64,000 bases of DNA from Lachnospiraceae bacterium (GTDB taxonomy: Bacteria > Bacillota > Clostridia > Lachnospirales > Lachnospiraceae), in NCBI GenBank assembly GCA_045597325.1, contig JAZLJJ010000011.1, positions 14,426-78,425 of the forward strand. The letters are read 5' to 3'. Position numbers and translations under genes: made by a program. The notes under the pieces were generated by a model, which was not told where the DNA came from, searched no databases, and saw only the letters and a list, made by a program, of their open reading frames with translations. Shown here one piece after another: positions 1 through 64,000 of the stretch. How positions within the stretch are numbered: the stretch's first letter is position 1; the number at the start of each line of letters is the position of its first letter.

Positions 1-363
1 AGCATGAATCCCGACAGCAAGGTCACACAGGTCTATTTCACATTGCTGTTTGTATTTGCTTTTTTGTATTTGGCAATTTCGATTTATTTGTTCCCGCTGT
101 TGTCCAGACTGAATCTGACAAACAGACAGTTATATAAAATGTCGCTGGTACTGGCACTTCGGAATTTGCCGGTAACGCTGAGCCTGATCATTTTGATTGT
201 CGGTTCCGTCGTATTGACGGTACTGACATTGATTCCGATATTTTTTGCCCCGGCAGTTTACACATGGATTTCTTCGTTGATGATTGAGCGAATTTTGAAG
301 AAATACATGCCGAAGCCGGCAGAGGGAGAAGAAAGCACGGTGGATGCCTGGTATTTGGAGTAA
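1..363 (+). CDS. C-terminal part of a YesL/DUF624-like integral membrane protein (5' end probably outside the window)
   Basis: ORF 4..363 abuts the window edge. It has several hydrophobic helices and a short charged tail. Family assignment is by recall only. Confidence 0.4.
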   Translation, partial: SMNPDSKVTQVYFTLLFVFAFLYLAISIYLFPLLSRLNLTNRQLYKMSLVLALRNLPVTLSLIILIVGSVVLTVLTLIPIFFAPAVYTWISSLMIERILKKYMPKPAEGEESTVDAWYLE

Positions 364-407
364 TGTCGGGCGAAATCCGGAAAAAAGTGGAAACGGAGGA
401 GACGTGA

Positions 408-2630
408 ATGAACGATACATTGTATAAACTGATGAACTGGCCGGAAATCGAAGCGATTGTATATTCCGAGCATGACAATCCTCATCAGGTATTGGGAAGT
501 CACGAAGTGAAGAACGGAACCTTGTATACGGCATTCGATCCGAATGCGACGAAGGCCTGTCTGATACTGGGAAAAGGGAAGAAAGAAATCGAAATGGAAA
601 TGGTTGACGAGGGCGGTTTTTTCGCCGTTCTGGCACCGAAGGACAAATACCGGTTCCATTTCCTGTACGAAGGCGGTGAACGTGTATGCGAGGATGCATA
701 CCGGTTTGCACCGCAGATTACGGAGGAAGACTGTAAGTCTTTCAATGCCGGAATTCATTACACCGTATATGAGAAACTCGGCGCACATCCGATGACACTG
801 GACGGTGTGGACGGAACGTATTTCGCCGTTTGGGCACCGAATGCCATGCGTGTCAGCGTAGTCGGCGATTTCAATCATTGGGACGGACGTCTGTATCCGA
901 TGAGACGGCTTGGCGGAAGCGGTATTTTCGAACTGTTTGTTCCGCATGTCGGAGTCGGAGAACTGTATAAATTCGAATTAAAGGCAAAGGGCGGTCTGAC
1001 CTATCTGAAGGCCGATCCGTATGCCAACGCGGCAGAGCTTCGCCCGGGTACCGCATCCCGGATTGTCAATCTGAACGCATTTGACTGGAATGATAAGGAG
1101 TATCTGGAACACCGGAAGACGGTTGATTTCAAATCAAGTCCGATGTCAATTTACGAGGTTCATCTCGGCTCCTGGAAGAAACCGACGGCAGAGAACGGAA
1201 GCTTTTACAATTATCGGGAGCTGGCCGTTATGCTTGCGGAGTACGTGAAGAAAATGGGCTATACCCATGTGGAACTGATGCCGGTTATGGAGCATCCGCT
1301 CGATGCGTCCTGGGGGTATCAGGTAACCGGATATTATGCCGCAACCTCTCGGTACGGTACACCGGAAGACTTCATGTATTTTATTGATTATATGCACAAA
1401 AACGGAATCGGCGTTATCCTTGACTGGGTACCGGCGCATTTCCCGAGAGATACATTCGGCCTGTCCAATTTCGACGGAACCTGCCTGTACGAGCACTGGG
1501 ATCCGAGAAAGGGCAGCCACCCGCATTGGGGCACGCTGATTTTCAATTACGGACGTCCGGAGGTTTCCAACTTCCTGATTGCCAATGCGCTGTTTTGGCT
1601 GAAGGTATATCATGCCGACGGAATCCGTATGGATGCGGTTGCGTCCATGCTGTATCTGGATTACGGAAAAAATGACGGCGAGTGGGTTGCCAACATTTAC
1701 GGAGGCAACGAGAACCTGGAAGCAATCGAACTTCTGAAGCATTTGAATTCTATTGCCAAGAAACAGGTTCCCGGTGCACTGATGATTGCCGAGGAATCGA
1801 CCGCATGGCCGAAGATTACGGGTGATTTGAACGATGACGGCCTCGGATTTGATTTCAAATGGAACATGGGCTGGATGAACGATTTTACCACCTATATGAG
1901 ACAGGATCCGCTGTTCCGCCGCGGTTGTCACGGTTCGCTGACGTTCAGTATGATTTATGCGTACAGCGAGAACTTCATTTTGGTTCTGTCGCACGATGAG
2001 GTTGTTCACGGAAAGGGCTCCATGCTTGGGAAAATGCCCGGACTGTATGAGGAAAAATTTGCCAATCTCCGTGTTGCATACGGCTTTATGATGTGCCATC
2101 CCGGCAAGAAACTTCTGTTTATGGGACAGGATATGGCACAGCTCAGCGAATGGAACGAAGAGTGCAGCCTGGAATGGCATCTTCTGACCGATAAGGTAGA
2201 GGGAGATCCGAAGGGAACTCTGAATGCCAAGATGAATGCCATGCTGAAGGATTTGTACGGCATTTACAATACGCATCCGGCATTGTATGAACTCGACCAG
2301 GATCCGGACGGATTTGAATGGATGAGCTGTCTGGATGCCGATCACAGCATTGTAACGTTTGTTCGGAAAACCGAAAAGCCGGAAGAGACATTGTTCGTTG
2401 TCTGCAACTTTACTCCGGTTGTCTATGAGAAGCAGTCGGTCGGTGTACCGTTTGCAGGAAAATATAAAGAGATTTTCAACAGTGATTCGGTTGCTTACGG
2501 CGGAAGCGGTCATTTGAATTCCCGCCTGAAGCAGTCCCGTGAGGAAAAGGTGGACGGACGTGCGAACTCCATCCAGATTACGATTCCGCCGCTCGGATGT
2601 GCGATTTTTACATGTACACCGATTCTCTGA
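408..2630 (+). CDS. glgB: 1,4-alpha-glucan branching enzyme (GH13)
   Basis: 740 aa. GH13 motifs DWVPAHF, GIRMDAVASMLY, MIAEEST and LSHDEVVHGK. GGAGGAG RBS upstream of the ATG. Confidence 0.95.
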   Translation: MNDTLYKLMNWPEIEAIVYSEHDNPHQVLGSHEVKNGTLYTAFDPNATKACLILGKGKKEIEMEMVDEGGFFAVLAPKDKYRFHFLYEGGERVCEDAYRFAPQITEEDCKSFNAGIHYTVYEKLGAHPMTLDGVDGTYFAVWAPNAMRVSVVGDFNHWDGRLYPMRRLGGSGIFELFVPHVGVGELYKFELKAKGGLTYLKADPYANAAELRPGTASRIVNLNAFDWNDKEYLEHRKTVDFKSSPMSIYEVHLGSWKKPTAENGSFYNYRELAVMLAEYVKKMGYTHVELMPVMEHPLDASWGYQVTGYYAATSRYGTPEDFMYFIDYMHKNGIGVILDWVPAHFPRDTFGLSNFDGTCLYEHWDPRKGSHPHWGTLIFNYGRPEVSNFLIANALFWLKVYHADGIRMDAVASMLYLDYGKNDGEWVANIYGGNENLEAIELLKHLNSIAKKQVPGALMIAEESTAWPKITGDLNDDGLGFDFKWNMGWMNDFTTYMRQDPLFRRGCHGSLTFSMIYAYSENFILVLSHDEVVHGKGSMLGKMPGLYEEKFANLRVAYGFMMCHPGKKLLFMGQDMAQLSEWNEECSLEWHLLTDKVEGDPKGTLNAKMNAMLKDLYGIYNTHPALYELDQDPDGFEWMSCLDADHSIVTFVRKTEKPEETLFVVCNFTPVVYEKQSVGVPFAGKYKEIFNSDSVAYGGSGHLNSRLKQSREEKVDGRANSIQITIPPLGCAIFTCTPIL

Positions 2631-2674
2631 TATCAATTGGATGAATTTGTTGAGACGATTCGGAAAGGAGACTT

Positions 2675-3574
2675 ATGAAAGAGTTTTTTAATGCGTTGTT
2701 TCAAGGTGAATTTGTCGATGCATTGAGCAGTTTTGCACCGCTTGTTGTGAAACTGGTGATTGTTCTGCTGCTGGCATGGATCGGCAGCAAACTGATTAAA
2801 TGGGTTCTCAGTCTGCTTGACAAAGCTTTGAATAAGAGCATCGAAAAGGGCATGGACAAGGGAATTGCAAAGTTCTTTAAGTCCAGCTGCAAGGTGCTTC
2901 TGTATATCGTTCTGTTTTTGATTGTTGTGGATCAGCTCGGAGTTCCGATGACATCGTTTGTTACGATTCTGGGTTCTGTCGGTCTTGCTGTCGGCCTTGC
3001 ATTACAGGGCAGCCTGTCCAATTTTGCCGGCGGTGTTCTGATTCTGCTGACACATCCGTTCCGGATCGGCGATTATATTGTTGCCGGCGGACAGGAAGGA
3101 ACCGTTACGGACATCAGCATCTGCTATACCAAACTGCTGACGGTTGACAATCGGACGGTGGTATTCCCGAATGGGACTCTTTCCAATTCCAATCTGGTAA
3201 ATGTGACCGCGGAGCCGTTCCGAAGAATTGATTTGGAAATCCCGGTATCGTACGACGATGACATTCGCGAGGTTCGTTCCATGCTCTTAGAGCTGTGCGA
3301 CCGCGATGCGAGAATTCTGAATGACGGCACAAATGTGAACGGAACGGTGTCTCCGACCGAGAGCCCGGCACCGAAGTTTGTTCGGGAAGTTTATGTCAAA
3401 GATTTCGGAGACAGTTCGATTACGATACTGTACCGTTTCTGGGTACGTCGGGAAGATTACTGGGGTGCCTATTTCGATATGATGGAATCTGTTCGGTATG
3501 CCATGAAGGAACGCGGTTTTACAATCCCGTTCAATCAGTTGGATGTTTCCATCAAAAATGATAAGCGGAACTGA
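2675..3574 (+). CDS. MscS-family mechanosensitive channel
   Basis: 299 aa. Three N-terminal TM helices, then the MscS beta-domain signature PFRIGDYI...GTVTDISICYTKLLTVDNRTVVFPNGTLSNSNLVN. Good RBS. Confidence 0.85.
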   Translation: MKEFFNALFQGEFVDALSSFAPLVVKLVIVLLLAWIGSKLIKWVLSLLDKALNKSIEKGMDKGIAKFFKSSCKVLLYIVLFLIVVDQLGVPMTSFVTILGSVGLAVGLALQGSLSNFAGGVLILLTHPFRIGDYIVAGGQEGTVTDISICYTKLLTVDNRTVVFPNGTLSNSNLVNVTAEPFRRIDLEIPVSYDDDIREVRSMLLELCDRDARILNDGTNVNGTVSPTESPAPKFVREVYVKDFGDSSITILYRFWVRREDYWGAYFDMMESVRYAMKERGFTIPFNQLDVSIKNDKRN

Positions 3575-3585
3575 TCTGAATTTGT

Positions 3586-3620
3586 AAAGGGTCATGCTGC
3601 AAATGTGGCGATGACCTTTT
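3586..3620 (+). terminator. rho-independent terminator after the mscS-like gene
   Basis: Hairpin AAAGGGTCAT...ATGACCTTTT followed by T-rich sequence. Confidence 0.6.
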
Positions 3621-3644
3621 ATCACTTTTTGCGAGGTATGGAAT

Positions 3645-5753
3645 ATGGCTGAAAAATTGACCGAGATTTTCGGAAAGGACGTATTTAACGAAACGGTTAT
3701 GGCAGAACGTCTTCCGAAGGAAACCTTTGAGGCATGGAAACATGCCATGAACAATCATGAAACACTCAGCAAGGAAGTTGCACAGGTGATTGCGGGATGC
3801 ATGAAGGACTGGGCTCTGGAACACGGAGCAACACACTATACGCACTGGTTCCAGCCGATGACCGGAATTACAGCCGAGAAGCATGATTCCTTTATTACTC
3901 CGGCACCGGCCGGTAAGGTAATGATGGAATTTTCCTATAAGGAGCTGATTAAGGGTGAGTCGGATGCATCTTCATTTCCGAGCGGCGGTCTGCGTGCCAC
4001 ATTTGAAGCACGCGGCTATACCGCATGGGATTTTACGTCGCCGGCCTTTTTGAGAGAGGATGCTGCGGGTGTTACCCTGTGCATTCCGACCGCATTTTGT
4101 TCCTATACGGGAGAAGCACTCGACATGAAAACACCGCTTCTTCGTTCTATGGAGGCGGTCAGCAAGCAGGCAGTCCGGATTCTTCACCTCTTCGGACACG
4201 ATGATGTGAAGCGCGTTGACTGTTCGGTCGGAGCCGAGCAGGAGTATTTCCTTGTGGATCATAACTCCTATATGAAACGGGAGGATTTGATTTTTACCGG
4301 ACGGACGCTGTTCGGTGCGAAACCGCCGAAGGGACAGGAAATGGATGACCACTATTTCGGAAGTCTGAAAGAGCGTGTTGCGTCCTTCATGAAAGAATTG
4401 AACAATGAGCTTTGGAAGCTGGGCATTTATGCCAAAACACAGCACAACGAAGCGGCACCGGCACAGCATGAGCTGGCACCGGTATATACAACGGCAAACA
4501 TTTCCACAGATCATAATCAGCTGATTATGGAGTGCATGAAGAAGGTTGCCAAGCGTCACGGGCTGGAATGCCTGCTGCACGAGAAGCCGTTTGCCGGAGT
4601 GAACGGTTCCGGTAAGCATAACAACTGGTCACTCGTGACCGATACCGGCAAGAATCTGCTGAATCCCGGTAAGACACCGAATGAAAATGTGCAGTTCCTG
4701 CTGTTCCTGACAGCGGTTTTGGAAGCTGTTGACAACCATGCCGATCTGCTTCGCATTGCCGCGGCCAACCCCGGAAACGATCAGCGTCTCGGAGCAAATG
4801 AGGCACCGCCCGCGATTATTTCCGTATTCCTCGGTGCACAGCTGGACGACGTGGTTACTCAGCTGATTGAAACCGGTGAAGCAAAACGTCTGAAAAAGGA
4901 AGGCCGCCTGTATACGGGCGTTTCCACGTTGCCCTCCATCGGACGGGATGCGACCGACAGAAACCGTACGTCGCCGTTTGCATTTACCGGAAACAAGTTC
5001 GAGTTCCGTTCCGTCGGTTCCTCGATGTCCATTGCCGATGCCAATACGACGCTCAATACGATTGTTGCCGAGGCACTGGAGCGGTTTGCCGATATTCTGG
5101 AACAGGCGGATGATTTTGAACAGTGCGTACATGACCTGATTAAGTCGTCCCTTGCGGACCACGAGAGAATCATTTTCAACGGAAACGGATATTCCGAAGA
5201 ATGGGTGAAGGAAGCGGAGCGCAGAGGCCTGCCGAACCTTCGTTCCATGGTGGATGCCATCCCGTCGCTTGTGACTCCGAAGGCAGTGGAAACTTTCGGT
5301 CATCAGGGAGTATTTACCGAGACCGAACTGATGAGCCGTGCGGAAATCGATTATGAAATTTACGCAAAGGCAATCAATATTGAAGCCAGAACCATGATTT
5401 CCATGGCAAGCTGCAAATATATTCCGTCCGTGATTCGGTTTACGACACGGCTGGCGGAATCGATTAATGCAATCAACGATGCGGTTCCGGAGGCGGATAA
5501 CAGTGTTCAGATTGAGCTTCTGATGTCCACATCCAAACTGCTGCGTGAGGCACAGGATGCGTTGAACCGGTTGAAATCACTGGACGAAGAAGCCGTTAAC
5601 AAGTCTCAGGGCAAGGAAATGGCGTTGTTCTTCCGCAATGAGATTGTACCGGCGATGGAAGCGTTGAGAACTCCGATTGACCGTTTGGAAATGCTGGTTG
5701 ACCGCGATTTGTGGCCGGTTCCGACGTATTCGGAATTGTTATTTGAAATCTGA
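3645..5753 (+). CDS. glnN: type III glutamine synthetase
   Basis: 702 aa, the GSIII size class. Motifs GVNGSGKHNNWS and NKFEFRSVGSS. GAGG RBS 7 nt upstream. Confidence 0.9.
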   Translation: MAEKLTEIFGKDVFNETVMAERLPKETFEAWKHAMNNHETLSKEVAQVIAGCMKDWALEHGATHYTHWFQPMTGITAEKHDSFITPAPAGKVMMEFSYKELIKGESDASSFPSGGLRATFEARGYTAWDFTSPAFLREDAAGVTLCIPTAFCSYTGEALDMKTPLLRSMEAVSKQAVRILHLFGHDDVKRVDCSVGAEQEYFLVDHNSYMKREDLIFTGRTLFGAKPPKGQEMDDHYFGSLKERVASFMKELNNELWKLGIYAKTQHNEAAPAQHELAPVYTTANISTDHNQLIMECMKKVAKRHGLECLLHEKPFAGVNGSGKHNNWSLVTDTGKNLLNPGKTPNENVQFLLFLTAVLEAVDNHADLLRIAAANPGNDQRLGANEAPPAIISVFLGAQLDDVVTQLIETGEAKRLKKEGRLYTGVSTLPSIGRDATDRNRTSPFAFTGNKFEFRSVGSSMSIADANTTLNTIVAEALERFADILEQADDFEQCVHDLIKSSLADHERIIFNGNGYSEEWVKEAERRGLPNLRSMVDAIPSLVTPKAVETFGHQGVFTETELMSRAEIDYEIYAKAINIEARTMISMASCKYIPSVIRFTTRLAESINAINDAVPEADNSVQIELLMSTSKLLREAQDALNRLKSLDEEAVNKSQGKEMALFFRNEIVPAMEALRTPIDRLEMLVDRDLWPVPTYSELLFEI

Positions 5754-5831
5754 TCGGGCATTTGCCCCGAAGAACCGTCGCCCGCAGCGGCGATACAGAA
5801 ATGACGGAATGATACAGAATGGAGAACAGAC

Positions 5832-7466
<1,635 letters not shown>

Positions 7467-7500
7467 TTTCACGGCGGCGTGAATCGGTAGAACTGTTGGG

Positions 7501-9549
7501 GTGGTTGATTTGAAATTTATCACAAAGAAGCTGAAGGCAGAAGGAAAATCGGGAAATCCGACGGAACTCGGCGCAACGGTCAACGGGGCGTCGGTGAATT
7601 TTGCGGTGTCCGTACCGGGAGCTTCCGAGGTTATCCTTCATTTATATAAGGCAGGAGAGGCAGATCCGGTAATTTCCGTGAGTCTCGGAGAGGACGAGAG
7701 AACCGGCTCGGTCTATGCCGTCAATCTGCGAACGGAGTCGGAAGACCTCTGTACGTTAGAGTACGATTATGAAACCAAAGGGGAACATTTTAACGATCCG
7801 TACACGCGTCTTTTGCGCGGCAGGGACCGCTACGGACATCGCCCGACGGCATCCGAGGTACCCTTTGTGAGAAGTGCGATTCGTGCCAACCGGTTTCGTT
7901 GGAACGAGGAATGCCGTCCGAAGAGCGAAATGAGTAATCTGCTGTTATATAAGCTGCATGTCCGCGGATTTACCAAGGAAAGCGGAAGCCGGGCAGCCGG
8001 TACGTATCTCGGTGTGGCCGGGAAAGCCGGATATCTGAAAACGCTCGGAATCAATGCGGTTTTGCTCATGCCGGTGACGGAATACAACGAATGTTTCCGT
8101 GACGGGGATCGTCCGGAGGGAATTCCGGATTTTCGTACCTCGTCCTTTTATCGGGAAAATCCGCTTGCCACGGCGTCGGTAAAAGCGGCTGCCGCAGCGT
8201 CGGTAAAAACGTCTGCTCCGGCGGTAAAGACGGCTGCGCAGGATACGGAGAAACCGGAAGAAGCGGGGCCGGTGAATTTCTGGGGATATTCCGGACAGTA
8301 TTTTCTGTTTGCTCCGAAGGCTTCCTATGCCGCAGACCCGGCACAGGCCGATAACGAGTTCCGCGGAATGGTGAAGAAACTTCATCAGAACGGAATCGAA
8401 GTATTGATGGAAATGATGATTCCCGAACATACAAATCGCAGCATGGTACTGGACGCACTCCGGTTCTGGGTGCGTGAATATCATGTCGACGGGTTCCGCA
8501 TAAACGGAAACATCGATGCGGAAATGCTTGCCTGCGATCCGTATCTGTACAATGTCAAACTGCTTGGCTCCGACTGGAATATCGAACGGATTTCGAGTGT
8601 TCAGCCGATGCCTGAATCGCCTCATTTGGCGGTTTACAACGACCGGTATTCCGAGCTGACAAGAAAATTTATAAAGGGTGATGAAGGTGTGGCAGAGAGC
8701 TTTGCCGACATTTTCCTTCGAAATACCGCAGGCTGCGGCAACATCCGCTACATTACGGACCATAACGGGTTTACCCTGAACGACCTGTACATGTATGATG
8801 TAAAGCACAACGAGGCAAACGGTGAGCAGGGTCGGGACGGTACCGATTACAATTTCAGCTGGAATTGCGGTGTGGAAGGTCCGGACAAGCATAAGAAGAT
8901 ACGCGATTTGCGAATGAAAATGAAGAAAAATGCCATTTGCGCCATGATGCTTTCGCAGGGAACACCGATGATTCTGGCGGGCGACGAATTCGGAAATTCG
9001 CAGAACGGAAATAACAACGCATACAATCAGGACAACCCGACCGGCTGGGTAAACTGGTCGGAACAGAGGAAAAATACGGAGTTACAGTCATTTTTCCGGG
9101 AAATGATTGCCCTGAGAAAGGCCCATCCCGTGTTCCATAATCCGCTTCCGCTGCAGTGGAAAGATTCGCTGTACAAAGGAATTCCGGATGTTTCCGTACA
9201 CGGAAAAGAAGTCTGGAAAATGGATCACAGCCCGTACAACCGCAGCATCGGCATTCTGCTGAACGGCGAGTATGTGCGCAAAGACGATAAACAGCCGGAC
9301 GATTCGTTCTATCTGATGTTCAATATGTATTGGGAAGAGCAGAGCTTTGCGGTTCCGATTTTGTCGGGACATCGATGGGTTCGCGTGATGACAACCGATA
9401 CTTCCTGTGCGGAGGAACCGGTCGAAAACCGAATGAATATTCCGCCGCGAAGCATCGTCCTTCTGCAAAGTGTTGCAGAGAAAAAAAGTCCGGAACGGCG
9501 TACCAAACAGCCGAAAAGAACGGAGCATACTACAACAGTAGAAAGGTAA
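7501..9549 (+). CDS. GH13 glycogen debranching enzyme / isoamylase-type (GlgX-like)
   Basis: 682 aa. Motifs DHNGFTLNDLYMYDVKHNEANGE and ILAGDEFGNSQNGNNNAYNQDN are typical of GlgX/isoamylases. Start codon uncertain (GTG 7501 or TTG 7510). Confidence 0.8.
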   Translation: MVDLKFITKKLKAEGKSGNPTELGATVNGASVNFAVSVPGASEVILHLYKAGEADPVISVSLGEDERTGSVYAVNLRTESEDLCTLEYDYETKGEHFNDPYTRLLRGRDRYGHRPTASEVPFVRSAIRANRFRWNEECRPKSEMSNLLLYKLHVRGFTKESGSRAAGTYLGVAGKAGYLKTLGINAVLLMPVTEYNECFRDGDRPEGIPDFRTSSFYRENPLATASVKAAAAASVKTSAPAVKTAAQDTEKPEEAGPVNFWGYSGQYFLFAPKASYAADPAQADNEFRGMVKKLHQNGIEVLMEMMIPEHTNRSMVLDALRFWVREYHVDGFRINGNIDAEMLACDPYLYNVKLLGSDWNIERISSVQPMPESPHLAVYNDRYSELTRKFIKGDEGVAESFADIFLRNTAGCGNIRYITDHNGFTLNDLYMYDVKHNEANGEQGRDGTDYNFSWNCGVEGPDKHKKIRDLRMKMKKNAICAMMLSQGTPMILAGDEFGNSQNGNNNAYNQDNPTGWVNWSEQRKNTELQSFFREMIALRKAHPVFHNPLPLQWKDSLYKGIPDVSVHGKEVWKMDHSPYNRSIGILLNGEYVRKDDKQPDDSFYLMFNMYWEEQSFAVPILSGHRWVRVMTTDTSCAEEPVENRMNIPPRSIVLLQSVAEKKSPERRTKQPKRTEHTTTVER

Positions 9550-9556
9550 TAACAGA

Positions 9557-10405
9557 GTGAATAGCTTAGTTTTGAAAATTATTTTGGCGGTCACCATGAC
9601 CCTGGACCATTATGCCCTCATTTTCCTGGAATCCGATCAGGTTCTGTACACGGTTTTCCGGTCTGCGGGTCGTATGGCATTACCGATTGCCTGCTGTCTT
9701 TTGGTGGTCGGATATCAGCGGACAAAGTCACGGAAGAAGTATGTTATCCGGTTGGGTGTTACGGCACTGATTTCCGAAGTGTTCTGGCTGTACCTGTATG
9801 TAAAACGGCAGGAAGTATGCCTCCGGGCAATTCAGGACGCTTACGATGCATCCGGTTCCGCACTGAAAATGGAAGACTGGTATCAGGGGCTGGGTCCTGA
9901 AACGATGATGTCCTATTGGAACGGAATGATTCCGATGTTCAATGTGATGTTTACGTTGCTCACATGTGTCTTGATGATGAAGTTATTTGATCTGATCAAG
10001 GCCAAGGTCGGTCCGATGCAGGTAAAGAAACCGCTCCATAATTTTGCATGCATGATGTTCTACGGATTGGCAATTTTTGCGGTTATTATCGTTCTCGTGC
10101 TTCTGAAAGCGGATTACAGCCTGATGGCACCGCTGCTGGTTGCAAATTTCTATTTCTTCTTCGACGAGAAACCGACGATGATACTGGTTATGGTGTTTAT
10201 CATTGTATTCCAGGCGCTGGAGTCTCCCTGGATGATGATTGGTATGGCGGTTTCGGTACTCCTTGTTTGGAAGTATAACGGAAAACAGGGATATGAGAAG
10301 AAACCTTGGGTAAAATGGATTTTCTACGCATATTATCCGATTCATTTGTCCGTTCTGGTATGGATTCGGTATTTTGATGAACTGTGTCAGATTTATTTTA
10401 AATAG
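9557..10405 (+). CDS. TraX-family membrane protein
   Basis: 282 aa, polytopic. The N-terminus LKIILAVTMTLDHYALIF...GRMALPIACCLLVVGY matches the TraX signature (recall). GTG start. Confidence 0.7.
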   Translation: MNSLVLKIILAVTMTLDHYALIFLESDQVLYTVFRSAGRMALPIACCLLVVGYQRTKSRKKYVIRLGVTALISEVFWLYLYVKRQEVCLRAIQDAYDASGSALKMEDWYQGLGPETMMSYWNGMIPMFNVMFTLLTCVLMMKLFDLIKAKVGPMQVKKPLHNFACMMFYGLAIFAVIIVLVLLKADYSLMAPLLVANFYFFFDEKPTMILVMVFIIVFQALESPWMMIGMAVSVLLVWKYNGKQGYEKKPWVKWIFYAYYPIHLSVLVWIRYFDELCQIYFK

Positions 10406-10456
10406 GCATTGAAAACACCGAGGCCCGGGAAGGGCTTTGCGTGGGAGGACAAACAA

Positions 10457-11380
10457 ATGACAGCGTTATATCTCGCACCGATGGAGGAGGTTACAGGATA
10501 TCTGTTCCGTCGGGTGCTGTGGGAGCAATTCGGAGGGGTGAATCGGTTTTTCACCCCTTTTTTATCCCCGATTCAGGGCAGTACGTTTAAGACCCGTCAG
10601 GGCAAGGAAATCAATCCGGAAAATAATGCCGGAATGCCGGTGGTGCCGCAAATTCTGACCAACGATGCGGCGGGATTTCTGCATATGACCGAGCTGATGG
10701 CCGATTTGGGGTACCGGGAAGTGAATCTGAATCTCGGCTGCCCGTCCGGAACCGTCGTTCGAAAGGGGCGCGGCAGCGGATTTCTGCGGAATCCGGAGGG
10801 GCTTGAGCGGTTCTTCTCGGATGTCTTTTCCGGGAATCCGAAGCTTCCGATTTCCGTCAAAACAAGACTGGGCTTTTCGGATGCAGCGGAATGGCCGGCC
10901 CTTTTGGACATTTATAACCGGTATCCGATCAGCGAGCTGATTGTTCATGCACGGGTGCAGAAGGATTTGTACGGAAATGTGCCCAATTGGAAAATGACGG
11001 ACTACACCGTCAGGAATTCCAAGGCTCCGGTCTGCTATAACGGCGATGTCTGCACGAAGGAGGATTATGACCGTGTCGCAGAATCATTTCCGGACTTGAA
11101 GGCGGTAATGATCGGTCGCGGTGCGGTTGCCAATCCGGGAATTTTTCGCGAACTGACCGACGGCCGGGCGATGACGGTGGCAGAACAGCGGGAATTTCAC
11201 GACCGCCTGTACGAGGCCTATGTGAGAGAACTCGGTGCCCACAACACGTTATTTAAAATGAAGGAACTTTGGGGATTTATGGGCAGCCGGTTTCCGGAAG
11301 CGGACCGGGAGCGAAAAGAAATCCGCAAAGCGGAGACAACGGAAGCTTATTTGGCAGCGGCATACCGGCTGTTACGGTGA
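10457..11380 (+). CDS. tRNA-dihydrouridine synthase family protein
   Basis: Dus motifs LAPMEEVTG, NLNLGCPSGTVVRKGRGSGFL and VHARV. ATG 10457 chosen because GGGAGG lies 8 nt upstream (the ORF is open from 10409). Confidence 0.85.
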   Translation: MTALYLAPMEEVTGYLFRRVLWEQFGGVNRFFTPFLSPIQGSTFKTRQGKEINPENNAGMPVVPQILTNDAAGFLHMTELMADLGYREVNLNLGCPSGTVVRKGRGSGFLRNPEGLERFFSDVFSGNPKLPISVKTRLGFSDAAEWPALLDIYNRYPISELIVHARVQKDLYGNVPNWKMTDYTVRNSKAPVCYNGDVCTKEDYDRVAESFPDLKAVMIGRGAVANPGIFRELTDGRAMTVAEQREFHDRLYEAYVRELGAHNTLFKMKELWGFMGSRFPEADRERKEIRKAETTEAYLAAAYRLLR

Positions 11381-11385
11381 AATTA

Positions 11386-11412
11386 TTAGCACTCAGACTA
11401 AATGAGTGCTAA
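11386..11412 (+). promoter_or_regulatory. CIRCE operator (HrcA binding site), perfect inverted repeat
   Basis: TTAGCACTC-AGACTAAAT-GAGTGCTAA is an exact match to the CIRCE consensus TTAGCACTC-N9-GAGTGCTAA. It is followed by TTTTT, so it can also form a terminator-like hairpin after dus. Confidence 0.85.
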
Positions 11413-11418
11413 TTTTTG

Positions 11419-11447
11419 TTGACAAAGAGAAAGTACGGGGGTATACT
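11419..11447 (+). promoter_or_regulatory. sigma-A type promoter of htpG
   Basis: TTGACA (11419-11424), 17-nt spacer, TATACT (11442-11447). It lies about 80 nt upstream of the htpG ATG. Confidence 0.65.
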
Positions 11448-11525
11448 GTCTCTTGTGCCGGATTTGACAGACGGCCGAAAGAAACAGATTGCACGGTGCA
11501 GGGCACCGAAACGGAGGTAGTTACT

Positions 11526-13547
11526 ATGATAGAACAAGGAAGCTTATCCATTAATTCGGACAATATATTTCCGATTATCAAGAAATGGTTATATTCCGAT
11601 CACGATATTTTTGTAAGAGAGCTGGTTTCCAACGGATGCGACGCGATTACCAAGCTGAAGAAGCTGTCACTGATCGGCGAAGCACAGTTGCCGGATGACA
11701 ACGAGTGGAAGATTACCGTCAGAATTAATCCGGAAGAGAAAACGCTGACGTTTATCGATAACGGTATCGGTATGACGGCGGAGGAAGTCAGGGAATACAT
11801 CAACCAGATTGCATTTTCCGGCGCAACCGATTTCCTGAGCAAATACAAGGACAAGGCCAGCGAGGACCAGATTATCGGTCATTTCGGTCTCGGATTTTAC
11901 AGCGCATTTATGGTTGCTCACAAGGTAACCATCGAGACATTGTCGTACAAGGATGGAGCAAAGGCGGTTTATTGGGAATCCGAAGAAGGTATGGAATTCG
12001 AAATGGATGAGTCCGACCGGACAGAGCGCGGAACGGAGATTACGCTGTATCTGAACGAGGACAGCTATGAATTTTCCAATGAGTACCGAATCAGGGAAAT
12101 CCTGAATAAGTACTGTTCCTTTATGCCGGTTCCGATTTTCTTTGAGGACGAAACCAAGCCGGCGGAAGAACCGAAGGAAGAAGTTGTCGATGCGGAAGTC
12201 AGCGAAGACGGCACCGAAGCAAAGCCGGTTGAGAAGAACGCACCGAAGCCGATAAATGAAATCAATCCGCTGTTTTTGCATACACCGAGTGATTGCACGG
12301 AGGAGGAATATAAGACCTTTTACCGCGATACGTTCCATGATTACAAAGAGCCGCTGTTCTGGATTCATTTGAACATGGATTATCCGTTCAACCTGAAGGG
12401 AATTCTGTATTTCCCCAAGATTAATACGGAATACGACAGCCTGGACGGAACGATTAAGCTGTACAACAATCAGGTCTTTATTGCGGACAATATCAAAGAG
12501 GTAATTCCGGAATTTTTGATGCTGTTAAAGGGTGTCATCGACTGCCCCGATATCCCGCTCAACGTTTCCCGAAGCGCTTTGCAGAATGACGGTTTCGTGA
12601 AGAAAATCAGCGATTACATTTCCAAGAAGGTTGCCGACAAGCTGTCCGGTATGTTCAAGACCGACCGGGAAGCGTATGAAAAATGCTGGGATGACATTTG
12701 CCCGTTTATCAAATACGGCTGCCTGAAGGATTCGAAGTTCCGCGACAAGATGAAGGACTTCATCATTTATAAAAATCTGAGCGGCGAATATCTGACACTG
12801 CCCGATTATGTGGCTGCAGCCAAGGAAACGGCAGAACCGGAGAAGGCAACCGAGGCAACCGAAAATGCCGAAACCGCTGCCAATGCCGAAACCGCTGCAA
12901 ACGGCGAAACAACCGAAAATCAGGATGCGACATCGGAAAAGAAGGAGCCGGAGAAGACGACGGTTTACTATGTTACCGATGAGAAGCAGCAGAGCCAGTA
13001 TATCAATATGTTCAAAGAAAACGGTATGGATGCGCTGATTATGACGCATCGGATTGACCAGCCGTTTATTACGCAGTTGGAGCAGGACAACGATACGGTT
13101 GCATTTAAGAGAATCGATGCCGATGTTACGGATACGATGAAGGAAGCAACCGACGGAGAGGAACTGAAGGCCATGGCAGAATCGCTGACCGAGCTGTTCC
13201 GCAGAAAGCTGAATGATTCCGAACTGGATGTGAAGCTGGAAAAACTGAAGAACAGCAATGTGTCTGCAATGATTACGCTGTCGGAAGAAAGCCGCCGTAT
13301 GCAGGATATGATGGCAATGTACGGAATGGCACCGGGCAGCTTCGGAAAACAGGATCAGACGCTGGTGCTGAATGCCAATAACAGTCTCGTACAGTATGTC
13401 AGTGAGCATGCCGACGATGACAATACGGGACTTCTGTGCGAGCAGATTTACGATTTGGCACGCTTGGCACACGGCCCGCTCGAACCCGATGACATGACGA
13501 AGTTCATGGAACGAAGCAACCGTCTGATGGGATTGATGATTCAGTAA
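11526..13547 (+). CDS. htpG: molecular chaperone HtpG (Hsp90)
   Basis: N-terminal GHKL motif IFVRELVSNGCDAI and IGHFGLGFYSAFMVA. Acidic repeat linker. GGAGG RBS before ATG 11526 (the ORF is open from 11406). Confidence 0.95.
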   Translation: MIEQGSLSINSDNIFPIIKKWLYSDHDIFVRELVSNGCDAITKLKKLSLIGEAQLPDDNEWKITVRINPEEKTLTFIDNGIGMTAEEVREYINQIAFSGATDFLSKYKDKASEDQIIGHFGLGFYSAFMVAHKVTIETLSYKDGAKAVYWESEEGMEFEMDESDRTERGTEITLYLNEDSYEFSNEYRIREILNKYCSFMPVPIFFEDETKPAEEPKEEVVDAEVSEDGTEAKPVEKNAPKPINEINPLFLHTPSDCTEEEYKTFYRDTFHDYKEPLFWIHLNMDYPFNLKGILYFPKINTEYDSLDGTIKLYNNQVFIADNIKEVIPEFLMLLKGVIDCPDIPLNVSRSALQNDGFVKKISDYISKKVADKLSGMFKTDREAYEKCWDDICPFIKYGCLKDSKFRDKMKDFIIYKNLSGEYLTLPDYVAAAKETAEPEKATEATENAETAANAETAANGETTENQDATSEKKEPEKTTVYYVTDEKQQSQYINMFKENGMDALIMTHRIDQPFITQLEQDNDTVAFKRIDADVTDTMKEATDGEELKAMAESLTELFRRKLNDSELDVKLEKLKNSNVSAMITLSEESRRMQDMMAMYGMAPGSFGKQDQTLVLNANNSLVQYVSEHADDDNTGLLCEQIYDLARLAHGPLEPDDMTKFMERSNRLMGLMIQ

Positions 13548-13682
13548 CGAAAGAATTTGCCGGACCGTTCGGCAACAACCGAATACCCGGAACTGCGAAA
13601 CAGCAGATTCCGGGTTGCCGGTGAAGGTACGGGCTCTGATTCGGGGCGGAAAAAATGATAGCAGATTTTTTCAAAATGACAC

Positions 13683-13711
13683 TTGACAATTCCGTTTCTT
13701 TGTTGCATAAT
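13683..13711 (+). promoter_or_regulatory. promoter of the tRNA cluster
   Basis: TTGACA (13683-13688), 17 nt, CATAAT (13706-13711). It lies about 25 nt upstream of the first tRNA. Confidence 0.55.
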
Positions 13712-13733
13712 ATCAAAGCACGTTAAAATTTTT

Positions 13734-13807
13734 CGAGGCATGGCTCAGTTTGGTAGAGCGCTGCGTTCGGGACGCAGAGGTCGTGGGTTCGAATCCCGTT
13801 GCCTCGA
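13734..13807 (+). tRNA. tRNA-Pro (anticodon CGG)
   Basis: Hand-folded cloverleaf. Acceptor CGAGGCA/TGCCTCG, D arm GCTC-AGTTTGGTA-GAGC, anticodon arm CTGCG-TTCGGGA-CGCAG, T arm GTGGG-TTCGAAT-CCCGT. Confidence 0.9.
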
Positions 13808-13820
13808 TTCATCCGTGCTT

Positions 13821-13893
13821 GCTGGAATAGCTCAGCCGGTAGAGCACTTCACTCGTAATGAAGGGGTCGTCAGTTCGAATCTGATTTCCAGCT
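13821..13893 (+). tRNA. tRNA-Thr (anticodon CGT)
   Basis: Acceptor GCTGGAA/TTCCAGC, anticodon arm CTTCA-CTCGTAA-TGAAG, T loop TTCGAAT. Confidence 0.9.
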
Positions 13894-13948
13894 TTTATTT
13901 TGCCCAAGCGGACAGAAGGAAAGCAGGAAACAGCATAAGTTAATACTT

Positions 13949-14022
13949 CGAGGCGTGGCTCAGTTTGGTAGAGCACCGTGTTAGGGACGCGGGGGTCGCG
14001 TGTTCAAGTCACGTCGCCTCGA
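13949..14022 (+). tRNA. tRNA-Pro-like with anticodon AGG (A34)
   Basis: Acceptor CGAGGCG/CGCCTCG (like the first Pro tRNA), anticodon arm CCGTG-TTAGGGA-CGCGG, T arm GCGTG-TTCAAGT-CACGT. The loop reads U33-A34-G35-G36-G37. Confidence 0.8.
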
Positions 14023-14026
14023 TACG

Positions 14027-14056
14027 CACCGTATTCATAGAATACGGTGTTTTTTT
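14027..14056 (+). terminator. rho-independent terminator of the tRNA cluster
   Basis: CACCGTATTC-ATA-GAATACGGTG followed by T7. Confidence 0.85.
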
Positions 14057-14220
14057 ATCTCATAGGTAAGTTCGTCCTATGAGATAAAAAAAGCTCCGCG
14101 GGGATGCACACGCCTGTGCAGAGGAAAAATGTCGCTTCGCGGGGATGCACACGTTTTTGGCCGGGGAAATGGTCGCTTCGCGACGCAAAAGCGGCGCAGC
14201 GTGTCATAAGCAACATGCAT
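14057..14220 (+). repeat. structured ~130-nt intergenic element, copy 1 (diverged, with an internal partial duplication)
   Basis: Starts ATCTCATAGGTAAGTTCGTCCTATGAGATAAAAAAAGCTCCGCGGGGATGCACACGCCTGTGCAGAGGAAAAATGTCGCTTCGCG. The GGGGATGCACACG...GTCGCTTCGCGAC module then repeats, and the 3' hairpin is degenerate. Confidence 0.85.
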
Positions 14221-14387
14221 TCATATACGACAGGCTGTTTTACAATTAACAAAAATGTAACGGTTTTGAATGTTGTTTTGTAACAATCGTTTGATATAAT
14301 GAAACCATAGGAACGAAAATACAATGACAGTATCAACCGACGCATGAGAAAACGCAGAGAATAAAAAGCAATGAGGAGGTAAGGAGT

Positions 14388-15923
14388 ATGATAAAAGATA
14401 TCCTGATAATTGCGGGAATAGCCCTGCTTTTGGCAGCAGTGATTGTGATTACTTTTTTGGCATATCGATATAAAGCGGTACTGCAGACGTTATCGGAAGC
14501 AGAAACGGATTTGGACAAGGCAGAGGTACGGGCCAATCAGGCCGAGGATTTGTATCGGAATTGCAACCGTACCAGGGAAATGACCGAGCAGGAACTGGAA
14601 ACCCTGAAACAGCAGTACGGGAAAGTCAGCAAACTGGCTTATACCGATATGAATTCCGATTTACCGAACAGCCGCATGCTGACGGAGGCATTTGACAAAG
14701 CCATCCGGACGGTCGGACCGTCGACGGGCGCCATCGGTGTTGCCATGTTTGAATTCCGGAATCCGAACGAATCCGGTGTCGGATTTTTCAGCAGAAGTCA
14801 TGCGGAGCTGAAGCAGGAAATGATTCAGCGCCTGAAGAGCGCGCAAAATGAAGCGGACGATCTTCTGGTCAGCATGACCGACAACGCATTTGCCCTGATG
14901 ACGGAGCATGTGTCCATGCGGAAGGATTACGAGGGAAAAATCGATAAATTGTTTAAAATGCTGACGCTGCCGTTAATGAGCAACGGAGTGGAGATTCTGC
15001 CGGTAGTGTACGGAGCGGTGACAATCGCACCGACAGACGGCAATTCCATGCAGTTAGTGATGATGAATCTTGGTCTGGCAATGGATGAGGCCATGACTCA
15101 GAAGGACAGTACATACTGTTTTTATAAGCCCGACATGGCCAAAAAGGTGATGGATGAAATGGAGCGCCAGGGTGCGGTAACGGAGGCTATCCGAAACGAC
15201 AAACTCGAATATTTGCTGACACCGCAGGTCAATCTGGCAAGCGGCCGCAGCGACATTTTCGCACTGACTCCGATGCTTGGCAACGGTGTCAACATTGTCG
15301 GTTCGGAATTGCTGAAAATGCTCGATAACAGCGGAATGTCCATTGTCGTATATGAAAATATGCTTCGCAAGGTTTGTGAGTATTTGCAGCAGTACACCGA
15401 ACAGGGCTATACGGACATTTGCATTACCGTTCCCGTAACGGACCGGATGTTCCAAAACAGAGAGTTTATCAAGACCACATATGACGTTCTTCAGAATTTG
15501 GAAATCGATATGCAGCGCGTTCGATTTGAACTGACGGCCTGCGCGATTACGAAGAATCCGAAGGAAGCAGCGGACAAGATGAGAAAAATGACCAACTTCG
15601 GCGTGCGGTTTGTCCTGAAAACGGAGGGGATTCCGGAGGTTCCGGCGTGGTTGCTGATGAACATGCCGATTGCCGCATGGAAACTGACGAAGGTACGGCA
15701 GGACGGTTTGGATTCGGATGAATTTTCCCGGTTACTGTCGGTTTATGTCAATACGGCACATTCGTTCCGGGCGGATATCATTTGCTCCGGTGTGGATGAC
15801 CCGATTCAGGAAGAACTGCTCCGCGGATGCGGCATGGATTATGCCGAAGGACGCTTGTACGGTGGAGCAATGACCGAGGAACTGATCGGCGGATATCTGG
15901 CAGCACGCGTAAAAACGATGTAA
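14388..15923 (+). CDS. membrane-anchored protein with degenerate GGDEF and degenerate EAL domains
   Basis: 511 aa with an N-terminal TM helix and coiled coil. GGDEF-like region YTDMNSDLPNSRML...SMTDNAFALM (the GGDEF motif is lost). EAL-like region LLTPQVNLASGRSDIFALTP (EAL becomes FAL) ... YAEGRLYG. Confidence 0.7.
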   Translation: MIKDILIIAGIALLLAAVIVITFLAYRYKAVLQTLSEAETDLDKAEVRANQAEDLYRNCNRTREMTEQELETLKQQYGKVSKLAYTDMNSDLPNSRMLTEAFDKAIRTVGPSTGAIGVAMFEFRNPNESGVGFFSRSHAELKQEMIQRLKSAQNEADDLLVSMTDNAFALMTEHVSMRKDYEGKIDKLFKMLTLPLMSNGVEILPVVYGAVTIAPTDGNSMQLVMMNLGLAMDEAMTQKDSTYCFYKPDMAKKVMDEMERQGAVTEAIRNDKLEYLLTPQVNLASGRSDIFALTPMLGNGVNIVGSELLKMLDNSGMSIVVYENMLRKVCEYLQQYTEQGYTDICITVPVTDRMFQNREFIKTTYDVLQNLEIDMQRVRFELTACAITKNPKEAADKMRKMTNFGVRFVLKTEGIPEVPAWLLMNMPIAAWKLTKVRQDGLDSDEFSRLLSVYVNTAHSFRADIICSGVDDPIQEELLRGCGMDYAEGRLYGGAMTEELIGGYLAARVKTM

Positions 15924-16070
15924 AAAAGAAGAGGCTCATTTTGTGACATATGCACGGTTTTTGAACCCATGAAGAAAGGAAACGGCGTAGAGATTTTGTA
16001 CAAATCAAACCAAATCGGAGGCGTCGATTCTGAGACCGGAAGTCTTGCATTTGCATAGGGAAACTGATAC

Positions 16071-16111
16071 AATCAGAGTTACCGAAAAATCTGCGGTGAC
16101 TCTGATTTTTT
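16071..16111 (+). terminator. rho-independent terminator
   Basis: ATCAGAGTTACCG...CGGTGACTCTGAT followed by T7. Confidence 0.8.
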
Positions 16112-16113
16112 TC

Positions 16114-16242
16114 ATCTCATAGGAACGTTCGTCCTATGAGATAAAGAACGCTCCGCGAGGATGCACACGCCTGTGCAGAGGAAAAATGTCGCTTCGCGAC
16201 ACACAGGCGGCGCGAGCATATCGTAAGCGATATGCTTTGTTC
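16114..16242 (+). repeat. structured ~130-nt intergenic element, copy 2
   Basis: ATCTCATAGGAACGTTCGTCCTATGAGATAAAGAACGCTCCGCGAGGATGCACACGCCTGTGCAGAGGAAAAATGTCGCTTCGCGACACACAGGCGGCGCGAGCATATCGTAAGCGATATGCTTTGTTC. Confidence 0.95.
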
Positions 16243-16329
16243 GAAACTTCATTGAATCGATTCATGAAACTCATACAGAACGAATATTGAAGAAAGGTGT
16301 CGGCAGGCAATGCCGATGGTGTGTTTACT

Positions 16330-17301
16330 ATGGAGAAATTTCATGAATTTTGCGAAACGCTGAGAACCGGGACGGAAGAGACAATGGGAACCGGGTATGA
16401 GGTGTCGCTTCGAACGGTGAAGAAGAATAACAATGTGACTTTGACGGGACTGATGATTCGGGAGGATGGGGCCAATGTCATTCCGACCATTTATCTGGAT
16501 CCGTATTATGAGCAGTATCTGGAGGGAAGATTGCTGACGGGAATCGAAGAAGAGATTCTTGATATTTATCGAAAGAACCGTGTGCCCCGGCAGACAGAAC
16601 TGAGTCTGGATTACGAGTCCGTAAAGGAGCGGATTTTCTTTTTGATGATGAATCGCGGCCTGAATCACGAAATGTTAGAATCCATGCCGCATGTGGAAAT
16701 CGGTGATTTGGCGGTTGGATTTCAGTGGATTGTTGATTTGGAGGAACGGCAAATCGGTGCTGTGAGGATTACCGAAGATCAGACGGCCATGTGGAATGTG
16801 ACAACGGAAGAACTGATTCGGGATGCACTGAACAATACGGTGCGTTCCCTGCCGCCGGTGCTGAAAAGCATCGAGGATGTACTGCGGGAAATTCTGATTG
16901 GGGATTCGGGACAGGACGGCAATAAGGAAAATGCGGAGAAACGGGACGAAATCATTCGATTATTGGGAGAAGAGACGGATCGAAAGACATTTCCGATGTA
17001 TGTCCTGTCCAACGAAACCGCACGGCTCGGGGCATCGTCTCTGCTGTCGCTTCCGTTTCTGAATCGGTTCCGCGATACCATCGGAGAGGATTTTTGGATT
17101 CTTCCGTCCAGCATTCATGAGGTCATTCTGGTTCCGGAATCGGAAGTGGAAGACCGGGAAAAACTGAAACAGATGGTACGGGAAATCAACGAGACCCAGG
17201 TGCCGATTCAGGAATTTTTGTCGGATGAGGTGTATCTGTACAGTGAATTTGAGAAACTGATACCCGATTCGTTCCGGACAAGACTGCTGCAGGCCGGTTG
17301 A
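16330..17301 (+). CDS. hypothetical protein, DUF5688-like
   Basis: The ORF is open from 16297 and the first ATG is at 16330. The N-terminus ...KKNNNVTLTGLMIREDGANVIPTIYLDPYYEQY resembles DUF5688 proteins of Lachnospiraceae (recall only). Start uncertain and RBS weak. Confidence 0.5.
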   Translation: MEKFHEFCETLRTGTEETMGTGYEVSLRTVKKNNNVTLTGLMIREDGANVIPTIYLDPYYEQYLEGRLLTGIEEEILDIYRKNRVPRQTELSLDYESVKERIFFLMMNRGLNHEMLESMPHVEIGDLAVGFQWIVDLEERQIGAVRITEDQTAMWNVTTEELIRDALNNTVRSLPPVLKSIEDVLREILIGDSGQDGNKENAEKRDEIIRLLGEETDRKTFPMYVLSNETARLGASSLLSLPFLNRFRDTIGEDFWILPSSIHEVILVPESEVEDREKLKQMVREINETQVPIQEFLSDEVYLYSEFEKLIPDSFRTRLLQAG

Positions 17302-17420
17302 TGCTGTTTGAGCAAGACTGCTGCAGGCAGCTGACGTTGTTTGAGCAAGACTACTGCAGGCCGGTTGACGCTGTTCGGACAAGACTGCTGCAGGCCGGCT
17401 GACACTGTTCGGGCAAAATG
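17281..17420. repeat. tandem repeat, 33-34 bp x 4, starting inside the last codons of the upstream CDS
   Basis: CAAGACTGCTGCAGG recurs at 17289, 17323, 17356 and 17390. Unit 1 holds the TGA stop (17299-17301). Confidence 0.9.
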
Positions 17421-17478
17421 TATTGAGAAGTATCGGAAAAAGAAAATGCCGTACCCGTTCGGGTACGGCAATCGGCAA

Positions 17479-17551
17479 TGCGCCTGAAGGGATTCGAACC
17501 CCCGACCATTGGCTTCGGAAGCCACTACTCTATCCACTGAGCTACAAGCGC
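17479..17551 (-). tRNA. tRNA-Arg (anticodon CCG)
   Basis: The reverse complement folds as GCGCTTG-TA-GCTC-AGTGGATA-GAGT-A-GTGGC-TTCCGAA-GCCAA-TGGTC-GGGGG-TTCGAAT-CCCTT-CAGGCGC-A. A hairpin GCCGTACCCG-TTC-GGGTACGGC plus T-run lies downstream on the - strand (17445-17470). Confidence 0.85.
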
Positions 17552-17625
17552 AGATGCATTTGACGAACGAAAAAGCGGAGTTTCGGAACCCGGAACAGGC
17601 GGCTCTCGTTCTGTCACTGCCCCGT

Positions 17626-17654
17626 ATGATACCACATTTGCCGAATAAAGTAAA
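17626..17654 (-). promoter_or_regulatory. candidate promoter for tRNA-Arg
   Basis: On the - strand: TTTACT, 17 nt, TATCAT with TG at the extended -10 position. Confidence 0.45.
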
Positions 17655-17710
17655 GCATATCTTGAAAGAAAACGAGAGAACGGATATCTTACGACCGCGG
17701 CGGTTGAAAC

Positions 17711-17808
17711 GTGAGAGAACGGAAGCCGGGGAGAGAACGGAAGCAGGCGGGAACGGAAGCAGGCGGGAACGGAAGCCGGGAGAGAACGGAAACAGAGCAA
17801 GAACGAAC
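17711..17808. repeat. short tandem repeats of GAACGGAAGC(A/C)GG, ~16-19 bp x 5
   Basis: gagagaacggaagccgggga / gagaacggaagcaggcgg / gaacggaagcaggcgg / gaacggaagccggga / gagaacggaaacagagc. Confidence 0.85.
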
Positions 17809-17960
17809 TCATGGCGGGAATGACAGCAGAAAATCAACACACTCGGGAAAGAAATATCATATCGGACCGCAGAAACATCATATCATACATTGTTTTTCCG
17901 TCCGGCAAACGGTACAGTGGAAGAAAAATGTTCGCTGAAGCGGACAGATGGGAGAAGGTT

Positions 17961-18914
17961 ATGATTCGATTCGGTATTATGGGATGCGGTTCGATTGCGA
18001 GAAGTTTTTGCGACGGAGCGTCACATGCAAATGATGCAGAGGTCGTTGCGGTAGCCAGCAAGAGCCTGGAGCGTGCGAAGGCACTGGCGGACGAAAAGGG
18101 AATCCGTCGGGCATACGGAGACTACGAAGAACTGTTGAACGACCCGGAAGTGGATGCGGTATATATAGCGACGACAACCAATTATCATTATGAGAATGTA
18201 AAACAGTGTCTGGCGGCTGGGAAGCATGTTCTGTGCGAAAAAGCCATGGTGGAAACCGAGGCGCGTGCGAGAGAACTGTTTGCCCTGGCAGCGGAAAAGA
18301 AACTGTTTCTGATGGAAGGCATGTGGTCCCGATTCCAGCCGAAAACCAAAAAGGTAAGGGAATGGGTGACCGGCGGTGCCATCGGAGACGTTGTCTGCAT
18401 GCAGGCCACTATCGGATTCGGACCGAAGCGGGACATGACCAACCGATTCTTTAATCCGGATCTCGGCGGCGGCGCATGGTATGATATCGGCGTGTATCTG
18501 GCGGATTTGCTGCCGTACTTCGTCGATCAGGAGCTGGTGGATATTTCCTGCGATATGACCTGCGCGGATTCCGGCGTCGATGCGGTTTTGAATATCAACA
18601 TGAAACTGACGTCCTGTCTTGCCAACGGTCAGGCGAGTCTGTATTGCAGAATGCCGGAGACCTGTTATATATACGGAACCGACGGAATGATTGTCATTCC
18701 CGGAATTCATTTTGGAGGAGAAGCGATTCGCTATGATGCTCAGGGAGCGGAGGCAGAACGCTTTGAGGATCCGGAGCCGTACCGGTTCTGTTATGAAATC
18801 AATGAAGTTACGGAATGCATTACGGCGGGACGGCTGACCAGTGAAACGGACAGCCCGGAAATGACCTATGCGACAAGCCGTCTGTATGACCGTTTTTGCC
18901 CAATCAAAAAGTAA
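17961..18914 (+). CDS. Gfo/Idh/MocA family oxidoreductase
   Basis: Rossmann N-terminus MIRFGIMGCGSIARSF and VLCEKAM motif. ATG 17961 has a GGAGAAGG RBS (the ORF is open from 17811). Confidence 0.85.
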   Translation: MIRFGIMGCGSIARSFCDGASHANDAEVVAVASKSLERAKALADEKGIRRAYGDYEELLNDPEVDAVYIATTTNYHYENVKQCLAAGKHVLCEKAMVETEARARELFALAAEKKLFLMEGMWSRFQPKTKKVREWVTGGAIGDVVCMQATIGFGPKRDMTNRFFNPDLGGGAWYDIGVYLADLLPYFVDQELVDISCDMTCADSGVDAVLNINMKLTSCLANGQASLYCRMPETCYIYGTDGMIVIPGIHFGGEAIRYDAQGAEAERFEDPEPYRFCYEINEVTECITAGRLTSETDSPEMTYATSRLYDRFCPIKK

Positions 18915-18950
18915 TCGGAAAAGACCGATTTTCCGACAGAACACAAAAAA

Positions 18951-18988
18951 ACAGCACCGCGCGCGAAAATGAGCCGGTGCTGTTTTTT
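18951..18988. terminator. bidirectional-type rho-independent terminator
   Basis: A-run, ACAGCACCG...CGGTGCTGT, T6. Confidence 0.8.
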
Positions 18989-19155
18989 GATTCGCGCACA
19001 ATCGGTTGTTTTTCTTGCAAAAAATGAGTTTTTGTATTACGATAGAGTGTGTATTTTAAGTGTTGAAAAGACCGTTTCGGGATGATTGGAAAGGTTGCTT
19101 TGAAATGGAGTTCGAAACGGTTCGCAGGATAAACGCAGATGGGAATTAAGACAGT

Positions 19156-20013
19156 ATGAAAAAGATAACAGGAAACCGATGGAGTCGGACAATTGCAATA
19201 TTTTGGCTGGCGCTTGCGGTCATGGGAATGTCGGGTTGCGGTAAGGAGTCAAAGACAAACCAAAGCAGGAATCCGTCACCGACGCCGACGACAGCGGTGC
19301 GACCGACGGACCCCGATACGGATGATGATACGGAACCGGCGTTAAGACCGGAAGCACAACAGCTGTTTCAGTTGAAACGGCCGGTACAGGGCGAGCTGTG
19401 TGCCGAGGTGGTGTTTGACGGATACGGTTCGGTGTTTGTGAAACTGTTCGAGGACCGGGCGAAAAAAGCGGTTGAGAATTTTCGGGCTTTGGCTGCAAAC
19501 GGATATTATAACGGGATTAAGGTGAATCGTATCGTGGCCGATTATATGATTCAGGCAGGTGACCGGGAAGGAACCGGACAGAGCGGAGAGAGCATTTACG
19601 GCGGTGGATTTGCCAATGAAATCAATTCGGATCTGCATCCGATTCGAGGAGCATTGTGCATGGCCAATCTCGGGGACGAATCGACGAATACGACACAGTT
19701 TTTCTTTGTACAGACCAGGAATGAACTGATTCGGGGACTGGCGGAACCGCTGGACAACCGATACCATATGACATTGTCCGAATATTTTGAAGAAGCATAC
19801 GGAACCGGGCTCAGTGACGTTGATTTGGAACTGTACAGGCAGTACGGCGGGGCACCCTGGCTCAACGGGCACAATACCGTGTTCGGACAGATTTACGAAG
19901 GTTATGAGGTGATGGACGCGTTAATGAGCGCCAAAGTAACGTCGCGATTGAAACCGAATCCGTCCGTCATCATTTCCGAGATTCGGATTTTCCGGTTCGG
20001 AGAGACTCAATAG
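19156..20013 (+). CDS. cyclophilin-type peptidyl-prolyl isomerase, lipoprotein
   Basis: Signal peptide with lipobox AVMGMSGC, Pro/Thr/Asp linker, and a cyclophilin core NRIVADYMIQAGD...GALCMAN...NTTQFFFV. Confidence 0.85.
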   Translation: MKKITGNRWSRTIAIFWLALAVMGMSGCGKESKTNQSRNPSPTPTTAVRPTDPDTDDDTEPALRPEAQQLFQLKRPVQGELCAEVVFDGYGSVFVKLFEDRAKKAVENFRALAANGYYNGIKVNRIVADYMIQAGDREGTGQSGESIYGGGFANEINSDLHPIRGALCMANLGDESTNTTQFFFVQTRNELIRGLAEPLDNRYHMTLSEYFEEAYGTGLSDVDLELYRQYGGAPWLNGHNTVFGQIYEGYEVMDALMSAKVTSRLKPNPSVIISEIRIFRFGETQ

Positions 20014-20160
20014 GGATGTTCACAGGATAATCATAAAACCGTGCTATACTGACCGATGAGAAGGCCGCATAACCATGGGCAGACGAACAGGCTGAAGCGG
20101 AATGCGGAACGGGAACAGGACAAGGAAACCTTCGAACCGGAGGGGAAAGGAAGAGGTATT

Positions 20161-20835
20161 ATGGAAGAAGTAACGGTACTGGTGGTTGATGACGAAGCAA
20201 GAATGCGCAAGCTGGTTTGCGATTTCCTGGAAAAGCACGGATATAAGACGCTGGAAGCGGAAGACGGAGAACAGGCGCTGGATGTGTTCTTTGACAAGAA
20301 AAATATTGATTTGGTTATTTTGGACGTTATGATGCCGAAGATGGACGGCTGGCAGGTATGCAAGGAAATCCGGCAGTTTTCCAGGGTGCCGATTATTATG
20401 CTGACGGCCCGCACGGAAGAGCGTGATGAATTGCTCGGATTTAAGCTCGGAGTGGATGAATATATCGGAAAGCCGTTCAGCCCCAAGATTCTGATGGCAC
20501 GTGTCGATGCGATTTTGCGTCGTACCGGCCCGGAGGAAGAAAGTCTTGCCATCGGCGGAATCGTAATCGACAAGACGGCTCACAATGTTACCATCGACGG
20601 TACATTGGTTGATTTGAGTGTCAAGGAATTTGAGCTGTTGTCGTACTTTATGATGAATAAGGGCGTGGCACTGTCCCGTGAGAAAATCCTCAACAACGTG
20701 TGGAATTACGATTACTACGGGGATGCCAGAACCATTGATACCCATGTGAAGAAACTTCGCAGCAAGATGGGTGAAAAGGGAGATTACATCAAAACCATTT
20801 GGGGTATGGGATATAAATTTGACCCCGAACTGTAA
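20161..20835 (+). CDS. OmpR/PhoB-family response regulator
   Basis: Receiver LVVDDE...LVILDVMMPKMDG and winged helix ...IKTIWGMGYKF. ATG 20161 has an RBS (the ORF is open from 20056). Confidence 0.9.
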   Translation: MEEVTVLVVDDEARMRKLVCDFLEKHGYKTLEAEDGEQALDVFFDKKNIDLVILDVMMPKMDGWQVCKEIRQFSRVPIIMLTARTEERDELLGFKLGVDEYIGKPFSPKILMARVDAILRRTGPEEESLAIGGIVIDKTAHNVTIDGTLVDLSVKEFELLSYFMMNKGVALSREKILNNVWNYDYYGDARTIDTHVKKLRSKMGEKGDYIKTIWGMGYKFDPEL

Positions 20836-20916
20836 CCATACAATGCTCTGCATTCGTTTGCAGAGCATTTGCTGATTTTTTCGGAAGACGATACGGAAAG
20901 GAGAGCGGACCCCTTT

Positions 20917-22428
20917 ATGAAAGCAAAGCTGTCATTTCGATGGAAAATGCTTCTGATGTTTATCGTGCTGGTTGTCATCAGTACGGGCGGAACATGGTTC
21001 GTTTTCCGTGTTTTTATCGACAAATATTCCCAGGTTCAGAAGGTCAAGGAAATGGAAAACTGTTTCCGTACCGTCAATCAGGCATTTGGAAAAATGTCGG
21101 AAATTAACGAGAGCAAAATGAGCCTGGAATTCGCCAATAAAACGGCCAATCACTATTCCGTCATGATTATCAACCTGGAGGCACACGGGAAGCAGGCTCT
21201 GTACACAAATGAGTCCAACTCCAACCTGCGACTCCGGTATCAGCTGGCCGTCCGGTACTATATGGGCTTCGGGCAGGATAAGGAACTGGAGCAGTCCACG
21301 GTCCTGAAGGAACATGACAATTACCGGATTTACAAGCTGAAGGACAATTCCATCGATACCGAGAATCTGGACGTTTTCGGCCGGCTTGACAACGGCTGGT
21401 ATTTGCTGGTGCGGGCAAATTACATTTTGACCGAAGAGGATAACCAGATGGCAATGGATTTGCTGCTGGTGTCCGGTTTGTGCTCGCTGGTGGTCGGAAT
21501 TGTCTGCGCGGCATTTTTAAGCCGTCGTGTCACAAAGCCGATTAAGCAGATGTCCCTTCAGTCCGAGAAAATGGCGCAGATGGATTTCGATATCCGCTGT
21601 GATGTGAAATCCGGAGACGAAATCGGTGTCCTGGGACAGTCGCTGAACCGTCTGGCCGCGGAACTTCAGAAAACCGTCGGAGAACTGAAAAACGCCAACA
21701 ATGAGCTGTTGAAGGATTTGGAGAAACGTAACGAAAATGACCGAATGCGGTCGGAATTCATCGCAAACGTATCGCATGAACTGAAAACGCCGATTGCTCT
21801 GATTCAGGGCTATGCGGAAGGGCTTGCGGAAAACATTTCCGATGATGAGGAAAGCAGAACGTACTATTGTGAAGTCATTGCCGACGAAGCGGCGAAAATG
21901 AGCACGATGGTACAGAAACTTCTGAAACTGAACCAGCTGGAGTTCGGAAACAATCAGCTGGAAATCGACCGGTTTGACATTATGCCCCTGCTTCGGGGCG
22001 TTCTGGAATCAACGGCGGTTCTGCGGGAACAGAGCGGAATTACGCTTCATTTTGCGGAAACGGAGCCGATTTATGTCTGGGCGGATGAATACATGATTGA
22101 GGAAGTCATTACCAACTATGTCAGCAATGCGATTCATTATGCCACAAAAGAAAAGGAAATTGCCGTTTCCGTAAAGAAAAATGATGCAAGCCTGCGGGTT
22201 TCCGTGTATAATACAGGAGAGCCGATTCCCGAGGAAGCCCGGGAACAGATTTGGACCAAATTCTATAAGGTGGATAAGGCCAGAACGAGAGAGTACGGCG
22301 GAAGCGGAATCGGATTGTCCATCGTCAAGGCAATCATGGAACAGCATAACCACGGATACGGATTTATTAACCATGAGAACGGTGTCGAGTTCTGGTTTGA
22401 ACTGGAGATTGCCGAGCAGACGGAATGA
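20917..22428 (+). CDS. sensor histidine kinase (2 TM, HAMP, HisKA, HATPase)
   Basis: H-box SHELKTPIALIQGY, N box NAIHYA, G box GGSGIGLSIVK. Lies downstream of the response regulator. Confidence 0.9.
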   Translation: MKAKLSFRWKMLLMFIVLVVISTGGTWFVFRVFIDKYSQVQKVKEMENCFRTVNQAFGKMSEINESKMSLEFANKTANHYSVMIINLEAHGKQALYTNESNSNLRLRYQLAVRYYMGFGQDKELEQSTVLKEHDNYRIYKLKDNSIDTENLDVFGRLDNGWYLLVRANYILTEEDNQMAMDLLLVSGLCSLVVGIVCAAFLSRRVTKPIKQMSLQSEKMAQMDFDIRCDVKSGDEIGVLGQSLNRLAAELQKTVGELKNANNELLKDLEKRNENDRMRSEFIANVSHELKTPIALIQGYAEGLAENISDDEESRTYYCEVIADEAAKMSTMVQKLLKLNQLEFGNNQLEIDRFDIMPLLRGVLESTAVLREQSGITLHFAETEPIYVWADEYMIEEVITNYVSNAIHYATKEKEIAVSVKKNDASLRVSVYNTGEPIPEEAREQIWTKFYKVDKARTREYGGSGIGLSIVKAIMEQHNHGYGFINHENGVEFWFELEIAEQTE

Positions 22429-22455
22429 CGAAGGAACGTATTTTGGAGGATACCA

Positions 22456-23058
22456 ATGATAGCAATTATCGATTATGATGCAGGAAATATACAGAGCGTG
22501 GTCAATGCGTTGAATGCACTCGGACTGGACAATACGGTAACCGGGGATCCGGAAGTAATCCGGCGTGCGGACCGCGTGATTCTGCCCGGTGTCGGAGCGT
22601 TTGGCGATGCCATGAACAAACTGCACGAACGGGGACTGATTGAGGTTATCCGGGAGGTTGCGAAGACGAAACCGTTTTTGGGCATTTGTCTCGGGTTACA
22701 GCTGATGTTTGAATCCAGCGAGGAAGCACCCGGGGTGAGCGGACTCGGACTGTTGCCGGGAACCGTAGTGAAAATTCCCGAGGGCGACGGTCGGAAGATT
22801 CCGCATATCGGCTGGAATGATTTGACATTCCCGAAGGAATCCCGATTATTTCGGAAGGTTCCGGAAGGAAGCTATGTATATTTTGTCCATTCGTATTATC
22901 TGAAGGCGGGAAATCCCGACGATGTTGCGGCAACGACCGAGTACGGTCCGGTGATTCATGCGGCCGTGGAGCATGACAATATCTTCGCGTGTCAGTTCCA
23001 TCCGGAGAAGAGCGGCGATGTCGGAAGTCAAATTTTGAAGAATTTTGCCAGAGCATAA
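22456..23058 (+). CDS. hisH: imidazole glycerol phosphate synthase, glutaminase subunit
   Basis: 200 aa. GICLGLQLM (nucleophile Cys) and QFHPEKS. Confidence 0.9.
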
Positions 23059-23084
23059 AATACGAAACGGAAAAGGAAAATGTG

Positions 23085-23843
23085 ATGTTTACGAAACGAA
23101 TAATTCCATGTCTGGATGTTCACAACGGACGTGTTGTAAAAGGTATTAATTTTGTGAATCTGCGAGATGCCGGAGACCCGGTCGAGGTCGGTAAGGCATA
23201 CGGAAAAGCCGGAGCGGACGAACTTGTATTTTTGGATATTACGGCATCCTCGGATGCCAGAACCATTCGAAAGGAAATGGTCCGCAGAGTGGCGGAACAG
23301 GTCTTTATTCCGTTCACCGTCGGCGGCGGAATCCGCAGCGTGGATGATTTTCGAATGATTTTGCGCGAGGGCGCCGATAAAGTTGCGGTGAATTCGGCCG
23401 CAATTATGAACCCGCCGCTCATTTCGGAAGCGGCCATGAAGTTCGGAAGCCAGTGTGTGGTTGTGGCCATCGATGCCAAGCGGATGAAGGACGGAACCTG
23501 GCACATTTTCAAAAACGGCGGTCGTATCGATATGGGAATCGATGCCGTGGAATGGGCCGCTCGTGCAGAGCAGCTGGGAGCGGGAGAAATTCTTCTGACC
23601 AGCATGGACTGTGACGGAACGAAGGACGGATATGATATTGAACTGACAAAGGCGATTTCTTCGGAATTGTCCATTCCGGTTATTGCATCGGGCGGAGCGG
23701 GAACCTGCGAGCATTTTTACGAGGCACTGACCGAGGGCGGAGCGGAAGCGGCGCTTGCCGCAACCCTGTTCCATTACAAGGAGTTGGAGATTTCCGAGTT
23801 GAAGCGATATTTGAGAGAACGCGGAGTCAGCGTGCGTCTCTAA
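23085..23843 (+). CDS. hisF: imidazole glycerol phosphate synthase, cyclase subunit
   Basis: [34 protein letters not shown] 23085 chosen (the ORF is open from 22989). Confidence 0.9.
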
Positions 23844-23852
23844 GGAGGAACC

Positions 23853-24542
23853 ATGGCCGTTATTCAGCAGGATTGGACCGGATTTCTGAAAGAGGAATTT
23901 GCAAAGCCGTATTATCGGTCGTTGAGCTCATTTATCAAAGACGAGTATGCGGGAGCGCGGGTGTATCCGCCGAAGGACGAGATTTTCGAAGCCTTCCGCT
24001 ATACGTCCCGGTCACAGGTGAAGGTTCTGATTCTCGGACAGGATCCGTATCACGAGGAACACCAGGCACACGGACTGTGCTTTTCGGTTCAGCCCGGAAC
24101 GGAAATCCCGCCGTCCTTACAGAACATTTACAAGGAACTTGAACAGGATTGCGGCTGTTATATTCCGGACAACGGGTATCTGGTCAAATGGGCCGAGCAG
24201 GGTGTCCTGCTGCTCAACACGGTGCTGACGGTACGTGCACATCAGGCAAATTCGCATCAGAACAGAGGCTGGGAGCAGTTTACGGACGCGGTGATTCGGG
24301 CCGTGAACGGGGAAGACCGGCCGGTTGTGTATATGCTGTGGGGCAAGCCGGCGCAATCCAAAATACCGATGCTGACCAATCCGAAACATTTGATTCTGAC
24401 GGCACCTCATCCGAGCCCGCTGTCGGCATATCGCGGATTTTTCGGATGTCATCATTTCAGTAAAGCAAATGAATTTCTGCGGAAGAACGGAGAAGCTCCG
24501 ATTGACTGGCAGATAGAAAATATCATGGCAGGAGGTAAATGA
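23853..24542 (+). CDS. ung: uracil-DNA glycosylase (family 1)
   Basis: GQDPYH and HPSPLSA motifs, 229 aa. Confidence 0.92.
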   Translation: MAVIQQDWTGFLKEEFAKPYYRSLSSFIKDEYAGARVYPPKDEIFEAFRYTSRSQVKVLILGQDPYHEEHQAHGLCFSVQPGTEIPPSLQNIYKELEQDCGCYIPDNGYLVKWAEQGVLLLNTVLTVRAHQANSHQNRGWEQFTDAVIRAVNGEDRPVVYMLWGKPAQSKIPMLTNPKHLILTAPHPSPLSAYRGFFGCHHFSKANEFLRKNGEAPIDWQIENIMAGGK

Positions 24543-25420
24543 CGATGGCAGAGTTTCATTCTGACATAACCTATGAGGATTTTCATCCGACCGTGCTGTA
24601 CTGCAGCCGCGTTCGTGATGCCAGACTGACGTATTATCATTCGCATTCCATTCTGGAAATTGCGTACATCCTGTCGGGACGCGGACAGTACCTTGTGGAC
24701 GGGGTCACGTATGAGGTTTCGCAGGGAGATTTGCTGGTTTGTAATCCGGGCGTGATGCACCAAAGTATCATTACCAACCCGGCCGACCCGACGCTGGAAT
24801 TTGTTGCCGGCCTGTCCGATATTCATTTTCTGGACATGGAGCCGAATCACATTCAGACGCCGAACGGAAGCCCCGTCATTTCCCTGAGCAATGAGCTGAA
24901 GCGGGAAATCAGCCGGTGCTGCTATGAGATTATCGATGAAAATATGTCCACGCAGCCCGGACGGTATTATCTCGTTCAGGCGCAAATGATGAAAATGCTG
25001 ATTCTGATTTATCGCTCCATCACCGAAAAGCCGAGAGATGAAATCGTTGGCGTTACGTTCGAAAGTTATTCGAAAAATTATGTTGTGCAGAAAATTATTC
25101 AGTATCTGAAGGCCAATTATTCGCAGCACATTTCGCTGGACCAGATTGCACAGAATATGTATCTGAGCCCGGTGTACATTTCCAAAATTTTTAAAGAAAA
25201 AACAGGCGATTCCCCGATTAATTATCTGATTCAGATTCGACTCGGGAAGGCCAAGGAAATGCTGGAAGAAAACCGCGGAAGTATTCGGATGATTGCGGCA
25301 CAGGTCGGTTATGACGACGTGTATCATTTCAGTAAACTGTTTAAAAAGCATTACGGTGTGTCCCCGTTGTTTTATCGGAAATCCGTCATCGGAGATGCGT
25401 CGGCCGGCTTGGAAGAATAG
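24539..25420 (+). CDS. AraC-family transcriptional regulator (cupin + HTH)
   Basis: Cupin-like N-terminus and a C-terminal HTH_AraC ...GDSPINYLIQIRLGKAKEML...FSKLFKKHYGVSP. It overlaps the ung stop by 4 nt (ATGA). Confidence 0.88.
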   Translation: MTMAEFHSDITYEDFHPTVLYCSRVRDARLTYYHSHSILEIAYILSGRGQYLVDGVTYEVSQGDLLVCNPGVMHQSIITNPADPTLEFVAGLSDIHFLDMEPNHIQTPNGSPVISLSNELKREISRCCYEIIDENMSTQPGRYYLVQAQMMKMLILIYRSITEKPRDEIVGVTFESYSKNYVVQKIIQYLKANYSQHISLDQIAQNMYLSPVYISKIFKEKTGDSPINYLIQIRLGKAKEMLEENRGSIRMIAAQVGYDDVYHFSKLFKKHYGVSPLFYRKSVIGDASAGLEE

Positions 25421-25550
25421 GAAATTGCGGGAACGGCGGCCGAGCCGGTGAGGACAATGCGGGAACGGCGGCTGAGCCGGTGAGGACAATGCGGGAACGG
25501 CGGCCGAGCCGGTGAGATGACGGCAGTGCGGCACGCGCCGGAATTGCGGG
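25400..25550. repeat. tandem repeat, 32 bp x 3 plus a partial fourth, directly after the AraC-family stop codon
   Basis: TGCGGGAACGGCGG recurs at 25426, 25458 and 25490 (and 25535). The last ~20 nt of the CDS resemble a diverged unit. Confidence 0.9.
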
Positions 25551-25578
25551 AACGGTCCACACGGAGAAAGGAGACAAG

Positions 25579-26319
25579 ATGGACGAAAACGGAAAACGTT
25601 TTGCGGAGATTTTGAAAAACAGTAACAACGTAGTGTTCTTCGGTGGAGCGGGGGTGTCCACGGCAAGTAACATCCCGGATTTTCGAAGCGCCAACGGACT
25701 GTTTCATCAGAAACTGCATCGGACACTGTCTCCGGAGGAAATGGTTTCCCACAGCTTTTTTGAACGCTATACAGACGATTTTTATGCCTTTTACCGGACG
25801 CATCTGGTGTATCCGGGCGCAGAGCCGAATGCCTGTCATACGGCACTGGCCGAGCTGGAAGCCATGGGAAAACTGAAGGCGATTGTAACACAGAACATCG
25901 ACGGCCTGCATCAGAAGGCGGGTTCGAAAACAGTATTCGAACTTCACGGTTCGGTGCTCCGGAATTACTGCACGAAATGCCGTAAGTTTTACGGAGTGGA
26001 GAAAATACTCGAATCGGACGGAATTCCGACATGTACGTGCGGCGGCATCGTAAAGCCGGACGTCGTACTGTATGAGGAAGGACTGGATGACAACATCATT
26101 GACGGTGCGATTCGGGCTATTTTGGAAGCGGATGTGCTGATTGTCGGGGGGACGTCGCTTGTCGTATATCCGGCGGCGGGACTGATTCAGTATTTTCGCG
26201 GAAAGCATCTGATTTTGATTAATCGGACGGAAACACAGGCGGACCGTCACGCGGAGCTGGTATTCCGTGACGATATCGCGACGGTGATGAAAGAAGTTGC
26301 GGACGAACTGAAGCGATAA
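25579..26319 (+). CDS. cobB: NAD-dependent protein deacylase (Sir2 family)
   Basis: GAGVSTASNIPDFRS, QNIDGLH, and zinc ribbon CTKC...CTCGG. Confidence 0.9.
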   Translation: MDENGKRFAEILKNSNNVVFFGGAGVSTASNIPDFRSANGLFHQKLHRTLSPEEMVSHSFFERYTDDFYAFYRTHLVYPGAEPNACHTALAELEAMGKLKAIVTQNIDGLHQKAGSKTVFELHGSVLRNYCTKCRKFYGVEKILESDGIPTCTCGGIVKPDVVLYEEGLDDNIIDGAIRAILEADVLIVGGTSLVVYPAAGLIQYFRGKHLILINRTETQADRHAELVFRDDIATVMKEVADELKR

Positions 26320-26425
26320 GGATATCCCGAACGGATGTCCTGCGCGGGAGGTTTCCATGCTTGCATTTTTTGGAAATATCACATATACTGTACATGCGTG
26401 ATTTTTAGTTAGCAGGAGGATTCAA

Positions 26426-28540
26426 TTGAGTACACAAAACAACGAGAACGGAAACGGAGGAAAGAACGACAACAACAAAAAGAAGGGACTGGCGACAAGA
26501 ATCATTGCCACTATTATCATTTCCCTCATTTTTATTTGTTGCTGGATGTATGTTTCGTCCGAAATCGATAAGGTTCAAAATAAGGAAATCAGCTACGATG
26601 AATTCCTGGCAATGCTGGAAACCGATACCATCGAGAAACTGGAAATTCAGGAGGATTACGACAAAATCGTAATCACACCGAAGGAAGGCACGGCGGAGGA
26701 TAAGCGGACCAAGACGTATTATACGGGAATCATTACCGGAGACGAGGAACTGGTTGCCCGGTTGGAACGGGCGAGAGCGAGAATGGAACAGGAAGGCAAA
26801 GAGCCGTTCACCTATGAAAGACCGACGGTGGATAAGGGAACGACGCTGATTGACATTGTATTGTCATATGTTCTTCCGTTCGTATTTTTCTATCTGGTTC
26901 TTTGGGGTCTGTACCGCATGCTTACGAAAAACGGCGGAATCGGCGGACTCGGTGCCGGCAAATCGACGGCCAAGATGTATGTCGAGAAAGAAACCGGAAT
27001 TACTTTTAAGGATGTTGCGGGACAGGAGGAAGCCAAGGAATCCGTTTTGGAACTTGTGGATTTCCTGCATGACCCGGCAAAATATACCAGAATCGGTGCG
27101 AAACTGCCGAAGGGTGCGCTGCTGGTCGGCCCGCCCGGAACCGGTAAAACGCTGTTGGCCAAGGCCGTTGCGGGAGAAGCGAAGGTACCGTTCTTCTCAC
27201 TGTCCGGTTCGGATTTTGTAGAAATGTATGTCGGTGTCGGTGCGTCCCGAGTTCGTGATTTGTTCCGTCAGGCGCAGTCGATGGCACCGTGTATCGTATT
27301 TATTGATGAGATTGTTGCCATCGGTAAGAGCCGTGACAGCAGATACGGCGGCGGAAATGATGAGCGGGAACAGACACTGAACCAGCTCCTTGCCGAAATG
27401 GACGGCTTTGATACGTCCAAGGGTATTGTCATTTTGGCTGCGACAAACCGTCCCGAGGTATTGGATAAGGCACTTCTCCGTCCGGGTCGATTTGACCGCC
27501 GGATTATTGTTGACAAGCCGGATTTGAAAGGCCGTCTGGCAACACTGAAGGTACATGCGAAGAACGTATTGATGCACGATTCCGTTGATTTGGAAGAGAT
27601 TGCACTGGCTACGAGCGGTGCGGTCGGTTCCGATTTGGCCAATATTATCAATGAAGCCGCAATTCTTGCCGTTAAGGAAGGACGTTCCGTGGTACGGCAG
27701 TCCGACCTGATGGAATCGGTGGAAGTTGTATTTGCGGGAAAAGAGAAGAAAGACCGGATCCTCGGACCGGAGGAGAAGCGAATCGTCGCTTACCACGAAG
27801 TCGGTCATGCCCTGGTAGCAGCACTTCAGAAGGGTGCCGAGCCGGTTCAGAAGATTACCATAGTTCCGAGAACCATGGGAGCCCTCGGGTACACCATGCA
27901 GGTTCCGGAAGAAGAAAAATACCTGAATTCCAAAGAGGAAATCCTCATTTCCCTTCGAACTTTCTGCGGCGGTCGTGCTGCGGAAGCGGTGAAATTCAAT
28001 TCCGTAACGACCGGTGCCAGCAATGATATCGAGAGAGCAACGGCACTGGCCCGTCAGATGATTACCATGTACGGTATGTCGGATGAGTTCGGAATGGTTG
28101 CACTGGAAACGGTGGAAAGCAGATATCTGGACGGACGTCCGGTTGTGACCTGCAGTAACGAGACGGCAACCAAGATTGACGATGAAGTGAAGCGGATTAT
28201 GTCGGAATGCTATAACGAAGCGGTTCGCATGCTGACGGAAAATATGGAAATTATGGACGAAGCGGCAAACTTCCTGATTGAAAAGGAAACGATTACCGGC
28301 AAGCAGTTCATGGAGATTTTCAACCGTCATCGCGGAATTGTCGAAACGACATCGGATGCGCCCGCAGAGGAGCAGTCCGTTATCGGGAGTTCGTCGGTTG
28401 AGCCTGCAGAAGAACTGAACACGGCAGAGCCGGCAACGGCAGAGCCGAAGACGGAAGAGTCGAACACGGAAGAGCCGAAGACGGCAGAGCCGAAGACGGA
28501 AGAGCCGGCAACGGAAAACCGGAGTACGCTCGGAGTGTAA
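26426..28540 (+). CDS. ftsH: ATP-dependent zinc metalloprotease FtsH
   Basis: TM helices, Walker A GPPGTGKT, second region of homology, HEVGHAL zinc site. TTG start with AGGAGG 7 nt upstream. C-terminal (T-A/E-E-P-K/A) repeat tail. Confidence 0.95.
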
Positions 28541-28607
28541 TCCGATACCGGCTGACACGACAATTGTTCCGCGGACGGTCCGAACAATGAGTATGAATGG
28601 CAACGGG

Positions 28608-28638
28608 CCGGGAACCGCATGTTCCCGGTCCGGTCTTT
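28608..28638 (+). terminator. terminator-like hairpin after ftsH
   Basis: CCGGGAAC-CGCAT-GTTCCCGG followed by TCCGGTCTTT (a weak T-tract). Confidence 0.5.
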
Positions 28639-28768
28639 ATCTCATAGGAAAGTTCGTCCTATGAGATAAAAAAACGCTTCGCGAGGATGCACACGCCTGT
28701 GCAGAGGAAAAATGTCGCTTCGCGACGCACAGGCGGCGCGAGCATATCGCAAGCGATATGCTTTGTTC
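28639..28768 (+). repeat. structured ~130-nt intergenic element, copy 3
   Basis: Near-identical to copies 4-6, from ATCTCATAGGAAAGTTCGTCCTATGAGAT to GAGCATATCGCAAGCGATATGCTTTGTTC. Confidence 0.95.
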
Positions 28769-28836
28769 CACGGCTGCGAAAGAAATCAGCTGCCGTTTTG
28801 GAAATTCGACGTAGAGAAAACCGAAAGGAGAAACGC

Positions 28837-30747
28837 ATGAAAGAGTTTGATATTCGGGAAGAATTGAAAAAACTGCCGAACTGCCCCGGCGTTTATATTA
28901 TGCATGACTGCAATGACCGGATTTTGTATGTCGGCAAAGCAAAAATTCTGAAACGCCGCGTCAGTCAGTATTTTCGCCCCGGACAGAAGCTGATGCCGAA
29001 AATCCGGAAAATGGTTTCGCTCGTCAACTGGTTTGAATACATAGTGGTCGGAACCGAGCTGGAGTCTCTTGTTCTGGAAAATAACCTGATCAAGGAACAT
29101 CGTCCGCCGTACAACACTCTCCTGAAAGATGACAAGACGTATCCGTTTATCAAGGTGACAACGGACGAGGCATTTCCGAGAGTGGTGGTGACCCGAAAAC
29201 AGCTGAAAGATAAGGCAAAATATTTCGGCCCGTACACCAACGGGGTGGCGGTCAACGATACCGTGGACTTAATCAACAAGATTTATCATATCCGAACCTG
29301 CACCAGAACGCTGCCGGCGGAGTCCGGAACGATGCGGCCGTGCCTGTATTATCAGCTGCATCAGTGCGACGCCCCGTGCATCGGAAACATTTCCGAAGAA
29401 CAGTACGGGAAAATGGTGGAGAAGGTACTGAAGTTCCTCGGACGTGACTATTCCGACGGAATTGCGTATCTCGAACAGCGCATGGCAGCAGCCAGTGAAG
29501 CCATGGAATATGAGCAGGCGGCCGAATACCGGGATTTGATTACCCGCGTCAAGGCGTTGTCGCAGACGCAGCGCGCAAATGATTCACATATCGAGGAACG
29601 CGACATCATCGCCATGGTTCGGGAAAACGGACACTGCGTGGTTCAGGTATTTTTCGAACGGGACGGCAAACTGATCGGCCGGGAACATTTTCATATGACG
29701 GAGACCGGAGAACGGGAACAGGCGGAAATTATGACGGAATTTATCAAGCAGTATTATGAGGGAACGCCGTATATTCCGAAGGAAATTCTGGTCGAGGTGC
29801 TGCCGGACGAGCAGGAGCTGCTGACCGAATGGCTGAGCAACAAAAAAGGGCGGCCGGTTCATTTTACGGAACCGAAAATCGGCGGCAAGGAGCGGCTGGT
29901 CGAGCTTGCCAGGGACAATGCAAGAATGGTTATCCGAAAGGATTTGGATAAAATTACAAAAGAAGAGAAGCGAACGCTCGGCGCGATGCAGGCATTGGCG
30001 GGGCTGCTCGGCATGGAGAATCTGCATCGAATCGAATCCTACGATATATCCAATATCAGCGGATTCCACAGTGTCGGTTCCATGGTGGTATTTGTGGACG
30101 GCCGTGCCAAAACGCAGGATTATCGGAAATTCCGAATCCGCAGCGTGGACGGACCCAACGATTATGCGTCCATGCAGGAGGTTCTGACCCGTCGGTTTAC
30201 GCATGGCCTGAAGGAACTGGAGGAGGCAAAGGATACCGGATTTTCGCGCCTCCCGGACGTGCTTCTGATGGATGGCGGCGAGGGCCAAATCGGTGTAGCC
30301 GAGGACGTTCTGGCGTCGCTCGGACTGAGCATTCCGGTGTGCGGCATGGTCAAGGACGACCACCATCGTACCCGCGGATTGTTGTTTCAGGGCAGGGAAA
30401 TTGCACTTTCCGCAGCCAGCCGTGGAAATGAGTCCGCAACCGAGGAAGTAGCCTCTCTGGTGACGAGAATTCAGGATGAAACGCACCGATTTGCCATAGA
30501 ATATCACAAGAGCCTGCGTTCCAAAGCCCAGGTGCATTCCGCACTCGACGATATTCCGGGCATCGGACCGACCCGCCGGAGAACGCTGATGACGTATTAT
30601 CGAAGCATGGCGGAACTTCGTGAGGCGGCGCAGGAAGATTTGGAGAAACTTCCGGGGATGAACCGTGCGGTGGCACAGACGGTGTATGAGTATCTGCATG
30701 CGGAGAATACGACGGAAGCGCCGGCCGAACCGGACAGCGAGGAATAA
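28837..30747 (+). CDS. uvrC: excinuclease ABC subunit C
   Basis: GIY-YIG N-terminus PGVYIMHD...ILYVGKAK, UVR domain, C-terminal HhH. ATG 28837 has an AAAGGAG RBS. The longer ORF from 28687 runs through the repeat element and is rejected. Confidence 0.95.
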   Translation: MKEFDIREELKKLPNCPGVYIMHDCNDRILYVGKAKILKRRVSQYFRPGQKLMPKIRKMVSLVNWFEYIVVGTELESLVLENNLIKEHRPPYNTLLKDDKTYPFIKVTTDEAFPRVVVTRKQLKDKAKYFGPYTNGVAVNDTVDLINKIYHIRTCTRTLPAESGTMRPCLYYQLHQCDAPCIGNISEEQYGKMVEKVLKFLGRDYSDGIAYLEQRMAAASEAMEYEQAAEYRDLITRVKALSQTQRANDSHIEERDIIAMVRENGHCVVQVFFERDGKLIGREHFHMTETGEREQAEIMTEFIKQYYEGTPYIPKEILVEVLPDEQELLTEWLSNKKGRPVHFTEPKIGGKERLVELARDNARMVIRKDLDKITKEEKRTLGAMQALAGLLGMENLHRIESYDISNISGFHSVGSMVVFVDGRAKTQDYRKFRIRSVDGPNDYASMQEVLTRRFTHGLKELEEAKDTGFSRLPDVLLMDGGEGQIGVAEDVLASLGLSIPVCGMVKDDHHRTRGLLFQGREIALSAASRGNESATEEVASLVTRIQDETHRFAIEYHKSLRSKAQVHSALDDIPGIGPTRRRTLMTYYRSMAELREAAQEDLEKLPGMNRAVAQTVYEYLHAENTTEAPAEPDSEE

Positions 30748-30853
30748 CCGAAAATGCGTTGCATTTAGAGGTTGCCTGATTTATAATACAAGTTGAAACA
30801 GATTGCCGGAGCGGCACATTTGGCATGCTTCGGAGAAAACGGAGGATATCGGT

Positions 30854-31822
30854 ATGAGTACCTATCAGGTAGCATTGCAAAAGCTTGTCGATAAGATGCA
30901 TTTGGTGAATCTGACACCGGAAATCGACATCAGCAAGATTATGATTACAAAGCCGGAAATCAACCGACCCGCGTTGCAGCTGGCCGGATTTTTCAGTGAT
31001 TTTGACAAAGACCGTATTCAGCTGATCGGAAACGTTGAGTACGCATATATGTATAAAAATGAGATGACCTCGGAGGAACGTCACAAATGCTTTTCACGAC
31101 TGATGGGCTACGGCGTGCCGTGTATCGTATTTTGCCGAAATCTGCAGGTCAGTGACGGAATGAGACGCCTCGCGATTGAGAAGGGCGTTCCGGTGTTCCA
31201 GAGCAGCATGGAGACGACGGCGCTGGTTGCGGAAGTCGTTCGCTGGCTGAAGGTGCAGCTGGCACCCCGCATTTCCATTCACGGAGTTCTGGTTGATGTA
31301 TTCGGCGAAGGTCTTCTGATTATGGGAGAAAGCGGAATCGGAAAGAGCGAGGCGGCGCTGGAACTGATTAAGCGCGGCCACCGTCTGGTATCCGATGACG
31401 TTGTGGAAATCAAGAAAGTCAGTGACGATACGCTGTTCGGCTCGGCGCCCGATGTAACCAAGCATCTGATTGAGCTTCGCGGAATCGGAATCATCGATGT
31501 CAAGACGCTGTACGGCGTACAGAGTGTCAAGGAAACGCAGACCATTGACCTGGTTGTTCAGCTGGAGGAGTGGGACCGCGAGAAGGAATACGACCGCATG
31601 GGCCTGGAAGAGCATTACACCGAATTCCTCGGCAACAAGGTTGTCTGCAATAACATCCCGATTCGTCCGGGTCGAAATCTGGCCATCATTTGTGAAACGG
31701 CGGCAATCAATTACCGTCAGAAGAAGATGGGCTACAATGCGGTTTTGGAATTGCAGAAGCGCGTTATGCAGAACATGATGAAGTATCAGGAAGAACATGA
31801 AAATGAGGCTCCTCAGCAGTAA
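30854..31822 (+). CDS. hprK: HPr kinase/phosphorylase
   Basis: Walker A GESGIGKSE and LIELRGIGIIDV signature. GGAGG RBS before ATG 30854. Confidence 0.93.
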   Translation: MSTYQVALQKLVDKMHLVNLTPEIDISKIMITKPEINRPALQLAGFFSDFDKDRIQLIGNVEYAYMYKNEMTSEERHKCFSRLMGYGVPCIVFCRNLQVSDGMRRLAIEKGVPVFQSSMETTALVAEVVRWLKVQLAPRISIHGVLVDVFGEGLLIMGESGIGKSEAALELIKRGHRLVSDDVVEIKKVSDDTLFGSAPDVTKHLIELRGIGIIDVKTLYGVQSVKETQTIDLVVQLEEWDREKEYDRMGLEEHYTEFLGNKVVCNNIPIRPGRNLAIICETAAINYRQKKMGYNAVLELQKRVMQNMMKYQEEHENEAPQQ

Positions 31823-31848
31823 TGCCGAAGGACGAAACGGAGGAACAT

Positions 31849-32787
31849 ATGCAGTATTGCTTTGGAATCGATGTCGGCGGAACGACTATCAAGTGCGGTC
31901 TGTTCAATAGCATCGGAGAAGTTTTGGATAAATGGGAAATTCCGACAGACAGAGATGCCGACGGAGTCAAAATCCCCGGCGACATTGCCGCTTCCATTCA
32001 GCTTAAAATGGCGGAAAAGAACCTGACCGGGGAACAGCTGAGCGGTGTCGGAATCGGAGTTCCCGGCCCGGTATTGGACGACGGAACGGTTCTTTTGTGC
32101 CCGAATCTCGGATGGAAGAAACTCAACATTCGCACTATTATGGAGCAGATGCTTGGGGTGCCGGTTCGCGTCGGAAATGATGCCAACGTGGCGGCTCTCG
32201 GAGAACAGTGGAAGGGCGGCGGACGCGGCTTTTCCGATATGATGATGGTAACGCTCGGAACCGGTGTCGGCGGCGGTCTGATTTTAAATAAGAAAATTGT
32301 TTGCGGAAGCAACGGTGCGGCGGCGGAGCTGGGTCATATCATCGTCAATTCCGAGGAAACGGATTGCTGCGGTTGCGGCGGTCACGGTCATTTGGAACAA
32401 TACGCATCGGCAACGGGAATTGTACGGATGGCGAAGAAGAAACTCGCTTCCGAGTCGGTCATTTCCACATTGCACGGGTATGAGAATCTGACGGCAAAGG
32501 ACATTTTCGATGAGGCGAAAAAGGGTGATTCGGTTGCTCTGGAGCTGGTCGATATGCTCGGCAAATATCTGGCAATGGCGTTGTCCCACGTGGCTGCGGT
32601 TGTCGATCCGGTAGCGTTTGTTATCGGCGGCGGAGTCAGCAGAGCGGGAAGTATTTTGATTGATGCGATTGAGCGTCATTACAATGAGAATCTGATGGAA
32701 ATGCTGAAGGGTAAAGTGTTCCGGCTGGCGGAACTCGGCAACGATGCCGGCATTTTCGGTGCGGCCAGAATGGTTCTCGGAGAATAA
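31849..32787 (+). CDS. glk: ROK-family glucokinase
   Basis: GIDVGGTTIK, ROK zinc motif CGCGGHGHLEQY, GGGV... Confidence 0.88.
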   Translation: MQYCFGIDVGGTTIKCGLFNSIGEVLDKWEIPTDRDADGVKIPGDIAASIQLKMAEKNLTGEQLSGVGIGVPGPVLDDGTVLLCPNLGWKKLNIRTIMEQMLGVPVRVGNDANVAALGEQWKGGGRGFSDMMMVTLGTGVGGGLILNKKIVCGSNGAAAELGHIIVNSEETDCCGCGGHGHLEQYASATGIVRMAKKKLASESVISTLHGYENLTAKDIFDEAKKGDSVALELVDMLGKYLAMALSHVAAVVDPVAFVIGGGVSRAGSILIDAIERHYNENLMEMLKGKVFRLAELGNDAGIFGAARMVLGE

Positions 32788-32799
32788 ACGGGCGGGAAT

Positions 32800-32908
32800 C
32801 CGAACGGAAGTCGGAACCGGCCGAACAGGCAGAAGTCGGAACCGGCCGAACAGGCAAAAGTCGGAACCGGCTGAACAGACGGAAGTCGGAACCGGCCGAA
32901 CAGGCAAA
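32800..32908. repeat. tandem repeat, 25 bp x 4, between the glk stop and the murB RBS
   Basis: GAAGTCGGAACCGG(C/T)(C/T)GAACAG(G/A)C recurs with starts at 32807, 32832, 32857 and 32882. Confidence 0.9.
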
Positions 32909-32928
32909 AAAAGAAAACAGGAGCGGTC

Positions 32929-33852
32929 ATGATGACAAACGAGCAAAAGCGACAACTGGAAATGCTGTACAGCACACAGGGCGTGTGCCGGTTTGAGGAA
33001 CCGATGGCGGAACATACGACGTTTCGTATCGGCGGACCGGCCGAGATCTGGCTTGTGCCGGACTCGGTGGAGCAGCTGCAGAAGACCGTGACCTTTTTGA
33101 AACAGGAAGGAATCCGTATGCAGATTCTCGGAAACGGAAGCAATGTCCTTGTTTCCGACGAGGGAGTTCGCGGAGCGGTTATCCGGATGGAAGACCGTCG
33201 GAGCAAAGTACTGTATGATACTGACGGAGAGGTGACAATGGCGACCGCACCGGCGGGGATGTCGCTGTCCGCCTTTGCCCGGGAAGTATGTGACAAAGGA
33301 TATGCGGAAATGGAATATGCGACGGGAATTCCGGGAAGCGTCGGCGGTGCGATTGTTATGAATGCCGGGGCATACGAAGGGGAAATCCGAAATCAGCTGC
33401 AGTCGGCCAAAGTTCTGACGGAAGACGGCGAGATTGTAAATCTGACCGCAGAGGATTTGAAACTGTCGTACCGATACAGCATCATTCCGGAGAAGCGGTA
33501 TCTGGTGCTGAGCGGAACATTTGCCCTGAAACCGGGAAATCGGGACGAAATCCGTGCCAAGGTGCTGGATTTGGCAACGAGGCGCAGGGAGAAGCAGCCG
33601 TTGGAATACCCCAGCGCAGGCAGTACATTTAAGCGGCCGGAAGGAAATTATGCAGGGAAGCTGATTCAGGAGTCCGGTTTGCGGGGATATCGTGTCGGGG
33701 ATGCCATGGTGTCCGAAAAGCATTGCGGTTTTGTCATTAATGCGGGTGCCGCGACGGCATCGGAGGTAAAACAGTTGATTGCCGATGTGCAGCGCATCGT
33801 ACAGGAGAAGACCGGCATTTTGCTGGAGCCGGAAGTGAAATTTCTGGAATAA
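32929..33852 (+). CDS. murB: UDP-N-acetylenolpyruvoylglucosamine reductase
   Basis: TFRIGGPAE, GNGSNVLV, PSAGSTFKRP, VSEKHCGFVIN. Confidence 0.93.
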   Translation: MMTNEQKRQLEMLYSTQGVCRFEEPMAEHTTFRIGGPAEIWLVPDSVEQLQKTVTFLKQEGIRMQILGNGSNVLVSDEGVRGAVIRMEDRRSKVLYDTDGEVTMATAPAGMSLSAFAREVCDKGYAEMEYATGIPGSVGGAIVMNAGAYEGEIRNQLQSAKVLTEDGEIVNLTAEDLKLSYRYSIIPEKRYLVLSGTFALKPGNRDEIRAKVLDLATRRREKQPLEYPSAGSTFKRPEGNYAGKLIQESGLRGYRVGDAMVSEKHCGFVINAGAATASEVKQLIADVQRIVQEKTGILLEPEVKFLE

Positions 33853-33871
33853 TGTGTGAGGACGGAAATCG

Positions 33872-34831
33872 ATGTCATTTGTAAATGATGTAAAAGCGGA
33901 ATTGGAGGACAGGATTCCATCGCAGGAGCATTGCCGGCTGAGTGAGCTGGCAGGGATGCTTTTGTATGGCGGAAACGTCGGAAAAAACGGGAAAGAAGAG
34001 CTTTATTTGGTATTTTCTGCCGAAAAAGAAAATATTGCGAAAAAATGCTTTACATTTCTGAAAAAGTCCTTTAATATGAACAATAGTGTGACAGAAAGCA
34101 TGGTAAAGGCCGGACGAAAGACGAATTATCAGATTCGAATCGAAGGAACGGACGATGTGAAGAAAGTCACGGAAAAAGCCGGATTTGTATGGCCGTCAAA
34201 GTGTGATGAGGCGGTTACGGCACTGTCGGAATGGGAATGGAGATGTCCCGAACACGACGGTTGCATCAGAAGTTTTGTCAGAGGGTTATTTCTGATGAGC
34301 GGGATGATGAATAATCCGGAAAAATCGTATCATTATGAAATTACCGTACCGAACGAGGCCGTGGGAGGCTATCTGAAACAGGCACTGGAAAAGTTTGGCT
34401 GCGAACCGAAATTATGGGAGAGGCGAGGGTCACTGGTCGTCTATATGAAGGATGCATCGCAGATTGCGGATGCGTTGACGATTATGGAAGCGACGAAAGC
34501 AAGAGTGCATTTTGAAGATATTCGTGTGGTACGAAGCAAGCGTGGAGAGATACAGAGGCAGGTCAATTGCGAGATTCATAATTTGGCAAAAACCTCCGAA
34601 GCGTCTCGAAAGCAGATAGAAGATATCAGAACTATTCAGGAAACCATAGGACTTGGTGCATTACCTGAAGAGTTGGAGAAGATGGCACGTGTTCGGATAC
34701 AGTTTCCGGAGGCGTCGTTGCAGGAATTGGGAGCACATATGGTACCGCCGCTCGGCAGGTCCGGAGTGAACCATCGTTTGCAGAAACTATGCAGTATTGC
34801 AGAGGGAATACGGTTGAAAGAAGGAGGTTGA
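33872..34831 (+). CDS. whiA: DNA-binding protein WhiA
   Basis: N-terminus MSFVNDVKAELE, LAGLIDADG-like middle region, C-terminal HTH ...RSGVNHRLQKL. The gene order followed by a crh-like gene matches the Bacillus yvc operon. Confidence 0.88.
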   Translation: MSFVNDVKAELEDRIPSQEHCRLSELAGMLLYGGNVGKNGKEELYLVFSAEKENIAKKCFTFLKKSFNMNNSVTESMVKAGRKTNYQIRIEGTDDVKKVTEKAGFVWPSKCDEAVTALSEWEWRCPEHDGCIRSFVRGLFLMSGMMNNPEKSYHYEITVPNEAVGGYLKQALEKFGCEPKLWERRGSLVVYMKDASQIADALTIMEATKARVHFEDIRVVRSKRGEIQRQVNCEIHNLAKTSEASRKQIEDIRTIQETIGLGALPEELEKMARVRIQFPEASLQELGAHMVPPLGRSGVNHRLQKLCSIAEGIRLKEGG

Positions 34832-34835
34832 GTCA

Positions 34836-35093
34836 ATGATTTCAAAAGACATGACAGTTAACATTCCCAATGGCCTTGGTGGGAGACCGGTTGCCTTACT
34901 GGTACAGGTGGCAAGTCGTTACGACAGCAGCGTTTATGTTCAGTGCGACAATAAGAAAGTTAATGCAAAGAGCATCATGGGTATGATGAGTCTTGCCCTT
35001 CCGACCGGTGCAGTGGTTACCGTTACGGTGAACGGAGCGGATGAAGAGGCTGCGATGAAGGATATTGAAGCATATCTGAGTGGGGAGCAGTAA
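34836..35093 (+). CDS. crh: HPr-family phosphocarrier paralog lacking His15 (Crh-like)
   Basis: 85 aa. NGLGGRPVA replaces the HPr motif GLHARPA (His15 becomes Gly). The Ser46 region KVNAKSIMGMMSL is retained. Confidence 0.85.
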   Translation: MISKDMTVNIPNGLGGRPVALLVQVASRYDSSVYVQCDNKKVNAKSIMGMMSLALPTGAVVTVTVNGADEEAAMKDIEAYLSGEQ

Positions 35094-35149
35094 AGAAGAC
35101 AGCACAAATTGAGTGCATAAGTAAGAAAACAGGCTGCATTGCAGCAATG

Positions 35150-35193
35150 AGAAGTCCTTCGGGTCACCTCCGGGTGATTCGGAGGGCTTTTTT
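35150..35193 (+). terminator. rho-independent terminator after crh
   Basis: CCTCCG-GGTGATT-CGGAGG inside a longer GC-rich hairpin, followed by CTTTTTT. Confidence 0.65.
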
Positions 35194-35370
35194 ATCTCAT
35201 AGGAAAGCTCGTCCTATGAGATAAAAAAACGCTCCGCGAGGATGCACACGTCTGTGCAGAGGAAAAATGTCGCTTCGCGACGCACAGGCGGCGCGAGCAT
35301 ATCGCAAGCGATATGCTTTGTTCTGTCATAGGAAAGTTCGTCCTATGAGATAAAAAAACATTCCGCGAGG
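35194..35370 (+). repeat. structured ~130-nt intergenic element, copy 4, plus a second partial unit (hairpin + A-run + CATTCCGCGAGG)
   Basis: A full unit is followed by TGTCATAGGAAAGTTCGTCCTATGAGATAAAAAAACATTCCGCGAGG. Confidence 0.95.
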
Positions 35371-35479
35371 AATAAAAGAACACCTTCAATAGAAGAATTT
35401 GGTCTTGTCAAATGAGCTATATTTGTGTTACATTGTTTTTGTTTCTTCAACACGTAGTGAAACGGAAGGGGAAAAGATA

Positions 35480-37693
35480 ATGAATCAAAAAACAGTAAAA
35501 AAATGGATGTGCTTACTCAGTGTGCTGTGTTGTCTGATGCTCGGTAACCGGACGACAGGGACGGCTTTGGCAGAGGCTGAAGTACCGGATACCGTAACAG
35601 CAGAGGTGGCAGCGAAAGAAACTACGGAAACAGCGAAAGAGACTACGGATGCGGAGCCGGTGGCAGCAGTGGATGAATCATTTGCAGAAACCACAGAGGC
35701 CACCAATATTGCAAGCGGTACCGGCTGGTATTTGGATCGTGCCGGATGCCTGCATCTTACAGGAAAAATAGAAGAAATTGGCTGGAAAGATTACAAATCG
35801 AATATTATAACAGTTATCGCTGAGACGGGTTCATCACTCGGACAGGATGGAAGAAAAGTGTTTATGGATTGTAATAATCTCGTATCTGCTGACTTAAGTA
35901 AGTTGGATACGTCGAATGTACTTGATATGTCCGATATGTTTAACGGATGTTATTCGTTAACAACATTGGATGTCAGTACATGGGATACGTCGCATGTGGC
36001 ACATTTCATTCGTATGTTTTACGACTGTACAGTATTAACGACATTGGATGTCAGTGAGTGGGATATGTCGGGCGCGATATTTATTGATGACATGTTTGGG
36101 GAGTGTCGTGCATTAACAACCTTGGATGTCAGTAAGTGGCGTACACCGCATTTATACAGCGCGACATATACGTTTTTTCGTTGTAGAAAATTAACGACCC
36201 TGGATGTCAGCAATTGGGATACATCGAACGTGACGGATATGAGCGGAATATTTGATGGTTGCGAGGCAGTGAAGGAATTGGATGTCAGCAAGTGGGATAC
36301 GTCAAACGTGACGAGAATGGGCAAAATGTTTATGTGCTGTTATTCCGTAACGGAATTGGACGTCAGCAAGTGGAATGTATCAAACGTGACGAGTATGCAG
36401 AACATGTTCAATGAGTGCTCGGCTTTATCGGAATTGGATGTCAGCAAGTGGAATGTATCAAACGTGACCAATATGAGCAACATGTTTAAGCGTTGCAGTT
36501 CGTTGACGGCACCGGCTGTCAGCAATTGGGACATGTCAAGCGTGACAGATATGGATTACATGTTTTCATATTGCAGTTCATTAACTACACTGGATCTCAG
36601 CGGGTGGGATATCTCGAAAGTGAAAAGACTGGATGACTTTGTTTGGGAGAGTAATTCGCTTCATACGATTATTTGGCCCAAACAGGTAAAGGATGATCTT
36701 AGGCTGAAATGGCTGGCAGAGGAATTGCTCGAGTATTGCCCTGTATGGTGTGATTCCAAAACGGGGAAGATGTATTCTGATGAGAAGGTAATGCAGAAAT
36801 TATCCGGTTCGGTGACACTTGTTGTCCATGGCATTGATATCCGGATAAGTAATGGTTGGGAGGGAGTTATCCTTAAGTGGACTCCGGTAGCAGGCAGCCC
36901 GGTAACGGTCTTTCGTAAGGAAGCCGATATTTATCGAAATTCATCCGACGATTTGAGTGGTCTGGATTACACTAGGTATAATGGCAAGTGGACGAAAATG
37001 GCAACCACGACGGAAGGGGTGTATTATGACAAAGAGGTAACAAACGCAAAAGGATATGATTATATTGTGTTGCGAAACAATGCGACAACGCCGCGGTCGA
37101 TACCTCTGAATATATGCCGTTATGTTCAGCCTCCGACGATAGAGTCAGTGACCAATGTGGCCGGCGGAGTGAAGGTGAGCTGGTCGTCTGAGAGCTATAG
37201 GCCGGACGGATTCTTCGTGTATCGCAAAGACACTCAGAACGGTACGTGGCACATGATTGGCTCTACCCAAAAGAATCTGACCTATACGGATACAACCGTG
37301 GAAAACGGAGTAGTATACTATTATGCCGTGAAAGAATTCTATAAAGAGACGAAAACGTACCGAAGCTACAGTGCTTCCAGTTCCGCAAAGAATACAGTTT
37401 ATGCGAAGAATGTATTTATTTCCGCGATTTCCAATCCGCGTCCCGGTGATTTCACGGTGGTTCATTCCGTAAACGACAAGGCAACCGGATACCAGATTGC
37501 ATACAGTACCAATTCCAATATGAGCGGCTCCAAGTACGTGACTCAGGCGGGAGGAAACTATACAACCATTAAGGCAACCGGACTGACAAAGGGCAAGACA
37601 TATTATGTCATGGTACGCCCGTATAAGACCGTCGCCGGTTACACCTTCTACGGTGCATGGAGTGCCAAGAAGGTGGTTACCGTTACGAAGTAA
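35480..37693 (+). CDS. secreted surface protein: DUF285/BspA-type leucine-rich repeats + FN3-like repeats
   Basis: Signal peptide MNQKTVKKWMCLLSVLCCLM...ALAEA. About 10 copies of a 25-aa repeat L..LDVS.WDTSNVT.M..MF..C (about 35900-36640). C-terminal modules such as GVKVSWS...G(Y/F).VYRKDT..GTW..IG....LTYTDTTVENGVVYYYAVKA are FN3-like. Confidence 0.8.
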   Translation: MNQKTVKKWMCLLSVLCCLMLGNRTTGTALAEAEVPDTVTAEVAAKETTETAKETTDAEPVAAVDESFAETTEATNIASGTGWYLDRAGCLHLTGKIEEIGWKDYKSNIITVIAETGSSLGQDGRKVFMDCNNLVSADLSKLDTSNVLDMSDMFNGCYSLTTLDVSTWDTSHVAHFIRMFYDCTVLTTLDVSEWDMSGAIFIDDMFGECRALTTLDVSKWRTPHLYSATYTFFRCRKLTTLDVSNWDTSNVTDMSGIFDGCEAVKELDVSKWDTSNVTRMGKMFMCCYSVTELDVSKWNVSNVTSMQNMFNECSALSELDVSKWNVSNVTNMSNMFKRCSSLTAPAVSNWDMSSVTDMDYMFSYCSSLTTLDLSGWDISKVKRLDDFVWESNSLHTIIWPKQVKDDLRLKWLAEELLEYCPVWCDSKTGKMYSDEKVMQKLSGSVTLVVHGIDIRISNGWEGVILKWTPVAGSPVTVFRKEADIYRNSSDDLSGLDYTRYNGKWTKMATTTEGVYYDKEVTNAKGYDYIVLRNNATTPRSIPLNICRYVQPPTIESVTNVAGGVKVSWSSESYRPDGFFVYRKDTQNGTWHMIGSTQKNLTYTDTTVENGVVYYYAVKEFYKETKTYRSYSASSSAKNTVYAKNVFISAISNPRPGDFTVVHSVNDKATGYQIAYSTNSNMSGSKYVTQAGGNYTTIKATGLTKGKTYYVMVRPYKTVAGYTFYGAWSAKKVVTVTK

Positions 37694-37793
37694 ACGCGGC
37701 GCCCGGAGTGCAGCGAAGCCGATTGCATTGACGAAATAAACAGCGTCCTGAGTGCAGCAAAAACGATTACATTGACGAAATAAATGCTGCATA
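37660..37793. repeat. tandem repeat, 44-46 bp x 3, re-iterating the last 11 codons plus the stop of the surface-protein gene
   Basis: Unit starts (GAGTGC) at 37660, 37706 and 37750. The units translate as WSAKKVVTVTK*, SAAKPIALTK* and SAAKTITLTK*. Confidence 0.9.
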
Positions 37794-37849
37794 CAGTGAA
37801 TTTTGCAACCGGAACAGAGCGAAATACAGTTATATTTTTGAGGAGGCAG

Positions 37850-38521
37850 ATGATGTTAACAATTGAAGAGTTCTATTGGGCAATGGGAATTATTATAGGG
37901 GTTACGGCATTGGTTTGTGCGGTGTATTGCGGTATTTATTTTATTTGGGGAAAGAAGCATTTCCGCCGTGCGTATCCGTCAAGAGTCTGCTGCATAGTGC
38001 TGATTTTGGCATTGGCAGCGTCGAGTTTATTTGGCATCGACCAAATGACCAAACGGGTAGAGTACAGAAAGAAGCACTACACCTCGGTCAATAATTCCAA
38101 ACACTATTGCCTTGGTGTGAGCGGTGAGAGCGAGGATGTATATAGCGAGGGAAATGATTGGCTGCAGAGAATGGAACAGGATAAAAATGCAGTTCAGGAA
38201 ATCACTTCCTTCGAGAGCGATTCGGTGCAAATGACGGCTTACATCTTAAAATCGAGAGAAACTTATCAGGCGAAGGTTTTCCTCAAGGTGGAACCTCTCG
38301 GTGAAACAGAGTATTTTGATAATTTCGGACTCGTATGGTTTGAAAACAAGGAAGAGATTGCCAATTCGGGAATCATTGGACCCCTGCCGCCGGAAGAGTC
38401 CCGTTTCCTTGTCAAAATAGACTGTTCGGAAGCGATTACCTCGCTTCATTTTGATATTGATTGCTATGATGAAACCGGCGCGAAAAAGCATGAAGCATTT
38501 GTACTTGATCTTTCAAAATGA
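37850..38521 (+). CDS. hypothetical membrane-anchored protein
   Basis: AGGAGG RBS, ATGATG start, 1-2 N-terminal TM helices, no recognisable domain. Confidence 0.55.
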   Translation: MMLTIEEFYWAMGIIIGVTALVCAVYCGIYFIWGKKHFRRAYPSRVCCIVLILALAASSLFGIDQMTKRVEYRKKHYTSVNNSKHYCLGVSGESEDVYSEGNDWLQRMEQDKNAVQEITSFESDSVQMTAYILKSRETYQAKVFLKVEPLGETEYFDNFGLVWFENKEEIANSGIIGPLPPEESRFLVKIDCSEAITSLHFDIDCYDETGAKKHEAFVLDLSK

Positions 38522-38593
38522 TTTTGTAGTCTTGCAAAGGTAGTCGGTGTGTGATGTTCTACTGTTGTGCGCATAAAGAAAAGGAGTGCCATC

Positions 38594-39289
38594 ATGAGAG
38601 TATCGGTATGTGATGATTTGATAGAGGCTATCGAGGACTTGAAAGAGAAACTGTCGCATTTCCAGGAAATTACGGCCATTGATACGTATTCGGATTTGGA
38701 TGTTTTTGCAAAGAGCATTGGGAAAATTGAATACGACATTTGTTTCATGGATATTGACTGGGGAAAAGAGAAAATGCTTGGAATTGATTTCGCCGAGCGG
38801 CTGAAGGGGTGTTCCATCATTTTCGTGACGGCGTATCCGATGGAATTTGCCGAGAAAATATTTGGTAAAGATTATACGCCGAGCGGCTTCCTGATTAAGC
38901 CGGCGAAGGAAGAACAGATTGCGATTCTGCTCGGGAAGGTTCTGCGGGAACGTCGGATGAAGATGAAAACCGTTTCGTTTTCCATCAATGGCAAATGCCG
39001 GGTGACGAAGTTTGAGGACATCGTTTTTCTGGAGGGAGTTCTGCACAAAACAAAAGTGCATCTCAGTGACCGGAAGGAACTGGTTGTAAATAAATCATTG
39101 TCGGAGCTGTCGGAGTCGATGCCGGAGTATTTTCTGAGGTGCCACAAAAGCTTTGTGGTCAATCCGTTGTACGTCGAGACTTTGAAAGCGGACAAGGTGA
39201 CGCTGAAGACGTCCGAGGCGATTTCCGTCAGTCGGGCGAGGCGGGCGGACACGAAGGCACAGTTTCTGGATTATTTGGCAAATCATTAA
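38594..39289 (+). CDS. LytTR-family response regulator
   Basis: Receiver MRVSVCDD...ICFMDIDW...FVTAY and a C-terminal LytTR domain ...IVFLEGVLHKTKVHL...FLRCHKSFVVN. AAGGAG RBS. Confidence 0.85.
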   Translation: MRVSVCDDLIEAIEDLKEKLSHFQEITAIDTYSDLDVFAKSIGKIEYDICFMDIDWGKEKMLGIDFAERLKGCSIIFVTAYPMEFAEKIFGKDYTPSGFLIKPAKEEQIAILLGKVLRERRMKMKTVSFSINGKCRVTKFEDIVFLEGVLHKTKVHLSDRKELVVNKSLSELSESMPEYFLRCHKSFVVNPLYVETLKADKVTLKTSEAISVSRARRADTKAQFLDYLANH

Positions 39290-39311
39290 CGGGATGTGAA
39301 GGGAGAATAGG

Positions 39312-40139
39312 ATGAAGAGGTACTGGTGGTTATTTGTGCTGTTTCCGATCAGCCAGTTTTTTCTGATAATCAATGCGTATCAGACAGTCGGGCATTTGGA
39401 CAGAAGGGGCATACTGGGGCTGATTCTGGCGCCGATTGCGGATGTGCTGGTGCTGTTCCTCATTTTGAGTTCGCAGCGTAAGGAGAAGGTGGAATACGAG
39501 CTTCAGAAGGTTCAGATGCTGCGGGAAGCGGAGGCACGTCGAAATGAAAATCTGGAACGCAGCCAGAAGGCGTTTCTGGAACTGAAAGAATCGCTGGCGT
39601 CGGAATTTGAACGGGTGAAAGAATCCATGAAGAATTCGGATGACAACGGTGAGAGCGACTGGAAACATTTTGAGGATGTCCTGGAATCCACGCGACATAC
39701 ATTTTATACGGAAAATGTCATTGCCAACGCGATTTTGTCGGAAAAACAGAAGCAGTGCAGGCAGGAACTTCAGACGGAGATTGAGATTTCCGCATCGCTG
39801 TCCCGGCATGTTTCCTTTGATCCGATGCAGTTGTGCAGCCTGTATGCAAATTTGATTGATAATGCGATGGAAGCAATTGCCGAGCTTGAGCCGGAGAAAC
39901 GGTTTATCCGGCTGGAGACCGGCTACAACGCCGGAAATATGTGGATTCGTGTCAGTAACCCGGCCGATGAGAGTCATGTCGTGAGAACGCGTCGGGAAGG
40001 ACACGGATACGGAAGGAATATTTTGGAATCGATTGCCAATCAGCACAACGGCGTGTACAAGGCGGAATACAAGAACGGAATATACGAAGCATCTGTGATG
40101 GTTGAAGCAGAGGAAACGGGGGCCACACGTGATATTTAA
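39312..40139 (+). CDS. GHKL ATPase-domain protein of the AgrC/LytTR-associated kinase type: 2 TM + coiled coil + ATPase, no recognisable phospho-acceptor H-box
   Basis: C-terminal YTENVIANAILSEKQ...LYANLIDNAMEA...EGHGYGRNILESI (N and G boxes). The position where relatives carry RHDxxNH reads FLELKESL. Confidence 0.7.
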   Translation: MKRYWWLFVLFPISQFFLIINAYQTVGHLDRRGILGLILAPIADVLVLFLILSSQRKEKVEYELQKVQMLREAEARRNENLERSQKAFLELKESLASEFERVKESMKNSDDNGESDWKHFEDVLESTRHTFYTENVIANAILSEKQKQCRQELQTEIEISASLSRHVSFDPMQLCSLYANLIDNAMEAIAELEPEKRFIRLETGYNAGNMWIRVSNPADESHVVRTRREGHGYGRNILESIANQHNGVYKAEYKNGIYEASVMVEAEETGATRDI

Positions 40140-40932
40140 CAAGGTTTTGCTGGTGAGCATGTGGGCGTACAATTTCGTATATGCCTATGGGTTGTGTGCG
40201 TTTGTTATGAAACGGCGGTTTGGAAAGGTTGCCAGTGTTTTTCTGTTTCTCGGACTCAGTTCGGTGATAATCGGGTTTCGCATCTGGTTTGTCATCGGAG
40301 GCGGACAGGATGCGGTGCCGGTGGGAAGCATGGTGACGATGTTGGGGTGCTTCTCTCTGCAGGTTGTTTTGTTTCGCGGAAAATGGTTCCGGCAGCTGAT
40401 GAATTATGCAATTGTATCGGTGTTTGCGATACTGGCGGAAATTCTCGCGTCGTTCTTTGCTTCGAGCATTACGGGAAGTGTGGAATCATTTAACTTTAAC
40501 GATCCCGGATTCCGGGTCGGCATGTTACTGTTCTTCCCGTCTTTGTCGGCGATGATATATCCGACGATTGTGCTCTTGCGAAAAGTGAACCGTTTATCGG
40601 TCGGCGAAGTGATCGGTGCGTATTCGTGGCTTGTGGTGACATTTCCGTTAAGCCAAATGTTCCTGATTAATCTCTACACCGGCGTCACGACGGTAGTGAA
40701 ACCGATTGGTTTGATTGGTGCACTGGTCGGAATTACATCCGATTGTCTGCTGATTTGGTTCCTCGATAAGGAGCACCAGAAATTCCGACTCCGGAAAGAG
40801 CTCGAAGAAGAAAAACAAATGCTGGAATTTGAGGAAATGACGTATCGGGACCTGATGTCGCAGCAGGAAGAAATCGCGCAGCTGCGGCACGATTACCGGA
40901 ACCAGATGATTGCACTGAAAGCGATAAAATGA
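40102..40932 (+). CDS. polytopic membrane protein ending in a histidine-kinase H-box (LRHDYRNQMIAL) with no ATPase domain
   Basis: About 6 TM helices. The last two TM helices plus the coiled coil are paralogous to the N-terminus of the preceding gene (WLVVTFPLSQMFLINLY vs WLFVLFPISQFFLIINAY). Start uncertain (TTG 40102, GTG 40129 or ATG 40159). Confidence 0.6.
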   Translation: MKQRKRGPHVIFNKVLLVSMWAYNFVYAYGLCAFVMKRRFGKVASVFLFLGLSSVIIGFRIWFVIGGGQDAVPVGSMVTMLGCFSLQVVLFRGKWFRQLMNYAIVSVFAILAEILASFFASSITGSVESFNFNDPGFRVGMLLFFPSLSAMIYPTIVLLRKVNRLSVGEVIGAYSWLVVTFPLSQMFLINLYTGVTTVVKPIGLIGALVGITSDCLLIWFLDKEHQKFRLRKELEEEKQMLEFEEMTYRDLMSQQEEIAQLRHDYRNQMIALKAIK

Positions 40933-41030
40933 ACGGGCACCGAAACCAGATGATGGCACTGAAAGCGATAAAATGAACGATTATCGAGACCAAATATTGG
41001 CATCGAAAAAGCAATAAAGTGAAATAAAAA
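40888..41030. repeat. tandem repeat, 44 bp x 3, re-iterating the H-box codons plus the stop codon
   Basis: ACCAGATGAT at 40901 and 40945, ACCAAATATT at 40989. The units translate as HDYRNQMIALKAIK*, GHRNQMMALKAIK* and DYRDQILASKKQ*. Confidence 0.9.
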
Positions 41031-41257
41031 ACCGAAAAAGTGACAAGCTATTTTGCAAAAACATCGACTTGTTGAGCATGAATAAAAGTGCTCGACAGAC
41101 CGGTGTTTTTTTTGTATGCTAATTCTGCCGGGAAATCCGCCGTTTCTGCATGTGAGGTTGAATGAAACATGGGAAAATGGGAAGATTAAGGGGAAGTATA
41201 TGGCCGGGTGAGGGCTGTATATGAGATGACAAAAACTAAAAAACGGAGGAATGAATT

Positions 41258-42417
41258 ATGAGAAGATTTATGTTGTTACTTTTGTCGGTTTTCTTGCTGG
41301 CAAGCGTATCTGCTTGTGGGAAGACGGATAAAAATGATACGCAGAGGCAAGATGACAAACAAAAGACCACTCAAATACCGACGGTGGCACCGACTGCAAC
41401 GCAAGTGCCGTCACCGATGCCTACAAAAGAAACAACTATTCCAACAAACCCGCCGACACCGGAACCAACGGATGGTGTGATTCTAAAACGGGGAAAATGT
41501 ATTCCGATGTGAAGCCATTGCAAGCAATATCCGGTCCGGTGACACTTATTTGTCATGGCATTTCTGTTCAAGTAGGAAATGGTTGGGAAGGAGTTACCAT
41601 TAAATGGACTCCGATACAGGGACAATCGGTAACGGTATATCGTAAAAGGATGTATCTTGAGCAAGACCCATCTGCCGATTGGAATGGTACGAGAAGTTAT
41701 GACCTCGACACAGAGTGGACGAAACTGGCGACTACGACGGCAGGAGGGTATTATGATAAATCGGTTACAAACGGAGACGGATATGAGTATCGTGCGGTAC
41801 TAAACAAGGCGAAAACACCGCAGCGGACGTATTCGAGTATATGCCGTTACGTTCAAGCACCGACAATCCAGTCGGTGACCAATGTGGCCGGCGGAGTGAA
41901 GGTGAGTTGGTCGGCAGTGGATGGTGCAAACGGATACATAGTATATCGCAAAGACACTCAGGCAGGAACATGGCATATGATTGGTTCCACACAGAAGAAT
42001 CTGACCTATACGGATACAACCGTGGAGAACGGAGTGGTATATTATTATGCCATCAAGGCATTCTTTTATGAGATGGGAAAATCCAGAAGTTACAGTGCTT
42101 CCAGTTCTGCTAAAAACACGGTTTATGTGAAGAACGTATTCATTTCGTCCATTGCAAATCCGCGTCCCGGTGATTTCACGGTGGTTCATTCCGTCAATGA
42201 CAAAGCAACCGGATACCAGATTGCATACAGTACCAATTCCGATATGAGCGGTTCCAAGTACGTAACTCAGGCAGGTGGAAGTTATACGACTATTAAGGCA
42301 ACCGGACTGACAAAGGGCAAGACATATTACGTCATGGTACGCCCGTATAAGATCGTCGCCGGTTATACCTTCTACGGTGCATGGAGCGCCAAGAAAACGA
42401 TTACGTTGACGAAGTAG
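41258..42417 (+). pseudogene. lipoprotein signal/PT-linker ORF (41258..41512) out of frame with an FN3-like ORF (41497..42417): either a frameshifted paralog of the C-terminus of 35480..37693 or a -1 frameshift-dependent gene
   Basis: Lipobox LLASVSAC and a Pro/Thr linker in frame A. Frame B is homologous to residues ~WCDSKTGKMYSD...VTVTK of the upstream surface protein. The two frames overlap by 16 nt, and the overlap contains G_GGA_AAA. Confidence 0.6.
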
Positions 42418-42445
42418 ATAAGTAAATTCATGGCAATACAAACTA

Positions 42446-42476
42446 AGACCTGTCGCTCTCCGCGGCAGGTCTTTTT
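42446..42476 (+). terminator. rho-independent terminator
   Basis: AGACCTG-TCGCTCTCCGCGG-CAGGTCT followed by T5. Confidence 0.8.
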
Positions 42477-42625
42477 ATCTCATAGGAAAGTTCGTCCTAT
42501 GAGATAAAAAACGCTCCGCGAGGATGCACACGCCTGTGCAGAGGAAAAATGTCGCTTCGCGACGCACAGGCGGCGCGAGCATATCGCAAGCGATATGCTT
42601 TGTTCTGACATGAGATATAGGACAA
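42477..42625 (+). repeat. structured ~130-nt intergenic element, copy 5 (plus a decayed second hairpin)
   Basis: A full unit 42477-42606, then TGACATGAGATATAGGACAAAACG. Confidence 0.95.
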
Positions 42626-42741
42626 AACGTGATGATAAAAACCGCCTCAAACCCCTGATATATAAGGACTTGAAGCGGTTTAATCTTTCATGTGAAATCA
42701 GATGGAAGCCGGACAAAACCTGTTGATGTCGCTCCCCTCGC

Positions 42742-43743
42742 TTACATGCTTGCGATGCCTTCCGAAATACCCAGAATAACGATTCCGACAATAACGGAAA
42801 TGACGCAGGCGTACTGGGAGGCGCGCAGCCGTTCTTTGACGAAAATGCGCGACAGAATAACCGAAACGATACAATACGATGCAACCATGGGCGCTGCAAT
42901 CACCGGCTTTCGAGCCATGGCGAAAACGTAGAACACCTGACCGAATTCCTCACAGCAGGCAGCGATGCCTTTGGATACTTCCGAACGACGGAACGGGTTG
43001 TAAGGCTTGTGTGAGCGAATCAGAATATACAGCCAGCAGCCGAGGCCGACCAGAAGGAAGGTCAGTCCGTACAAAATGATGACATCCATTTCGCCGAGGC
43101 CGAGTCCCTTTTCTTCATCGAGAATAATTCCGTCCGCGGCGGTTCCGATAGTATCAAAGAGACAGTACAAAAGCGGGAACAAAAGCGCCAGCGTGCCGAA
43201 ACGATAGCGGCGGTCGGAATTGTCGGTATCTGCACTTTGTGCGGAAGCGGAAGAGGCGTCGGCGGACTTCCGGCTCAGCTTATTTTCAACGACGGCAAGA
43301 GCGATGACACCGATGACAATCAGAATCGTGCCGATGATGTCAAGTGTGGAAAATGCGTCCGTAAAATCGGTGAATCGACCGGTTGCCAGAAAGAAGACAA
43401 GCATGCAGATGGCAGACAGCGCACCGGATGCATTTTGAATCGGCGACACGATGGACAGCTCCAGATAACGAAGCCCCGCATATCCGATAATCATGGAAAT
43501 GATGTAGCAGAGCGATGCCGGCGCATAGGACAGGGCATTTTTCATAAGCCCCGAAAAGGTCATTTCCGTTTCCGACATGTGAAACAGGAGAAGAACGACG
43601 GAGGTGGCGCCCATGATGAGGCCGACCCAGACGGCAATTTTCAGATGCGAATAGCGGTCCTCGTCATCCGTTCCTTTTTTGTAAAATAAGTCCGCAAAGC
43701 CCCAGCCGAGCAGGCAAATGACAGAAAATACGAACCACGACAT
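42742..43743 (-). CDS. DMT/EamA-family transporter
   Basis: About 10 TM helices and 333 aa from ATG 43743, which has an AAGGGAGGA RBS (the ORF is open up to 43902). Confidence 0.75.
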   Translation of the reverse strand: MSWFVFSVICLLGWGFADLFYKKGTDDEDRYSHLKIAVWVGLIMGATSVVLLLFHMSETEMTFSGLMKNALSYAPASLCYIISMIIGYAGLRYLELSIVSPIQNASGALSAICMLVFFLATGRFTDFTDAFSTLDIIGTILIVIGVIALAVVENKLSRKSADASSASAQSADTDNSDRRYRFGTLALLFPLLYCLFDTIGTAADGIILDEEKGLGLGEMDVIILYGLTFLLVGLGCWLYILIRSHKPYNPFRRSEVSKGIAACCEEFGQVFYVFAMARKPVIAAPMVASYCIVSVILSRIFVKERLRASQYACVISVIVGIVILGISEGIASM

Positions 43744-43774
43744 ATTAATTCCTCCCTTAAAAATAATTTGTTTT

Positions 43775-43880
43775 CCGATACAGAAATAATTTTGCCACGA
43801 TACAGAAATTATTTCCGCAATACAATAAATTATTTCCGTAATACAATAAATAATCGTTGCCACAGTACAGAAACAACTTG
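43775..43880. repeat. five imperfect ~21-bp direct repeats upstream of the DMT transporter gene
   Basis: CCGATACAGAAATAATTTTG / CCACGATACAGAAATTATTT / CCGCAATACAATAAATTATTT / CCGTAATACAATAAATAATCGTTG / CCACAGTACAGAAACAACTTG. Confidence 0.75.
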
Positions 43881-44111
43881 TTACTGCAATACCCCACAAC
43901 ATTGAGGATTATAATAAAAAGAAAAAACAATGTCAATCAGTGATTTTGAGCATCCCGGCCGTTATCGCCGGCAAACCTCATTACGCCGGCCTGCCGTCGT
44001 TGCCGGCAAACCGGCCCTCCCTCATTGCAACAAAACCGGCCGGCTGTCGTTAGGGGAAAACCGGCCGAGTGTCATTTGGAAAATCAGTCGAACAGGTTAT
44101 GAAAAATCGGT

Positions 44112-44858
44112 TCAGTAAGGGGACGGATAGCCGGCTTCGGCTTTCGCGACCGCGTCTTCCAATGTCATGCCGGCAAAGTCCTGCGCCGGGAACAGGCGAC
44201 CGCAGCGGCCGTCATCCACAAAGGCACCGACCACGATTCCGGGAATGGTGCTTTCCGGTGCGTTAGGTGCGTTGGGACCGCCGAGATCGGTACGGCACCA
44301 GCCGGGATCGGCCAGATTGATTAACACGTTGCCGCCCTGCAGCTTGCTTCCGAGGTCCACGGTGAATTTATCCAGCCCCGCTTTGCTGGCGGAATAGCCG
44401 GCCTGCTCGGGCTCCAGACGGATTCCGCTTGTCGTGTTGACAATTCGGCCGAATCCGGCTTCCAGCATTTTCGGAAGAAAATGATAGCAAATCATTGCGG
44501 GTGCAATGGTATTGATTTTACAGCTTTCCAAATAGTCCGAAACGGGTGTGGCAAAATAATCGGTCCGATAGGCAATCTGAATGCCGGCATTATTCAGAAC
44601 AATGTCCACACGAACACCGAGTGCGTCAATGTACTGCAGCATGCCTTCCACAGCATCGGGGTCGCTGAGTTCGCAGGAAACGCCGTATGCCTGCACGCCG
44701 AGTGCACGAACCTCGGCCAGAACGGCTTCGGTATGCTCCGGTTTGCGGCTGTGAAGAATCAGATTGCAGCCCATTTTGGCCATAAACAGCGCGGACAAAC
44801 GTCCGATTCCGCGGGACGCTCCGGTAATCAGAGCCCAACGGTTTTGTACTGTAACCAT
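44112..44858 (-). CDS. SDR-family oxidoreductase
   Basis: TGASRGIG glycine motif and YSASK catalytic motif, 248 aa. Confidence 0.88.
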   Translation of the reverse strand: MVTVQNRWALITGASRGIGRLSALFMAKMGCNLILHSRKPEHTEAVLAEVRALGVQAYGVSCELSDPDAVEGMLQYIDALGVRVDIVLNNAGIQIAYRTDYFATPVSDYLESCKINTIAPAMICYHFLPKMLEAGFGRIVNTTSGIRLEPEQAGYSASKAGLDKFTVDLGSKLQGGNVLINLADPGWCRTDLGGPNAPNAPESTIPGIVVGAFVDDGRCGRLFPAQDFAGMTLEDAVAKAEAGYPSPY

Positions 44859-44876
44859 AGTATGCTCCTTCCTGAT

Positions 44877-46058
44877 TTACAGCGTTGCGTGAGCAGCGAT
44901 TTCATAGATTTTGCGAATGTCTTCGGAACGGAGAGAAACGAATCCGCCGGTCGCTCCGGTGTCGCCGAGACCAAACTTTTCTACAAGTGTAGAAATATCG
45001 CTTTCCTTGGCACCGAGTTCCGTAAAGTTAATCGGCATTCCGATTTCATGAAGGAAGCTGCGGAACGCCCGAATTCCCGCCAGAGCGGTTTCTTTCGGAT
45101 TTTCAAAGTTCATCGGACAACCGAATACGCGGGTCGCCATTTGCGCAAACCGCATTACATTGTGGTCGCAGACATATTCCATCCATGCCGGCATAATGAC
45201 GGCCAGTCCGGCACCGTGAGCACAGTCGTACAGACCGGACAGCTCATGCTCGATTCCGTGGCTGTTCCAGTCCTGCTCGCGTCCGACTCCGACCAGGTTG
45301 GTATGGGCAACGGTTCCGGCCCACATGATATTGGCGCGGGCTTCGTAGTTGTTCGGGTCAGCCATAACACGCTTCGTTTCCTTGAGCATGGTGATGAGGA
45401 CAGCTTCGCACAGACGGTCGGTGATTTCCACATCGGTTGTATTGGTGAAATACCGCTCAAATACGTGAGCGCAAATGTCTGTCGCACCGCAGGCGGTCTG
45501 GTACGGCGGGAGTGTGCAGGTGAGTTCCGGATTCATAATCGAAAATCTCGGGCGAATCAACGGCGAGCCGGCACCGCGCTTCAAACCGGTTGCTTCCTGG
45601 GTAATTACGGAATCTCCGGAGCCTTCGCTTCCGGCTGCCGCAATGGTCAGAACCGTTGCAACGGGAAGTGCTGCTTCCGGTGATTTTCCGCAATAGAAAT
45701 CCCAGAAATCTCCGCTGTAGGGAACGCCCATGGCAATGGCCTTGGAACTGTCAATGACGGAACCGCCGCCGACGCTTAAGATGAAATCCAAATTGTCGTC
45801 GCGGCACATTTGGATTCCTTTATATACCATTGTATCACGCGGGTTCGGCTGAACTCCGCCAAGTTCTTCGAAGAAAATGCCGGCGTCGGTCAGGGATGCC
45901 CTGACACGGTCCAAAAGACCGGACCGGATGCAGGAACCGGAGCCGTAATGAAGGAGAACGCGGGAACCGCCGTATTTGGCAACGAGACGTCCGCACTCAT
46001 TTTCACGTCCGCGTCCGAAAACAAATTCGGTAGGACTGCAGAAACTAAAATTATCCAT
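44877..46058 (-). CDS. iron-containing alcohol dehydrogenase (butanol dehydrogenase/YqhD-like)
   Basis: 393 aa. GGGSVIDSSKAIA and the histidine cluster HGIEHELS...HGAGLA. Lies in an operon with the SDR gene. Confidence 0.88.
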   Translation of the reverse strand: MDNFSFCSPTEFVFGRGRENECGRLVAKYGGSRVLLHYGSGSCIRSGLLDRVRASLTDAGIFFEELGGVQPNPRDTMVYKGIQMCRDDNLDFILSVGGGSVIDSSKAIAMGVPYSGDFWDFYCGKSPEAALPVATVLTIAAAGSEGSGDSVITQEATGLKRGAGSPLIRPRFSIMNPELTCTLPPYQTACGATDICAHVFERYFTNTTDVEITDRLCEAVLITMLKETKRVMADPNNYEARANIMWAGTVAHTNLVGVGREQDWNSHGIEHELSGLYDCAHGAGLAVIMPAWMEYVCDHNVMRFAQMATRVFGCPMNFENPKETALAGIRAFRSFLHEIGMPINFTELGAKESDISTLVEKFGLGDTGATGGFVSLRSEDIRKIYEIAAHATL

Positions 46059-46412
46059 ATAAAATACCTCCGTATGGTATGCTGATTTCTTTGATTATAT
46101 CGGAAATTGACGGTTTCGGTCAATGGGGAGGGGTGGAAGTCTATCATATACAACAAAAATAGCATATATGACATGATGGAAATCCGGTGGGAATCGGGAG
46201 GGTACGAGCCGGCAAACGCAGGAAAAATCCGCCAAGCAATGGACGGATTATTTGCATACGCTCGGATATTGACAAAATGCAGGTCATTTTCGTAAAGAAT
46301 GCAAAATGACCGCGAAAAAAGACATGGAAGCCGATTGAAAAATGTGTTATGATGAGAGTGTAAAATATTGTGAGGGAACCGGAGAAATTCCCCGGACAAT
46401 CAGAAAGGCGGG

Positions 46413-47105
46413 ATGTCTATGGAAATACAGGATTTATTGAATAAGGTGGATCACACGTTATTGGCAACAACGGCAACGTGGGAGGAAATTCGTCAGATTT
46501 GCGATGACGGAATGCGCTTCCATACCGCAAGCGTCTGCATTCCCGGCTGCTATGTCGGACCGGCGGCGGACTATGTAAAAGGGGAGGTCCCGATTTGCAC
46601 CGTAATCGGATTTCCGAACGGAAATTCCACGACGGAAGCAAAATGCTTCGAAGCGGCCGATGCGGTAAAAAACGGCGCGTCGGAGATTGACATGGTGATT
46701 AATATCGGTCTGGTGAAGGCGGGGCGGTACAATGAGGTTCTGCGGGAAATTAACCGTGTGAAGGAAGCCTGCGACGGACGATTGCTGAAGGTCATTGTCG
46801 AAACCTGCAAACTGACCGAGGAAGAGAAACTGGAAATGTGCCGCGTGGTATCCGAGTCCGATGCGGATTTCATCAAAACCTCGACCGGTTTCGGCGGAGG
46901 CGGTGCGACGATTCATGACGTTGAACTGATGGTGGAGAACTGCAAGGGCAAACGCGTGAAAGCCGCAGGCGGTATTCAGTCGTTGGAGGATGCCGAGCAT
47001 TTTATCGAAATCGGCGCAGAGCGGCTCGGAACGAGCAAGGTTGTCAACGAAGTCAAATCGATGCTGAATGTGAAGAAACACAGCAATTTGAGTTATTTCT
47101 CATAA
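46413..47105 (+). CDS. deoC: deoxyribose-phosphate aldolase
   Basis: [32 protein letters not shown] (Schiff-base Lys). Confidence 0.92.
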
Positions 47106-47140
47106 GATAAGCGAAACGGTCGGGCGACGAAAGGTGCCGG

Positions 47141-47268
47141 CGAGCGGCCGGAGCGGCGATGTAACAAGGCCGCAGAACGCCGGAGAAACCCGCTCTCGAG
47201 CGGCCGGAGCGGCGATGTGACAAGGCCGCAGAACGCCGGAGGAACCTGCTCTCGAGCGGCCGGAACAG
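47141..47268. repeat. tandem repeat, 56 bp x 2.3, between deoC and deoD
   Basis: CGAGCGGCCGGAGCGGCGATGT(A/G)ACAAGGCCGCAGAACGCCGGAG(A/G)AAC(C/-)C(G/T)CTCT at 47141 and 47197, with a partial unit at 47253. Confidence 0.9.
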
Positions 47269-47296
47269 TATTTACGAAAAAGGACGGTACAGAATA

Positions 47297-48046
47297 ATGG
47301 GAACAAATTATCCTACCCCGCATATTGCCTGCACACCGGATGATTTTGCGAAAACGGTGCTGATGCCGGGCGATCCGCTGCGGGCCAAATTCATAGCGGA
47401 AACGTATCTGAAAGATGCCGTTTTGGTCAATAACGTGCGCGGCGTGAACGGTTACACGGGAACATATGAAGGCACCCGGGTGTCGGTCATGGCCAGCGGT
47501 ATGGGAATGCCGGCAATCGGAATTTACAGCTATGAGCTGTATAATTTCTTCGGCGTGGACAACATTATCCGGATCGGTTCCGCGGGCGCATACCGTGACG
47601 ACATTGCGGTAATGGACCTGGTCATCGGGCAGGGAGCCTGCTACGAAAGCGGATACGCGGGACAGTTTAACCTGCCCGGAACGTACTCCGCCATTGCCGA
47701 TTACAAGCTTCTTTCTACGGCAGTAGAATTAGCGAAATCAAGGAAAATGAAGTATCACGTCGGAAATCTCCTGTCCAGTGATTATTTTTACGGAGATCCC
47801 GGTGCATGGACCGCAGCAGAGCAGCCGGCAGCCGCATGGGGTAAAATGGGAGTGATGGCAGTGGAAATGGAAGCGGCGGCATTGTACATGAATGCGGCGC
47901 GCGCCGGAAAGAGGGCACTGGCCATCTGTACGGTGTCCGATCATTTGCTCCGCGAGGAACACATTTCCGCAGAGGAACGCCAGCTGTCGCTGACCGAAAT
48001 GATTGAATTGGCACTGCAGACGGCGGTGGCAATGGACCGCGAATAA
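47297..48046 (+). CDS. deoD: purine nucleoside phosphorylase, DeoD type
   Basis: VLMPGDPLRAKFIAETYL...NNVRG..GYTGTY.G..VSVM.SGMGMP..GIYS.EL. Confidence 0.93.
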   Translation: MGTNYPTPHIACTPDDFAKTVLMPGDPLRAKFIAETYLKDAVLVNNVRGVNGYTGTYEGTRVSVMASGMGMPAIGIYSYELYNFFGVDNIIRIGSAGAYRDDIAVMDLVIGQGACYESGYAGQFNLPGTYSAIADYKLLSTAVELAKSRKMKYHVGNLLSSDYFYGDPGAWTAAEQPAAAWGKMGVMAVEMEAAALYMNAARAGKRALAICTVSDHLLREEHISAEERQLSLTEMIELALQTAVAMDRE

Positions 48047-48067
48047 TAAAAAGACGGAAAATGAGAC

Positions 48068-48097
48068 CCCGGCTTCGATGAGGAGCCGGGATTTTTT
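48068..48097 (+). terminator. rho-independent terminator after deoD
   Basis: CCCGGCT-TCGATGAGG-AGCCGGG-A-T6. Confidence 0.85.
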
Positions 48098-48276
48098 ATC
48101 TCACAGGAAAGTTCGTCCTGTGAGATAAAAAACGCTCCGCGAGAATGCACACGCCTGTGCAGAGGAAAGATGTCGCTTCGCGACGCACAGGCGGCGCGAG
48201 CATATCGCAAGCGATATGCTTTGTTCTCTCACAGGAAAGTTCGTCCTGTGAGAAAAAAACGCTCCGCGAGGATGCA
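48098..48276 (+). repeat. structured ~130-nt intergenic element, copy 6, plus a second hairpin unit; both hairpins carry compensatory changes
   Basis: CTCACAGGAAAGTTCGTCCTGTGAG (twice) where the other copies have CTCATAGGAAAGTTCGTCCTATGAG. Confidence 0.95.
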
Positions 48277-48396
48277 GACTCATTTTCAAACAGGCTCGAA
48301 ACCGGCTGCGCAGAAGGCAGAAATGCAGTGTCCGGCGCAGGGATGAATGCCGCTGTTGTGTACTTTGACGAAAAGAAGGTTATTTCGGTTATTTGA

Positions 48397-48425
48397 TTGA
48401 CATTTGACATACTCATTGTTAGAAT
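48397..48425 (+). promoter_or_regulatory. sigma-A type promoter of trpS
   Basis: TTGACA (48397-48402), 17 nt, TAGAAT (48420-48425). It lies about 40 nt upstream of the ATG. Confidence 0.65.
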
Positions 48426-48438
48426 TATACTTTGGTAA

Positions 48439-49551
<1,113 letters not shown>

Positions 49552-49563
49552 TGGGAGGTTCCC

Positions 49564-50826
49564 GTGGTCTACGATAACAATTATTTTCAAAATAATGAAA
49601 TCAGTGTCAACAATCTGCTGATTCGCTGCGCATTTGTGTTAGTGTTTGTCGGACCGGCAGTGGCTTTAATGAAACTGGTCGGACTGACGAACAATTTTAC
49701 GTACAAGGAATGTCTGGCGCTGTTTCTGATTGCGTTTGCGGTGTACGGAATTTGCGTATATCTTCAAAAGTCGATGAGAATGCAGTTCTTAATCAAGTAT
49801 TTCCTCCTGCTCGGAATGCACGCCGGGATTTGCTATATGGCGACCAAGCCGGGAATCCTGATTTATATTTGCTATGCATTGATGCCGGCATTGTCCTGCT
49901 TATATCTGAAACGGCATTTTACATTGAAAATCGTGACCATCAGTTATGCTATCATGCTGTTTTCCCTGTATTTCCGTACGGAACTGGAAATCGGCATGGA
50001 AACCGAGAACATGACCATCTTTGATCGGTTCGGCGTGTTCGGATTTGTAATGACATGGGAATATGCCATGCTGATTATTGTGTTATATATTCTGGTTGGA
50101 AAGATTGAAACCAGTATTGCCACACTCAATAAGAACAACGGCCAGATGAGGGATATTCAGACACAGCTTGTGTCCGGTTTCGCGAATTTCCTGGAGTCCC
50201 GCGATTCGTCTACGGGACATCATGTTCGCAGAACGCAGGCCTATGTTCGAATGATTGCCATCGGCATGTACAACCAGGGATATTATCAGGCGGATCTGTC
50301 AGCCCGTTCCATTGCCAATCTGGAAACGGCGGCACCGCTTCATGACGTCGGGAAAATTGCCATCCCGGATGCGATTTTGCTGAAGGAAGGCGGCCTGACC
50401 GACGAAGAATATAAGAAAATTCAAAATCATACCTGCGAAGGGTATCGGCTTGTAACGGAAAATCTGTCGGAGCTGACGGACAAACGGCTTCTGAAATGCA
50501 TTCAGGAAATTACGCTGAGTCATCATGAGAGATGGGACGGCGGCGGTTATCCGAATCATTTGAAAGGAACCAGCATCCCGTTGTCGGCGCGAATCATGGC
50601 GATTGCGGATGCACTCGACGCGATGTTGTCAGAACGAGTCTACAAGCGTAGTATGGATTTGGATGAAGTGCTGTTGGAGCTGTCCCTCGAGAGCGGAAAG
50701 CATTTTGAACCGTGTATCGTCGATACGGTTATCAGGATTCGTGCGGAGATTGAGGAGTTCCTGAGAGAAGAAGCCAACAGGATGGAAGAAGAGCAGAGAG
50801 AACAGAAAAAACAAAACAATATTTAA
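49564..50826 (+). CDS. membrane-bound HD-GYP domain protein (c-di-GMP phosphodiesterase type)
   Basis: N-terminal polytopic region, HHVRRTQ, LHDVGKIAIPD, HHERWDGGGYP. GTG start with a GGGAGG RBS. Confidence 0.85.
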   Translation: MVYDNNYFQNNEISVNNLLIRCAFVLVFVGPAVALMKLVGLTNNFTYKECLALFLIAFAVYGICVYLQKSMRMQFLIKYFLLLGMHAGICYMATKPGILIYICYALMPALSCLYLKRHFTLKIVTISYAIMLFSLYFRTELEIGMETENMTIFDRFGVFGFVMTWEYAMLIIVLYILVGKIETSIATLNKNNGQMRDIQTQLVSGFANFLESRDSSTGHHVRRTQAYVRMIAIGMYNQGYYQADLSARSIANLETAAPLHDVGKIAIPDAILLKEGGLTDEEYKKIQNHTCEGYRLVTENLSELTDKRLLKCIQEITLSHHERWDGGGYPNHLKGTSIPLSARIMAIADALDAMLSERVYKRSMDLDEVLLELSLESGKHFEPCIVDTVIRIRAEIEEFLREEANRMEEEQREQKKQNNI

Positions 50827-50850
50827 CAGAATACCGGAAAGGCAAATTCA

Positions 50851-52335
50851 ATGAAACGTATCGGTTTTGACAACGAAAAATACGTAGAAATGCAATCGGC
50901 ACATATTAAGGAACGGATTGCAAAATTCGGCGGAAAGCTGTATTTGGAATTCGGCGGCAAGCTGTTTGATGATTTTCACGCATCCAGAGTGCTCCCGGGT
51001 TTTCAGCCGGACTCTAAAATTCGGATGCTGGCTCAGCTGAAGGATGACGCCGAGATTGTAATTACCATCAAGGCGGGAGATATTATTGAAAATAAAGTCC
51101 GTGCGGATTTGAGTATTACCTATGATCTCGATGTGCTTCGACTGATTGACGCATTTCGCGGATACGGACTGTATGTCGGGAGCGTGGTTCTGACCCAGTT
51201 CGTGGAGCAGAGCGCGGTGCTGGCATATCAGAAGAAACTGGAAAGCCTTGGCCTGAAGGTATACCGTCATTACAAAATCGAAGGATATCCTTCCAACGTA
51301 TCCAAGATTGTAAGTGACGAAGGACTCGGTGCCAATCAGTATATTGAAACGACCAGACCGCTCGTTGTCATTACGGCTCCCGGACCCGGAAGCGGCAAGA
51401 TGGCAACCTGCCTGTCTCAGCTGTATCACGAGCACAAGCGCGGAATTCAGGCCGGTTATGCTAAATTTGAGACGTTCCCGATTTGGAATCTGCCGCTGAA
51501 TCATCCCGTGAATCTGGCATATGAAGCAGCAACCGCAGATTTAAATGATGTGAATATGATTGATCCGTTCCACATGGAAGCATACCATGAAGCAACGGTG
51601 AATTATAACCGTGATGTGGAGATTTTCCCGGTATTGAAAGCAATGTTTGAGAAAATATACGGGACATCACCGTACCAGTCCCCGACCGATATGGGTGTCA
51701 ATATGGCAGGGAACTGTATTATTGATGATGAGGGTGTCAGTGCGGCAGCCAAGGAAGAAATCATTCGACGGTATTTCGCTGTTTTGTGCGACCGCAGAAA
51801 GGCACGCGCCAAGGAAGAAGCGCAGTATAAGCTGGAACTGTTGATGGAAAAGGTCGGCATTTCCACGGAGGACCGTCGTGTTGTGGCAGCAGCACTGGAA
51901 AAATCCGAAAATACCGGAAAAGCGCCTGCTGTGGCTATCGAACTGAATGACGGCCGAATTGTGACGGGAAAGACGTCTCCGTTGCTGGGAGCTTCTTCGG
52001 CAGCTCTTCTGAATGCACTGAAGACCCTGGCCGGAATTGATGATTCCGTGAATTTACTGTCCCCGAATCTGATTGAACCGATACAGGATTTGAAGGTCAA
52101 TCATTTGGGAAATCATAATCCGAGACTGCATACCGACGAGGTGCTGATTGCCCTGTCCATCTGTGCCGCAACCGATGACAAAGCGGAACAGGCGATGCAG
52201 CAGTTAATCAATCTGAACAGTTGTGAGGTTCACAGTACGGTCATTTTGTCGGCAGTGGATGAGGGTGTCTTCCGTAAGCTCGGAATGCATTTGACCAGCG
52301 AGCCGATTTACGAAACCAAAAAGTTATATCACTGA
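50851..52335 (+). CDS. DUF1846/UPF0371 family protein
   Basis: 494 aa. The N-terminus GFDNEKY...[18 protein letters not shown] is typical of UPF0371 (recall). Confidence 0.7.
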
Positions 52336-52362
52336 GAAGTGACGCAGAAAAGAGGAATATTT

Positions 52363-53373
52363 ATGAGCAGTTGTTTTGTTCCCGAAGGCTATAAGGCCGT
52401 ATTGGGAAATCGGGAAACACAGATCGCAATTAAGAAGGTAAAGGATTATTTTCAGAGAGAACTGGCAACGCAGCTGAATCTGCATCGTGTGACGGCACCG
52501 TTGTTTGTAACACCGGAGTCCGGTCTGAACGATAACCTGAACGGTGTAGAGCGTCCGGTTGTGTTCGGAATTCGTGAAAATGATGATCACCCCGTGGAAA
52601 TCGTGCATTCTCTTGCAAAATGGAAGCGTATGGCACTGGCCAAATACGGATTCCGCGTAGGCGAAGGTCTGTATACGGATATGAATGCCATTCGCCGGGA
52701 TGAGGATACCGACAATATTCACTCCATTTTCGTGGATCAGTGGGACTGGGAAAAGGTGATTACCCGGGAGCAGAGAACGGAAGAGTATCTGAAAAAGACG
52801 GTGAAGGGTGTGTATGAAGCACTTCGCGTCACCGAAAAATATATTGCCAACCAGTATGATTATGTTGAGTGCATTTTGCCCGAGGAGATTACGTTTATTA
52901 CGTCGCAGGAACTGCTGGACCGCTATCCGGACAAGACCGCAAAGGAACGTGAATATGCGGCCGCAAAGGAATACGGAGCGGTTTTCATTATGAAAATCGG
53001 CGATTTGCTCAGCAACGGAGAACGCCATGACGGACGCGCACCGGACTATGATGACTGGCAGTTGAACGGAGATATCATGGTATATTATCCCGTCAATGAT
53101 ATTGCATTGGAATTGTCCTCCATGGGAATCCGCGTCGATGAAGAAGCGCTGCTGAGCCAGCTGGAAAAAGCCGGCTGCCCGGAACGGAAGGAAATGGAAT
53201 TCCAGAAGGCTTTGCTGGAGGGCAAACTGCCGTACACGGTCGGCGGCGGAATCGGACAGTCCCGAATCTGTATGTTCTTCCTGCGGAAGACGCATATCGG
53301 AGAAGTACAGGTTTCGGTATGGCCCGCAGCGGATGTCGAATATGCCCGCGCGCATGGTGTGGAGCTGTTATAA
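52363..53373 (+). CDS. asnA: aspartate--ammonia ligase
   Basis: RRDEDTDNIHSIFVDQWDWE and GGGIGQSRICMFFL. Confidence 0.92.
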   Translation: MSSCFVPEGYKAVLGNRETQIAIKKVKDYFQRELATQLNLHRVTAPLFVTPESGLNDNLNGVERPVVFGIRENDDHPVEIVHSLAKWKRMALAKYGFRVGEGLYTDMNAIRRDEDTDNIHSIFVDQWDWEKVITREQRTEEYLKKTVKGVYEALRVTEKYIANQYDYVECILPEEITFITSQELLDRYPDKTAKEREYAAAKEYGAVFIMKIGDLLSNGERHDGRAPDYDDWQLNGDIMVYYPVNDIALELSSMGIRVDEEALLSQLEKAGCPERKEMEFQKALLEGKLPYTVGGGIGQSRICMFFLRKTHIGEVQVSVWPAADVEYARAHGVELL

Positions 53374-53510
53374 TCGGTCCGGCGGACGTGCCAGATACCG
53401 AAACGGAAAATATGCCCGCGCGCATGGCGTGGAGCTGTTATAATCGGTCCGGCGGACGTGCCAGATACCGAAACGGAATATGCCCGCGCACATGGCGTGG
53501 AGCGGATATA
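53338..53510. repeat. tandem repeat, 68-70 bp x 2.5, re-iterating the last 11 codons, the stop and the 3' flank of asnA
   Basis: TATGCCCGCGCGCATGG(T/C)GTGGAGCTGTTATAATCGGTCCGGCGGACGTGCCAGATACCGAAACGGAA at 53341 and 53411, with a third partial unit from 53479. Confidence 0.95.
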
Positions 53511-53522
53511 GGAAAACAACGG

Positions 53523-53545
53523 GAGGCTGCTTCGGCAGCCTCTTT
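53523..53545 (+). terminator. rho-independent terminator after the asnA repeat array
   Basis: GAGGCTGC-TTCG-GCAGCCTC-TTT. Confidence 0.75.
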
Positions 53546-53568
53546 ATGGTGAAAATGGTGCAAACAAT

Positions 53569-54294
53569 ATGAAACGGGAAAGTCAGCAGAGCGAATGGAA
53601 GGACGGACTGAAAAGCGGTATCCCGATTGCGTTGGGATATTTTTTTGTGTCCTTTGCATTTGGAATTATGGGGTCGGCATCCGGCCTGCAATGGTGGGAA
53701 TCGGTTTTGATTTCCATGACAAATATGACAAGTGCCGGTCAGTTTGCCGGAGTGAAAATAATCGAACAGGGAGGTTCCGCGGCGGTGCTGGCACTGTCCC
53801 AGCTGGTGATTAATCTGAGATACTCGCTGATGGGAATTTCTCTGGCGCAGAATACGGAAGAATCGTTTTCCGGATGGAAGAGAGCACTGCTCGGATTTTG
53901 AATTACCGATGAAATATACGGCGTTTCCGTCAATCGGAAAAAGCCGGTGAGTGCAATTTATTTTCTTGGACTGGCATTCCTTCCGTGGCTTGGCTGGTCA
54001 CTCGGAACCCTTGCGGGAGCGCTGTTCGGCGATGTTATGCCGGATGCCGTGACAAAGGTGATGGGACTTGCGTTGTACGGAATGTTTATCGCGATTGTGG
54101 TTCCGGAAGTGAAACAGGATCGGAAGGTACTGATTGTAGCCGCGATTTCCGCCGCAATCAGTTGCCTGATTGCTTTCGTGCCGGTATTCCGGGCAATTTC
54201 CGCGGGAACATCGGTTATCCTTTGCGCGGTTACGGCATCGCTTCTCGGAGCATGGCTGTTTCCGCTGCCGGAGGAGAACGGAGGTGACGTATGA
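53569..54294 (+). pseudogene. azlC: azlC (branched-chain amino acid permease subunit) interrupted by one in-frame TGA at 53899-53901
   Basis: ORFs 53569..53901 and 53947..54294 are in the same frame. The read-through translation ...ALLGF*ITDEIYGVSVN... spans the conserved AzlC TDE region. Confidence 0.75.
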
Positions 54295-54599
54295 AAGAGT
54301 TCTTTTGGTACGTCGGAATCATGATGGGTGTGACCTATCTGATTCGTGCCGTTCCGTTTACTCTGTTTCGCCGAAAGGTTCAGAACCGGTTTTTCCGCTC
54401 GTTTCTTCGGTATGTTCCTTATACGGTACTGACCGCAATGACCGTTCCGGCCATGTTTTTCGAAACCTCATTTCCGGTTGCCGCCATCGGATTTTTGACG
54501 GCGGTATTCCTGGCGTATCGGGGAAAAGGACTTGTGACGGTGGCTCTTGCAGCCTGCTCGTCCGGTTTACTGATAATGTTAATGCAGCACTTCCTGTAA
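54291..54599 (+). CDS. azlD: AzlD-family branched-chain amino acid transport protein
   Basis: 102 aa, 3-4 TM helices. It overlaps the azlC stop by 4 nt. Confidence 0.8.
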   Translation: MKEFFWYVGIMMGVTYLIRAVPFTLFRRKVQNRFFRSFLRYVPYTVLTAMTVPAMFFETSFPVAAIGFLTAVFLAYRGKGLVTVALAACSSGLLIMLMQHFL

Positions 54600-54620
54600 C
54601 GGAAATGCTGCATTTTTTTA
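54583..54620 (+). terminator. rho-independent terminator overlapping the azlD 3' end
   Basis: ATGCAGCA...TGCTGCAT followed by T7. Confidence 0.75.
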
Positions 54621-54715
54621 GTAAGTTAAGTTGTTGTTGTCGTGACCGAAAAGCCGGCTCGGCGTTTCCTGTGAAAAGCGAGCCGAACAGCCTGTCGTAC
54701 CGTATGCCGAACAGC

Positions 54716-56239
54716 TTACTGTACGCCTGTTAAAACGATGGTGGTGACGCTTTCACCGGGCATTTTCATACTGCCGTTTTCGTCCAGAGAGCCGCAGTCA
54801 CGGTACATCATATCGGCGGTGTAGCCGGCGGTAAAGACGGACTGGTAGGACTGACTTCCGGTGTAGGAGAAGTTGTCGGGCAGGCACTGGAATGTGACTT
54901 CCGAATCCGTATTGTTGAGCACGACGATGACCAGTGTCGAGCCGTCGGGGCTTCGGTAAGCACTGGTGCGGACCTTCATGTTTCCGGGCATGGACGCATC
55001 AACGCGGACATAACCGGGACGGATAAACTGTGAAAAATGTCTCATTGCGTAGTAATTTCCGGTTGCCAGAAATCCGTCCGCAGAGGGCCAGCGCTGAGCG
55101 GAATTGCCGGCAATAATGAGATTGCCGGAATACATTTCCTCGCCCTTCGGACTTTCGTTATTCCATACACCGCCCCAGAAAATATATGCGTTGACATTTT
55201 CGTAAACGAGGGAGTTGTTGATGACATTGGCGGTCTGCAGTGCCGTTCCGCGGTAAAACTCGGTTTGCCACTTCTTCAGGTTATTTTCCTTGGCGTAGGA
55301 ATCCACGTTCAAAAAATTAATCATGAAGGAGTCGGCATCGCAGCTGTTCGGATTGTCCGAGGACGTTCCGCCCACATACAAATGATGTGCCAGAGCATAA
55401 ATACTGTCCGGCTCTTCCTGAAGAATCTCTCTCGTGTACCGTTTGATGTCGCCGGGTTGAACGCTCATGGTCTCGGGCGCAATCATCAGCGGTGCGGAAT
55501 CCCCGAAAAGTTCCTTGTTAAGCCGGTAGGTTGCCAAAAATGCCAACGGATAGGAAGCGTATTTTTCGGTTTCGGTCGATTCCATTTCACAGCCGTCGTA
55601 GCTTGCCTGAAAATCACATTCGTTCTGGATACTGATGACATCGACGGGAATTCCGTGCTCCCGGTATGCGGTTACGGAGTCGGTCCACCATTTTGCAAAT
55701 TCGTCATACATATAGTTGCCGTCGTCGTCCTTTTTGATGGTACCGCCGCCGTTGATGTTGTGATTGCTCTTGAGATCCGCTTCGGGAGACCAGCTGGTGT
55801 AGAGCACGGTGACATTTTCGTTGCGCTCATTTGCACGCTTTTTGGCCTCTTCGTAATATTTGAAATTGGTTTTTGCGGAGTTCTCAAAACCGGAGTAGCC
55901 GTATTCATTTTTAAAGCGGAGAATGGTCAGACCGCCGTCTTTGAAGAGCATGTCGAGGGCCTTCTCCTTTTCGGGAGTCCGGAACAGATAGTCGGCGTAC
56001 CAGGTAAAGCCGGCACCGAAGCCGTCGATGGTCTGGTATGTTTTGGTGAAATCCGCCGAGAACTGCATTGCGTTGTCCAGTACCACGGGAGCGGCAGTGG
56101 GCGACGGTTCTGCGGTCGGGGAAACCGTCGGAACATCGGTCGGAGCCGTGCCGTTGCGGTCGGAAGAACCGCTGCAGGCACACAAACCGCACAGGCCGCA
56201 CAATAACAGTGCAAGAATCATATATTTTGTTCGTTTCAT
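54716..56239 (-). CDS. glycoside hydrolase family 30 lipoprotein
   Basis: Lipobox GLCACSG. IDGFGAGFTW, ISIQNECDF (acid/base Glu) and KKWQTEF (nucleophile Glu). Confidence 0.8.
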   Translation of the reverse strand: MKRTKYMILALLLCGLCGLCACSGSSDRNGTAPTDVPTVSPTAEPSPTAAPVVLDNAMQFSADFTKTYQTIDGFGAGFTWYADYLFRTPEKEKALDMLFKDGGLTILRFKNEYGYSGFENSAKTNFKYYEEAKKRANERNENVTVLYTSWSPEADLKSNHNINGGGTIKKDDDGNYMYDEFAKWWTDSVTAYREHGIPVDVISIQNECDFQASYDGCEMESTETEKYASYPLAFLATYRLNKELFGDSAPLMIAPETMSVQPGDIKRYTREILQEEPDSIYALAHHLYVGGTSSDNPNSCDADSFMINFLNVDSYAKENNLKKWQTEFYRGTALQTANVINNSLVYENVNAYIFWGGVWNNESPKGEEMYSGNLIIAGNSAQRWPSADGFLATGNYYAMRHFSQFIRPGYVRVDASMPGNMKVRTSAYRSPDGSTLVIVVLNNTDSEVTFQCLPDNFSYTGSQSYQSVFTAGYTADMMYRDCGSLDENGSMKMPGESVTTIVLTGVQ

Positions 56240-56619
56240 GGAATTCCTTTCTGATTCGGCGCAGGGCCGAATGCGAACAGCCTTTCGGAATCCCGGTTGG
56301 GATGCCGTTCCTCAAATTTTACTTGAAAATGATGCGCCCGTCAATCCAAAGCGGCTGAAAAATGAGAGAAATTACGCTTTCGCCGGTTCGCGGAAGGGAA
56401 ACCGGGGGACGTCACCCGGAATTGTAAGATGATATGTCAAAAAAAGTAAATTACACGTTATTTCACCGTAAAATACCGAGAAATGGCATAGCATTTTTAC
56501 AAATGTTGTGCTACAATGCGATTTAGGAATTTTTGCCCTTTAAGGGGTAGTTTGCCCTTTTTTTGAGGTGAAAAGGATTATTTTTTCAAAAGGATTATTT
56601 TTTCAGCAAGGAGAATGAT

Positions 56620-58320
56620 ATGAAGGGACCTGTAGCACCGAAGGATCCGACAAAGAAACGGCCGGGAATTTATTTTATGTTGGAGGACACGGTATATACC
56701 GCACATGAAATGAACGGGCGATATGCCGAGATGATTTTTCTGGAAAATCGTGTGGCCGGAAATCTGAAGCTGATTTGTCCCGAACTGCCGGATGATTTGG
56801 CCGGGAAACTTCAGAACAGTCAGGAATTCTTTCGGATTGTACACAGTATCGGGGTGATTGCAGAGACGGACGAAGAGGAAAACCGGGAAGCGGTGATTAC
56901 CTGCGCACTGCAGCATTACGGAAAAACCGACCGCTATCACAGCGGCACCATGATGGAAATGGAGGTTCTGTGCGACGGAGCGGAGAGAATCTTCCCGTTG
57001 ACGGAATTTGAGAATAAGGAAGACAATGATATTCTCGGAACGTTTTTCGTATTTTCCGAGAAACCGAATGTCAAAGTGAAGCTGACGATAAAATTGTATC
57101 TTCAGGACGGATATGAGGTACCGGAACCGGTGCTGGATCCGCCGGTGGCATTTAATTCGCCGGAATACCGGACGATGATTGAACGGTCGCTGTTTTCCAT
57201 GGGAAATACGCATCGTTTGCGCAAGGCAATGGAAAAGGCGGAACGCGGTGAGGATGTAACAATTGCTTTTATCGGCGGTTCGATTACACAGGGAGCGGGT
57301 GCCAAGCCGATTGAACGGGAAAGCTACTGCTACCGCGTGTACCGGCATTTTTGCGAAACGTACGCAACCTGCCCGGAGAAGGTTCATTTGATTAAAGCGG
57401 GTCTCGGCGGAACTCCGTCGGAACTCGGACTGGTTCGCTACGAGCACGATGTATTGCGTGACGGTACGGTGGAACCGGATATCGTTTTGATTGAGTTTGC
57501 GGTCAATGACGAAGGCGACGAGACCAAGGGAGTCTGCTTCGAAAGCCTGATTTCCAAGGCGTATAATCAGCCGAACATGCCGGCTGTACTGATTGTGTTC
57601 GCAGTATTCATGAATGACTGGAACCTTCAGGACCGTCTGGCTCCCATCGGATTTCACTATGCGATTCCGATGATCAGTGTCAAGGATGCGGTATCGCCGC
57701 AGTTCCCTGCCGGACCGGGACATGTCATTTCCAAACGGCAGTATTTCTATGATATTTATCATCCGACCAATGACGGCCACCATGTTATGGCGGACTGCAT
57801 TTGCAATCTGCTCGAGAAATCGCTGGCACACATTGACGAGGAGTTTGAATGGCCGGCGGAGCCCTGTATGGGACGTCCGTTCGACAAGTGCTTCAGCGTA
57901 ACCCGGAAGACGGCGGACCGGTTTGCCGATACGATGACGATTTCGGCCGGTTCCTTTACCGAAACGGATACCGCACTGCAGTATGCGGAGATGGATCTGG
58001 ATGCGAAGGGGACGCCGCAGTTCCCGGAGAACTGGATGCGTGTAACGGGCGATGAGCCGTTTGTCATCCGGACAACGTGCCGAAACCTGTTCCTGACTTA
58101 CAAGGATTCCGGAGATCCGAATTTCGGTACCGTGGATGTAACGGTGGACGGAACTTTTGTGCGGGACATCAATGCCCGGCTGATCGGATGGAATCACGTC
58201 AATACGTTCCTGATTATTAACGAGAAGGAAAATGCGGAGCACGAGGTGCGAATCTCGATGAAGCCCGGCGAAGAAGACAAGCAGTTTACGATTTTTGCGA
58301 TAACCGTTTCCAACGATTAA
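56620..58320 (+). CDS. SGNH/GDSL-family hydrolase with an uncharacterised N-terminal domain
   Basis: Block I IAFIGGSITQGAG, block III EFAVNDEG, block V DIYHPTNDGHHVMA. Confidence 0.8.
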   Translation: MKGPVAPKDPTKKRPGIYFMLEDTVYTAHEMNGRYAEMIFLENRVAGNLKLICPELPDDLAGKLQNSQEFFRIVHSIGVIAETDEEENREAVITCALQHYGKTDRYHSGTMMEMEVLCDGAERIFPLTEFENKEDNDILGTFFVFSEKPNVKVKLTIKLYLQDGYEVPEPVLDPPVAFNSPEYRTMIERSLFSMGNTHRLRKAMEKAERGEDVTIAFIGGSITQGAGAKPIERESYCYRVYRHFCETYATCPEKVHLIKAGLGGTPSELGLVRYEHDVLRDGTVEPDIVLIEFAVNDEGDETKGVCFESLISKAYNQPNMPAVLIVFAVFMNDWNLQDRLAPIGFHYAIPMISVKDAVSPQFPAGPGHVISKRQYFYDIYHPTNDGHHVMADCICNLLEKSLAHIDEEFEWPAEPCMGRPFDKCFSVTRKTADRFADTMTISAGSFTETDTALQYAEMDLDAKGTPQFPENWMRVTGDEPFVIRTTCRNLFLTYKDSGDPNFGTVDVTVDGTFVRDINARLIGWNHVNTFLIINEKENAEHEVRISMKPGEEDKQFTIFAITVSND

Positions 58321-58384
58321 GGAACACGGAAATCGAAAAGTATAAAATGAACCGGTGACGAAATGTCCGGTTTGAAAATCCATT

Positions 58385-58560
58385 ACGGGAGGTGAGTTTT
58401 GTGGAAGGTGACAGTGGAAGCGGCGCGAACCCTGCCGGGTATCACTCGTGCTGCTCAGACAACAGAAGACGACGCAAAGCTCAGATTCGGTGCGGGGGAC
58501 GGAGTACCCGATAGAATGATTCCTGCGGCTTTGCAAAAAGCGGCAATGAGACCTGTATGG
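58385..58560 (+). promoter_or_regulatory. possible M-box (Mg2+) riboswitch in the mgtE leader
   Basis: A ~290-nt untranslated leader. Segments GGGAGGTGAG, GTGCTGCTCAGACAACAGAAGACGACGC and ACAGCATTTTGCTAAAAG loosely resemble the conserved M-box blocks GGUGAGG, GCUGCUGCCC...AAAGACGC and ACAGUGCUAAAGC. No covariance search was run. Confidence 0.35.
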
Positions 58561-58613
58561 TTCCGTTTCTTCTAACAGCATTTTGCTAAAAGAATGAAAA
58601 CGGAGGATAAACC

Positions 58614-60110
58614 ATGAATATGGATGAGGAAACCCTCGTCTCAACGGAGGTCGAGGAGAACAAAAACCTGTTGACGGAACCGGAGAAAACAGCTTCGGAG
58701 TCGACAGAGCCGGCAGAACCGGCAATCAGGGAGGCGGATGAGGACGAAGTATTCTTTGACAAAGAGGAAGCCATCCGACTTCTGGACGAGAAACAGTATG
58801 CGGCTTTGAGAATGCTGCTTCGGGAAGCGGAGCCGGCCGATATTGCGGAATTGTACGAAGATATTTCCAAGCAGCAGTATGCGGTTATTTTCCGCATTTT
58901 GCCCAAGGAACTTGCAGCGGAAGTATTTGTTGAGCTGGACAGTGATTTCCAGCAGATTTTGATTGAATCGTTCAGTGATGTCGAATTGCGGGATGTCCTG
59001 AATGAGCTGTATATGGATGATGCGGCCGACCTGGTTGAGGAAATGCCCGCCAACGTGGTGAAACGTATTCTTCAGAACTCGAAGCCGGATATGCGGAAAA
59101 CGGTCAATGAACTGTTGAAGTATCCGGAGGACAGTGCCGGAAGCATTATGACAACCGAGTTTGTCCGGTTGAAATCGGATTTGACGGTGGATGAGGCATT
59201 TGCCTATATCCGGCAGGTCGCAATCGACAAGGAGACCATTTATACCTGTTATGTTACCGACAAAATCAGCAGGCTGATCGGCGTGGTAACGGTCAAGGAT
59301 TTGCTCCTGGCGGAACGCAGCAAGGTCATTTCCGAGATTATGGAAGAACATGTCGTCAGCGTGAATACGTTGGACGATAAGGAAGACGTGGCTGCGACAA
59401 TCAGTAAGTATGATGCACTGGCCCTGCCGGTTGTGGATGCGGAAAATCGTCTGGTCGGTATTGTCACCGTCGATGATGCGATCGATGTCATGCAGGATGA
59501 GACGGAAGAGGACTTCGCGAAAATGAACGCTATGCTCCCTACCGAGAAACCGTATTTGCGTACGAATCCGTGGGAGTTGTACCGGTCGAGAATCATTTGG
59601 CTGTTGCTGCTCATGATTTCCGCAACGTTTACGGGAATGATTATTTCATCATTCCAAAATGCACTGGCGGCACAGGTCGTGCTGACGGCATTTATTCCGA
59701 TGCTGATGGACACCGGCGGAAATTCCGGAAGTCAGGCGAGTGTTACGGTGATTCGTGCCTTGTCGCTCGGCGAGGTGGAATTCGGTGATATCGCGAAGGT
59801 AATCTGGAAAGAAATCCGGGTGGCCCTGATGTGCGGCGGCAGTCTGGCGGTGGTTTCTTTCGGTAAGATTTTTTTGGTGGATAAGATTTTGATGGGACAG
59901 CCGATTACGGTAACGATTGCGTTGGTTGTCTGTCTGACTCTGATGGTTACGGTGGTTGCGGCGAAGCTGTTGGGATGCACACTGCCGTTGATTGTAAGCA
60001 AACTCGGATTTGACCCGGCGGTAATGGCAAGTCCGTTTATTACTACGATTGTGGATGCGGTTTCGTTGTTTGTATTCTTTGGCTTGGCCACCATGATTAT
60101 GGGAATTTAG
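58614..60110 (+). CDS. mgtE: magnesium transporter MgtE
   Basis: Acidic N-terminus, MgtE-N domain, two CBS domains, and a TM domain with IPMLMDTGGNSGSQ. Confidence 0.92.
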   Translation: MNMDEETLVSTEVEENKNLLTEPEKTASESTEPAEPAIREADEDEVFFDKEEAIRLLDEKQYAALRMLLREAEPADIAELYEDISKQQYAVIFRILPKELAAEVFVELDSDFQQILIESFSDVELRDVLNELYMDDAADLVEEMPANVVKRILQNSKPDMRKTVNELLKYPEDSAGSIMTTEFVRLKSDLTVDEAFAYIRQVAIDKETIYTCYVTDKISRLIGVVTVKDLLLAERSKVISEIMEEHVVSVNTLDDKEDVAATISKYDALALPVVDAENRLVGIVTVDDAIDVMQDETEEDFAKMNAMLPTEKPYLRTNPWELYRSRIIWLLLLMISATFTGMIISSFQNALAAQVVLTAFIPMLMDTGGNSGSQASVTVIRALSLGEVEFGDIAKVIWKEIRVALMCGGSLAVVSFGKIFLVDKILMGQPITVTIALVVCLTLMVTVVAAKLLGCTLPLIVSKLGFDPAVMASPFITTIVDAVSLFVFFGLATMIMGI

Positions 60111-60156
60111 GAATATGAACCGACTGCAAAGTTGATAAAGGAGGTACTGCGGCAAG

Positions 60157-61236
60157 GTGGAAGATCGTCGTCAAAAACTGTATAAGCACTTTTTGATTTT
60201 GATGTTGCTGGTTACGTTTCTGATTTTGTTCGTAACTTTTTGCCAGTATTTTCTCATTATCAAAATCAATAAGGAATACGCGGATATTACACTGAGCAGT
60301 TTCCTGCAGTATTATGTGGAAATACCGGCGGTGATTTACGGCGTTTCGTATATCGCCATGTGTTTTATACTGGATTCGCCGAATATTGCGTACAAATGGA
60401 AAGACCTTACCACAATTTTGTATTTGTGGATTTTATGTACGGTTATCTGTTTTGTAGGAAGCTATTCGCCGTCCATTTTCGGATGTTATTGTGTTCCGAT
60501 TGTGATGTCTACGATTTACGGGCGGCGCAAACTGTGTCGAATCACAGAGTCCCTTTGCGTTGTGACGCTGACGCAGTTTATGGGAACGGCGAGACTGATT
60601 CGAACCTGTACGGAACGAAGCGGTCTGCATGTCGGAATTGCGGTTCTGTTCCTGCTTGTATTCATTTTGTGCAATGAAATTCTGCTGGAATTTGTATTGG
60701 ACAACAATGACGAGATTCAGACTCACATGGATGATAAATCCAGACTTGCGATGAAACTCCAGAGAGAGCCGATGACGGGTCTTTACAACCATACGGCATT
60801 TTACGAATACCTGAACGAGTGCGTCAAAAAACGCGGTGAATCCCCGTTGACGCTGGCGGTTGTGGATATCGATAATTTCAAGAAAATCAATGATACATAC
60901 GGACACAATAACGGAGATGAGGTCATTTTGAATCTGGCCAGAACGCTGCAGAAATGGTGTGACGACTCCAATAATTACGTATGCCGGTACGGCGGCGAAG
61001 AGTTTGCGGTCATTTTCCCGAATGTGAAGGTGAAGCAGGCAAAGGAAGCCATGGAGCACGTACTGGAGGATTTCCGAAATACCACGTACAGCTGGCTGGA
61101 CGGAAACATCACGTTCAGCTGCGGCATTTTCCAGTTAAGCTCTTATACGATGACGGCCGATGAATTCTTTAAAGTGGCGGACAAGATGCTGTACAGTGCG
61201 AAGCACAACGGAAAGAACCAGTGTGTCAGCGGCTGA
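60157..61236 (+). CDS. membrane-bound diguanylate cyclase (GGDEF)
   Basis: About 5 TM helices. TGLYNH...VDIDNFKKINDTYGH..GD...RYGGEEFAVIF (intact GGEEF). GTG start. Confidence 0.88.
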   Translation: MEDRRQKLYKHFLILMLLVTFLILFVTFCQYFLIIKINKEYADITLSSFLQYYVEIPAVIYGVSYIAMCFILDSPNIAYKWKDLTTILYLWILCTVICFVGSYSPSIFGCYCVPIVMSTIYGRRKLCRITESLCVVTLTQFMGTARLIRTCTERSGLHVGIAVLFLLVFILCNEILLEFVLDNNDEIQTHMDDKSRLAMKLQREPMTGLYNHTAFYEYLNECVKKRGESPLTLAVVDIDNFKKINDTYGHNNGDEVILNLARTLQKWCDDSNNYVCRYGGEEFAVIFPNVKVKQAKEAMEHVLEDFRNTTYSWLDGNITFSCGIFQLSSYTMTADEFFKVADKMLYSAKHNGKNQCVSG

Positions 61237-61314
61237 CCGGAAACGGAAAAGGCTGACCGGAAACGGAAACCGGCTGACCGGAAACGGAAAAAGGCTGACC
61301 GAAAACGGAAAACT
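61231..61314. repeat. tandem repeat, 20-22 bp x 4, whose first unit contains the GGDEF-gene stop codon
   Basis: GGCTGACCGGAAACGGAAAA at 61231, 61251, 61272 and 61293. TGA 61234-61236 is the stop. Confidence 0.95.
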
Positions 61315-61328
61315 GAAAAACAGGAACA

Positions 61329-61365
61329 AAATGTCCGGCCGGAATATGCCGGACATTTGTGTTTT
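61329..61365 (+). terminator. rho-independent terminator
   Basis: AAATGTCCGGC-CGGAATAT-GCCGGACATTT followed by GTGTTTT. Confidence 0.8.
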
Positions 61366-61462
61366 GAAAACTTTTTGTGTTCGGACTTTACTTTTGAATT
61401 GCGGTTTGATACAATGAATAAGCTGTTTTATAGCAGTAACGAGAATACAGAAAAGGATAAGA

Positions 61463-62815
61463 ATGAGTATGAAGAAAGCAGTTCTGATTGCAATGTTTGC
61501 AGCAACCATGCTGGTTTTGTGTGCTTGCGGCAAAAGTTCGAATAATACAACAAACAATACGTCATCCGTAACACCGGGCGGAACGACGACGCAGCCGGCT
61601 TCGGTACAGTTTTTCCATGAATGCGGCGGCGAGATGAAACTCGGTGAATACAAAGGTATCACCTATGATATTGTCACATACGAAATCAAAGACGAGGATT
61701 TGGATCAGCAGATTAAGGAATTCATGACCAAGTACCCCAATTATGTTAAGGACGATACCCGTGACAATACCGAAGTAAAAGACGGCGATACCCTGAATAT
61801 TGATTATTCGGGAAGAGTCGGCGAGGTTGTATTTGACGGCGGTACCGCAAAGGATCAGTTCCTGACAATCGGTTCCAATCAGTTTATTGACGGCTTTGAA
61901 TCTTCCCTGATCGGTAAGAAGGTCGGTGAAACCGTGGACATTGATGTGACGTTCCCGAACCCTTATCCGAACAATCCGGATTTGGCCGGTGCGGCAGCTG
62001 CATTTACGGTTACCATCAATTATGTCGGAAAGGCACAGGAAGACATTGACGATGCTTACGTCAAGAAGTATTTCTCTCCGACCGCGGAAGATGTTGCTAC
62101 ATTGAAAGCAAAGCTCAAAGAGCAGATGGAAATCAGCGCGAAGGAAGATGCAGAGGATTACGAGCTGTCTCAGGTAATCAAGAAGATTATCAGCAATTCC
62201 GAGTTTACCAAGATTGATCAGGCCGATGTGGATTTCTATTACGAACAAAGTGTTCTGCAGTATCAGCAGGTTGCCAATCAGTACGGAGTAACTCTGGAAA
62301 TGGTGGTAACCCAGCTTACGGGCGAGTATGAAAACTTTGATGAGTTTAAGAAGAAAATGACGAGTGACGCCCAGGAAGTTGTTAAACAGTTTATGGTTCT
62401 GGAAGCAATTATCGAGGCGGAACAGATTACCGTTTCCGATGAAGAATACGCAAAGTGCCTGCAGGATTATAAAGAGCGTGTCGGTGTTTCGGCACAGTAC
62501 TCCGATGCGGAGTTTGAGAAAATGGTCGGCAAGGATTACATCCATTATTGCGCATTGACCGATAAGGCACTGGATTTCATTTATGACAATGCCAAGGGCG
62601 TTGAGAAACAGCCTGCGGAAGGCGGCGAGAATGCGGAATCCGGCGAGAACGGTGAAGGCGGCGAGAACGCTGAAGGCGGCGAGAACGGTGAATCCGGCGA
62701 GAACGCGGAATCCGGCGAGAACGCGGAAGGCGGCGAGAATGCGGAAGGCGGCGAGAACGCTGAAGGCGGCGAGAACGCTGAGAACGCCGTAACCACTGAG
62801 AACGGCGAAAACTAA
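61463..62815 (+). CDS. trigger-factor-like FKBP PPIase with a lipoprotein signal peptide and an acidic C-terminal repeat tail
   Basis: Lipobox LVLCACG. TF-type PPIase DGDTLNIDYSGRVGEVVFDGGTA...FIDGFESSLIGKKVGE...VTFP. TF C-terminal domain. No N-terminal ribosome-binding domain. Nine 18-bp repeats encode E(G/S)GEN(A/G). Confidence 0.75.
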   Translation: MSMKKAVLIAMFAATMLVLCACGKSSNNTTNNTSSVTPGGTTTQPASVQFFHECGGEMKLGEYKGITYDIVTYEIKDEDLDQQIKEFMTKYPNYVKDDTRDNTEVKDGDTLNIDYSGRVGEVVFDGGTAKDQFLTIGSNQFIDGFESSLIGKKVGETVDIDVTFPNPYPNNPDLAGAAAAFTVTINYVGKAQEDIDDAYVKKYFSPTAEDVATLKAKLKEQMEISAKEDAEDYELSQVIKKIISNSEFTKIDQADVDFYYEQSVLQYQQVANQYGVTLEMVVTQLTGEYENFDEFKKKMTSDAQEVVKQFMVLEAIIEAEQITVSDEEYAKCLQDYKERVGVSAQYSDAEFEKMVGKDYIHYCALTDKALDFIYDNAKGVEKQPAEGGENAESGENGEGGENAEGGENGESGENAESGENAEGGENAEGGENAEGGENAENAVTTENGEN

Positions 62816-62842
62816 GCATCCGAACAGTAACAGAAATGACAG

Positions 62843-62878
62843 AAGACCCTTCGAAACGGAAAGGGTCTTCTTTTTTTT
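62843..62878 (+). terminator. rho-independent terminator
   Basis: GAAGACCCTT-CGAAACGGA-AAGGGTCTTC followed by T8. Confidence 0.9.
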
Positions 62879-63043
62879 CTTGCACATCGCCTGTTTCATG
62901 GTATACTGTGAGGGTGGGAAGTCGTCCGGAGAGGTATCATTTGGCTGAAGAAGCAGAGAAAATGAGGAAATCCGGAAGTTTACCGGAACAGGGCTTCAAA
63001 AACGACAGGAAGGAACGCGCGGCAACGGGCTGCGGAAGTGTGT

Positions 63044-64000
63044 ATGGACAAAAATGAAACAATCGCAGTCGGAATTTCGGGCGGAGTGGATTCTGCGGTG
63101 GCGGCGTATTTGCTGAAGCAGCAGGGCTATCATGTCATCGGGGTGACGATGCAGGTATGGCACGGGACCGGAGCGGAAGAACATGAAAATGTGACAGCCA
63201 TGAAACGGGACGCGGAGGAAGTGTGCCGACTGATTGGAATCGAACATCGCATGGTTACGATGGAATCCTGTTTTGAAGACTGTGTGGTAAAGCGGTTCCT
63301 GAGCGATTATTTGAGAGGGCGAACCCCGAACCCGTGCGTCATTTGCAATTATGCGGTGAAATGGAGAGCGTTGCGGGAGGCTGCCGATTCGGTGGGGGCA
63401 ACCCTGGTCGGAACCGGCCATTATGCGGCAATTCGGGAACTTGACAACGGACGGAAGGCGGTGGCGGTCGGAAAGGACCGTTCCAAGGATCAGACATACA
63501 TGCTGTACCGCCTGTCGCAGGAACAGTTGAATCAGACAAGGATGCCGCTGGCGGATTATACCAAAGAAGAAATCCGGGATCTGGCGCGCTCCATCGGGCT
63601 GTCGGTTGCCGACAAATCGGACAGCCAGGAAATCTGCTTTATACCGGATGATGATTATGCCGGATTTTTGGAAATGCAGGCGGAGCGGTTTGCAATGCAA
63701 ATGCCGCCGGCCGAAGGAAATTTTGTGGGAACGGACGGAACGGTGTTGGGAAAACACAAGGGCATTTGGCACTATACCGTAGGTCAGCGAAAAGGACTGG
63801 ATATCGCTCTGGGACATCCGGTTTATGTGGTTGCCATACGTCCGGAGAGCAACGAAGTGGTACTTGGAAATGCTGACGAAGTGTTCTGCAGGGAACTGAT
63901 TGCCGGGGAAGTCTTTTGCCAGGGAATCGGGACGGTATCGGAACCGATTTCCGCTGTGGCAAGGATTCGGTACGCCCATCGCGGTGCAAATTGTACGGTA
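63044..64000 (+). CDS. mnmA: tRNA 2-thiouridine(34) synthase MnmA (3' end beyond the window)
   Basis: My own translation from ATG 63044: MDKNETIAVGISGGVDSAVAAYLL (PP-loop), GRTPNPCVICN, GTGHYA, KDQTYML. The frame stays open to the window end. It is absent from the ORF track because no stop is reached. Confidence 0.9.
   Translation, partial: MDKNETIAVGISGGVDSAVAAYLLKQQGYHVIGVTMQVWHGTGAEEHENVTAMKRDAEEVCRLIGIEHRMVTMESCFEDCVVKRFLSDYLRGRTPNPCVICNYAVKWRALREAADSVGATLVGTGHYAAIRELDNGRKAVAVGKDRSKDQTYMLYRLSQEQLNQTRMPLADYTKEEIRDLARSIGLSVADKSDSQEICFIPDDDYAGFLEMQAERFAMQMPPAEGNFVGTDGTVLGKHKGIWHYTVGQRKGLDIALGHPVYVVAIRPESNEVVLGNADEVFCRELIAGEVFCQGIGTVSEPISAVARIRYAHRGANCTV

Follow-up and report, generated by a model that had tools for sequence, protein, structure and literature searches.

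The usual picture of a histidine kinase is a homodimer, each chain of which carries a sensor, a phospho-acceptor His, and an ATP-binding domain. The HPK10-class kinases that work with LytTR regulators include AgrC and also ComD, PlnB, and FsrC. Certain kinase-like proteins without a functional acceptor His act instead via DHp contacts with a partner: RetS inhibits GacS, with both also able to homodimerize, and DivL is a regulator of CckA.

AgrC itself is a single polypeptide that forms a homodimer and autophosphorylates in trans across it (George Cisar et al. 2009, as cited in PMC6066662). Another arrangement is seen in the FasB/FasC/FasA system of Streptococcus pyogenes, in which two AgrC-like membrane proteins are combined with one LytTR (ComE-like) regulator (PMC12675982, 2025). 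In this system the kinase domain of FasB together with the TM helices, DHp, and His246 of FasC suffices, and a two-hybrid assay found FasB and FasC to interact with each other and not with themselves; its authors propose that phosphorylation occurs in trans and that the phosphate then moves to the regulator Asp (PMC12675982). The AgrC and FasBC precedents make a trans mechanism plausible for this class of kinases. In an unrelated class, CheA3/CheA4 of Rhodobacter sphaeroides is a natural split kinase in which neither protein autophosphorylates alone, and modeling suggests ultrasensitivity or bistability as possible outcomes of a bifunctional split kinase whose His-bearing piece doubles as the phosphatase (PMC3591291). 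Full-text literature searches on split, bipartite, or His-less AgrC/LytTR-type kinases turned up no account of a physically split AgrC-type kinase. The locus analyzed here encodes a candidate for such a form, of which we found no published description and which is apparently new, with FasB/FasC as its closest tested analog.

Organization of the locus and the parts of the putative kinase

The locus lies in a stretch of 64,000 nucleotides from a gut Lachnospiraceae bacterium (contig JAZLJJ010000011.1 of assembly GCA_045597325.1), hereafter the window. Four genes on the + strand sit there between two paralogous surface-protein genes, with a tandem repeat and a hairpin at their 3' end:

37853..38521, + strand: upstream membrane protein, 222 aa, from ATG 37853 (the ORF opens at 37784), no Pfam family
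38594..39289, + strand: LytTR-family response regulator, 231 aa, recognized by Pfam LytTR and NCBIfam
39312..40139, + strand: putative C subunit (gene 1), 275 aa, characterized by HATPase_c_5, an AF2 model, and alignments
40129..40932, + strand: putative S subunit (gene 2), 267 aa, most likely from GTG 40129 (TTG 40102 in the preliminary description)
40889..41002, + strand: three tandem 44-nt copies of the H-box-coding 3' end of S, detected by TRF
41063..41117, + strand: intrinsic-terminator-like hairpin, then a T run, detected by RNA folding

The regulator probably starts at ATG 38594 (MRVSVCDD), in an ORF that opens at GTG 38567. It matches Pfam LytTR (E 4.7e-16) and is BtsR/LytR/AgrA-like by NCBIfam; its Response_reg match, at 27.9 bits, is slightly below the cut-off. 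The receiver is intact, with the DD pair, the acceptor Asp (FMDID), the Thr (VTAY), and the Lys (IKP), and its phospho-acceptor residues are kept in all regulator orthologs across the lineages, which indicates that a His donor is needed. The adjoining position, the intact receiver, and a synteny kept in relatives identify this regulator as the partner of the kinase genes, as had been supposed.

Gene 2 was at first taken to span 40102..40932. An ORF of this extent exists, but the real start is most likely GTG 40129, where the orthologs begin with MIFNK, MILFK, or MLITK. The resulting 11-nt overlap with the C stop, with the two ORFs in different frames, suggests translational coupling. The S protein has no Pfam match. 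Its AF2 model (pLDDT 80) has seven TM helices, the last of which runs on as an 80-residue helix that includes QLRHDYRNQMIALKAIK, and the positive-inside pattern likewise indicates seven; the protein is thus polytopic as originally described, with seven helices in place of about six. S carries the H-box LRHDYRNQ with the acceptor His254 (His263 in the numbering of the preliminary description; codon 40888-40890), keeps the H-D-x-x-N motif, and ends in QLRHDYRNQMIALKAIK, with the stop falling 13 residues after the His. It lacks both DHp helix 2 and an ATP-binding domain.

The C protein matches Pfam HATPase_c_5 (PF14501, E 5.4e-12) over residues 171-264 (about 39822-40103). Its AF2 model (pLDDT 77) comprises TM1 (5-24), a long helix that continues TM2 (31-108), a further helix (113-127), and an alpha/beta ATP-binding domain. 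The best PDB matches of this model are the ATP-binding domain of S. aureus AgrC (4bxi, TM-score 0.77 on the target) and the AgrC cytoplasmic module (6e52/6e95); RetS-GacS and DivL are also among its fold matches. In an alignment of 20 sequences that takes in bona fide full-length kinases, five ATP-binding residues (N180, N184, N216, G234, and G247) do not vary, and two more (D183 and G232) are kept in at least 90%. When C is aligned to full-length relatives, its H-box column reads L-K-E93-S-L, with Glu in place of His (codon 39588-39590), and the close orthologs all have LELKE(S/A)L at this position. The His column divides the family: all 58 of the S proteins and full-length relatives have His, as against none of the seven C proteins (E, E, E, E, A, E, and Q); the C protein of the G361 locus has Arg. 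The His-less, DHp-like hairpin of C is itself strongly conserved.

Residues 4-92 of C are paralogous to residues 174-262 of S in the original numbering (29% identity, E 3e-7), the homologous region in S being TM6-TM7 plus the coil. This indicates that the final two TM helices of an ancestral kinase, together with its coil, survive in C. Much of the preliminary description is thereby borne out, namely that gene 1 combines two TM helices, a coiled coil, and a complete GHKL ATPase domain with the loss of the phospho-acceptor His, that gene 2 stops soon after a good H-box, that the TM-coil part of one is paralogous to the N-terminus of the other, and that the two are complementary halves of one AgrC-type kinase, with the His on S only and HATPase_c_5 on C only.

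One could suppose that C works alone, either through noncanonical autophosphorylation or as a GHKL Ser/Thr kinase or ATPase directed at another target, with S as an independent membrane protein. Its ATP-binding domain is complete, and the study of FasB did not exclude a second His in that protein (PMC12675982). We nevertheless consider this quite improbable: a search across lineages for an alternative acceptor His in the DHp region of C found none conserved, S has an invariant H-box but carries no enzyme itself, and the close spacing of the C and S genes, which often overlap, points to a common function.

The likeness to AgrC and other HPK10 kinases extends to HATPase_c_5 with its N-box and G2-box (on C, with none on S), the polytopic sensor (S), the RHD(F/Y)xN H-box, and the LytTR partner. 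In contrast to the single chain of AgrC, the His and the ATP-binding domain are here on different chains. By architecture, and at the level of sequence, the locus appears closest to FasBC in having two AgrC-like membrane proteins with the His on only one (S), beside a LytTR regulator. However, FasB and FasC are each full-length, with 6 TM helices, DHp, and HATPase, whereas five TM helices and the His are missing from C, and DHp helix 2 and the ATP-binding domain from S; further, unlike in FasBC, several S genes can accompany one C. The module thus looks like a FasBC-type arrangement from which dispensable parts have been deleted. CheA3/CheA4 would be an analog in that the His and the catalytic domain are on separate co-encoded proteins, each incomplete alone. 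Yet those proteins belong to the CheA class, are soluble, carry the His on an Hpt/P1 domain, and are related to C and S in neither sequence nor architecture; they have neither a membrane sensor on the His-bearing piece nor a vestigial DHp on the catalytic one, and Pfam and NCBIfam scans found none of the CheA-type domains (Hpt/P1, P3, P4, P5). RetS and DivL resemble C in acting without a functional acceptor His via DHp contacts with a partner, but neither is the source of a kinase's only ATP-binding domain.

Two neighboring features bear on the limits of the module. At its 3' end, the hairpin at 41063..41117 (-28.2 kcal/mol, z -4.15, with 0 of 200 shuffles equally good) and the T run after it are the probable end of an RR-C-S operon. 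At the 5' end, the upstream membrane protein occurs, among relatives, only in the closest one (the MAG GCA_045641285.1) and is absent from the L008, L010, L024, G273, and G041 loci. It is 99% identical to its counterpart in this MAG with a dS of 0.03, as against 0.44 for the regulator, C, and S. The gene had been counted as an orphan member of the cassette; it does adjoin it but probably lies outside the core module and has a different history from its neighbors. AgrB (PF04647) has no match anywhere in the 97%-complete genome, in line with the earlier statement that AgrB/AgrD-like genes are absent, and the signal is therefore unlikely to be a thiolactone peptide of the agr type that the organism makes itself. 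An assembly error as the source of the split was rejected: contigs from three independent gut metagenomes span the C/S junction and the S stop without indels, and the same genes are present in an independent MAG and several Logan contigs. All sequencing runs that matched the locus were DNA runs, and no RNA runs carrying it were found.

Recurrence of the split and selection on the two genes

Word-indexed searches of 5.8 billion proteins recovered orthologs of both C and S that have the same lengths, on contigs that carry the same module (the first three entries below); the four entries after them are further loci built on the same plan:

Lachnospiraceae MAG GCA_045641285.1 (L006), 93% identity to the window: membrane protein-RR-C-S-S'
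Logan contig L008, 47-58% identity to the window: RR-C-S
Logan contigs L009-L012, 55-67% identity to the window: RR-S-C-S'
G273, another genus of the family: RR-S-C, with Ala replacing His in C
G041: RR-C-S-S', with a C of 386 aa and Gln replacing His in it
L024, C 28% identical to that of the window: RR-C-S, with Glu replacing His in C
G361: C-S-S', with Arg replacing His in C

The same C/S split is thus found beside a LytTR regulator in at least eight lineages, down to 28% identity (the G361 locus being listed as C-S-S'), which answers the call for a survey of homologous loci that accompanied the first reading. The C and S genes are always together and frequently overlap, with intergenic gaps of 90-230 nt also occurring. 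C does precede S in the window, but the "circular permutation" read from this is mere operon order, which carries no meaning because it differs between lineages: S-C in G273, S-C-S' in L010, and C-S-S' in L006 and G041.

The same observations bear on whether a frameshift or readthrough could fuse the two ORFs, which overlap by 11 nt in different frames, into one polypeptide. Such a C-to-S fusion would place the ATP-binding domain ahead of seven TM helices, the frame past the S stop meets another stop after six codons, and the varying gene order (S-C, C-S, S-C-S') and the intergenic gaps speak against a single product. Given the frames and the variable order we have ruled out recoding, to which we attach a vanishingly small likelihood.

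A profile of S searched against 1.8 billion representative proteins gave 215 matches. When profile matches were pooled with close orthologs, 130 of 152 proteins had a recognizable H-box, and these were sorted by the length of the tail after the His:

tail of 20 residues or fewer: 19 proteins, short-tailed S as in the window
tail of 21-60 residues: 47 proteins, mostly 34-44, with the whole DHp hairpin and no ATP-binding domain
tail of 61-130 residues: 5 proteins, intermediate
tail of more than 130 residues: 59 proteins, full-length kinases

Discrete length classes of this kind are not the pattern expected of random truncations. Within the short-tailed class the end point is itself conserved, with a C-terminus of the form ALKA[IL]K, 13 residues past the His, in five of six aligned S proteins, down to 47% identity; the first S of the MAG (P0005), which is the closest ortholog, ends in ALKAMRDR, 15 residues past the His. 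In a tree built from 110 shared columns, S-type proteins are scattered at several places among full-length kinases. The seven C proteins fall on one branch (SH-aLRT 92), but their branches are long and a single origin of C is therefore not secure.

The module is rare and patchy. A narrow S profile has matches in 7 of 301 genomes of the family and none in a same-genus genome, and among 399 sampled Clostridia genomes relatives are present in 83 and short frames in about eight (~2%). A pattern-based search of species genomes recovered one close MAG only, and going beyond it called for profile searches.

Signs of gene turnover in the window (relic H-box repeats 3' of S and a missing second S gene) might be taken to mean that C and S are two decaying pseudogenes left over from the duplication of a kinase gene, and death after duplication and deletion was one of the two fates originally offered for it. 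Between the window and the related MAG, however, dN/dS comes to 0.079 in C, 0.077 in S, and 0.099 in the regulator, with a dS of about 0.44; more distant pairs have saturated synonymous sites and intact ORFs. Purifying selection acts on C and S just as strongly as on the regulator. Lineages at 28% identity show the same complementary loss, and a truly broken relative looks different, the reading frame in G305 being cut by an internal TAA. With a dN/dS of about 0.08 for both genes, conserved end points, and discrete tail-length classes, we reject the pseudogene reading and regard it as very improbable. The other fate, action in trans, is favored by the same selection and conservation, and is argued here at the level of sequence.

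A proposed heteromeric kinase and its sensors

We think it likely that the regulator, C, and S constitute a two-component system with an obligate heteromeric kinase, in which C acts in trans as the kinase for the His of S. S has the sole conserved His and C the sole ATP-binding domain, and the two genes always occur together, of which an obligate heteromer is the simplest reading. S would serve as both sensor and phospho-acceptor, combining a 7-TM signal-receiving domain with the long helix that bears His254, and C would be the catalytic subunit whose ATP-binding domain acts on S. As the N-terminus of C is homologous to TM6-TM7 and the coil of S, these segments are the expected pairing surface, through which the two proteins would copy the homodimer interface of AgrC-type kinases. 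His254, once phosphorylated in trans by the ATP-binding domain of C, would pass the phosphate to the Asp of the LytTR regulator and so bring about a change in transcription. S may also dephosphorylate the regulator, given that the H-D-x-x-N motif is kept. A short-tailed S has no DHp helix 2, so that neither the four-helix bundle nor the docking surface for the regulator can form in the usual way; the His-less hairpin of C may supply the missing DHp helices.

The same H-D-x-x-N motif, being of a phosphatase type, lends itself to a different account, in which S works by itself as a phosphatase, phospho-sink, or anti-kinase for the regulator, C serves as a pseudokinase or scaffold, and the regulator receives its phosphate from another kinase (e.g., the conventional LytTR kinase of contig C10) or from acetyl phosphate. 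The genome does encode a conventional RR-HK pair of the same class, and the conventional LytTR kinase found elsewhere in it (L002) could in principle phosphorylate the regulator; DHp-only proteins have also been proposed as possible bifunctional pieces (PMC3591291). Conserved ATP-binding residues under purifying selection would nevertheless be unexpected in a scaffold, and in many genomes C and S always co-occur beside their own regulator. We consider this account unlikely, although less so than the one in which C acts by itself.

The heteromeric kinase would further allow one C to serve several S paralogs, with S genes being gained and lost between strains. A second S gene is present in the related MAG (L006, 6865-7638) and absent from the window, and the two-S-gene form is also found on a contig from another gut metagenome. 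In the MAG, the S paralogs share 97-98% DNA identity over their last 57 or so codons, with third positions no exception, as against 53-71% elsewhere in the genes, which indicates gene conversion. The S of the window bears the 3' end of the second S copy of the MAG. The tandem repeat at this end (period 44, 2.6 copies by TRF) consists of three copies, each closed by a stop: the first, encoding HDYRNQMIALKAIK, is the real end of S, and the next two, NGHRNQMMALKAIK and NDYRDQILASKKQ, are degenerate. Copy 2 matches the 3' end of the MAG's second S gene at 92.7% identity, and this MAG has more degenerate copies 3' of its own S2. We read the 44-nt copies past S as probable relics of lost S paralogs. 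This explains the repeats better than their being LytTR sites, an idea that was rejected as no support for it was found. The 3'-end pattern would fit repeated unequal recombination at the conserved 3' end of S, and it is compatible with sensors being cassettes that can be exchanged on one shared catalytic subunit. On the other side, the loss of the second S gene in the window strain means that the system is dispensable, which counts against the heteromer, as do the rarity of the module, the missing DHp helix 2 of S, and the conventional kinase L002.

A more specific version of the heteromeric kinase would be a modular, plug-in enzyme, in which one membrane-anchored C forms an obligately asymmetric complex with any of several interchangeable 7-TM S proteins, its hairpin completing the bundle in the short-tailed class to give a single active site, and sensors are swapped as cassettes by recombination at the H-box-coding 3' end. 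The near-identical last 57 codons of the S paralogs, the 44-nt relics, and the strain-to-strain differences in S copy number fit such a design, which we put forward as a tentative possibility, with appreciably less confidence than the heteromer itself.

Implications for signaling and annotation

If the heteromeric reading is correct, an AgrC-type machine can run as an obligate asymmetric heteromer, and the module would offer a minimal natural system for trans-phosphorylation and for a DHp bundle assembled from unequal parts. Counts that require HisKA plus HATPase on one protein would miss such systems, and pseudogene callers may wrongly flag split C and S genes. Following the published modeling, the split design could give switch-like responses (PMC3591291). 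The provision of one catalytic subunit for several sensors would be a cheap way of wiring several signals into one regulator. More generally, many of the "hypothetical membrane proteins" and "GHKL domain proteins" found beside LytTR regulators in gut Firmicutes would be explained.

Repeated gene ends in and around the split-kinase region

The 3' end of the gene for the S subunit, which is the half of the split AgrC-type kinase that carries the H-box, is present in three tandem copies in total at 40889-41002 of the window. The repeated unit is a 44-nt segment that codes for the H-box and includes the stop codon; the genuine end of the S gene is the first copy of this decayed array, and the period of the relics is a regular 44 nt. 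The corresponding contig of a related Lachnospiraceae MAG (L006) has its own, differing set of H-box-coding relics at 7590-7780, 3' of its last S gene. The relics that follow S at both loci are probably scars left by the turnover of S genes.

Repeated gene ends are also seen in the family of LRR/DUF285 surface proteins:

37653-37784 and 42377-42418, repeated 3' ends of the LRR/DUF285 surface-protein family

Here, the terminal 42 nt (with the stop codon) of the gene at 35399-37693 are followed by two extra tandem copies with a period of 44-46 nt, and a fourth copy of the same gene end forms the 3' end of the paralogue at 41497-42417. The occurrence of tandemly repeated 3' ends in two unrelated gene families, S and the surface proteins, within one region is odd.

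Related loci and other AgrC-like kinases

The gene for the membrane protein upstream of the cassette (37853-38521) is 99% identical to its counterpart in L006 (3725-4393), with a dS of 0.03, as against a dS of about 0.44 for the adjacent response regulator (RR), C (ATP-binding subunit), and S genes. This contrast suggests a recent recombination patch. On the Logan contigs with the gene order RR-S-C-S', S' being a second S gene (L010/L011, 6629-11342), the split kinase has a LytTR (149 aa)-DUF3021-ABC transporter module upstream of it and adjoins both an EssC-like FHA-FtsK/SpoIIIE protein of 1536 aa and small proteins of 70-90 aa, an arrangement that resembles a type VII secretion locus.

On another contig (L030, G305:C224), an internal TAA interrupts a related AgrC-like reading frame immediately before the H-box; this frame exemplifies a genuinely disrupted member of the gene family, unlike the conserved split. 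On contig C10 (4929-5699), the source genome itself also encodes a conventional LytTR regulator with a one-piece kinase of 368 aa, which has an intact H-box (SIHDYKN) and an HATPase_c_5 domain and is adjacent to an ABC transporter gene.

Repeats flanking the cassette

A hairpin terminator module (TCCTATGAGATAAAAAA and its complement) occurs repeatedly at 35180-35371 and 42445-42611, and a 106-nt repeat (98% identical) lies there on either side of the region of surface proteins and the two-component system. On the minus strand, the leader of an EamA-family transporter gene (43776-43851; likely gene start at about 43742) contains near-perfect direct repeats, arranged in two pairs with a period of 21-22 nt. 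They lie downstream of a promoter with the consensus TTGACA-17-TATAAT and upstream of the ribosome-binding site, and may be a regulator-binding site or leader element.

The RR-C-S cassette is bracketed by direct repeats (36745-37505 and 41472-42229; 77-84% identical and 4.7 kb apart), each of which corresponds to the Fn3-like C-terminal portion of one of two surface proteins. Given this position, the entire cassette could therefore be lost or relocated through recombination between the repeats.

Follow-up and report, generated by a model that had tools for sequence, protein, structure and literature searches.

The gene at 40129–40932 is, on the evidence of its sequence and its homologues, not a broken kinase; it belongs to a conserved family whose members are polytopic membrane proteins and end directly after the H-box helix. 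We consider it likely that this short gene is unbroken, that it most likely encodes the sensor of a split AgrC-type kinase, and that the tandem array across its 3′ end is a lineage-specific minisatellite in the 3′ UTR. The stretch of DNA analysed here, which we call the window, comprises 64,000 nt of the 2.3-Mb genome of a Lachnospiraceae bacterium (GCA_045597325.1, contig JAZLJJ010000011.1, positions 14,426–78,425, forward strand). The features on which the argument turns are the following, in window coordinates:

38567–39289, + strand: LytTR-type response regulator of 240 aa, the likely output (Pfam LytTR, 4.7e-16)
39312–40139, + strand: His-less ATPase subunit of 275 aa (Pfam HATPase_c_5, 5.4e-12)
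40129–40932, + strand: putative short sensor/phospho-acceptor subunit (ORF list, homologues, AF2)
40889–40932, + strand: U1, ACGATTACCGGAACCAGATGATTGCACTGAAAGCGATAAAATGA; coding 3′ end, consisting of positions 2–3 of the His codon, then DYRNQMIALKAIK and TGA
40933–40976, + strand: U2, ACGGGCACCGAAACCAGATGATGGCACTGAAAGCGATAAAATGA; non-coding, identical to U1 at 39 of 44 positions
40977–41022, + strand: U3, ACGATTATCGAGACCAAATATTGGCATCGAAAAAGCAATAAAGTGA; non-coding, 46 nt, decayed
41057–41113, + strand: intrinsic operon terminator, made up of a long hairpin and, after it, a T run at 41106–41113

A tandem array across the stop codon

Three abutting head-to-tail units of 44, 44 and 46 bp fill positions 40889–41022 at a constant period and with no DNA between them (unit boundaries were set by eye from the sequence). 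The first unit holds the last 14 codons of the gene together with its TGA (40930–40932). TRF reported the array at period 44 over 40889–41002 (2.6 copies, score 149) and the two good copies over 40895–40979 (95% match, score 156). A repeat search gave 89% identity between U1 and U2 over their two 44-nt copies, and a 38-nt unit pattern had two matches in the window, where 100 shuffles gave an expectation of 0.00. A metagenome contig from Logan, X4 (434 nt), covers 40882–41250 and contains all three units with point differences only. Together, these results bear out the triplicated 44-bp gene end that had been noticed in a preliminary description of this DNA. The unit translations given there, HDYRNQMIALKAIK, GHRNQMMALKAIK and DYRDQILASKKQ, each closed by a stop, are exact, and so is the shift of frame with each 44-bp period. 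It was also correct that decaying copies of the H-box motif follow.

The unit belongs to this locus only: blastn-short with both units found it nowhere else in the 2.3-Mb genome, and a dispersed or mobile repeat of a MIRU-like family was rejected because both queries led to a single genomic locus. MIRU-VNTR loci of Mycobacterium tuberculosis consist of 40–100 bp tandem units in non-coding operon DNA and may overlap the upstream stop codon. Their copy number and sequence vary between close strains, and MIRUs form a dispersed family with one consensus. Similar to these loci, the window array is a set of tandem units at the end of an operon gene and varies between close relatives. Unlike MIRUs, its unit derives from the last codons of its own gene and occupies a single locus, and the other arrays of the genome each have their own sequence.

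Minisatellites across the genome

To place the array among others of its kind, we refer to a whole-genome TRF census of non-redundant arrays with a period of 25–100 bp and a score of at least 80. This census counted 261 arrays, or 11.4 per 100 kb, and the period was not a multiple of 3 in 112 of them. Against crude gene calls, taken as the longest non-overlapping ORFs, 28 of these out-of-frame arrays (plus 5 mixed) lay across a gene 3′ end, where 6 were expected at random, and 11 (plus 5 mixed) lay across a 5′ end, where 6 were also expected. A further 44 were intergenic (random expectation 7.5), and 23 fell inside a crude ORF call (random expectation 89). Arrays with an in-frame period were mostly within genes (106 observed vs 115 expected). 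Across the genome, about 45 distinct arrays begin 1–57 nt inside the end of a gene and run past its stop.

The simplest reading is that duplications arise everywhere, that in-frame ones are tolerated in genes and that out-of-frame ones survive chiefly where they lie outside genes or span the end of one, although the 23 out-of-frame arrays within crude ORF calls are left unexplained by it. Since an out-of-frame duplication across a gene end leaves the ORF to its first copy, the copying of the stop codon follows from this pattern of persistence. A duplication mechanism that targets 3′ ends is not needed, as the 3′-end share among arrays outside gene interiors is ~31% against ~27% at random; 5′ ends are about two-fold depleted in the same set. 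In samples of 100 kb, 1–5 arrays were counted in each of three other genomes, one from the same genus, one from the same family and one from the same order, with 0–2 out of frame; a close relative had 8 arrays, 7 of them out of frame. Judged from this small set of 100-kb samples, the minisatellite richness looks lineage-specific.

The window contains a second array of 44–46 bp, at 37650–37790, 3 kb upstream of the one described here. It triplicates the last codons and the TAA of a DUF285/LRR surface-protein gene, whose end reads WSAKKVVTVTK before the stop and is followed by two decaying copies. The relative holds the same DUF285 gene-end array (L003, 3571–3656). Further arrays in the window lie at 17279–17416, 25419–25516, 53338–53510 and 61230–61311.

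History of the array in two close genomes

A contig search of genomes recovered only one close relative, the Lachnospiraceae MAG GCA_045641285.1 (G030), and the array is lineage-specific, present in this genome and that relative only. In that relative, the end of the second of two sensor genes is followed by three decayed units and then by the same flank and terminator, whose hairpin is kept. The window has three units to the relative's four; the make-up of the inner units differs and the 3′ flank is common. The two genomes share, without a difference, the first 15 nt after the stop, ACGGGCACCGAAACC, which form the start of U2; the array is therefore older than the split between them. Because unit number and inner composition differ between the two, the array must have kept turning over.

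The last 29 nt of U2 in the window are a perfect copy of a functional gene end, in the MMALKAIK version found in the genes of the relative, whereas unit 2 of the relative is decayed. This difference suggests that unequal exchange or conversion took place recently in the lineage of the window. A U2 so well preserved needs recent conversion, re-duplication or else some constraint. In the relative, the units have lost their frames and stops and are decaying, and the window array is without RNA structure; we tentatively infer that units 2 and 3 have no function. The course of events we propose is that slippage or unequal recombination duplicated the last 14 codons and the stop codon in tandem. The first copy would have left the gene intact, the downstream copies would be untranslated and decaying, and unequal exchange would continually reshuffle them.

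The two tandem sensor genes of the relative (L003, 6001–7638) are 50–70% identical in their bodies and 97–98% identical over their last ~180 nt, a pattern that suggests gene conversion or constraint by a common partner. The window gene combines the body of the first of these genes with the last 30 nt of the second. In the metagenome X2, the junction of the second paralogue with the conserved segment is present, which indicates that the second sensor is polymorphic in its occurrence. Homologous recombination in the conserved 3′ segment would plausibly explain how the second gene came to be present in some genomes and absent from others.

The shared gene ends, the chimeric window gene and the junction in X2 would also fit a different origin of the units, as traces left by recombination between sensor genes that are tandem paralogues, or as substrates for it; in such recombination, cassettes are gained, lost or swapped and extra ends are left behind. 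We regard this origin as unlikely. Exact head-to-tail units with a constant period and with neither cargo nor spacer are the signature of tandem duplication, and a homologous deletion between gene ends would yield one hybrid end and no extra ones. Moreover, no recombinase gene was seen in the ORF list among the ORFs adjoining the locus, distant loci with two sensor genes are without such units, and ~45 unrelated arrays of the same kind stand at other gene ends in this genome. Tandem duplication at the gene end, followed by decay, remains the reading we prefer.

The repeats as part of the 3′ UTR

U2 and U3 lie between the TGA and the predicted terminator, which is a 3′ UTR position. When the RNA of 40880–41110 was folded, the terminator hairpin was the sole strong structure (MFE −52.8, z = −3.6) and the repeat part was essentially unstructured. 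A scan of 40700–41300 against Rfam returned sub-threshold noise only, and a search for the locus among RNA-seq runs found none that contains it.

LytTR regulators bind direct repeats, and a LytTR regulator is encoded in this operon. The units might be a cis element, either as LytTR binding sites, as a 3′ UTR RNA element or as the site of a −1 frameshift at A_AAA_TGA that adds copies of the H-box to the protein. The unusual preservation of U2 would agree with such a role, and a −1 slip on ATAAAATGA does put the next unit in frame. We nevertheless consider a cis element very unlikely. Read position by position, the unit agrees between its 22-bp halves at only 5 of 22 positions, which leaves no 21–22-bp sub-period, and the array precedes a strong terminator instead of lying in a promoter; the idea of LytTR binding sites was rejected on these two grounds. 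The array has no stable structure in the fold and no Rfam match, and it is absent from distant loci. As for frameshifting, the relative reads ATAAAGTGA, in which the slippery run is lost, and its units keep neither open frames nor stops. Programmed −1 ribosomal frameshifting was rejected because neither the slippery site nor the downstream frame is conserved in the relative. A minisatellite that happens to lie in the 3′ UTR is the reading we keep.

A short, putative sensor gene with a conserved end

From the GTG at 40129, the short protein has 267 aa; an upstream TTG at 40102 would give 276 aa. The GTG is the likely start, as homologues begin with MIFNK, and GAGGAAA is found 12 nt upstream of it. 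It overlaps the stop of the upstream ATPase gene by 11 nt, an overlap that suggests translational coupling of the two kinase halves. The AF2 model has 6–7 TM helices and one long C-terminal helix that carries the H-box, uninterrupted over residues 196–275 and with the best confidence at the C-terminus (mean pLDDT 65). Shallow alignments keep the confidence modest for this model and for that of the ATPase protein (mean pLDDT 65 and 62). Neither Pfam nor NCBIfam matched the short protein, and searches of PDB sequences with both family profiles gave nothing meaningful. The protein ends 13 residues past the H-box His, which is His254 in the 267-aa form; as it contains neither DHp helix α2 nor a GHKL ATPase, it is not a complete kinase.

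Five homologues of 257–269 aa share 93, 65, 55, 55 and 47% identity with the short protein. Their stops all fall at the same point to within two residues, just past the H-box (HDYxNQxxALKAxK and stop). Four of the five end in RHDY(R/Q)NQxxALKA(I/L)K and one in ALKAMRDR. The residues R262-H263-D264-Y265-x-N267-Q268 are invariant in 6 aligned sequences. Between loci, the last codons show many synonymous differences, with the peptide and the position of the stop preserved, and we take this as evidence of purifying selection on the short C-terminus.

A HMMER search with a profile of six sequences against 1.84 billion representatives gave 215 matches. The set we analysed has 154 proteins, consisting of the best 150 of the 215 and of four sequences from the first homologue search (P0001, P0002, P0004 and P0005), and it falls into two length classes, the short H-box form and the full-length kinase. 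An H-box without an N-box is found in 66 of the 154, which continue for 10–53 aa past the His. These short forms are themselves of two kinds: some extend ~10–25 residues past the His and have helix α1 only, like the window protein, and others extend ~34–53 residues and have α1 and α2, a complete DHp, with no ATPase. Full-length kinases of about 410–445 aa with a GHKL domain account for at least 47 of the 154. The short protein aligns to residues 68–261 of one of the full-length kinases, P0014, and the alignment continues through RHD(F/Y)xNQ.

One of the two readings offered in the preliminary description was that the duplication had truncated a once full-length kinase. On that account, the stops were introduced with the tandem copies, an AgrC-like kinase lost helix α2 and its ATPase domain, and the gene is now a pseudogene. 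Full-length relatives of ~430 aa do exist in the superfamily, and the stop of the ORF does fall inside the would-be DHp domain. However, homologues at 47–65% identity end at the same residue with no repeat downstream. Past the array, a terminator is found and no remnant of ATPase-coding sequence, the C-terminal peptide is under purifying selection, and 66 relatives are without a catalytic domain. The comparison of orthologous loci that the preliminary description had proposed found the same short ORF, with no repeats behind the stop in the distant homologues (both short genes of L007, and L010), an outcome it had itself named as refuting a link between the repeats and the short end. With homologues down to 47% identity sharing this end and the distant ones free of repeats, truncation by the duplication is refuted, and we judge the pseudogene account as a whole to be highly improbable. 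At the level of sequence comparison, the short C-terminal form is shown to be ancestral and the repeat to have arisen later. The second reading, in which a short H-box protein is the functional product, gains support from the conserved C-terminus and stop, from the relatives that have no catalytic domain and from the constant pairing with an ATPase protein and a LytTR regulator.

The array could in principle be an artefact of the assembly of this metagenome-assembled genome, which is a draft of 80 contigs; in Logan, unitigs break within the array and contigs are fragmented there, with one contig only spanning it. We give such an artefact a negligible probability: the units differ from each other (89% identity and lower), the independent contig X4 spans all three, which marks the array as real, and an independently assembled relative has the orthologous array.

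An ATPase partner without the histidine

In the protein encoded at 39312–40139, two TM helices and a long coiled coil are combined with a helical hairpin like that of a DHp and with a GHKL domain of the HATPase_c_5 type. At the position of the H-box, it reads LELKESL, in which Glu replaces His. It aligns to residues 162–421 of P0014, a span running from the last two TM helices through the coiled coil and the DHp to the ATPase, and ELKESL stands opposite KIRHDF. The motif LELKE(S/A)L, with an invariant Glu, is present in all 5 ATPase-partner sequences (4 distinct orthologues), and the N-box NLxDNAM and GHGYG are kept in the same sequences. On these alignments, the loss of the His from the ATPase protein is shown to be a conserved one.

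In the AF2 model of the ATPase protein (mean pLDDT 62), helices at residues 31–107 and 113–132 are joined by a loop and followed by an alpha/beta domain. In fold, it comes closest to the cytoplasmic module of AgrC (6e52, 6e95) and to the AgrC CA domain (4bxi, TM 0.67). The alignments of both proteins to P0014 and the AgrC-like fold indicate that both genes descend from a full-length AgrC-like kinase. On this descent, the short gene would have kept the His and lost the ATPase, and the gene at 39312–40139 would have kept the ATPase and lost the His.

A conserved neighbourhood

The regulator gene at 38567–39289 also matches Pfam Response_reg (2.8e-06, below the curated Pfam cut-off), and a LytTR response regulator was found in every related locus. 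In all five independent loci examined, the regulator (RR), the His-less ATPase protein and one or two short H-box genes occur together:

Locus 1, the window: regulator, ATPase and one short gene
Locus 2, the close relative, Lachnospiraceae MAG GCA_045641285.1 (G030/L003): two tandem short sensor genes
Locus 3, L005–L008: order RR, short, ATPase, short
Locus 4, L010: RR, His-less ATPase protein and short H-box gene(s)
Locus 5, the same-genus genome G007/L019: order ATPase, RR, short, short, with proteins 25–27% identical to the query

No AgrB or AgrD gene was seen adjoining the locus, and the upstream 245-aa ORF had no match to Pfam AgrB.

Downstream of the operon, an 84-aa ORF with a lipoprotein signal (41258–41512) overlaps a 306-aa ORF in another frame (41497–42417). 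At this position, the relative has a 321-aa gene and a separate 306-aa gene.

A proposed split AgrC-type kinase

The two proteins divide the parts of a kinase between them in the manner of a split kinase. The His-bearing protein has no ATPase and the ATPase-bearing partner has no His, and both genes are co-inherited with one response regulator at five independent loci. We propose that the short protein is the sensor and phospho-acceptor subunit of a split histidine kinase of the AgrC type, and that the ATPase would be supplied by the overlapping upstream gene at 39312–40139 with its Glu-for-His DHp-like hairpin. Within a membrane hetero-oligomer, the ATPase subunit would act in trans on the short protein and phosphorylate its His, and the phosphoryl group would then move to the LytTR regulator at 38567–39289. 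Both the physical complex and trans-phosphorylation are predictions that we draw from the sequences and their conserved pairing. A DHp four-helix bundle normally needs helix α2 from the His-bearing chain, and the short protein has α1 only. It could alternatively act as a regulator or as a phosphatase-like partner.

Histidine kinases divided in this way are known from other bacteria. In the Rv0600c/Rv0601c pair, the ATP-binding and His functions are divided between two proteins. With TcrA, this pair of M. tuberculosis makes up a system of two sensor kinases and one regulator (PMC3544749). CheA3/CheA4 of Rhodobacter sphaeroides is a split histidine kinase, and 3.66% of HisKA proteins are without an ATPase (PMC3591291). 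The window system resembles both CheA3/CheA4 and Rv0600c/Rv0601c-TcrA in having a His protein without ATPase, an ATPase protein without His and one adjoining regulator. It differs from them in that both halves are membrane proteins of the AgrC/HATPase_c_5 lineage. In contrast to known split kinases, both halves here retain the last two TM helices and the coiled coil, the His half has helix α1 only, with trans-phosphorylation predicted, and up to two different sensor halves go with one ATPase half.

Likeness to AgrC-AgrA of Staphylococcus aureus extends to the polytopic sensor, the H-box of the HD(F/Y)xN type, the GHKL domain of the HATPase_c_5 type and the LytTR regulator. AgrC is one polypeptide, unlike the two-gene system of the window, and sequence identity is very low. 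In the literature searched, we found no description of a split kinase of the AgrC/HATPase_c_5 type, which is weak evidence that none has been described.

Biological meaning

The repeat is an ordinary one, a lineage-specific minisatellite that is decaying in a 3′ UTR, and the gene system is the more interesting of the two. Still, the array carries a lesson for reading genomes, in that what looks like a truncation followed by decaying copies can come from a stop codon caught in a tandem duplication. The richness of this lineage in minisatellites could serve as a source of strain-typing markers.

One wider reading joins the repeats to the signalling system as one engine with exchangeable sensors. 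A single His-less ATPase would serve interchangeable sensors, and the ~180-nt 3′ segment together with the 44-bp copies would be the recombination substrate through which they are exchanged. We hold this reading, for which the chimeric gene end is the one positive sign, to be quite improbable. If it were true, the repeats would be a working part of a sensor-cassette exchange system and not junk.

The split kinase, which we favour, has a broader reach. Dozens of 50%-identity clusters in genomes and metagenomes encode AgrC-like sensors that stop after the phospho-acceptor helix, and the known members of these clusters are gut Lachnospiraceae. If the split kinase is true, a whole class of signalling systems linked to LytTR regulators is overlooked by annotation pipelines, which call the two proteins 'hypothetical membrane protein' and 'GHKL domain protein', and one ATPase with one or two sensors would be a tractable model of how sensing and catalysis are separated in histidine kinases.

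Follow-up and report, generated by a model that had tools for sequence, protein, structure and literature searches.

Introduction

Few elements other than the group IIC introns are known to home to intrinsic terminators. These introns belong to the ribozyme retroelements, measure about 700 nt or more and usually have a reverse-transcriptase gene. REPs are single palindromes of 20-40 nt that carry a conserved 5′ tetranucleotide and are arranged as inverted doublets, and for REP/REPIN sequences mobilisation in trans is assumed, the Y1 HUH enzyme responsible being frequently the product of a single-copy gene. HUH enzymes normally cut single-stranded stretches, and in IS608 the two end hairpins are nearly identical, with the hairpin lying about 19 nt inside the element.

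The IS200/IS605 elements insert 3′ of a target of 4-5 nt without duplicating it, recognise this target by a guide 5′ of the foot of the left hairpin and use the lagging-strand template (PMC5027513). The ISGst elements of Geobacillus have T-rich targets (TTTAT and TTCAT), a similar motif at the right end, covariation of the guide and gene-less PATE forms, and T-rich 5-nt targets are usual for the IS605 elements of Firmicutes (PMC10055086). Group IIC introns insert in one orientation directly behind the stem-loop and T-run of intrinsic terminators (PMC1702495). The repeat described here, found in a 64-kb stretch of Lachnospiraceae DNA (the window, i.e., the whole sequence analysed), shares properties with each of these systems.

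Copies of the repeat in the window

A repeat of about 128 nt is present in the window in six full copies, which start at positions 14058, 16115, 28640, 35195, 42478 and 48099, and all window copies, six full and two partial, lie on the + strand. Searches of the window with three sub-motifs return these copies alone, with no matches in 100 shuffles. Copies 2-6 are 94-98% identical to one another, and copy 1 is older and decayed. The first-pass annotation of this DNA had every copy abutting a terminator, and this holds throughout, with a hairpin and T-run detected by terminator scan in front of copies 1, 3, 4, 5 and 6 and by folding in front of copy 2.

Copy 1 (14058..14222) follows the terminator of tRNA-Pro(AGG), which consists of a hairpin at 14026-14050 and a T-run plus A reaching to 14057; it carries a 41-nt internal duplication and a decayed right end and is found in every strain compared. 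Copy 2 (16115..16242) is a complete 128-nt element that follows ...GATTTTTTTCA, and the hairpin upstream of it has a 14-bp stem and a 9-nt loop and folds at -20.5 kcal/mol. Copy 3 (28640..28768), a complete 129-nt element upstream of uvrC, is preceded by a hairpin at 28604-28632 and then GTCTTTA; the T-tract at this site is as poor as had been noted, but the hairpin, described as weak, has 12 pairs, nine of them G-C, and folds at -25 kcal/mol. Copy 4 (35195..35323), also complete at 129 nt, is inserted behind the HPr gene's terminator (35167-35185 plus GCTTTTTTA) and has pushed downstream an older 3′-truncated unit that retains only H1, the A-run and P2 (copy 4′, 35324..35372; the parts of the unit are defined below). 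The complete 128-nt copy 5 (42478..42605; TCTCAT...GCTTTGTTC), which the sister strain lacks, is inserted after a host terminator at 42445..42477 on the + strand that is composed of the hairpin GACCTGTCGC...GCGGCAGGTC, TTTTT and A, the upstream gene being that at 41497-42417. Copy 6 (48099..48226), again a complete 128-nt element, follows a terminator at 48068-48090 plus ATTTTTTA and has the compensated H1 variant CTCACAGG/CCTGTGAG. The same H1 variant is present in the 3′-truncated unit behind it (copy 6′, 48227..48280), downstream of which lie more decayed remnants of the element that are common to the window and the sister strain. A second, partial unit had been proposed to follow copies 4, 5 and 6; it is present after copies 4 and 6 but not after copy 5, where the sequence (TGACATGAGATATAGGAC...) is host DNA because it is also found at the empty site.

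Empty sites and exact ends

The window was compared with a MAG of a sister strain (GCA_045641285.1, contig JAZUGQ010000033.1, loci L039 and L042, 91-95% identity) and with two short metagenome contigs (L040 and L041), all of which were reached via flanking proteins. These loci align to window positions 4360-48944 at 87-96% identity. The site of copy 2 is empty in three other contigs, where …TTTTTTTTCA (with longer flank, ...GATTTTTTTTCA) is joined directly to GAAACTTC, and the filled site in the window reads ...GATTTTTTTCA, then TCTCAT...GCTTTGTTC, then GAAACTTC. At the site of copy 5, ...GGTCTTTTTA is joined to TGACATGAG in the sister strain, and the same two sequences enclose TCTCAT...GCTTTGTTC in the window; the host terminator of copy 5 is unchanged at this empty site (L042). 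The inserted piece is exactly 5′-TCTCAT...GCTTTGTTC-3′ (128 nt), ending in TTTGTTC, with zero target duplication and without terminal inverted repeats. As the empty site of copy 2 fixes the frame, the insert is TCTCAT...TTTGTTC and the preceding A belongs to the host. The host flank at the empty sites ends in ...TTTTTA or ...TTTTCA, and the element starts with TCTCAT. The junction had been placed between AT and CTCAT, which is right in putting the site after the T-tract and one base off in its exact position, the boundary lying one base to the left with A in the host and T in the element. The empty-site comparison that had been suggested as a check gives exact boundaries and no target-site duplication at copies 2 and 5 and thereby favours an IS200/IS605-type reading.

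An ordinary MITE derived from an insertion sequence with a DDE transposase would fit the size, copy number and intergenic location of the repeat, but the element differs from DDE-type MITEs in having neither terminal inverted repeats nor a target-site duplication, and its orientation is strictly fixed relative to the target. The zero-length duplication at two clean empty sites excludes this reading, to which practically no weight is given.

The site of copy 4 holds only an old degenerate unit in the sister strain, and the window has a full copy between the T-run plus A and the older partial unit. The earlier impression that elements insert next to each other is borne out by this nested copy as repeated insertion at one site. 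The site of copy 6 is a hot spot with remnants in both strains, and a 29-nt internal remnant in the sister strain rules it out as a clean empty site. Locus L014 was considered as a syntenic counterpart of copy 3 and was rejected, as protein identity is 28% over short stretches.

The sister strain, at 91-95% identity, lacks at least three of the six window copies. Its syntenic 42 kb contain no intact copies versus six in the window, indicating a recent burst of insertion in the window lineage. The element is an active, non-autonomous mobile element that has recently moved in this lineage.

Anatomy of the unit

The unit folds far better than shuffled sequences, with z = -8.4 as RNA and -7.8 as DNA. 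In the coordinates of copy 5, with all parts on the + strand, it starts with the left-end hairpin H1 (42478..42504; TCTCATAGGA-AAGTTCG-TCCTATGAGA), which begins at the first base of the element and is supported by folding and by covariation in 8 of 11 pairs. H1 is followed by TAAAAAA (42505..42511), a candidate DNA guide that complements the target TTTTTTA and is located between H1 and P2, directly 5′ of the P2 foot. TAAAAAA matches the T-run plus A of the host without mismatch, which lengthens H1 into the flank to a perfect helix of some 17 bp; this helix has a 7-nt asymmetric loop and contains the left cut. P2 (42513..42527; GCTCC-GCGA-GGA(T)GC, with a bulged T) is a small hairpin that forms, together with the A-run, the most sequence-conserved stretch of the family and is a candidate protein-recognition hairpin. 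The two-tier hairpin H2 (42531..42572), also supported by covariation, has an outer stem CGCCTGTGC/GCACAGGCG, a purine-rich internal loop and an inner stem GTCGC-TTC-GCGAC. The right end (42579..42605) consists of H3, GCATATCG-CAAG-CGATATGC, and the tail TTTGTTC, the last base of which is the right boundary; H3 and tail are terminator-like and mimic the target.

The left-end hairpins (H1 and P2) are unrelated in sequence to the right-end hairpin (H3). Three other interpretations of parts of the unit were considered and discarded. P2 and the inner part of H2 are similar only in the subfamily of the window and were rejected as paired end hairpins, a small ORF starting from a conserved ATG in H2 is not conserved across genera, and H1 was rejected as a promoter or operator on our own reading, as it has no evident sigma-70-like hexamers and its sequence varies freely while the stem is kept.

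Distribution and variants of the family

A scan of genomes with the H1 pattern finds at least 38 loci in Anaerobium, Anaerocolumna, Lachnoclostridium, Lacrimispora, Lachnobacterium and other genera, and a scan of metagenomes with the conserved 20-mer of the A-run and P2 (AAAACGCTCCGCGAGGATGC) finds at least 120 loci, mostly from the human gut. In 482 kb, a covariance model identifies about 58 copies, of which 41 are full length. Searches of Rfam, at gathering score with the whole window and at E<=10 with a copy, return tRNAs and noise only, and no description of the family was found in Rfam or, by sequence and keywords, in the searchable literature. The family is large, widespread in Lachnospiraceae genomes and human-gut metagenomes, and apparently undescribed.

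Across the family, the architecture is constant and the sequence is variable. H1 occurs as TCGTATAGG, TTTCATAGG, CTTTACAGG, TGTAATAGG and other variants, with stems that are all compensated. One subfamily of about 185-215 nt has an extra hairpin and an unchanged right end (GCTTTGTTC), and mini forms at several loci are without H2 and keep only H1, the guide, P2, H3 and the tail. Units are also arranged in tandem arrays of up to three, one tandem being carried by a C. perfringens plasmid within a mobilisable island. The HPr orthologue of Lachnoclostridium UBA903 likewise has a copy behind its terminator, in exactly the arrangement seen for copy 4 of the window. Copies are near-identical within a genome and differ between genomes. 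When viral contigs are scanned for the H1 pattern, no matches are obtained, so that matches to GenBank entries named 'Bacteriophage sp.' are probably bacterial DNA.

Two further observations concern incomplete units. 3′-truncated copies, consisting of H1 and the A-run with or without P2, are common and 5′-truncated copies are rare, and behind about one-third of the full units lies a degenerate 5′ partial unit.

Pairing statistics and the candidate guide

In the 41 full copies, 95.8% of the cells are paired and 26 of the 36 pairs have double changes (232 cells). None of 500 shuffles reaches the observed values of pairing and covariation, and slid controls collapse; all hairpins of the family covary. 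G-T or T-G pairs (22) and A-C or C-A pairs (24) are equally rare. Functional RNA normally tolerates G-U far more than A-C. Since G-T is no commoner than A-C, the hairpins look constrained as DNA and not as RNA, and the sequence comparison suggests that DNA hairpins fit the pairing statistics better than RNA hairpins.

These numbers bear on the proposal that insertion is mediated by RNA, with a small retroelement or an RNA being copied into DNA at terminators in a manner comparable to the group IIC introns. The pairing of A-run and T-run resembles exon-binding-site pairing, and 3′-truncated copies are much commoner than 5′-truncated ones, both of which count for this route. The target is also identical to that of the IIC introns (PMC1702495). 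At only 128 nt, however, the unit is short; it lacks a ribozyme-like core, and Rfam gives no match for it even at E<=10. It has no promoter and is positioned behind terminators, mismatches of the G-T and A-C types are equally rare, and no reverse transcriptase is found nearby in the window or the gene tables. RNA-mediated insertion is regarded as very unlikely.

Still less credible is the view that the repeat is no transposon and represents a multi-copy gene for a structured small RNA, or a terminator or insulator module, that has spread by duplication and recombination and is retained because of a function as RNA. The strong structural covariation, the presence of its own terminator and the occupation of the orthologous HPr terminator in two genera would all agree with such a module. 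Against it stand the exact presence or absence at unrelated loci between close strains, the near-identity of copies within a genome while genomes differ, the occurrence in a plasmid island, the absence from Rfam and the lack of a promoter and of any wobble excess.

The A-run, directly 5′ of the P2 foot, covaries with the flank; no right-end guide was identified. In IS608, the left guide occupies the corresponding position (PMC5027513). Within subfamilies with a common H1 core, non-T bases at the three flank positions next to the element are mirrored after H1, as in the flank/A-run pairs TTTTTGA/TCAAAAA, TTTTTAA/TTAAAAA (at two different loci) and TTTTATA/TATAAAA, and a G at flank position -1 is accompanied by a C at element position +1 much above chance. 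At locus L014, which has two tandem units of different subfamilies, GTTGTTTA faces TAAAACAAC. Copying of the A-run from the target during insertion was considered and discarded, as the length of the A-run is a family trait that is fixed per family and independent of the length of the T-run. In the recently inserted copies 2 and 3, only 4-6 bases are paired with the flanks, and longer complementarity elsewhere could therefore arise after insertion. A short guide-target pairing may suffice, or imperfect palindromes may be perfected later.

Terminators as insertion targets

In most of the approximately 58 copies from many genera, a strong hairpin is followed by a T-run, an A (sometimes a G) and then the element. 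The flank ends in TTTTA, TTTCA or TTTTG in most of these copies, the exceptions being tandem junctions (TTGTTC and TTCTTG). When intergenic T4+(Y)A sites on the G-rich strand are considered, a hairpin is adjacent at 26 of 33 occupied sites (79%) versus 31 of 222 unoccupied sites (14%), an enrichment of about 23-fold, with 7 of the 33 occupied sites lacking an adjacent hairpin. The terminator, beyond the T-rich motif alone, is thus associated with insertion. All three insertions shown to be recent are exactly at terminators, and the hairpin-plus-T right end of the element is itself reused as a target in tandem arrays. The first-pass annotation had offered terminator targeting, as seen with some group II introns, as an alternative; target choice is indeed alike, and the resemblance to group IIC introns does not extend further.

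With a terminator inside the element, insertions at other places would be polar, and their removal by selection could be partly responsible for the link with terminators. In its full form, this argument has the same transposon moved by an enzyme needing only TTTTA or TTTCA, with polar insertions being lost, post-terminator insertions being neutral and the association reflecting survival. The terminator-like right end, the 7 of 33 occupied sites that have no hairpin next to them and the T-rich 5-nt targets common among Firmicute IS605 elements (PMC10055086) speak for survival. The size of the enrichment, the exact placement at terminators of all three demonstrably recent insertions and the reuse of the element's own right end in tandems speak against it, and it is considered unlikely.

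Strand bias

The top strand of the element is the G-rich strand in 49 of 51 copies and in 65 of 69 copies of an independently ascertained metagenome set, giving 114 of 120 (~95%) for both sets, compared with only about 79% of candidate terminators on the G-rich strand. The other strand yielded no genuine case of an occupied terminator. The strand bias that had been claimed from the window copies is strong and would be in the predicted direction if local skew is taken as a proxy for the direction of replication. Local G-C skew is also partly confounded with gene orientation.

Search for a transposase or parent element

A gene for a Y1/HUH transposase or TnpB, which the first-pass annotation had proposed to look for with the same hairpins on its flanks, is found neither in the window (Pfam on the remaining ORFs, and gene tables) nor in the syntenic gene tables. 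A screen of about 1.4 Mb of related loci for the HUH...Y motif only gives no matches, and motif screens of the same loci reveal no RAYT-like ORF. No reverse transcriptase or recombinase gene is seen near copies by Pfam in the window or in gene tables, and no copy with a coding insert was seen among the copies examined. Recurrent neighbouring ORF families were evaluated as a possible autonomous parent and rejected, as they comprise only common host families. ORFs downstream of truncated copies are host-like on reading and were likewise rejected, and orphan ends of the element were not found.

A tyrosine recombinase acting on a folded single-strand hairpin, comparable to the integron integrase on attC or XerCD on CTX phage, would be a different kind of enzyme for this element. 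The extended H1 helix would then act as a duplex-like site with the crossover at the border of T-run and H1. Such an enzyme would be in line with a left cut inside a perfect 17-bp helix with a 7-nt asymmetric loop, with orientation-specific insertion without duplication, with arrays in which a full intact unit lies next to the target, as in cassette arrays, and with the dissimilar ends expected for a single recombination site. It is less easily reconciled with the targets, which share only a hairpin of arbitrary sequence and a T-run, or with the hundreds of directly repeated active sites, which would invite deletions; attC core motifs are absent from the element sequence, and no recombinase gene is seen near copies in the window or gene tables. 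On balance, a tyrosine recombinase appears improbable.

Discussion

A non-autonomous ssDNA transposon in the style of IS200/IS605 (PATE) that is assisted by a guide and homes to terminators is the best-supported reading of the data and is held with moderate confidence. In this scheme, the top strand would travel as single-stranded DNA, as in IS200/IS605 elements and PATEs, and cutting and rejoining would be the work of a trans-acting enzyme, a Y1 HUH transposase being the likeliest candidate. The hairpin and T-run of the host terminator would be exposed on the lagging-strand template, where TAAAAAA, held between H1 and P2, could pair as a DNA guide with the target TTTTTTA, and H1 would serve as a folded spacer that brings target and guide together. 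The right boundary would be set by H3 and TTTGTTC, a tail that resembles the target and can itself become a new target. The element can insert again at sites that are already occupied, and the tandem arrays are built in this way. As insertion takes place after the T-tract and the right end is terminator-like, the gene's own terminator is left intact and a second one is added.

A more tentative possibility is a new class of single-strand elements that read terminators as structures, with an A-tract guide, an end that mimics a terminator and a non-standard enzyme, perhaps the product of a single-copy, host-resident HUH or recombinase gene. If this were true, a large share of the terminators of human-gut Lachnospiraceae would be colonised and their 3′-end architecture shaped by the family.

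A gene-less DNA element that homes to terminators with base-exact precision and without scars would constitute a second, independent solution to the safe-harbour problem. The target is apparently read in part by base pairing with a 7-nt tract, and target choice is possibly reprogrammable. The family is very abundant in the Lachnospiraceae of the human gut; it causes breaks in assemblies, gives many genes an additional or doubled terminator in their neighbourhood and, since it differs between close strains, could serve as a strain marker. The enzyme, once identified, might represent a hitherto unseen branch of the HUH or other single-strand recombinases.

Comparison with known systems

Among the described systems, integron attC sites share with the element the structured imperfect palindromes that are recognised by shape, the single orientation, the lack of duplication and the head-to-tail arrays. 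The element differs in having no cassette gene, no attI/IntI context and no attC core triplets, and its targets are dispersed terminators. The REP/REPIN (RAYT) sequences are similar as high-copy extragenic hairpins near gene 3′ ends with species-specific sequence, but the element is a 128-nt unit of four different hairpins that is always co-oriented and inserted exactly after a T-run. The group IIC introns are alike in target choice only, namely insertion just downstream of the terminator stem-loop; the element has 128 nt, starts with TCTCAT, shows DNA-type pairing and lacks an Rfam match and a ribozyme signature, which for group II comprises a 5′ GUGYG and domains V and VI.

The closest likeness is to the IS200/IS605 elements and their PATE derivatives (IS608, ISDra2 and ISGst1-5), which also have no inverted ends, no target duplication and precise boundaries. 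Of the hallmarks of this group that had been attributed to the repeat at first pass, the absence of inverted ends, the hairpins at both ends and the T-rich target at the 3′ side of which insertion occurs are retained. Further points of agreement are gene-less minimal forms and a hairpin that precedes the right boundary by about 7 nt. Possible further likenesses are the candidate guide directly 5′ of the conserved P2, which covaries with the flank but is partly mismatched in recent inserts, and the location of copies on the strand expected for a lagging-strand template as judged by local skew. With the ISGst elements in particular, the element shares a left end 3′ of TTTTA or TTTCA, comparable to the ISGst targets TTTAT and TTCAT, and a right tail (TTTGTTC) that resembles the target, as does the ISGst right-end motif.

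The differences are of several kinds. A search of the window, the gene tables and, by motif screen, the ~1.4 Mb of loci gave no cognate TnpA or TnpB. Unlike in IS608, the left (H1 and P2) and right (H3) hairpins of the element are unrelated, and H1 fills the space between cut site and guide, which places the cut at the foot of a continuous helix and not some 19 nt away from a hairpin. In contrast to the IS200/IS605 elements, guide-target pairing is plain Watson-Crick over 4-9 bases, and the target preference includes a neighbouring hairpin of arbitrary sequence, the terminator. Owing to the lack of a cognate transposase, the unlike end hairpins and the cut at the foot of a helix, the element is described as IS200/IS605 PATE-like and is not filed as a proven member of the group. 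Its left-end architecture and its structural target are new for elements of the IS200/IS605 kind.

Host terminators occupied by the element

Among the loci carrying the ~128-nt element in other genomes and metagenomes, L014 (6421-6693, minus strand) holds two tandem units that belong to different subfamilies and share the same unusual A-run, TAAAACAAC, opposite which lies a host T-tract that is just as unusual, GTTGTTTA. The whiA operon ends with the HPr gene, and the terminator of this orthologous gene holds the element in two different genera, the insertions compared being those of the window (34836-35323, including copy 4) and of the Lachnoclostridium UBA903 locus L020 (about 2743-3150, minus strand). 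Copy 1 of the window directly follows the terminator of a tRNA-Pro gene predicted by ARAGORN at window 13948-14023, which has the unusual anticodon AGG and shares 82% identity with the tRNA-Pro(CGG) at window 13733-13808; the Rfam tRNA model did not report tRNA-Pro(AGG) at its gathering score.

Other repeats in the window

Purine-rich tandem repeats with units of 25-70 nt are found in the intergenic leaders at window 8170-8220, 17279-17429, 17700-17790, 25437-25540, 32783-32932, 40895-40982, 47141-47252 and 53339-53478. Comparison with the sister strain shows a repeat region of differing length or content at four sites (8170-8220, 13599-13649, 17700-17790 and 25437-25540), and such differences account for the majority of indels between the two strains, aside from those made by the element. 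At its empty copy-5 site (L042 15004-15072), the sister strain also has the right-flank sequence duplicated in tandem over 32 nt (AGATATAGGACAAAA.GTG.TGATAAAAACCG).

Repeats are also present within coding regions. The DUF285/leucine-rich-repeat surface-protein gene at window 35399-37693 contains nine 78-nt repeats, and its 3' part (36745-37505) is duplicated with 77-84% identity at window 41472-42229, in the gene ending at 42417; conservation between the strains is lowest in this region. In-frame tandem repeats of 18-nt and 15-nt units, located close to the 3' ends of two ORFs (window 62579-62840 and 28409-28531), would encode predicted low-complexity protein tails.

Element variants and a plasmid-borne locus

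In L001 (5344-5372) and L133, the loop of the H1 hairpin is inverted while the remainder of the element keeps its orientation, the loop reading CGAACTT for the usual AAGTTCG and GCAA for the usual TTGC, and these variants are small loop inversions inside the palindrome. Mini variants of ~75 nt, in which P2 is fused straight to the H3 hairpin, occur at L079, L083, L091, L100 and L122 with an identical fusion point (GGATGC[G/A]CCAAGG) in elements of differing H1 type; either the same microhomology deletion has recurred, or these minis form a mobile subfamily of their own. On the Clostridium perfringens plasmid NZ_CP119189.1 (about 52.6-52.85 kb; L046 5930-6128), an internally deleted unit and a full unit are arranged in tandem within an IS982-bounded island with MobC and relaxase genes, and the element therefore moves along with mobilisable DNA.

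What the first reader, a model, noticed from the sequence alone, without database searches (positions are those of the whole stretch)
48098..48276. Compensatory double substitutions in the 5' hairpin of repeat copy 6
Copies 1-5 have the stem CTCATAGGA...TCCTATGAG. Both hairpins of copy 6 read CTCACAGGA...TCCTGTGAG, so T to C on one arm is matched by A to G on the other.

The remaining differences among copies fall in the loop: AAGTTCG becomes AACGTTCG in copy 2 and AAGCTCG in copy 4. Copy 1 has one change at the loop-closing pair. This pattern is what selection on the folded hairpin (as RNA or ssDNA), rather than on primary sequence, would produce.
Basis: seen in the sequence. Interest (0 to 1): 0.6.

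Follow-up and report, generated by a model that had tools for sequence, protein, structure and literature searches.

The report
Paired hairpin changes in mobile repeat
The matched T>C / A>G change is real, but it is one inherited variant of a small gene-less mobile element that lands behind transcription terminators; the hairpin seems to be needed when the element is copied, and the individual genomic copies otherwise decay without compensation.

Summary
Both hairpins of copy 6 (48100-48124 and 48228-48252) read CTCACAGGA...TCCTGTGAG, against CTCATAGGA...TCCTATGAG elsewhere in the window.

It is a single event, not two. A third hairpin at another locus (contig C65) carries the same pair and shares a core substitution. 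Second units of tandem arrays often inherit the private variants of the first unit.

The repeat is a ~128-nt element with more than 150 copies, mostly about 99% identical, in this 2.3-Mb Lachnospiraceae genome. It sits directly after terminator T-tracts and shows no target duplication. Its distribution among relatives is patchy.

Within this genome the evidence for compensation is weak. There are 21 uncompensated stem changes against one compensated lineage, and the chance of one such lineage is P≈0.04.

Across the family the stem clearly covaries. Six of nine pairs show compensated changes, and none of 500 shuffles reaches the observed values. The same C-G pair recurs in an unrelated genome.

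So pairing is constrained when the element spreads, not at each locus, and primary sequence (the ATAGGA/TCCTAT box and the loop) is conserved too. Position, replication-strand bias and loop flips favour folded single-stranded DNA over RNA. No transposase was found.

The parts
47297..48046 (+). Upstream gene (purine nucleoside phosphorylase deoD-like), whose terminator is the insertion site
   Evidence: ORF list. tblastn shows synteny with trpS in 11 relatives.
48068..48099 (+). Terminator of the upstream gene: stem CCCGGCT...AGCCGGG, then A, TTTTTT and AT. This is the target T-tract, which also pairs with the element's A-tract.
   Evidence: Sequence and DNA fold. Genome-wide, 89% of first-unit copies have a hairpin of dG<=-10 in this position, against 25% of control sites.
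48100..48124 (+). Leader hairpin 1 of copy 6, CTCACAGGA-AAGTTCG-TCCTGTGAG. Variant bases are C48104 and G48120.
   Evidence: Folded as DNA it gives -9.9 kcal/mol, against -8.5 for the canonical hairpin and -5.3 / -6.5 for the single-change intermediates.
48125..48132 (+). A-tract (ATAAAAAA), complementary to the T-tract on the other side of the hairpin. It extends the stem to about 17 bp.
48133..48199 (+). Structured core. The long stem pairs CGCCTGTGC (48152-48160) with GCACAGGCG (48185-48193) and encloses the hairpin GTCGC-TTC-GCGAC (48172-48184). Lineage marker G48169; private change A48144.
   Evidence: Fold. Nine pairs of the long stem covary across genomes. The marker is shared only with C65:96766.
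48200..48227 (+). 3' hairpin GCATATCGC-AA-GCGATATGC followed by TTTGTTCT. This terminator-like end is the element's right border.
   Evidence: The stem covaries across genomes. The right border comes from an empty/filled pair at another locus.
48228..48252 (+). Leader hairpin 2, the start of a second unit. It carries the same variant (C48232, G48248).
48253..48276 (+). A-tract plus the first 17 nt of the core of the second unit (AAAAAAACGCTCCGCGAGGATGCA). The unit is truncated after 48276.
   Evidence: 3'-truncated units are common in the genome.

Best explanation
Copy 6 is one insertion (one full unit plus a truncated second unit) of a ~128-nt, gene-less, non-autonomous mobile element.

Anatomy and behaviour of the element (shown):
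- It inserts, without target duplication, directly behind the T-tract of intrinsic terminators.
- It starts with a 25-nt leader hairpin. The stem is prolonged by pairing between the terminator's T-tract and an A-tract inside the element.
- It continues with a covarying stem-loop core and ends in a terminator-like hairpin plus TTTGTTCT.

The T>C / A>G pair arose once, in a source copy. That variant was then copied to at least two loci (C65:96766 and the deoD terminator at 48.1 kb). At 48.1 kb it was also duplicated locally, which is why both hairpins carry it.

Pairing of the leader hairpin is needed at the step where the element is copied or inserted. This is inferred. The folded species is most likely single-stranded DNA exposed on the lagging-strand template, recognised by a still unidentified enzyme. 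As a result, only variants that keep the stem spread, or the stem is repaired from its own partner arm during that step.

Once inserted, a copy is under no such constraint and accumulates uncompensated mismatches. The compensation is therefore a signature of the element's life cycle. It is not evidence for a structured RNA or a host function at this locus.
For: One lineage:
- The C65:96766 copy shares the hairpin pair and also the core change A>G (equivalent to window 48169). Only these 2 of 122 full copies have that change.
- Tandem second units share private variants of the first unit in copy 6, C21, C35, C37 and C61.

Mobile element:
- 156 near-full cores, mostly 95-100% identical to the query copy.
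- Of 18 same-genus genomes, only G003 holds many copies (30 matches); G014 has 2 weak partial matches and G007 one. 5 of 151 genera of the family have a hairpin match.
- An exact empty/filled pair with a sister MAG shows ...TATTTTTTTGT|CTTAAAACGG against ...TATTTTTTGT[CTCATAAG...GCTTTGTTCT]CTTAAAACGG, with no target duplication.
- The deoD-trpS spacer lacks the element in 9 relatives and in a ~93%-identical strain found in metagenomes.

Terminator targeting: 89% vs 25% with a strong upstream hairpin, p=7e-43.

Stem constraint at family level:
- 6/9 pairs compensated, 0/500 shuffles reach the observed values.
- The same C-G pair occurs in Ca. Choladousia with a different core.
- Subtype ATCACTGGG.../...CCCAGTGAT occurs in G003.
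- Single changes cost 2-3 kcal/mol; the double change costs none.

No constraint per copy: 52 uncompensated changes vs 2 compensated lineages, and G.T 17 vs A.C 16.

DNA rather than RNA:
- The top strand is the G-rich strand in 98/105 copies, against 78% of genes, p=4e-5.
- The loop is flipped in an orthologous copy of the sister MAG and in G003.
- The hairpin lies behind the terminator.

Pairing with the target: 33 flank variants are matched by complementary A-tract variants, against 3.8 expected (0/5000 shuffles).
Against: - No mobilising enzyme was found. Y1 (PF01797) and Y2 (PF04986) HUH transposases are absent from this genome. RVT_1 does not track the element. Y1 genes in other element-bearing genomes have no such hairpin nearby.
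- Some uncompensated stem variants also occur at 2-3 loci: G7>A twice, C18>T three times, A9>T twice. Spread is therefore not restricted to perfectly paired stems, or those changes are recurrent.
- Within this genome the compensated pair is a single event with P≈0.04.
- The strand bias could partly reflect terminator usage. Gene calls were crude, and the genome is a draft of 80 contigs.
- No transcript or structure-probing data could be obtained.
Confidence: 0.6

Rival explanations
1. Hairpin-templated mutation without selection. A single change in one arm is copied into the other arm when the palindrome folds in single-stranded DNA, either by quasi-palindrome template switching or by heteroduplex repair during insertion. 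Compensated pairs then arise mechanically.
For: - The outer stem shows the same phenomenon on a large scale. 33 idiosyncratic T-tract bases are mirrored by complementary A-tract bases (0/5000 shuffles).
- The A-tract varies at 8.8% per site, against 1.2% in the core.
- In the sister MAG, a new unit with a different core carries the locus-specific A-tract ATAAAACAAC.
- At another locus the flank CG is replaced by AT next to a new insertion.
Against: - Inner-stem mismatches are rarely converted: 21 singles against 1 compensated lineage here.
- Tandem second units, which share the constant flank TTTGTTCT, seldom show a matching AG and never the matching C. Continuous post-insertional correction is therefore unlikely.
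- A-tract variants are heritable within arrays, which also fits a guide-like target choice.
Confidence: 0.2
2. Pure chance. Two independent neutral transitions hit partner positions in one older copy, and local duplication put the result into both hairpins.
For: - It is one event only.
- P=0.037 under uniform placement of 23 substitutions, and higher if substitutions cluster in older copies.
- Copy 6 carries two further private changes.
- In Anaerobium-like G175, chance alone gives P≈0.3 for a compensated pair.
Against: - The identical pair recurs in an unrelated genome and inside a G003 subtype.
- Among otherwise canonical hairpins in 185,579 representative genomes, the double change (1 locus, plus 2 loci here) is about as frequent as each single intermediate (2 loci each).
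- The family-wide covariation test is positive.
Confidence: 0.12
3. The hairpin works as RNA at each locus, for example as a read-through or RNase III processing site, a stabiliser of the 3' end, or part of a small RNA. Host-level selection would keep it folded.
For: - The whole element folds strongly (z=-10).
- Its core stems covary across genomes (20/42 pairs).
- The upstream gene is co-oriented in about 83% of copies.
- The element carries terminator-like modules on both strands (reading of the sequence).
Against: - The hairpin starts after the terminator T-tract.
- Copies decay with uncompensated mismatches, and there is no excess of G.U-compatible changes (17 vs 16).
- The loop is flipped in an orthologous copy.
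- Presence or absence differs among congeners, and the element is absent at this locus in relatives.
- No Rfam family matches.
Confidence: 0.08

Closest known systems
IS200/IS605-family elements and their gene-less derivatives (PATEs), e.g. IS608, ISDra2
   Same: - Hairpins at or near both ends.
- Insertion 3' of a short T-rich target with no target duplication.
- Strong orientation bias with the replication strand.
- Base complementarity between the flank and a segment next to the left hairpin, as with guide and cleavage-site pairing in IS608 (from established knowledge).
   Different: - No Y1 HUH transposase in this genome or in G157.
- The left hairpin is a perfect 11-bp palindrome that abuts the insertion point.
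- The flank/element pairing is Watson-Crick over 7-9 nt and brackets the hairpin.
- The left and right hairpins are unrelated in sequence.
REP/BIME elements with RAYT (TnpA-REP)
   Same: High-copy extragenic palindromes downstream of genes, with orientation rules and clusters or tandems.
   Different: - No GTAG-type head and no RAYT gene (PF01797 absent).
- The unit is 128 nt with several covarying stems, not a 20-40-nt palindrome.
- Near-identical copies and a patchy distribution indicate a recent burst.
Bacterial class C (IIC) group II introns
   Same: They home to the position just after intrinsic terminator stem-loops, in the gene's orientation (from established knowledge).
   Different: The element is 128 nt, has no ribozyme domains and no matching RT. 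There is no Rfam hit.
Classical MITEs and related repeats (Correia, RUP, BOX, bcr1)
   Same: Small, structured, non-coding interspersed repeats in intergenic DNA. bcr1 of the Bacillus cereus group is reported to sit at TTTAT (recalled from memory, not tested).
   Different: No terminal inverted repeats between the two ends and no target-site duplication. The strict post-terminator position is also different.

Membership tests
IS200/IS605-type single-strand transposon (PATE) | Y1 HUH transposase (PF01797) available in the genome | tested here: not met
   No match in G000 (97% complete) or G157. It is present in element-free congeners G002, G005 and G009. Y1 loci of G159 and G175 have no such hairpin nearby.
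IS200/IS605-type single-strand transposon (PATE) | Insertion 3' of a short specific sequence, without target-site duplication | tested here: met
   Empty/filled pair of MAG L007 vs G000 C21: the insert lies directly after ...TTTTGT, with at most a 2-nt ambiguity (CT) and no duplication. Across the genome the flank ends in xT after a T-tract.
IS200/IS605-type single-strand transposon (PATE) | Subterminal hairpins at both ends | tested here: met
   Leader hairpin at the 5' end and GCATATCGC/GCGATATGC at the 3' end. The two are not alike in sequence.
IS200/IS605-type single-strand transposon (PATE) | Active strand lies on the lagging-strand template (orientation follows replication) | tested here: inconclusive
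   98/105 copies have the top strand on the G-rich strand, against 78% of genes (p=4e-5). This rests on GC skew of draft contigs, not on a mapped origin.
REP/BIME with RAYT | Short imperfect palindrome with a conserved GTAG-like head, and a RAYT gene flanked by REPs | tested here: not met
   The head is CTCATAGG and the unit is 128 nt. No PF01797 match.
MITE of a DDE transposon | Terminal inverted repeats matching an autonomous IS, and a target-site duplication | tested here: not met
   The ends CTCATAGG... and ...GCTTTGTTCT are not inverted repeats, and there is no duplication. The IS1182/IS5-like element found in the hairpins has different ends, GATTAGGGTGTC.
Group IIC intron | Group II ribozyme domains and an intron-encoded RT | tested here: not met
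   No Rfam hit even at E<=10. RVT_1 occurs once per genome whether or not the element is present, and is absent in G159.
Described structured RNA family (Rfam 15) | Match to a curated covariance model | tested here: not met
   Only tRNAs pass the gathering threshold in the window. Over 47950-48470 there are only chance-level hits.
   Family level: 6/9 pairs compensated, 0/500 shuffles. Within genomes: 52 uncompensated changes against 2 compensated lineages.

The most novel reading that the evidence does not exclude
The element family is a new kind of HUH-less, replication-coupled single-strand mobile element. The 7-9-nt A-tract beside its leader hairpin either acts as a heritable, reprogrammable guide that base-pairs with the U/T-tract of intrinsic terminators to choose the insertion site, or is rewritten from that tract at insertion. 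The enzyme that mobilises it has not been described.
Probability: 0.3. Interest if true: 0.8.

Novelty: new variant of a known kind. Interest (0 to 1): 0.45.

Why it matters
Taken alone, the compensated pair is a small observation and it says nothing about a function at the deoD locus.

It does mark the leader hairpin as the part of an abundant, apparently undescribed Lachnospiraceae mobile element that must stay paired for the element to spread. Together with the T-tract/A-tract complementarity, this gives concrete mutants for testing how the element is mobilised: canonical, C.A, T.G and C-G hairpins, plus altered A-tracts.

Elements that home to terminators reshape 3' ends and operon boundaries in gut bacteria, and they break short-read assemblies. 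Many of the 80 contigs of this genome end in the repeat.

Tried and rejected
- Rfam at gathering threshold and at E<=10: no family.
- Literature search for the hairpin sequence and for terminator-targeting repeats in Lachnospiraceae or Firmicutes: nothing relevant.
- Exact empty site at the deoD-trpS locus: same-genus genomes are only 68-74% identical, so only the shorter spacer (125-175 nt vs 420 nt) could be shown. Metagenome contigs of a ~93% strain replace 48047-48347 by 80 other letters, which is not a clean empty site.
- Partner enzyme: PF01797, PF04986 and PF00078 do not track the element. No longer element bounded by the same ends was seen among 5'- and 3'-only fragments.
- The five copies preceded by the identical flank ACCCTAATC are not autonomous copies. 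They are insertions of an unrelated DDE IS into the hairpin.
- RNA evidence: no RNA runs hold the locus.
- Orientation test in a complete genome (Anaerocolumna sedimenticola): only 4 hairpins, too few.
- Viral contigs and JGI metagenome contigs: no exact hairpin matches.
- MAFFT misaligned hairpins of different length, so stems were compared as base-anchored 9-nt arms instead.
- Post-insertional continuous correction as the sole source of flank/A-tract complementarity was rejected, because tandem units with the constant flank are rarely matched.

Full report
**1. What is at 48098-48276**

The stretch follows the stop of a deoD-like gene (47297-48046) and its terminator. The terminator has the stem CCCGGCT/AGCCGGG, then A, TTTTTT and AT.

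After the terminator the order is:
- a 25-nt hairpin, CTCACAGGA-AAGTTCG-TCCTGTGAG (48100-48124)
- an A-tract
- a GC-rich core
- a second hairpin, GCATATCGC-AA-GCGATATGC
- TTTGTTCT
- the first hairpin again (48228-48252)
- an A-tract and 17 nt of core, after which similarity ends at 48276

A pattern search finds six such hairpins in the window and none in shuffles. Four have the CATAGG/CCTATG stem and the two in copy 6 have CACAGG/CCTGTG.

Copy 4 also has a second hairpin (from 35325), and it begins GTCATAGG, which is an uncompensated change at the outermost pair.

**2. The repeat genome-wide**

The window's genome is 2.30 Mb in 80 contigs, with 47% G+C. It holds 156 near-full cores plus 33 fragments. 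There are 157 hairpins within four mismatches of the canonical 25-mer, and 126 of them are exact. Most full copies are 95-100% identical to the query copy. Many contigs end in the repeat.

The exact empty/filled pair comes from a sister MAG (~93% identical) and shows the borders:
- empty: ...TATTTTTTTGT|CTTAAAACGG
- filled: ...TATTTTTTGT[CTCATAAG...GCTTTGTTCT]CTTAAAACGG

The T-tract and its final GT pre-exist, the insert starts at the hairpin, and nothing is duplicated.

Of 115 first units, 89% have a strong hairpin (dG<=-10) immediately upstream of the T-tract, against 25% of control TTTTTAT sites (p=7e-43).

Distribution is patchy. Of 18 same-genus genomes, only G003 has many copies (30 matches); G014 has 2 weak partial matches and G007 one. 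Five of 151 genera of the family have a hairpin match.

At the deoD-trpS spacer, relatives have 125-175 nt where this genome has 420 nt. A ~93% strain in gut metagenomes lacks 48047-48347.

Together these results show a recently amplified, non-autonomous mobile element that targets terminators. I reached and tested these points independently.

**3. The compensated pair is one event**

A third hairpin with CACAGG/CCTGTG lies at C65:96766-96790, behind a different terminator.

That copy and copy 6 also share the core change GGAAAAATG>GGAAAGATG (window 48169). No other of the 122 full copies has this change. The C65 copy equals the consensus plus these three changes. Copy 6 has two more private changes (A48144 and one A fewer in the A-tract). 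The variant therefore arose once and was then copied to another locus.

Within arrays, the second unit shares private variants of the first unit in five cases:
- copy 6 (the hairpin variant)
- C21 (ACT)
- C35 (AC)
- C37 (AG)
- C61

It does not in copy 4, C55, C66 and C72. The variants concerned have frequencies of 1-6%, so the concordant arrays must be local copies. The two hairpins of copy 6 thus count once.

**4. Is it more than chance, and what does it show?**

*Within this genome.* There are 21 uncompensated single stem changes: 7 G.T, 4 A.C and 10 transversion mismatches. Against these stands one compensated lineage. Placing 23 substitutions at random gives at least one compensated pair with P=0.037.

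*Over four genomes.* The count is 52 uncompensated changes against 2 compensated lineages. G.T and A.C are equally common (17 vs 16). Inserted copies decay neutrally.

*At family level* the picture reverses.
- Genome-specific consensus hairpins differ by compensated pairs: C-G in this genome, T-A in G159 and G157, and A-T in a G175 subfamily.
- Other subtypes at the same position are again perfect palindromes: TTCAATAGGA/TCCTATTGAA, GCATTATAGGA/TCCTATAATGC, ATCATAGGAAAT.../...ATTTCCTATGAT and ATCACTGGGAATTG/CAATTCCCAGTGAT.
- On 44 distinct base-anchored arm pairs, 91.9% of cells pair, 6 of 9 pairs have both-side changes (20 cells), and no shuffle of 500 reaches any measure. Slid controls pair in only 24-50% of cells.
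- The very same hairpin, CTCACAGGAAAGTTCGTCCTGTGAG, occurs in an unrelated Ca. Choladousia MAG with a different core.
- Among representative genomes, the otherwise canonical T.G and C.A intermediates occur at two loci each. The two-step state is thus about as common as each one-step state.
- Folded as DNA, the canonical hairpin gives -8.5 kcal/mol, the variant -9.9, the C.A intermediate -5.3 and the T.G intermediate -6.5.

Primary sequence is conserved as well. The exact 25-mer, loop included, is shared by Anaerobium, Anaerocolumna, Lachnoclostridium UBA903 and several MAGs whose cores differ. ATAGGA/TCCTAT is nearly invariant across subtypes.

The pairing requirement therefore acts on what can spread, and it acts together with sequence recognition.

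**5. The rest of the element is also structure-constrained**

In 12 elements from at least eight genomes, 20 of 42 predicted pairs show compensated changes. These include nine pairs of the long core stem and seven of the 3' hairpin. No Rfam family matches.

**6. RNA or DNA?**

Four observations bear on this:
- The hairpin begins after the terminator's T-tract.
- The element's top strand is the G-rich strand (leading-strand sequence, that is, the lagging-strand template) in 98 of 105 copies, against 78% of genes (p=4e-5). Where gene orientation and skew disagree, orientation mostly follows skew.
- The asymmetric loop is inverted in the sister MAG's orthologue of G000 C29:3174 and in some G003 copies.
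- There is no excess of wobble-compatible changes.

These favour a hairpin in single-stranded DNA, as in IS200/IS605-type transposition. This step is inference, and no RNA data were available.

**7. The stem reaches into the target**

The 7-9 nt before the hairpin (the terminator T-tract) and the 7-9 nt after it (the A-tract) are complementary, including idiosyncratic interruptions. Examples are TTTTGTTAT/ATAACAAAA, TTTTTAGT/ACTAAAAA..GAT/ATC....AAT/ATT.. and TTGTTTTAT/ATAAAACAA.

In 117 first units:
- 33 variant flank positions are mirrored by complementary A-tract variants, against 3.8±1.8 in shuffles (0/5000)
- 49 flank variants are unmatched
- 12 A-tract variants are unmatched

The A-tract varies at 8.8% per site, against 1.2% in the core and 0.9% in the stem.

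The flank pre-exists, so there are two possibilities. Either A-tract variants are heritable and bias the choice of target, like a guide; arrays do share them. Or the A-tract is corrected against the target when the strand folds at insertion; in the sister MAG a new unit with a different core carries the locus-specific A-tract. I could not separate the two. Tandem units with the constant flank TTTGTTCT are rarely matched, which argues against continuous correction after insertion.

The same templated correction is the main rival explanation for the inner-stem pair of copy 6.

**8. Enzyme**

Y1 and Y2 HUH transposases are absent from this genome. RVT_1 occurs once per genome in the genus whether or not the element is present, and is missing in element-bearing G159. 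Y1 genes in G159 and G175 have no such hairpin nearby.

Membership in IS200/IS605 therefore fails on its defining enzyme, although the behaviour is closest to that family.

**9. Verdict**

The compensated pair is a real lineage marker in a mobile element whose leader hairpin must pair to be propagated. It is not evidence for selection on a folded RNA at this locus. On the window's six copies alone it would not be significant.

Noticed in passing
Genome-wide; in the window at 14049-14058/14084-14092, 16106-16115/16141-16149, 28631-28640/28666-28674, 35186-35195/35221-35229, 42469-42478/42504-42512 and 48090-48099/48125-48133: The terminator T-tract before the hairpin and the A-tract after it are complementary, including locus-specific interruptions. 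33 positions match against 3.8 expected (0/5000 shuffles). The A-tract is about 7 times more variable than the core. It either acts as a guide for target choice or is rewritten from the target.
   Followed up: partly
G000 contig C80:~393-2245, and contig ends of C19, C22, C35, C37, C40, C48, C51, C65 and C74 (outside the window): A 1.85-kb IS with a 533-aa DDE transposase (DUF772 + DDE_Tnp_1_6, IS1182/IS5-like) and ends GATTAGGGTGTC... It sits inside the 5' arm of the leader hairpin, after CTCATAG, at six or more sites, apparently duplicating CTCATAG. This is an IS that targets the hairpin of another mobile element.
   Followed up: partly
Genome-wide (105 first-unit copies on contigs of at least 12 kb): The element's top strand is the G-rich (leading-strand sequence) strand in 93% of copies, against 78% for genes.
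   Followed up: partly
L001 (JAZUGQ MAG, 5345-5369) vs G000 C29:3174; G003 locus L026 vs L024: The asymmetric loop of the leader hairpin is inverted relative to the core in an orthologous copy of the sister MAG and in some G003 copies (flip/flop).
   Followed up: partly
Window 35325; G000 C34:8, C41:65, C41:2081, C42:78378, C56:201: At junctions between tandem units, the first base of the hairpin is changed (T, G or A) in 6 of 28 cases. It is never changed in about 125 hairpins that follow a gene terminator. In the sister MAG the junction reads TTTGTT(CC)ATTATAGG.
   Followed up: no
Window 14052-14240 (copy 1): Copy 1 carries a 41-nt internal insertion that repeats part of the core (GTCGCTTCGCGGGGATGCACACG...). 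It is the most diverged copy in the window (70% over 135 nt).
   Followed up: no
Window 47141-47264: A 56-nt unit repeated 2.2 times directly behind the deoC-like gene (95% matches). It is unrelated to the element.
   Followed up: no
G003 loci L023-L042: A same-genus genome has the same core (78-93% identical) joined to a different, longer leader hairpin (ATCATAGGAAAT(T)GC-GTT-GCATTTCCTATGAT). Conversely, the hairpin of this genome is joined to unrelated cores in other genera. Hairpin and core are exchangeable modules.
   Followed up: partly
MAG L011 vs G000 C25:~21190; MAG L009 vs G000 C64:~20320-20444: Where a terminator already carries a unit, a new unit is found between the T-tract and the resident unit (order: terminator, new, old). 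At one such site the flank CG is replaced by AT.
   Followed up: partly

Follow-up and report, generated by a model that had tools for sequence, protein, structure and literature searches.

In a 64,000-nt stretch of contig JAZLJJ010000011.1 from a Lachnospiraceae bacterium (assembly GCA_045597325.1), referred to below as the window, the 3' end of asnA occurs two and a half times in succession, stop codon included. Is this array present in the organism or only in its assembly, which of the copies is the original end of the gene, how did the others arise, and do they have a function?

The asnA gene and its surroundings

The gene had been named asnA in a preliminary description made from the letters of the window, and this is borne out by a profile search, in which the product matches TIGR00669 over its full length (360 bits, against a curated cut-off of 292.8). 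Alignment with a solved homologue (PDB chain 9v83_A) reaches residue 335 of 336, and for this reason AsnA was judged to be complete with the stop codon of the first unit of the array; in relatives of the same genus the C-terminus reads ...GVELL-stop or similar. Judged from these alignments, the AsnA protein is full length and unaltered by the array, unit 1 supplying the normal ...GVELL-TAA end.

The genes at the locus are a PRK13663-family member, asnA, azlC, azlD and a GH30 member. The synteny of asnA and azlC is conserved throughout the genus, and in several members the asnA stop overlaps the azlC start, while the 3'UTRs of asnA vary widely across the genus in both length and sequence. A GGCTGCC…GGCAGCC hairpin between the two genes is kept in most genus genomes. 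It corresponds to the terminator that was earlier placed downstream of the array, and its conservation (hairpin 53523-53542) agrees with that assignment. The features of the locus are collected in Table 1.

Table 1. Features of the asnA 3' region and its flanks, in window coordinates.
Feature	Position	Strand	Remarks
asnA (aspartate-ammonia ligase), 336 aa	52363..53373	+	ends ...EYARAHGVELL, stop TAA 53371-53373
GTTTCGGTAT inside asnA	53311..53320	+	perfect 10-nt complement of ATACCGAAAC in each spacer (53395-53404, 53465-53474)
Unit 1, 70 nt	53339..53408	+	asnA tail 53341-53373 with the real stop, plus spacer 53374-53408
TGTTATAAT, putative extended -10, perfect match to the consensus	53366..53374	+	formed by Leu-Leu-TAA + T; second copy 53436-53444; no -35
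Spacer S, copy 1, TCGGTCCGGCGGACGTGCCAGATACCGAAACGGAA	53374..53408	+	copy 2 at 53444-53478; partly complementary to asnA 53311-53337
Unit 2, 70 nt	53409..53478	+	untranslated tail and spacer copy; 1 mismatch to unit 1; tail copy out of frame
Unit 3, partial, 33 nt	53479..53511	+	asnA tail within the 3'UTR, ...YARAHGVERI-TAG, stop 53509-11, in frame with asnA
Terminator-like hairpin GAGGCTGC-TTCG-GCAGCCTC, then TTT	53523..53545	+	hairpin 53523-53542; between asnA and azlC
azlC-like gene	53569..54294	+	downstream of asnA; in-frame TGA at 53899-53901

Structure of the array

Tandem Repeats Finder (TRF) describes 53338-53510 as 2.5 copies of a 70-nt period (92% matches, score 300), in keeping with the near-perfect 2.5-fold repeat first noticed by inspection. 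The two full units are 99% identical, their sole difference being T at 53358 against C at 53428, which is the single substitution already recorded, and a third copy of the first 33–35 nt of the unit (53476/79-53511) is 89% identical. The latter differs from units 1 and 2 at four of 33 positions (53490, 53504, 53506 and 53511), and the differences between copies are, by base, T/C (53358/53428), G/A (53490), T/G (53504), T/A (53506) and A/G (53511). Each full unit is made up of the last 11 asnA codons with the stop, followed by the 35-nt spacer, and each contains the previously reported Glu-Leu-Leu-stop sequence GAGCTGTTATAA. The copies run head to tail with no unique sequence between them, the partial third one directly following unit 2. 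Their 3' junctions were correctly said to differ: GGAA/AATATG joins units 1 and 2, GGAA/TATG joins units 2 and 3.

The 138 nt contributed by units 1 and 2 correspond to 46 codons, so that unit 3 is in frame with asnA. Its earlier characterization as a truncated unit stands insofar as it is a partial, 33-nt copy, but it carries an in-frame ending of its own, CGGATATAG (Arg-Ile-stop). A search of the 2.3-Mb, 80-contig genome for a second locus with the unit returned only the self-match.

Evidence from assemblies and related strains

The genome looks metagenome-assembled and lies in 80 contigs, neither the public runs searched nor the contigs of same-strain runs cover the asnA array, and the units, which are told apart by one base and one junction, could in principle represent strain variants; an artefact of assembly, or a wrong copy number produced by a strain mixture or by a repeat loop in the assembly graph, has therefore to be weighed. 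It is considered quite improbable. The junction from unit 1 to unit 2 (GGAAAATATG; GGAAAATATGCC) requires molecules with at least two units, and every 55-mer across the array holds a distinguishing mark, either the SNP or a junction. With marks at most 50 nt apart, ordinary k-mers would chain them into one path. The array lies 67.7 kb into a 99.6-kb contig, in its interior and not at a contig end, comparable arrays are present in the independently assembled genome of a sister species (G042), and assemblers usually collapse repeats rather than expand them.

Further evidence comes from a neighbouring array at 61230-61311, in which each 21-nt unit opens with the final codon and the stop of a diguanylate cyclase gene. 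In X1, X2 and X4, three independent runs of the strain studied here, nearly identical contigs span it with one unit fewer, 20 nt being left out at 61251, and the sister species has a single unit at this locus. Arrays of such a class are therefore real outside this assembly and variable in copy number. At asnA itself the contigs of these three runs leave 53334-53720 uncovered, even when the likeness required is lowered to 80%; the 31-mers of the array occurred in no public run searched, its junction pattern was not found in GTDB contigs, and the exact AsnA protein was encoded by no public contig searched. On the indirect argument from junction, marks and position in the contig, the tandem repeat at 53338-53510 is most probably genuine.

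Polarity and relative age of the copies

The comparison of asnA 3' regions proposed in the preliminary description gave a clear outcome: a single asnA tail is present in all 26 other genus genomes aligned (the sister species and 25 more), and the 138-nt insertion made up of units 1 and 2 is found only in the genome studied here among the genus genomes aligned. The sister species shares 94% identity over 3 kb, evenly on both sides of the array and with no unusually diverged tract, and its gene ends in …GTCGAG TATGCCCGCGCACATGGCGTGGAGTTGTTATAG TAGAAAATCGGGAGGCTGCTTCGGCAGCCTCTTT. In public metagenome contigs of the G042 type from four runs (X3, X5, X6 and X7), the body of asnA is joined directly to the position of unit 3 and the 138 nt are skipped.

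It is unit 3 that aligns position for position with the single tail and terminator of the sister species and the 25 other genus genomes. Unit 3 agrees with G042 in the sequence GCGCAC, in its TAG stop and in lying 8 nt from the terminator stem, which argues that it represents the ancestral gene end; units 1 and 2 have in common the derived states GCGCGC and TAA. As read from this alignment, unit 3 is the ancestral end of asnA, and units 1 and 2 were inserted upstream of it. This reverses the polarity implied at the outset, since the ancestral copy is the one adjoining the terminator. The genus-typical Leu-Leu codons are kept in unit 1, which is now translated, and in the untranslated unit 3 CTGTTA has changed to CGGATA (Arg-Ile).

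A history in two stages is proposed because unit 2 has four mismatches to unit 3 over 33 positions and a single one to unit 1 over 70; the first step, leading to tail-spacer-tail', would be much older than the recent duplication of the 70-nt unit. Of the two explanations previously offered for the near identity of the copies, a very recent event applies to units 1 and 2 and not to the first step, to which the divergence of unit 3 belongs. The other, ongoing homogenization, received no specific support, and ordinary gain and loss of units, seen directly at the neighbouring array, explains the data.

Origin of the spacer

The 35-nt spacer, at first described as duplicated downstream sequence, is not part of the ancestral 3' flank: neither the sister species nor any of the 31 genus genomes searched contains a counterpart, with up to 3 mismatches allowed in 26. 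Simple duplication cannot make it, and the searches that were run found no source: there is no second copy in its own genome, and in public collections its 20-mers gave chance matches only, to unrelated coding sequences in a soil metagenome and in a Rhodocyclaceae MAG. A patching together from pieces of other loci was considered, as C54 and C29 contain exact 16-mer and 15-mer matches and C37 matches a 22-mer at 2 mismatches. These are not significant: among random 37-nt segments of the genome, 13% find another exact match of 16 nt and 31% one of 15 nt. A diverged direct copy of the upstream asnA segment or of the terminator was also discarded, there being no in-register similarity by eye. The stretch ACCGAAACGGAA within the spacer resembles the unit of the array at 61230, and it was examined as a possible shared 3'UTR motif. 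It is about six times commoner in the genome than shuffled versions, but 12 of its 105 matches are intergenic while intergenic DNA makes up 11% of the genome; with no intergenic enrichment, its frequency is put down to codon and composition bias.

The local alignment score of the spacer is 7 in direct orientation and 12 in inverted orientation. The inverted match with the asnA segment just upstream extends with gaps beyond the 10 perfectly matching nucleotides (Table 1), and the middle of the spacer is strongly diverged. Against a pre-defined 41-nt target the probability of such a match is about 0.001–0.005, and 0.03 with a wider search, for what is a moderate likeness noticed post hoc. The sequence suggests that the spacer could be filler from a template switch. 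Quasipalindrome or template-switch mutations, and templated filler insertions during replication, have reportedly been studied in E. coli by the Lovett laboratory. The asnA locus is similar in having a short inverted copy of adjacent sequence beside a duplication, with plausible microhomologies (ATA, CGAA) at the presumed switch points. It differs in that only 10 nt are perfectly inverted and the rest is strongly diverged, so that the parallel is no more than suggestive. The spacer is also far more diverged from the inverted asnA segment than the tail copies are from each other, which fits poorly with a single simultaneous event.

Proposed mechanism

The array probably originated by a lineage-specific tandem duplication of the VNTR or minisatellite type, in two steps, and is most likely selectively neutral. 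Comparison with relatives shows that asnA originally ended in ...TATGCCCGCGCACATGGCGTGGAG(C/T)TGTTATAG and was followed directly by the terminator hairpin, an arrangement retained by the sister species. In the older step, a second 33-nt tail and the 35-nt spacer would have been placed upstream of the old tail to give tail-spacer-tail'. The spacer would probably be filler acquired through a template switch during replication, a mechanism suggested by its partial reverse complementarity to the adjacent upstream segment of asnA. From then on the upstream tail would have been the working gene end, under selection and hence retaining Leu-Leu-stop, and the downstream tail, left untranslated, would have drifted to Arg-Ile-TAG. 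In a second step, which we infer to be recent because the units differ at a single position in 70, the 70-nt unit may have been doubled through slipped-strand mispairing of the two tail copies or unequal sister-strand exchange between them, and a 2-nt change in the A-run at one junction would have occurred with or after it. The outcome is a 3'UTR that is 138 nt longer from stop to terminator, with AsnA unchanged. Such duplications would be expected to survive only where the reading frame stays intact, and this would account for the many arrays of this genome that start a few codons before a stop.

Microhomology-mediated tandem duplication (MTD) has been described as the main origin of tandem repeats, which are largely neutral and depleted from coding sequence (PMC13167724; bioRxiv 10.64898/2026.02.28.708716). 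The asnA array resembles its products in consisting of head-to-tail copies, whose 33-nt tail is local sequence and single-copy in the relatives aligned, with a terminal partial copy in the place of the homology arm. Arrays in this genome likewise appear largely neutral and filtered out of coding sequence, and at the neighbouring array copy number shifts between near-identical strains. There are also differences: the first step is not a clean MTD, in that the sister species lacks a single-copy precursor of the 35-nt spacer, and the 'arm' is a diverged copy of 33 nt instead of a few bases of microhomology.

A second parallel is found in mycobacterial MIRU-VNTR loci. MIRUs form one dispersed sequence family at about 41 loci and overlap the stop and start codons of the genes flanking them. 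In the account given by one review (PMC5056196, citing Supply et al. 1997 and 2000), they are 40–100-bp intergenic tandem repeats. The arrays compared here share the unit size of 40–100 bp, the direct tandem arrangement along the direction of transcription in operon intergenic DNA, and, at the neighbouring array, the strain-variable copy number, but each has a locus-specific unit, that of asnA being unique in its genome. The asnA array is best read as a further case of the known VNTR-type tandem duplication mediated by microhomology or short homology (PMC13167724; bioRxiv 10.64898/2026.02.28.708716; PMC5056196). Its neutrality is probable, as far as can be deduced from these features.

Alternative explanations

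For the origin of the spacer, the main alternative is the import of a foreign asnA end by illegitimate recombination. A related strain with the spacer at the start of its asnA 3'UTR would have donated an asnA tail with its TAA and spacer, the left end being integrated by homology inside asnA, whereas an illegitimate joint at the microhomology GAA would have fixed the right end ahead of the recipient tail. This would be homology-facilitated illegitimate recombination, leaving the recipient tail stranded downstream, and the 70-nt unit would have been duplicated recently, afterwards. Such a route would accommodate a spacer that has neither a local source nor a counterpart in the sister species, as well as the GCGCGC and TAA states of the tails in units 1 and 2, absent from unit 3 and G042, and since asnA 3'UTRs differ widely across the genus, a donor with another UTR is plausible. 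However, no donor was found in the 31 genus genomes, in GTDB representative contigs or in JGI metagenome contigs, and the even 94% identity to the sister species on both sides of the array shows no imported tract; foreign origin is accordingly thought unlikely. Less credible still, by a wide measure, is that the array is the scar or part of a specialized system, such as attL/attR sites, a diversity-generating retroelement, a CRISPR-like array or a dispersed repeat of the MIRU or REP type. A repeated gene 3' end with a replacement stop is superficially like an integration site, and so is the displaced original end, which lies downstream beside the original terminator; the succession of repeat, 35-nt spacer and repeat recalls the spacing of CRISPR arrays. 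No integrase, reverse transcriptase or cas gene is found among the neighbours, however, and the att reading was rejected with no element in evidence, only 35 nt without an ORF lying between the repeats. The differences between copies are not confined to adenines, contrary to a diversity-generating retroelement; a CRISPR array needs spacers that differ, and the two spacers here are identical; and a MIRU/REP-like dispersed family is contradicted by a unit that matches only itself in the 2.3-Mb genome.

A functional 3'UTR element could take two forms. In one, asnA 53311-53337 would pair with the spacer in a stabilizing or regulatory structure; the pairing of GTTTCGGTAT with ATACCGAAAC would form the base of a hairpin whose loop is predicted to contain the stop codon. 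In the other, the two TGTTATAAT motifs would give rise to an sRNA of 100–170 nt, ended by the asnA terminator, which might influence read-through into azlCD. For 53300-53560 a folding energy of -107.5 kcal/mol is predicted, compared with -93.2 for shuffled sequences (z = -3.0), although repeats inflate such predictions, and the complementarity between spacer and asnA (p ~0.001–0.03) points in the same direction. The TGTTATAAT motif is a perfect extended -10, present twice, where the sister species has the weaker TGTTATAGT. Against this, there is no -35 element, a sigma-70 promoter scan called nothing in the array, and the only hit in Rfam 15, to RF02195 (E = 2.2), is a chance match whose 13.8 bits lie well below the gathering score of 40. 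The array is absent from every relative compared, so the structure has no conservation or covariation behind it; about 100 other locus-specific non-coding arrays of unrelated sequence exist in the genome, and the premature TGA in azlC makes strong selection on the regulation of that gene unlikely. A functional role for the array is consequently rated improbable, and a neutral tandem duplication remains the preferred reading.

Tandem arrays in the genome and the clade

Whole-genome analysis with TRF gave 472 non-overlapping arrays, 191 of which pass the thresholds of 20 nt or more in period and 88% or more in match. Among these 191, the period is divisible by 3 in 71 of the 90 arrays inside long ORFs, compared with 31 of the 101 outside ORFs; a stop codon is spanned by 34 arrays, each reaching 0–54 nt into the gene, and a start codon by 11. 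The frame-biased periods and the shallow reach of the stop-spanning arrays argue for random duplication filtered by selection, and the distribution is the pattern expected from frequent, random short duplications under such a filter rather than from a mechanism aimed at stop codons. A process specific to stop codons was rejected because the intergenic array density is about equal in divergent (5'-5', 0.31 per kb) and convergent (0.36 per kb) regions; in co-directional regions it is 0.49 per kb. The excess of stop-spanning over start-spanning arrays is better explained by selection combined with crude calling of start codons.

Strong arrays, defined by a TRF score of at least 100, were then compared across relatives in what are small samples. 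The 64-kb window contains 13 and the syntenic 60 kb of the sister species 14, mostly at other loci, with one (window 37699-37784) common to both. The arrays of both species are locus-specific, with periods of roughly 15–230 nt. Samples of 20 kb from three other species of the genus contain 0, 1 and 0 strong arrays, and there are none in 80 kb from four other families of the order, giving a combined figure of one strong array in 140 kb for these seven other relatives. Since the excess is seen in the window species and its sister and not in the other samples, it appears to be a trait of their young clade.

The loss of a repair gene was considered as a cause and rejected. The Pol I 5'-nuclease domain, RecJ and XseA were detected in all genus genomes of at least 90% completeness, with one non-detection of RecJ in a 240-contig draft (G017). 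Across the whole genus, the 5'-nuclease domain of Pol I falls short by about 60 bits in its score, and the polymerase domain shows no such drop. Two insertions account for the lower score, and the catalytic acidic residues are intact; this divergence is genus-wide and arrays are in excess only in the window species and its sister, so the one does not explain the other.

The clade-specific excess of young, copy-number-variable arrays is the most interesting by-product of the analysis. With about ten times more young tandem duplications than its relatives, this small clade of gut Lachnospiraceae would offer a natural system for the study of the origin and turnover of tandem repeats in bacteria. 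The asnA array might be one symptom of a lineage-specific, mutator-like trait, a speculative and rather unlikely reading. Were it true, through a change in replication or Okazaki-fragment processing that raised the duplication rate about tenfold, stop-spanning arrays would keep supplying spare C-termini and new 3'UTR sequence to selection. At asnA, such a stepwise exchange of terminal codons and stop can be followed, from duplication to the decay of the displaced copy. Taken alone, the array carries little weight, as AsnA is unchanged; it may serve as a strain-typing marker and as a caution to annotators, in that asnA now uses a stop codon other than its ancestral one and its 3'UTR contains a pseudo gene end.

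Tandem Arrays in the Genome and Its Relatives

The 2.3-Mb genome (G000) is unusually dense in tandem repeats, with 472 locus-specific arrays, an intergenic density of about 0.3–0.5 per kb, and 34 arrays that span stop codons. The sister species G042 (contig region C33:42001-102000) is similarly rich in arrays, but 20-kb samples from three further species of the genus, and from four other families, are not. The locations of the features discussed are collected in the table below. The array at the end of the diguanylate cyclase gene has one unit fewer in three independent runs of the same strain (X1, X2 and X4), which differ from the window by 20 missing nucleotides at 61251 and a C>A change at 61271. 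At the corresponding locus of G042 there is just one unit, and the sequence after it is unrelated. The array is real and variable in copy number. Unlike the lineage-specific arrays, the 44-nt repeat behind the surface-protein gene has the same consensus in the window and in G042; its copies match at 83–85%, and it appears to be older and retained. A hairpin-rich element of about 128–131 nt is also often present in G000 as two tandem copies, with 94–99% identity.

Locations of the features discussed (C-numbers, contigs of G000; L-numbers, extracted loci of relatives)
Feature	Location	Remarks
21-nt unit array	window 61230-61311	begins at last codon and stop of diguanylate cyclase gene
44-nt x 2 array	window 37699-37784; L066 16580-16665 (G042)	behind surface-protein gene
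TGTTATAAT, candidate extended -10	window 53366-53374, 53436-53444	one per full unit of asnA array
Overlapping asnA-azlC junctions	L015, L016, L017, L021, L022, L025, L051	G022, G015, G010, G001, G003, G005, G046, respectively
DNA polymerase I gene	C42:59876-62695	5'-nuclease domain PF02739
Tandem pairs, hairpin-rich element	C37:31823-32082; C19:22999-23254; C68:25472-25734; C65:105591-105849; C75:44073-44312; and others

DNA Polymerase I

The PF02739 domain scores 128–148 bits in all members of the genus; for 15 other families in the order the range is 180–209 bits. Two insertions of about 15–17 aa explain the lower scores; the metal-binding Asp/Glu residues are kept, and the polymerase domain scores the same in the genus and in the other families. 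Being low in all genus members, the PF02739 score shows no correlation with the array-rich subclade.

The asnA Array and the asnA-azlC Junction

In the asnA array, the two Leu codons, the TAA stop and the T that follows together read TGTTATAAT, which matches the extended -10 promoter consensus perfectly; G042 has TGTTATAGT instead. A -35 element is absent for both copies in the array. The genus includes several species in which the stop codon of asnA and the start codon of azlC overlap (TGATGAA or TATGAG), leaving no hairpin between the genes. It follows that asnA and azlCD probably form one operon, and that the hairpin found between the two genes in the window's clade may serve as an attenuator within this operon and not as a full terminator. 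The azlC gene of the window is split by an in-frame TGA (53899-53901). Since the G042 equivalent is GGA (Gly) and the surroundings are otherwise conserved (TTT TGA ATT in the window, TTC GGA ATT in G042), the TGA is peculiar to this genome, either as a nonsense mutation or as a base error, and decay may be under way in the operon that lies downstream of the asnA array.
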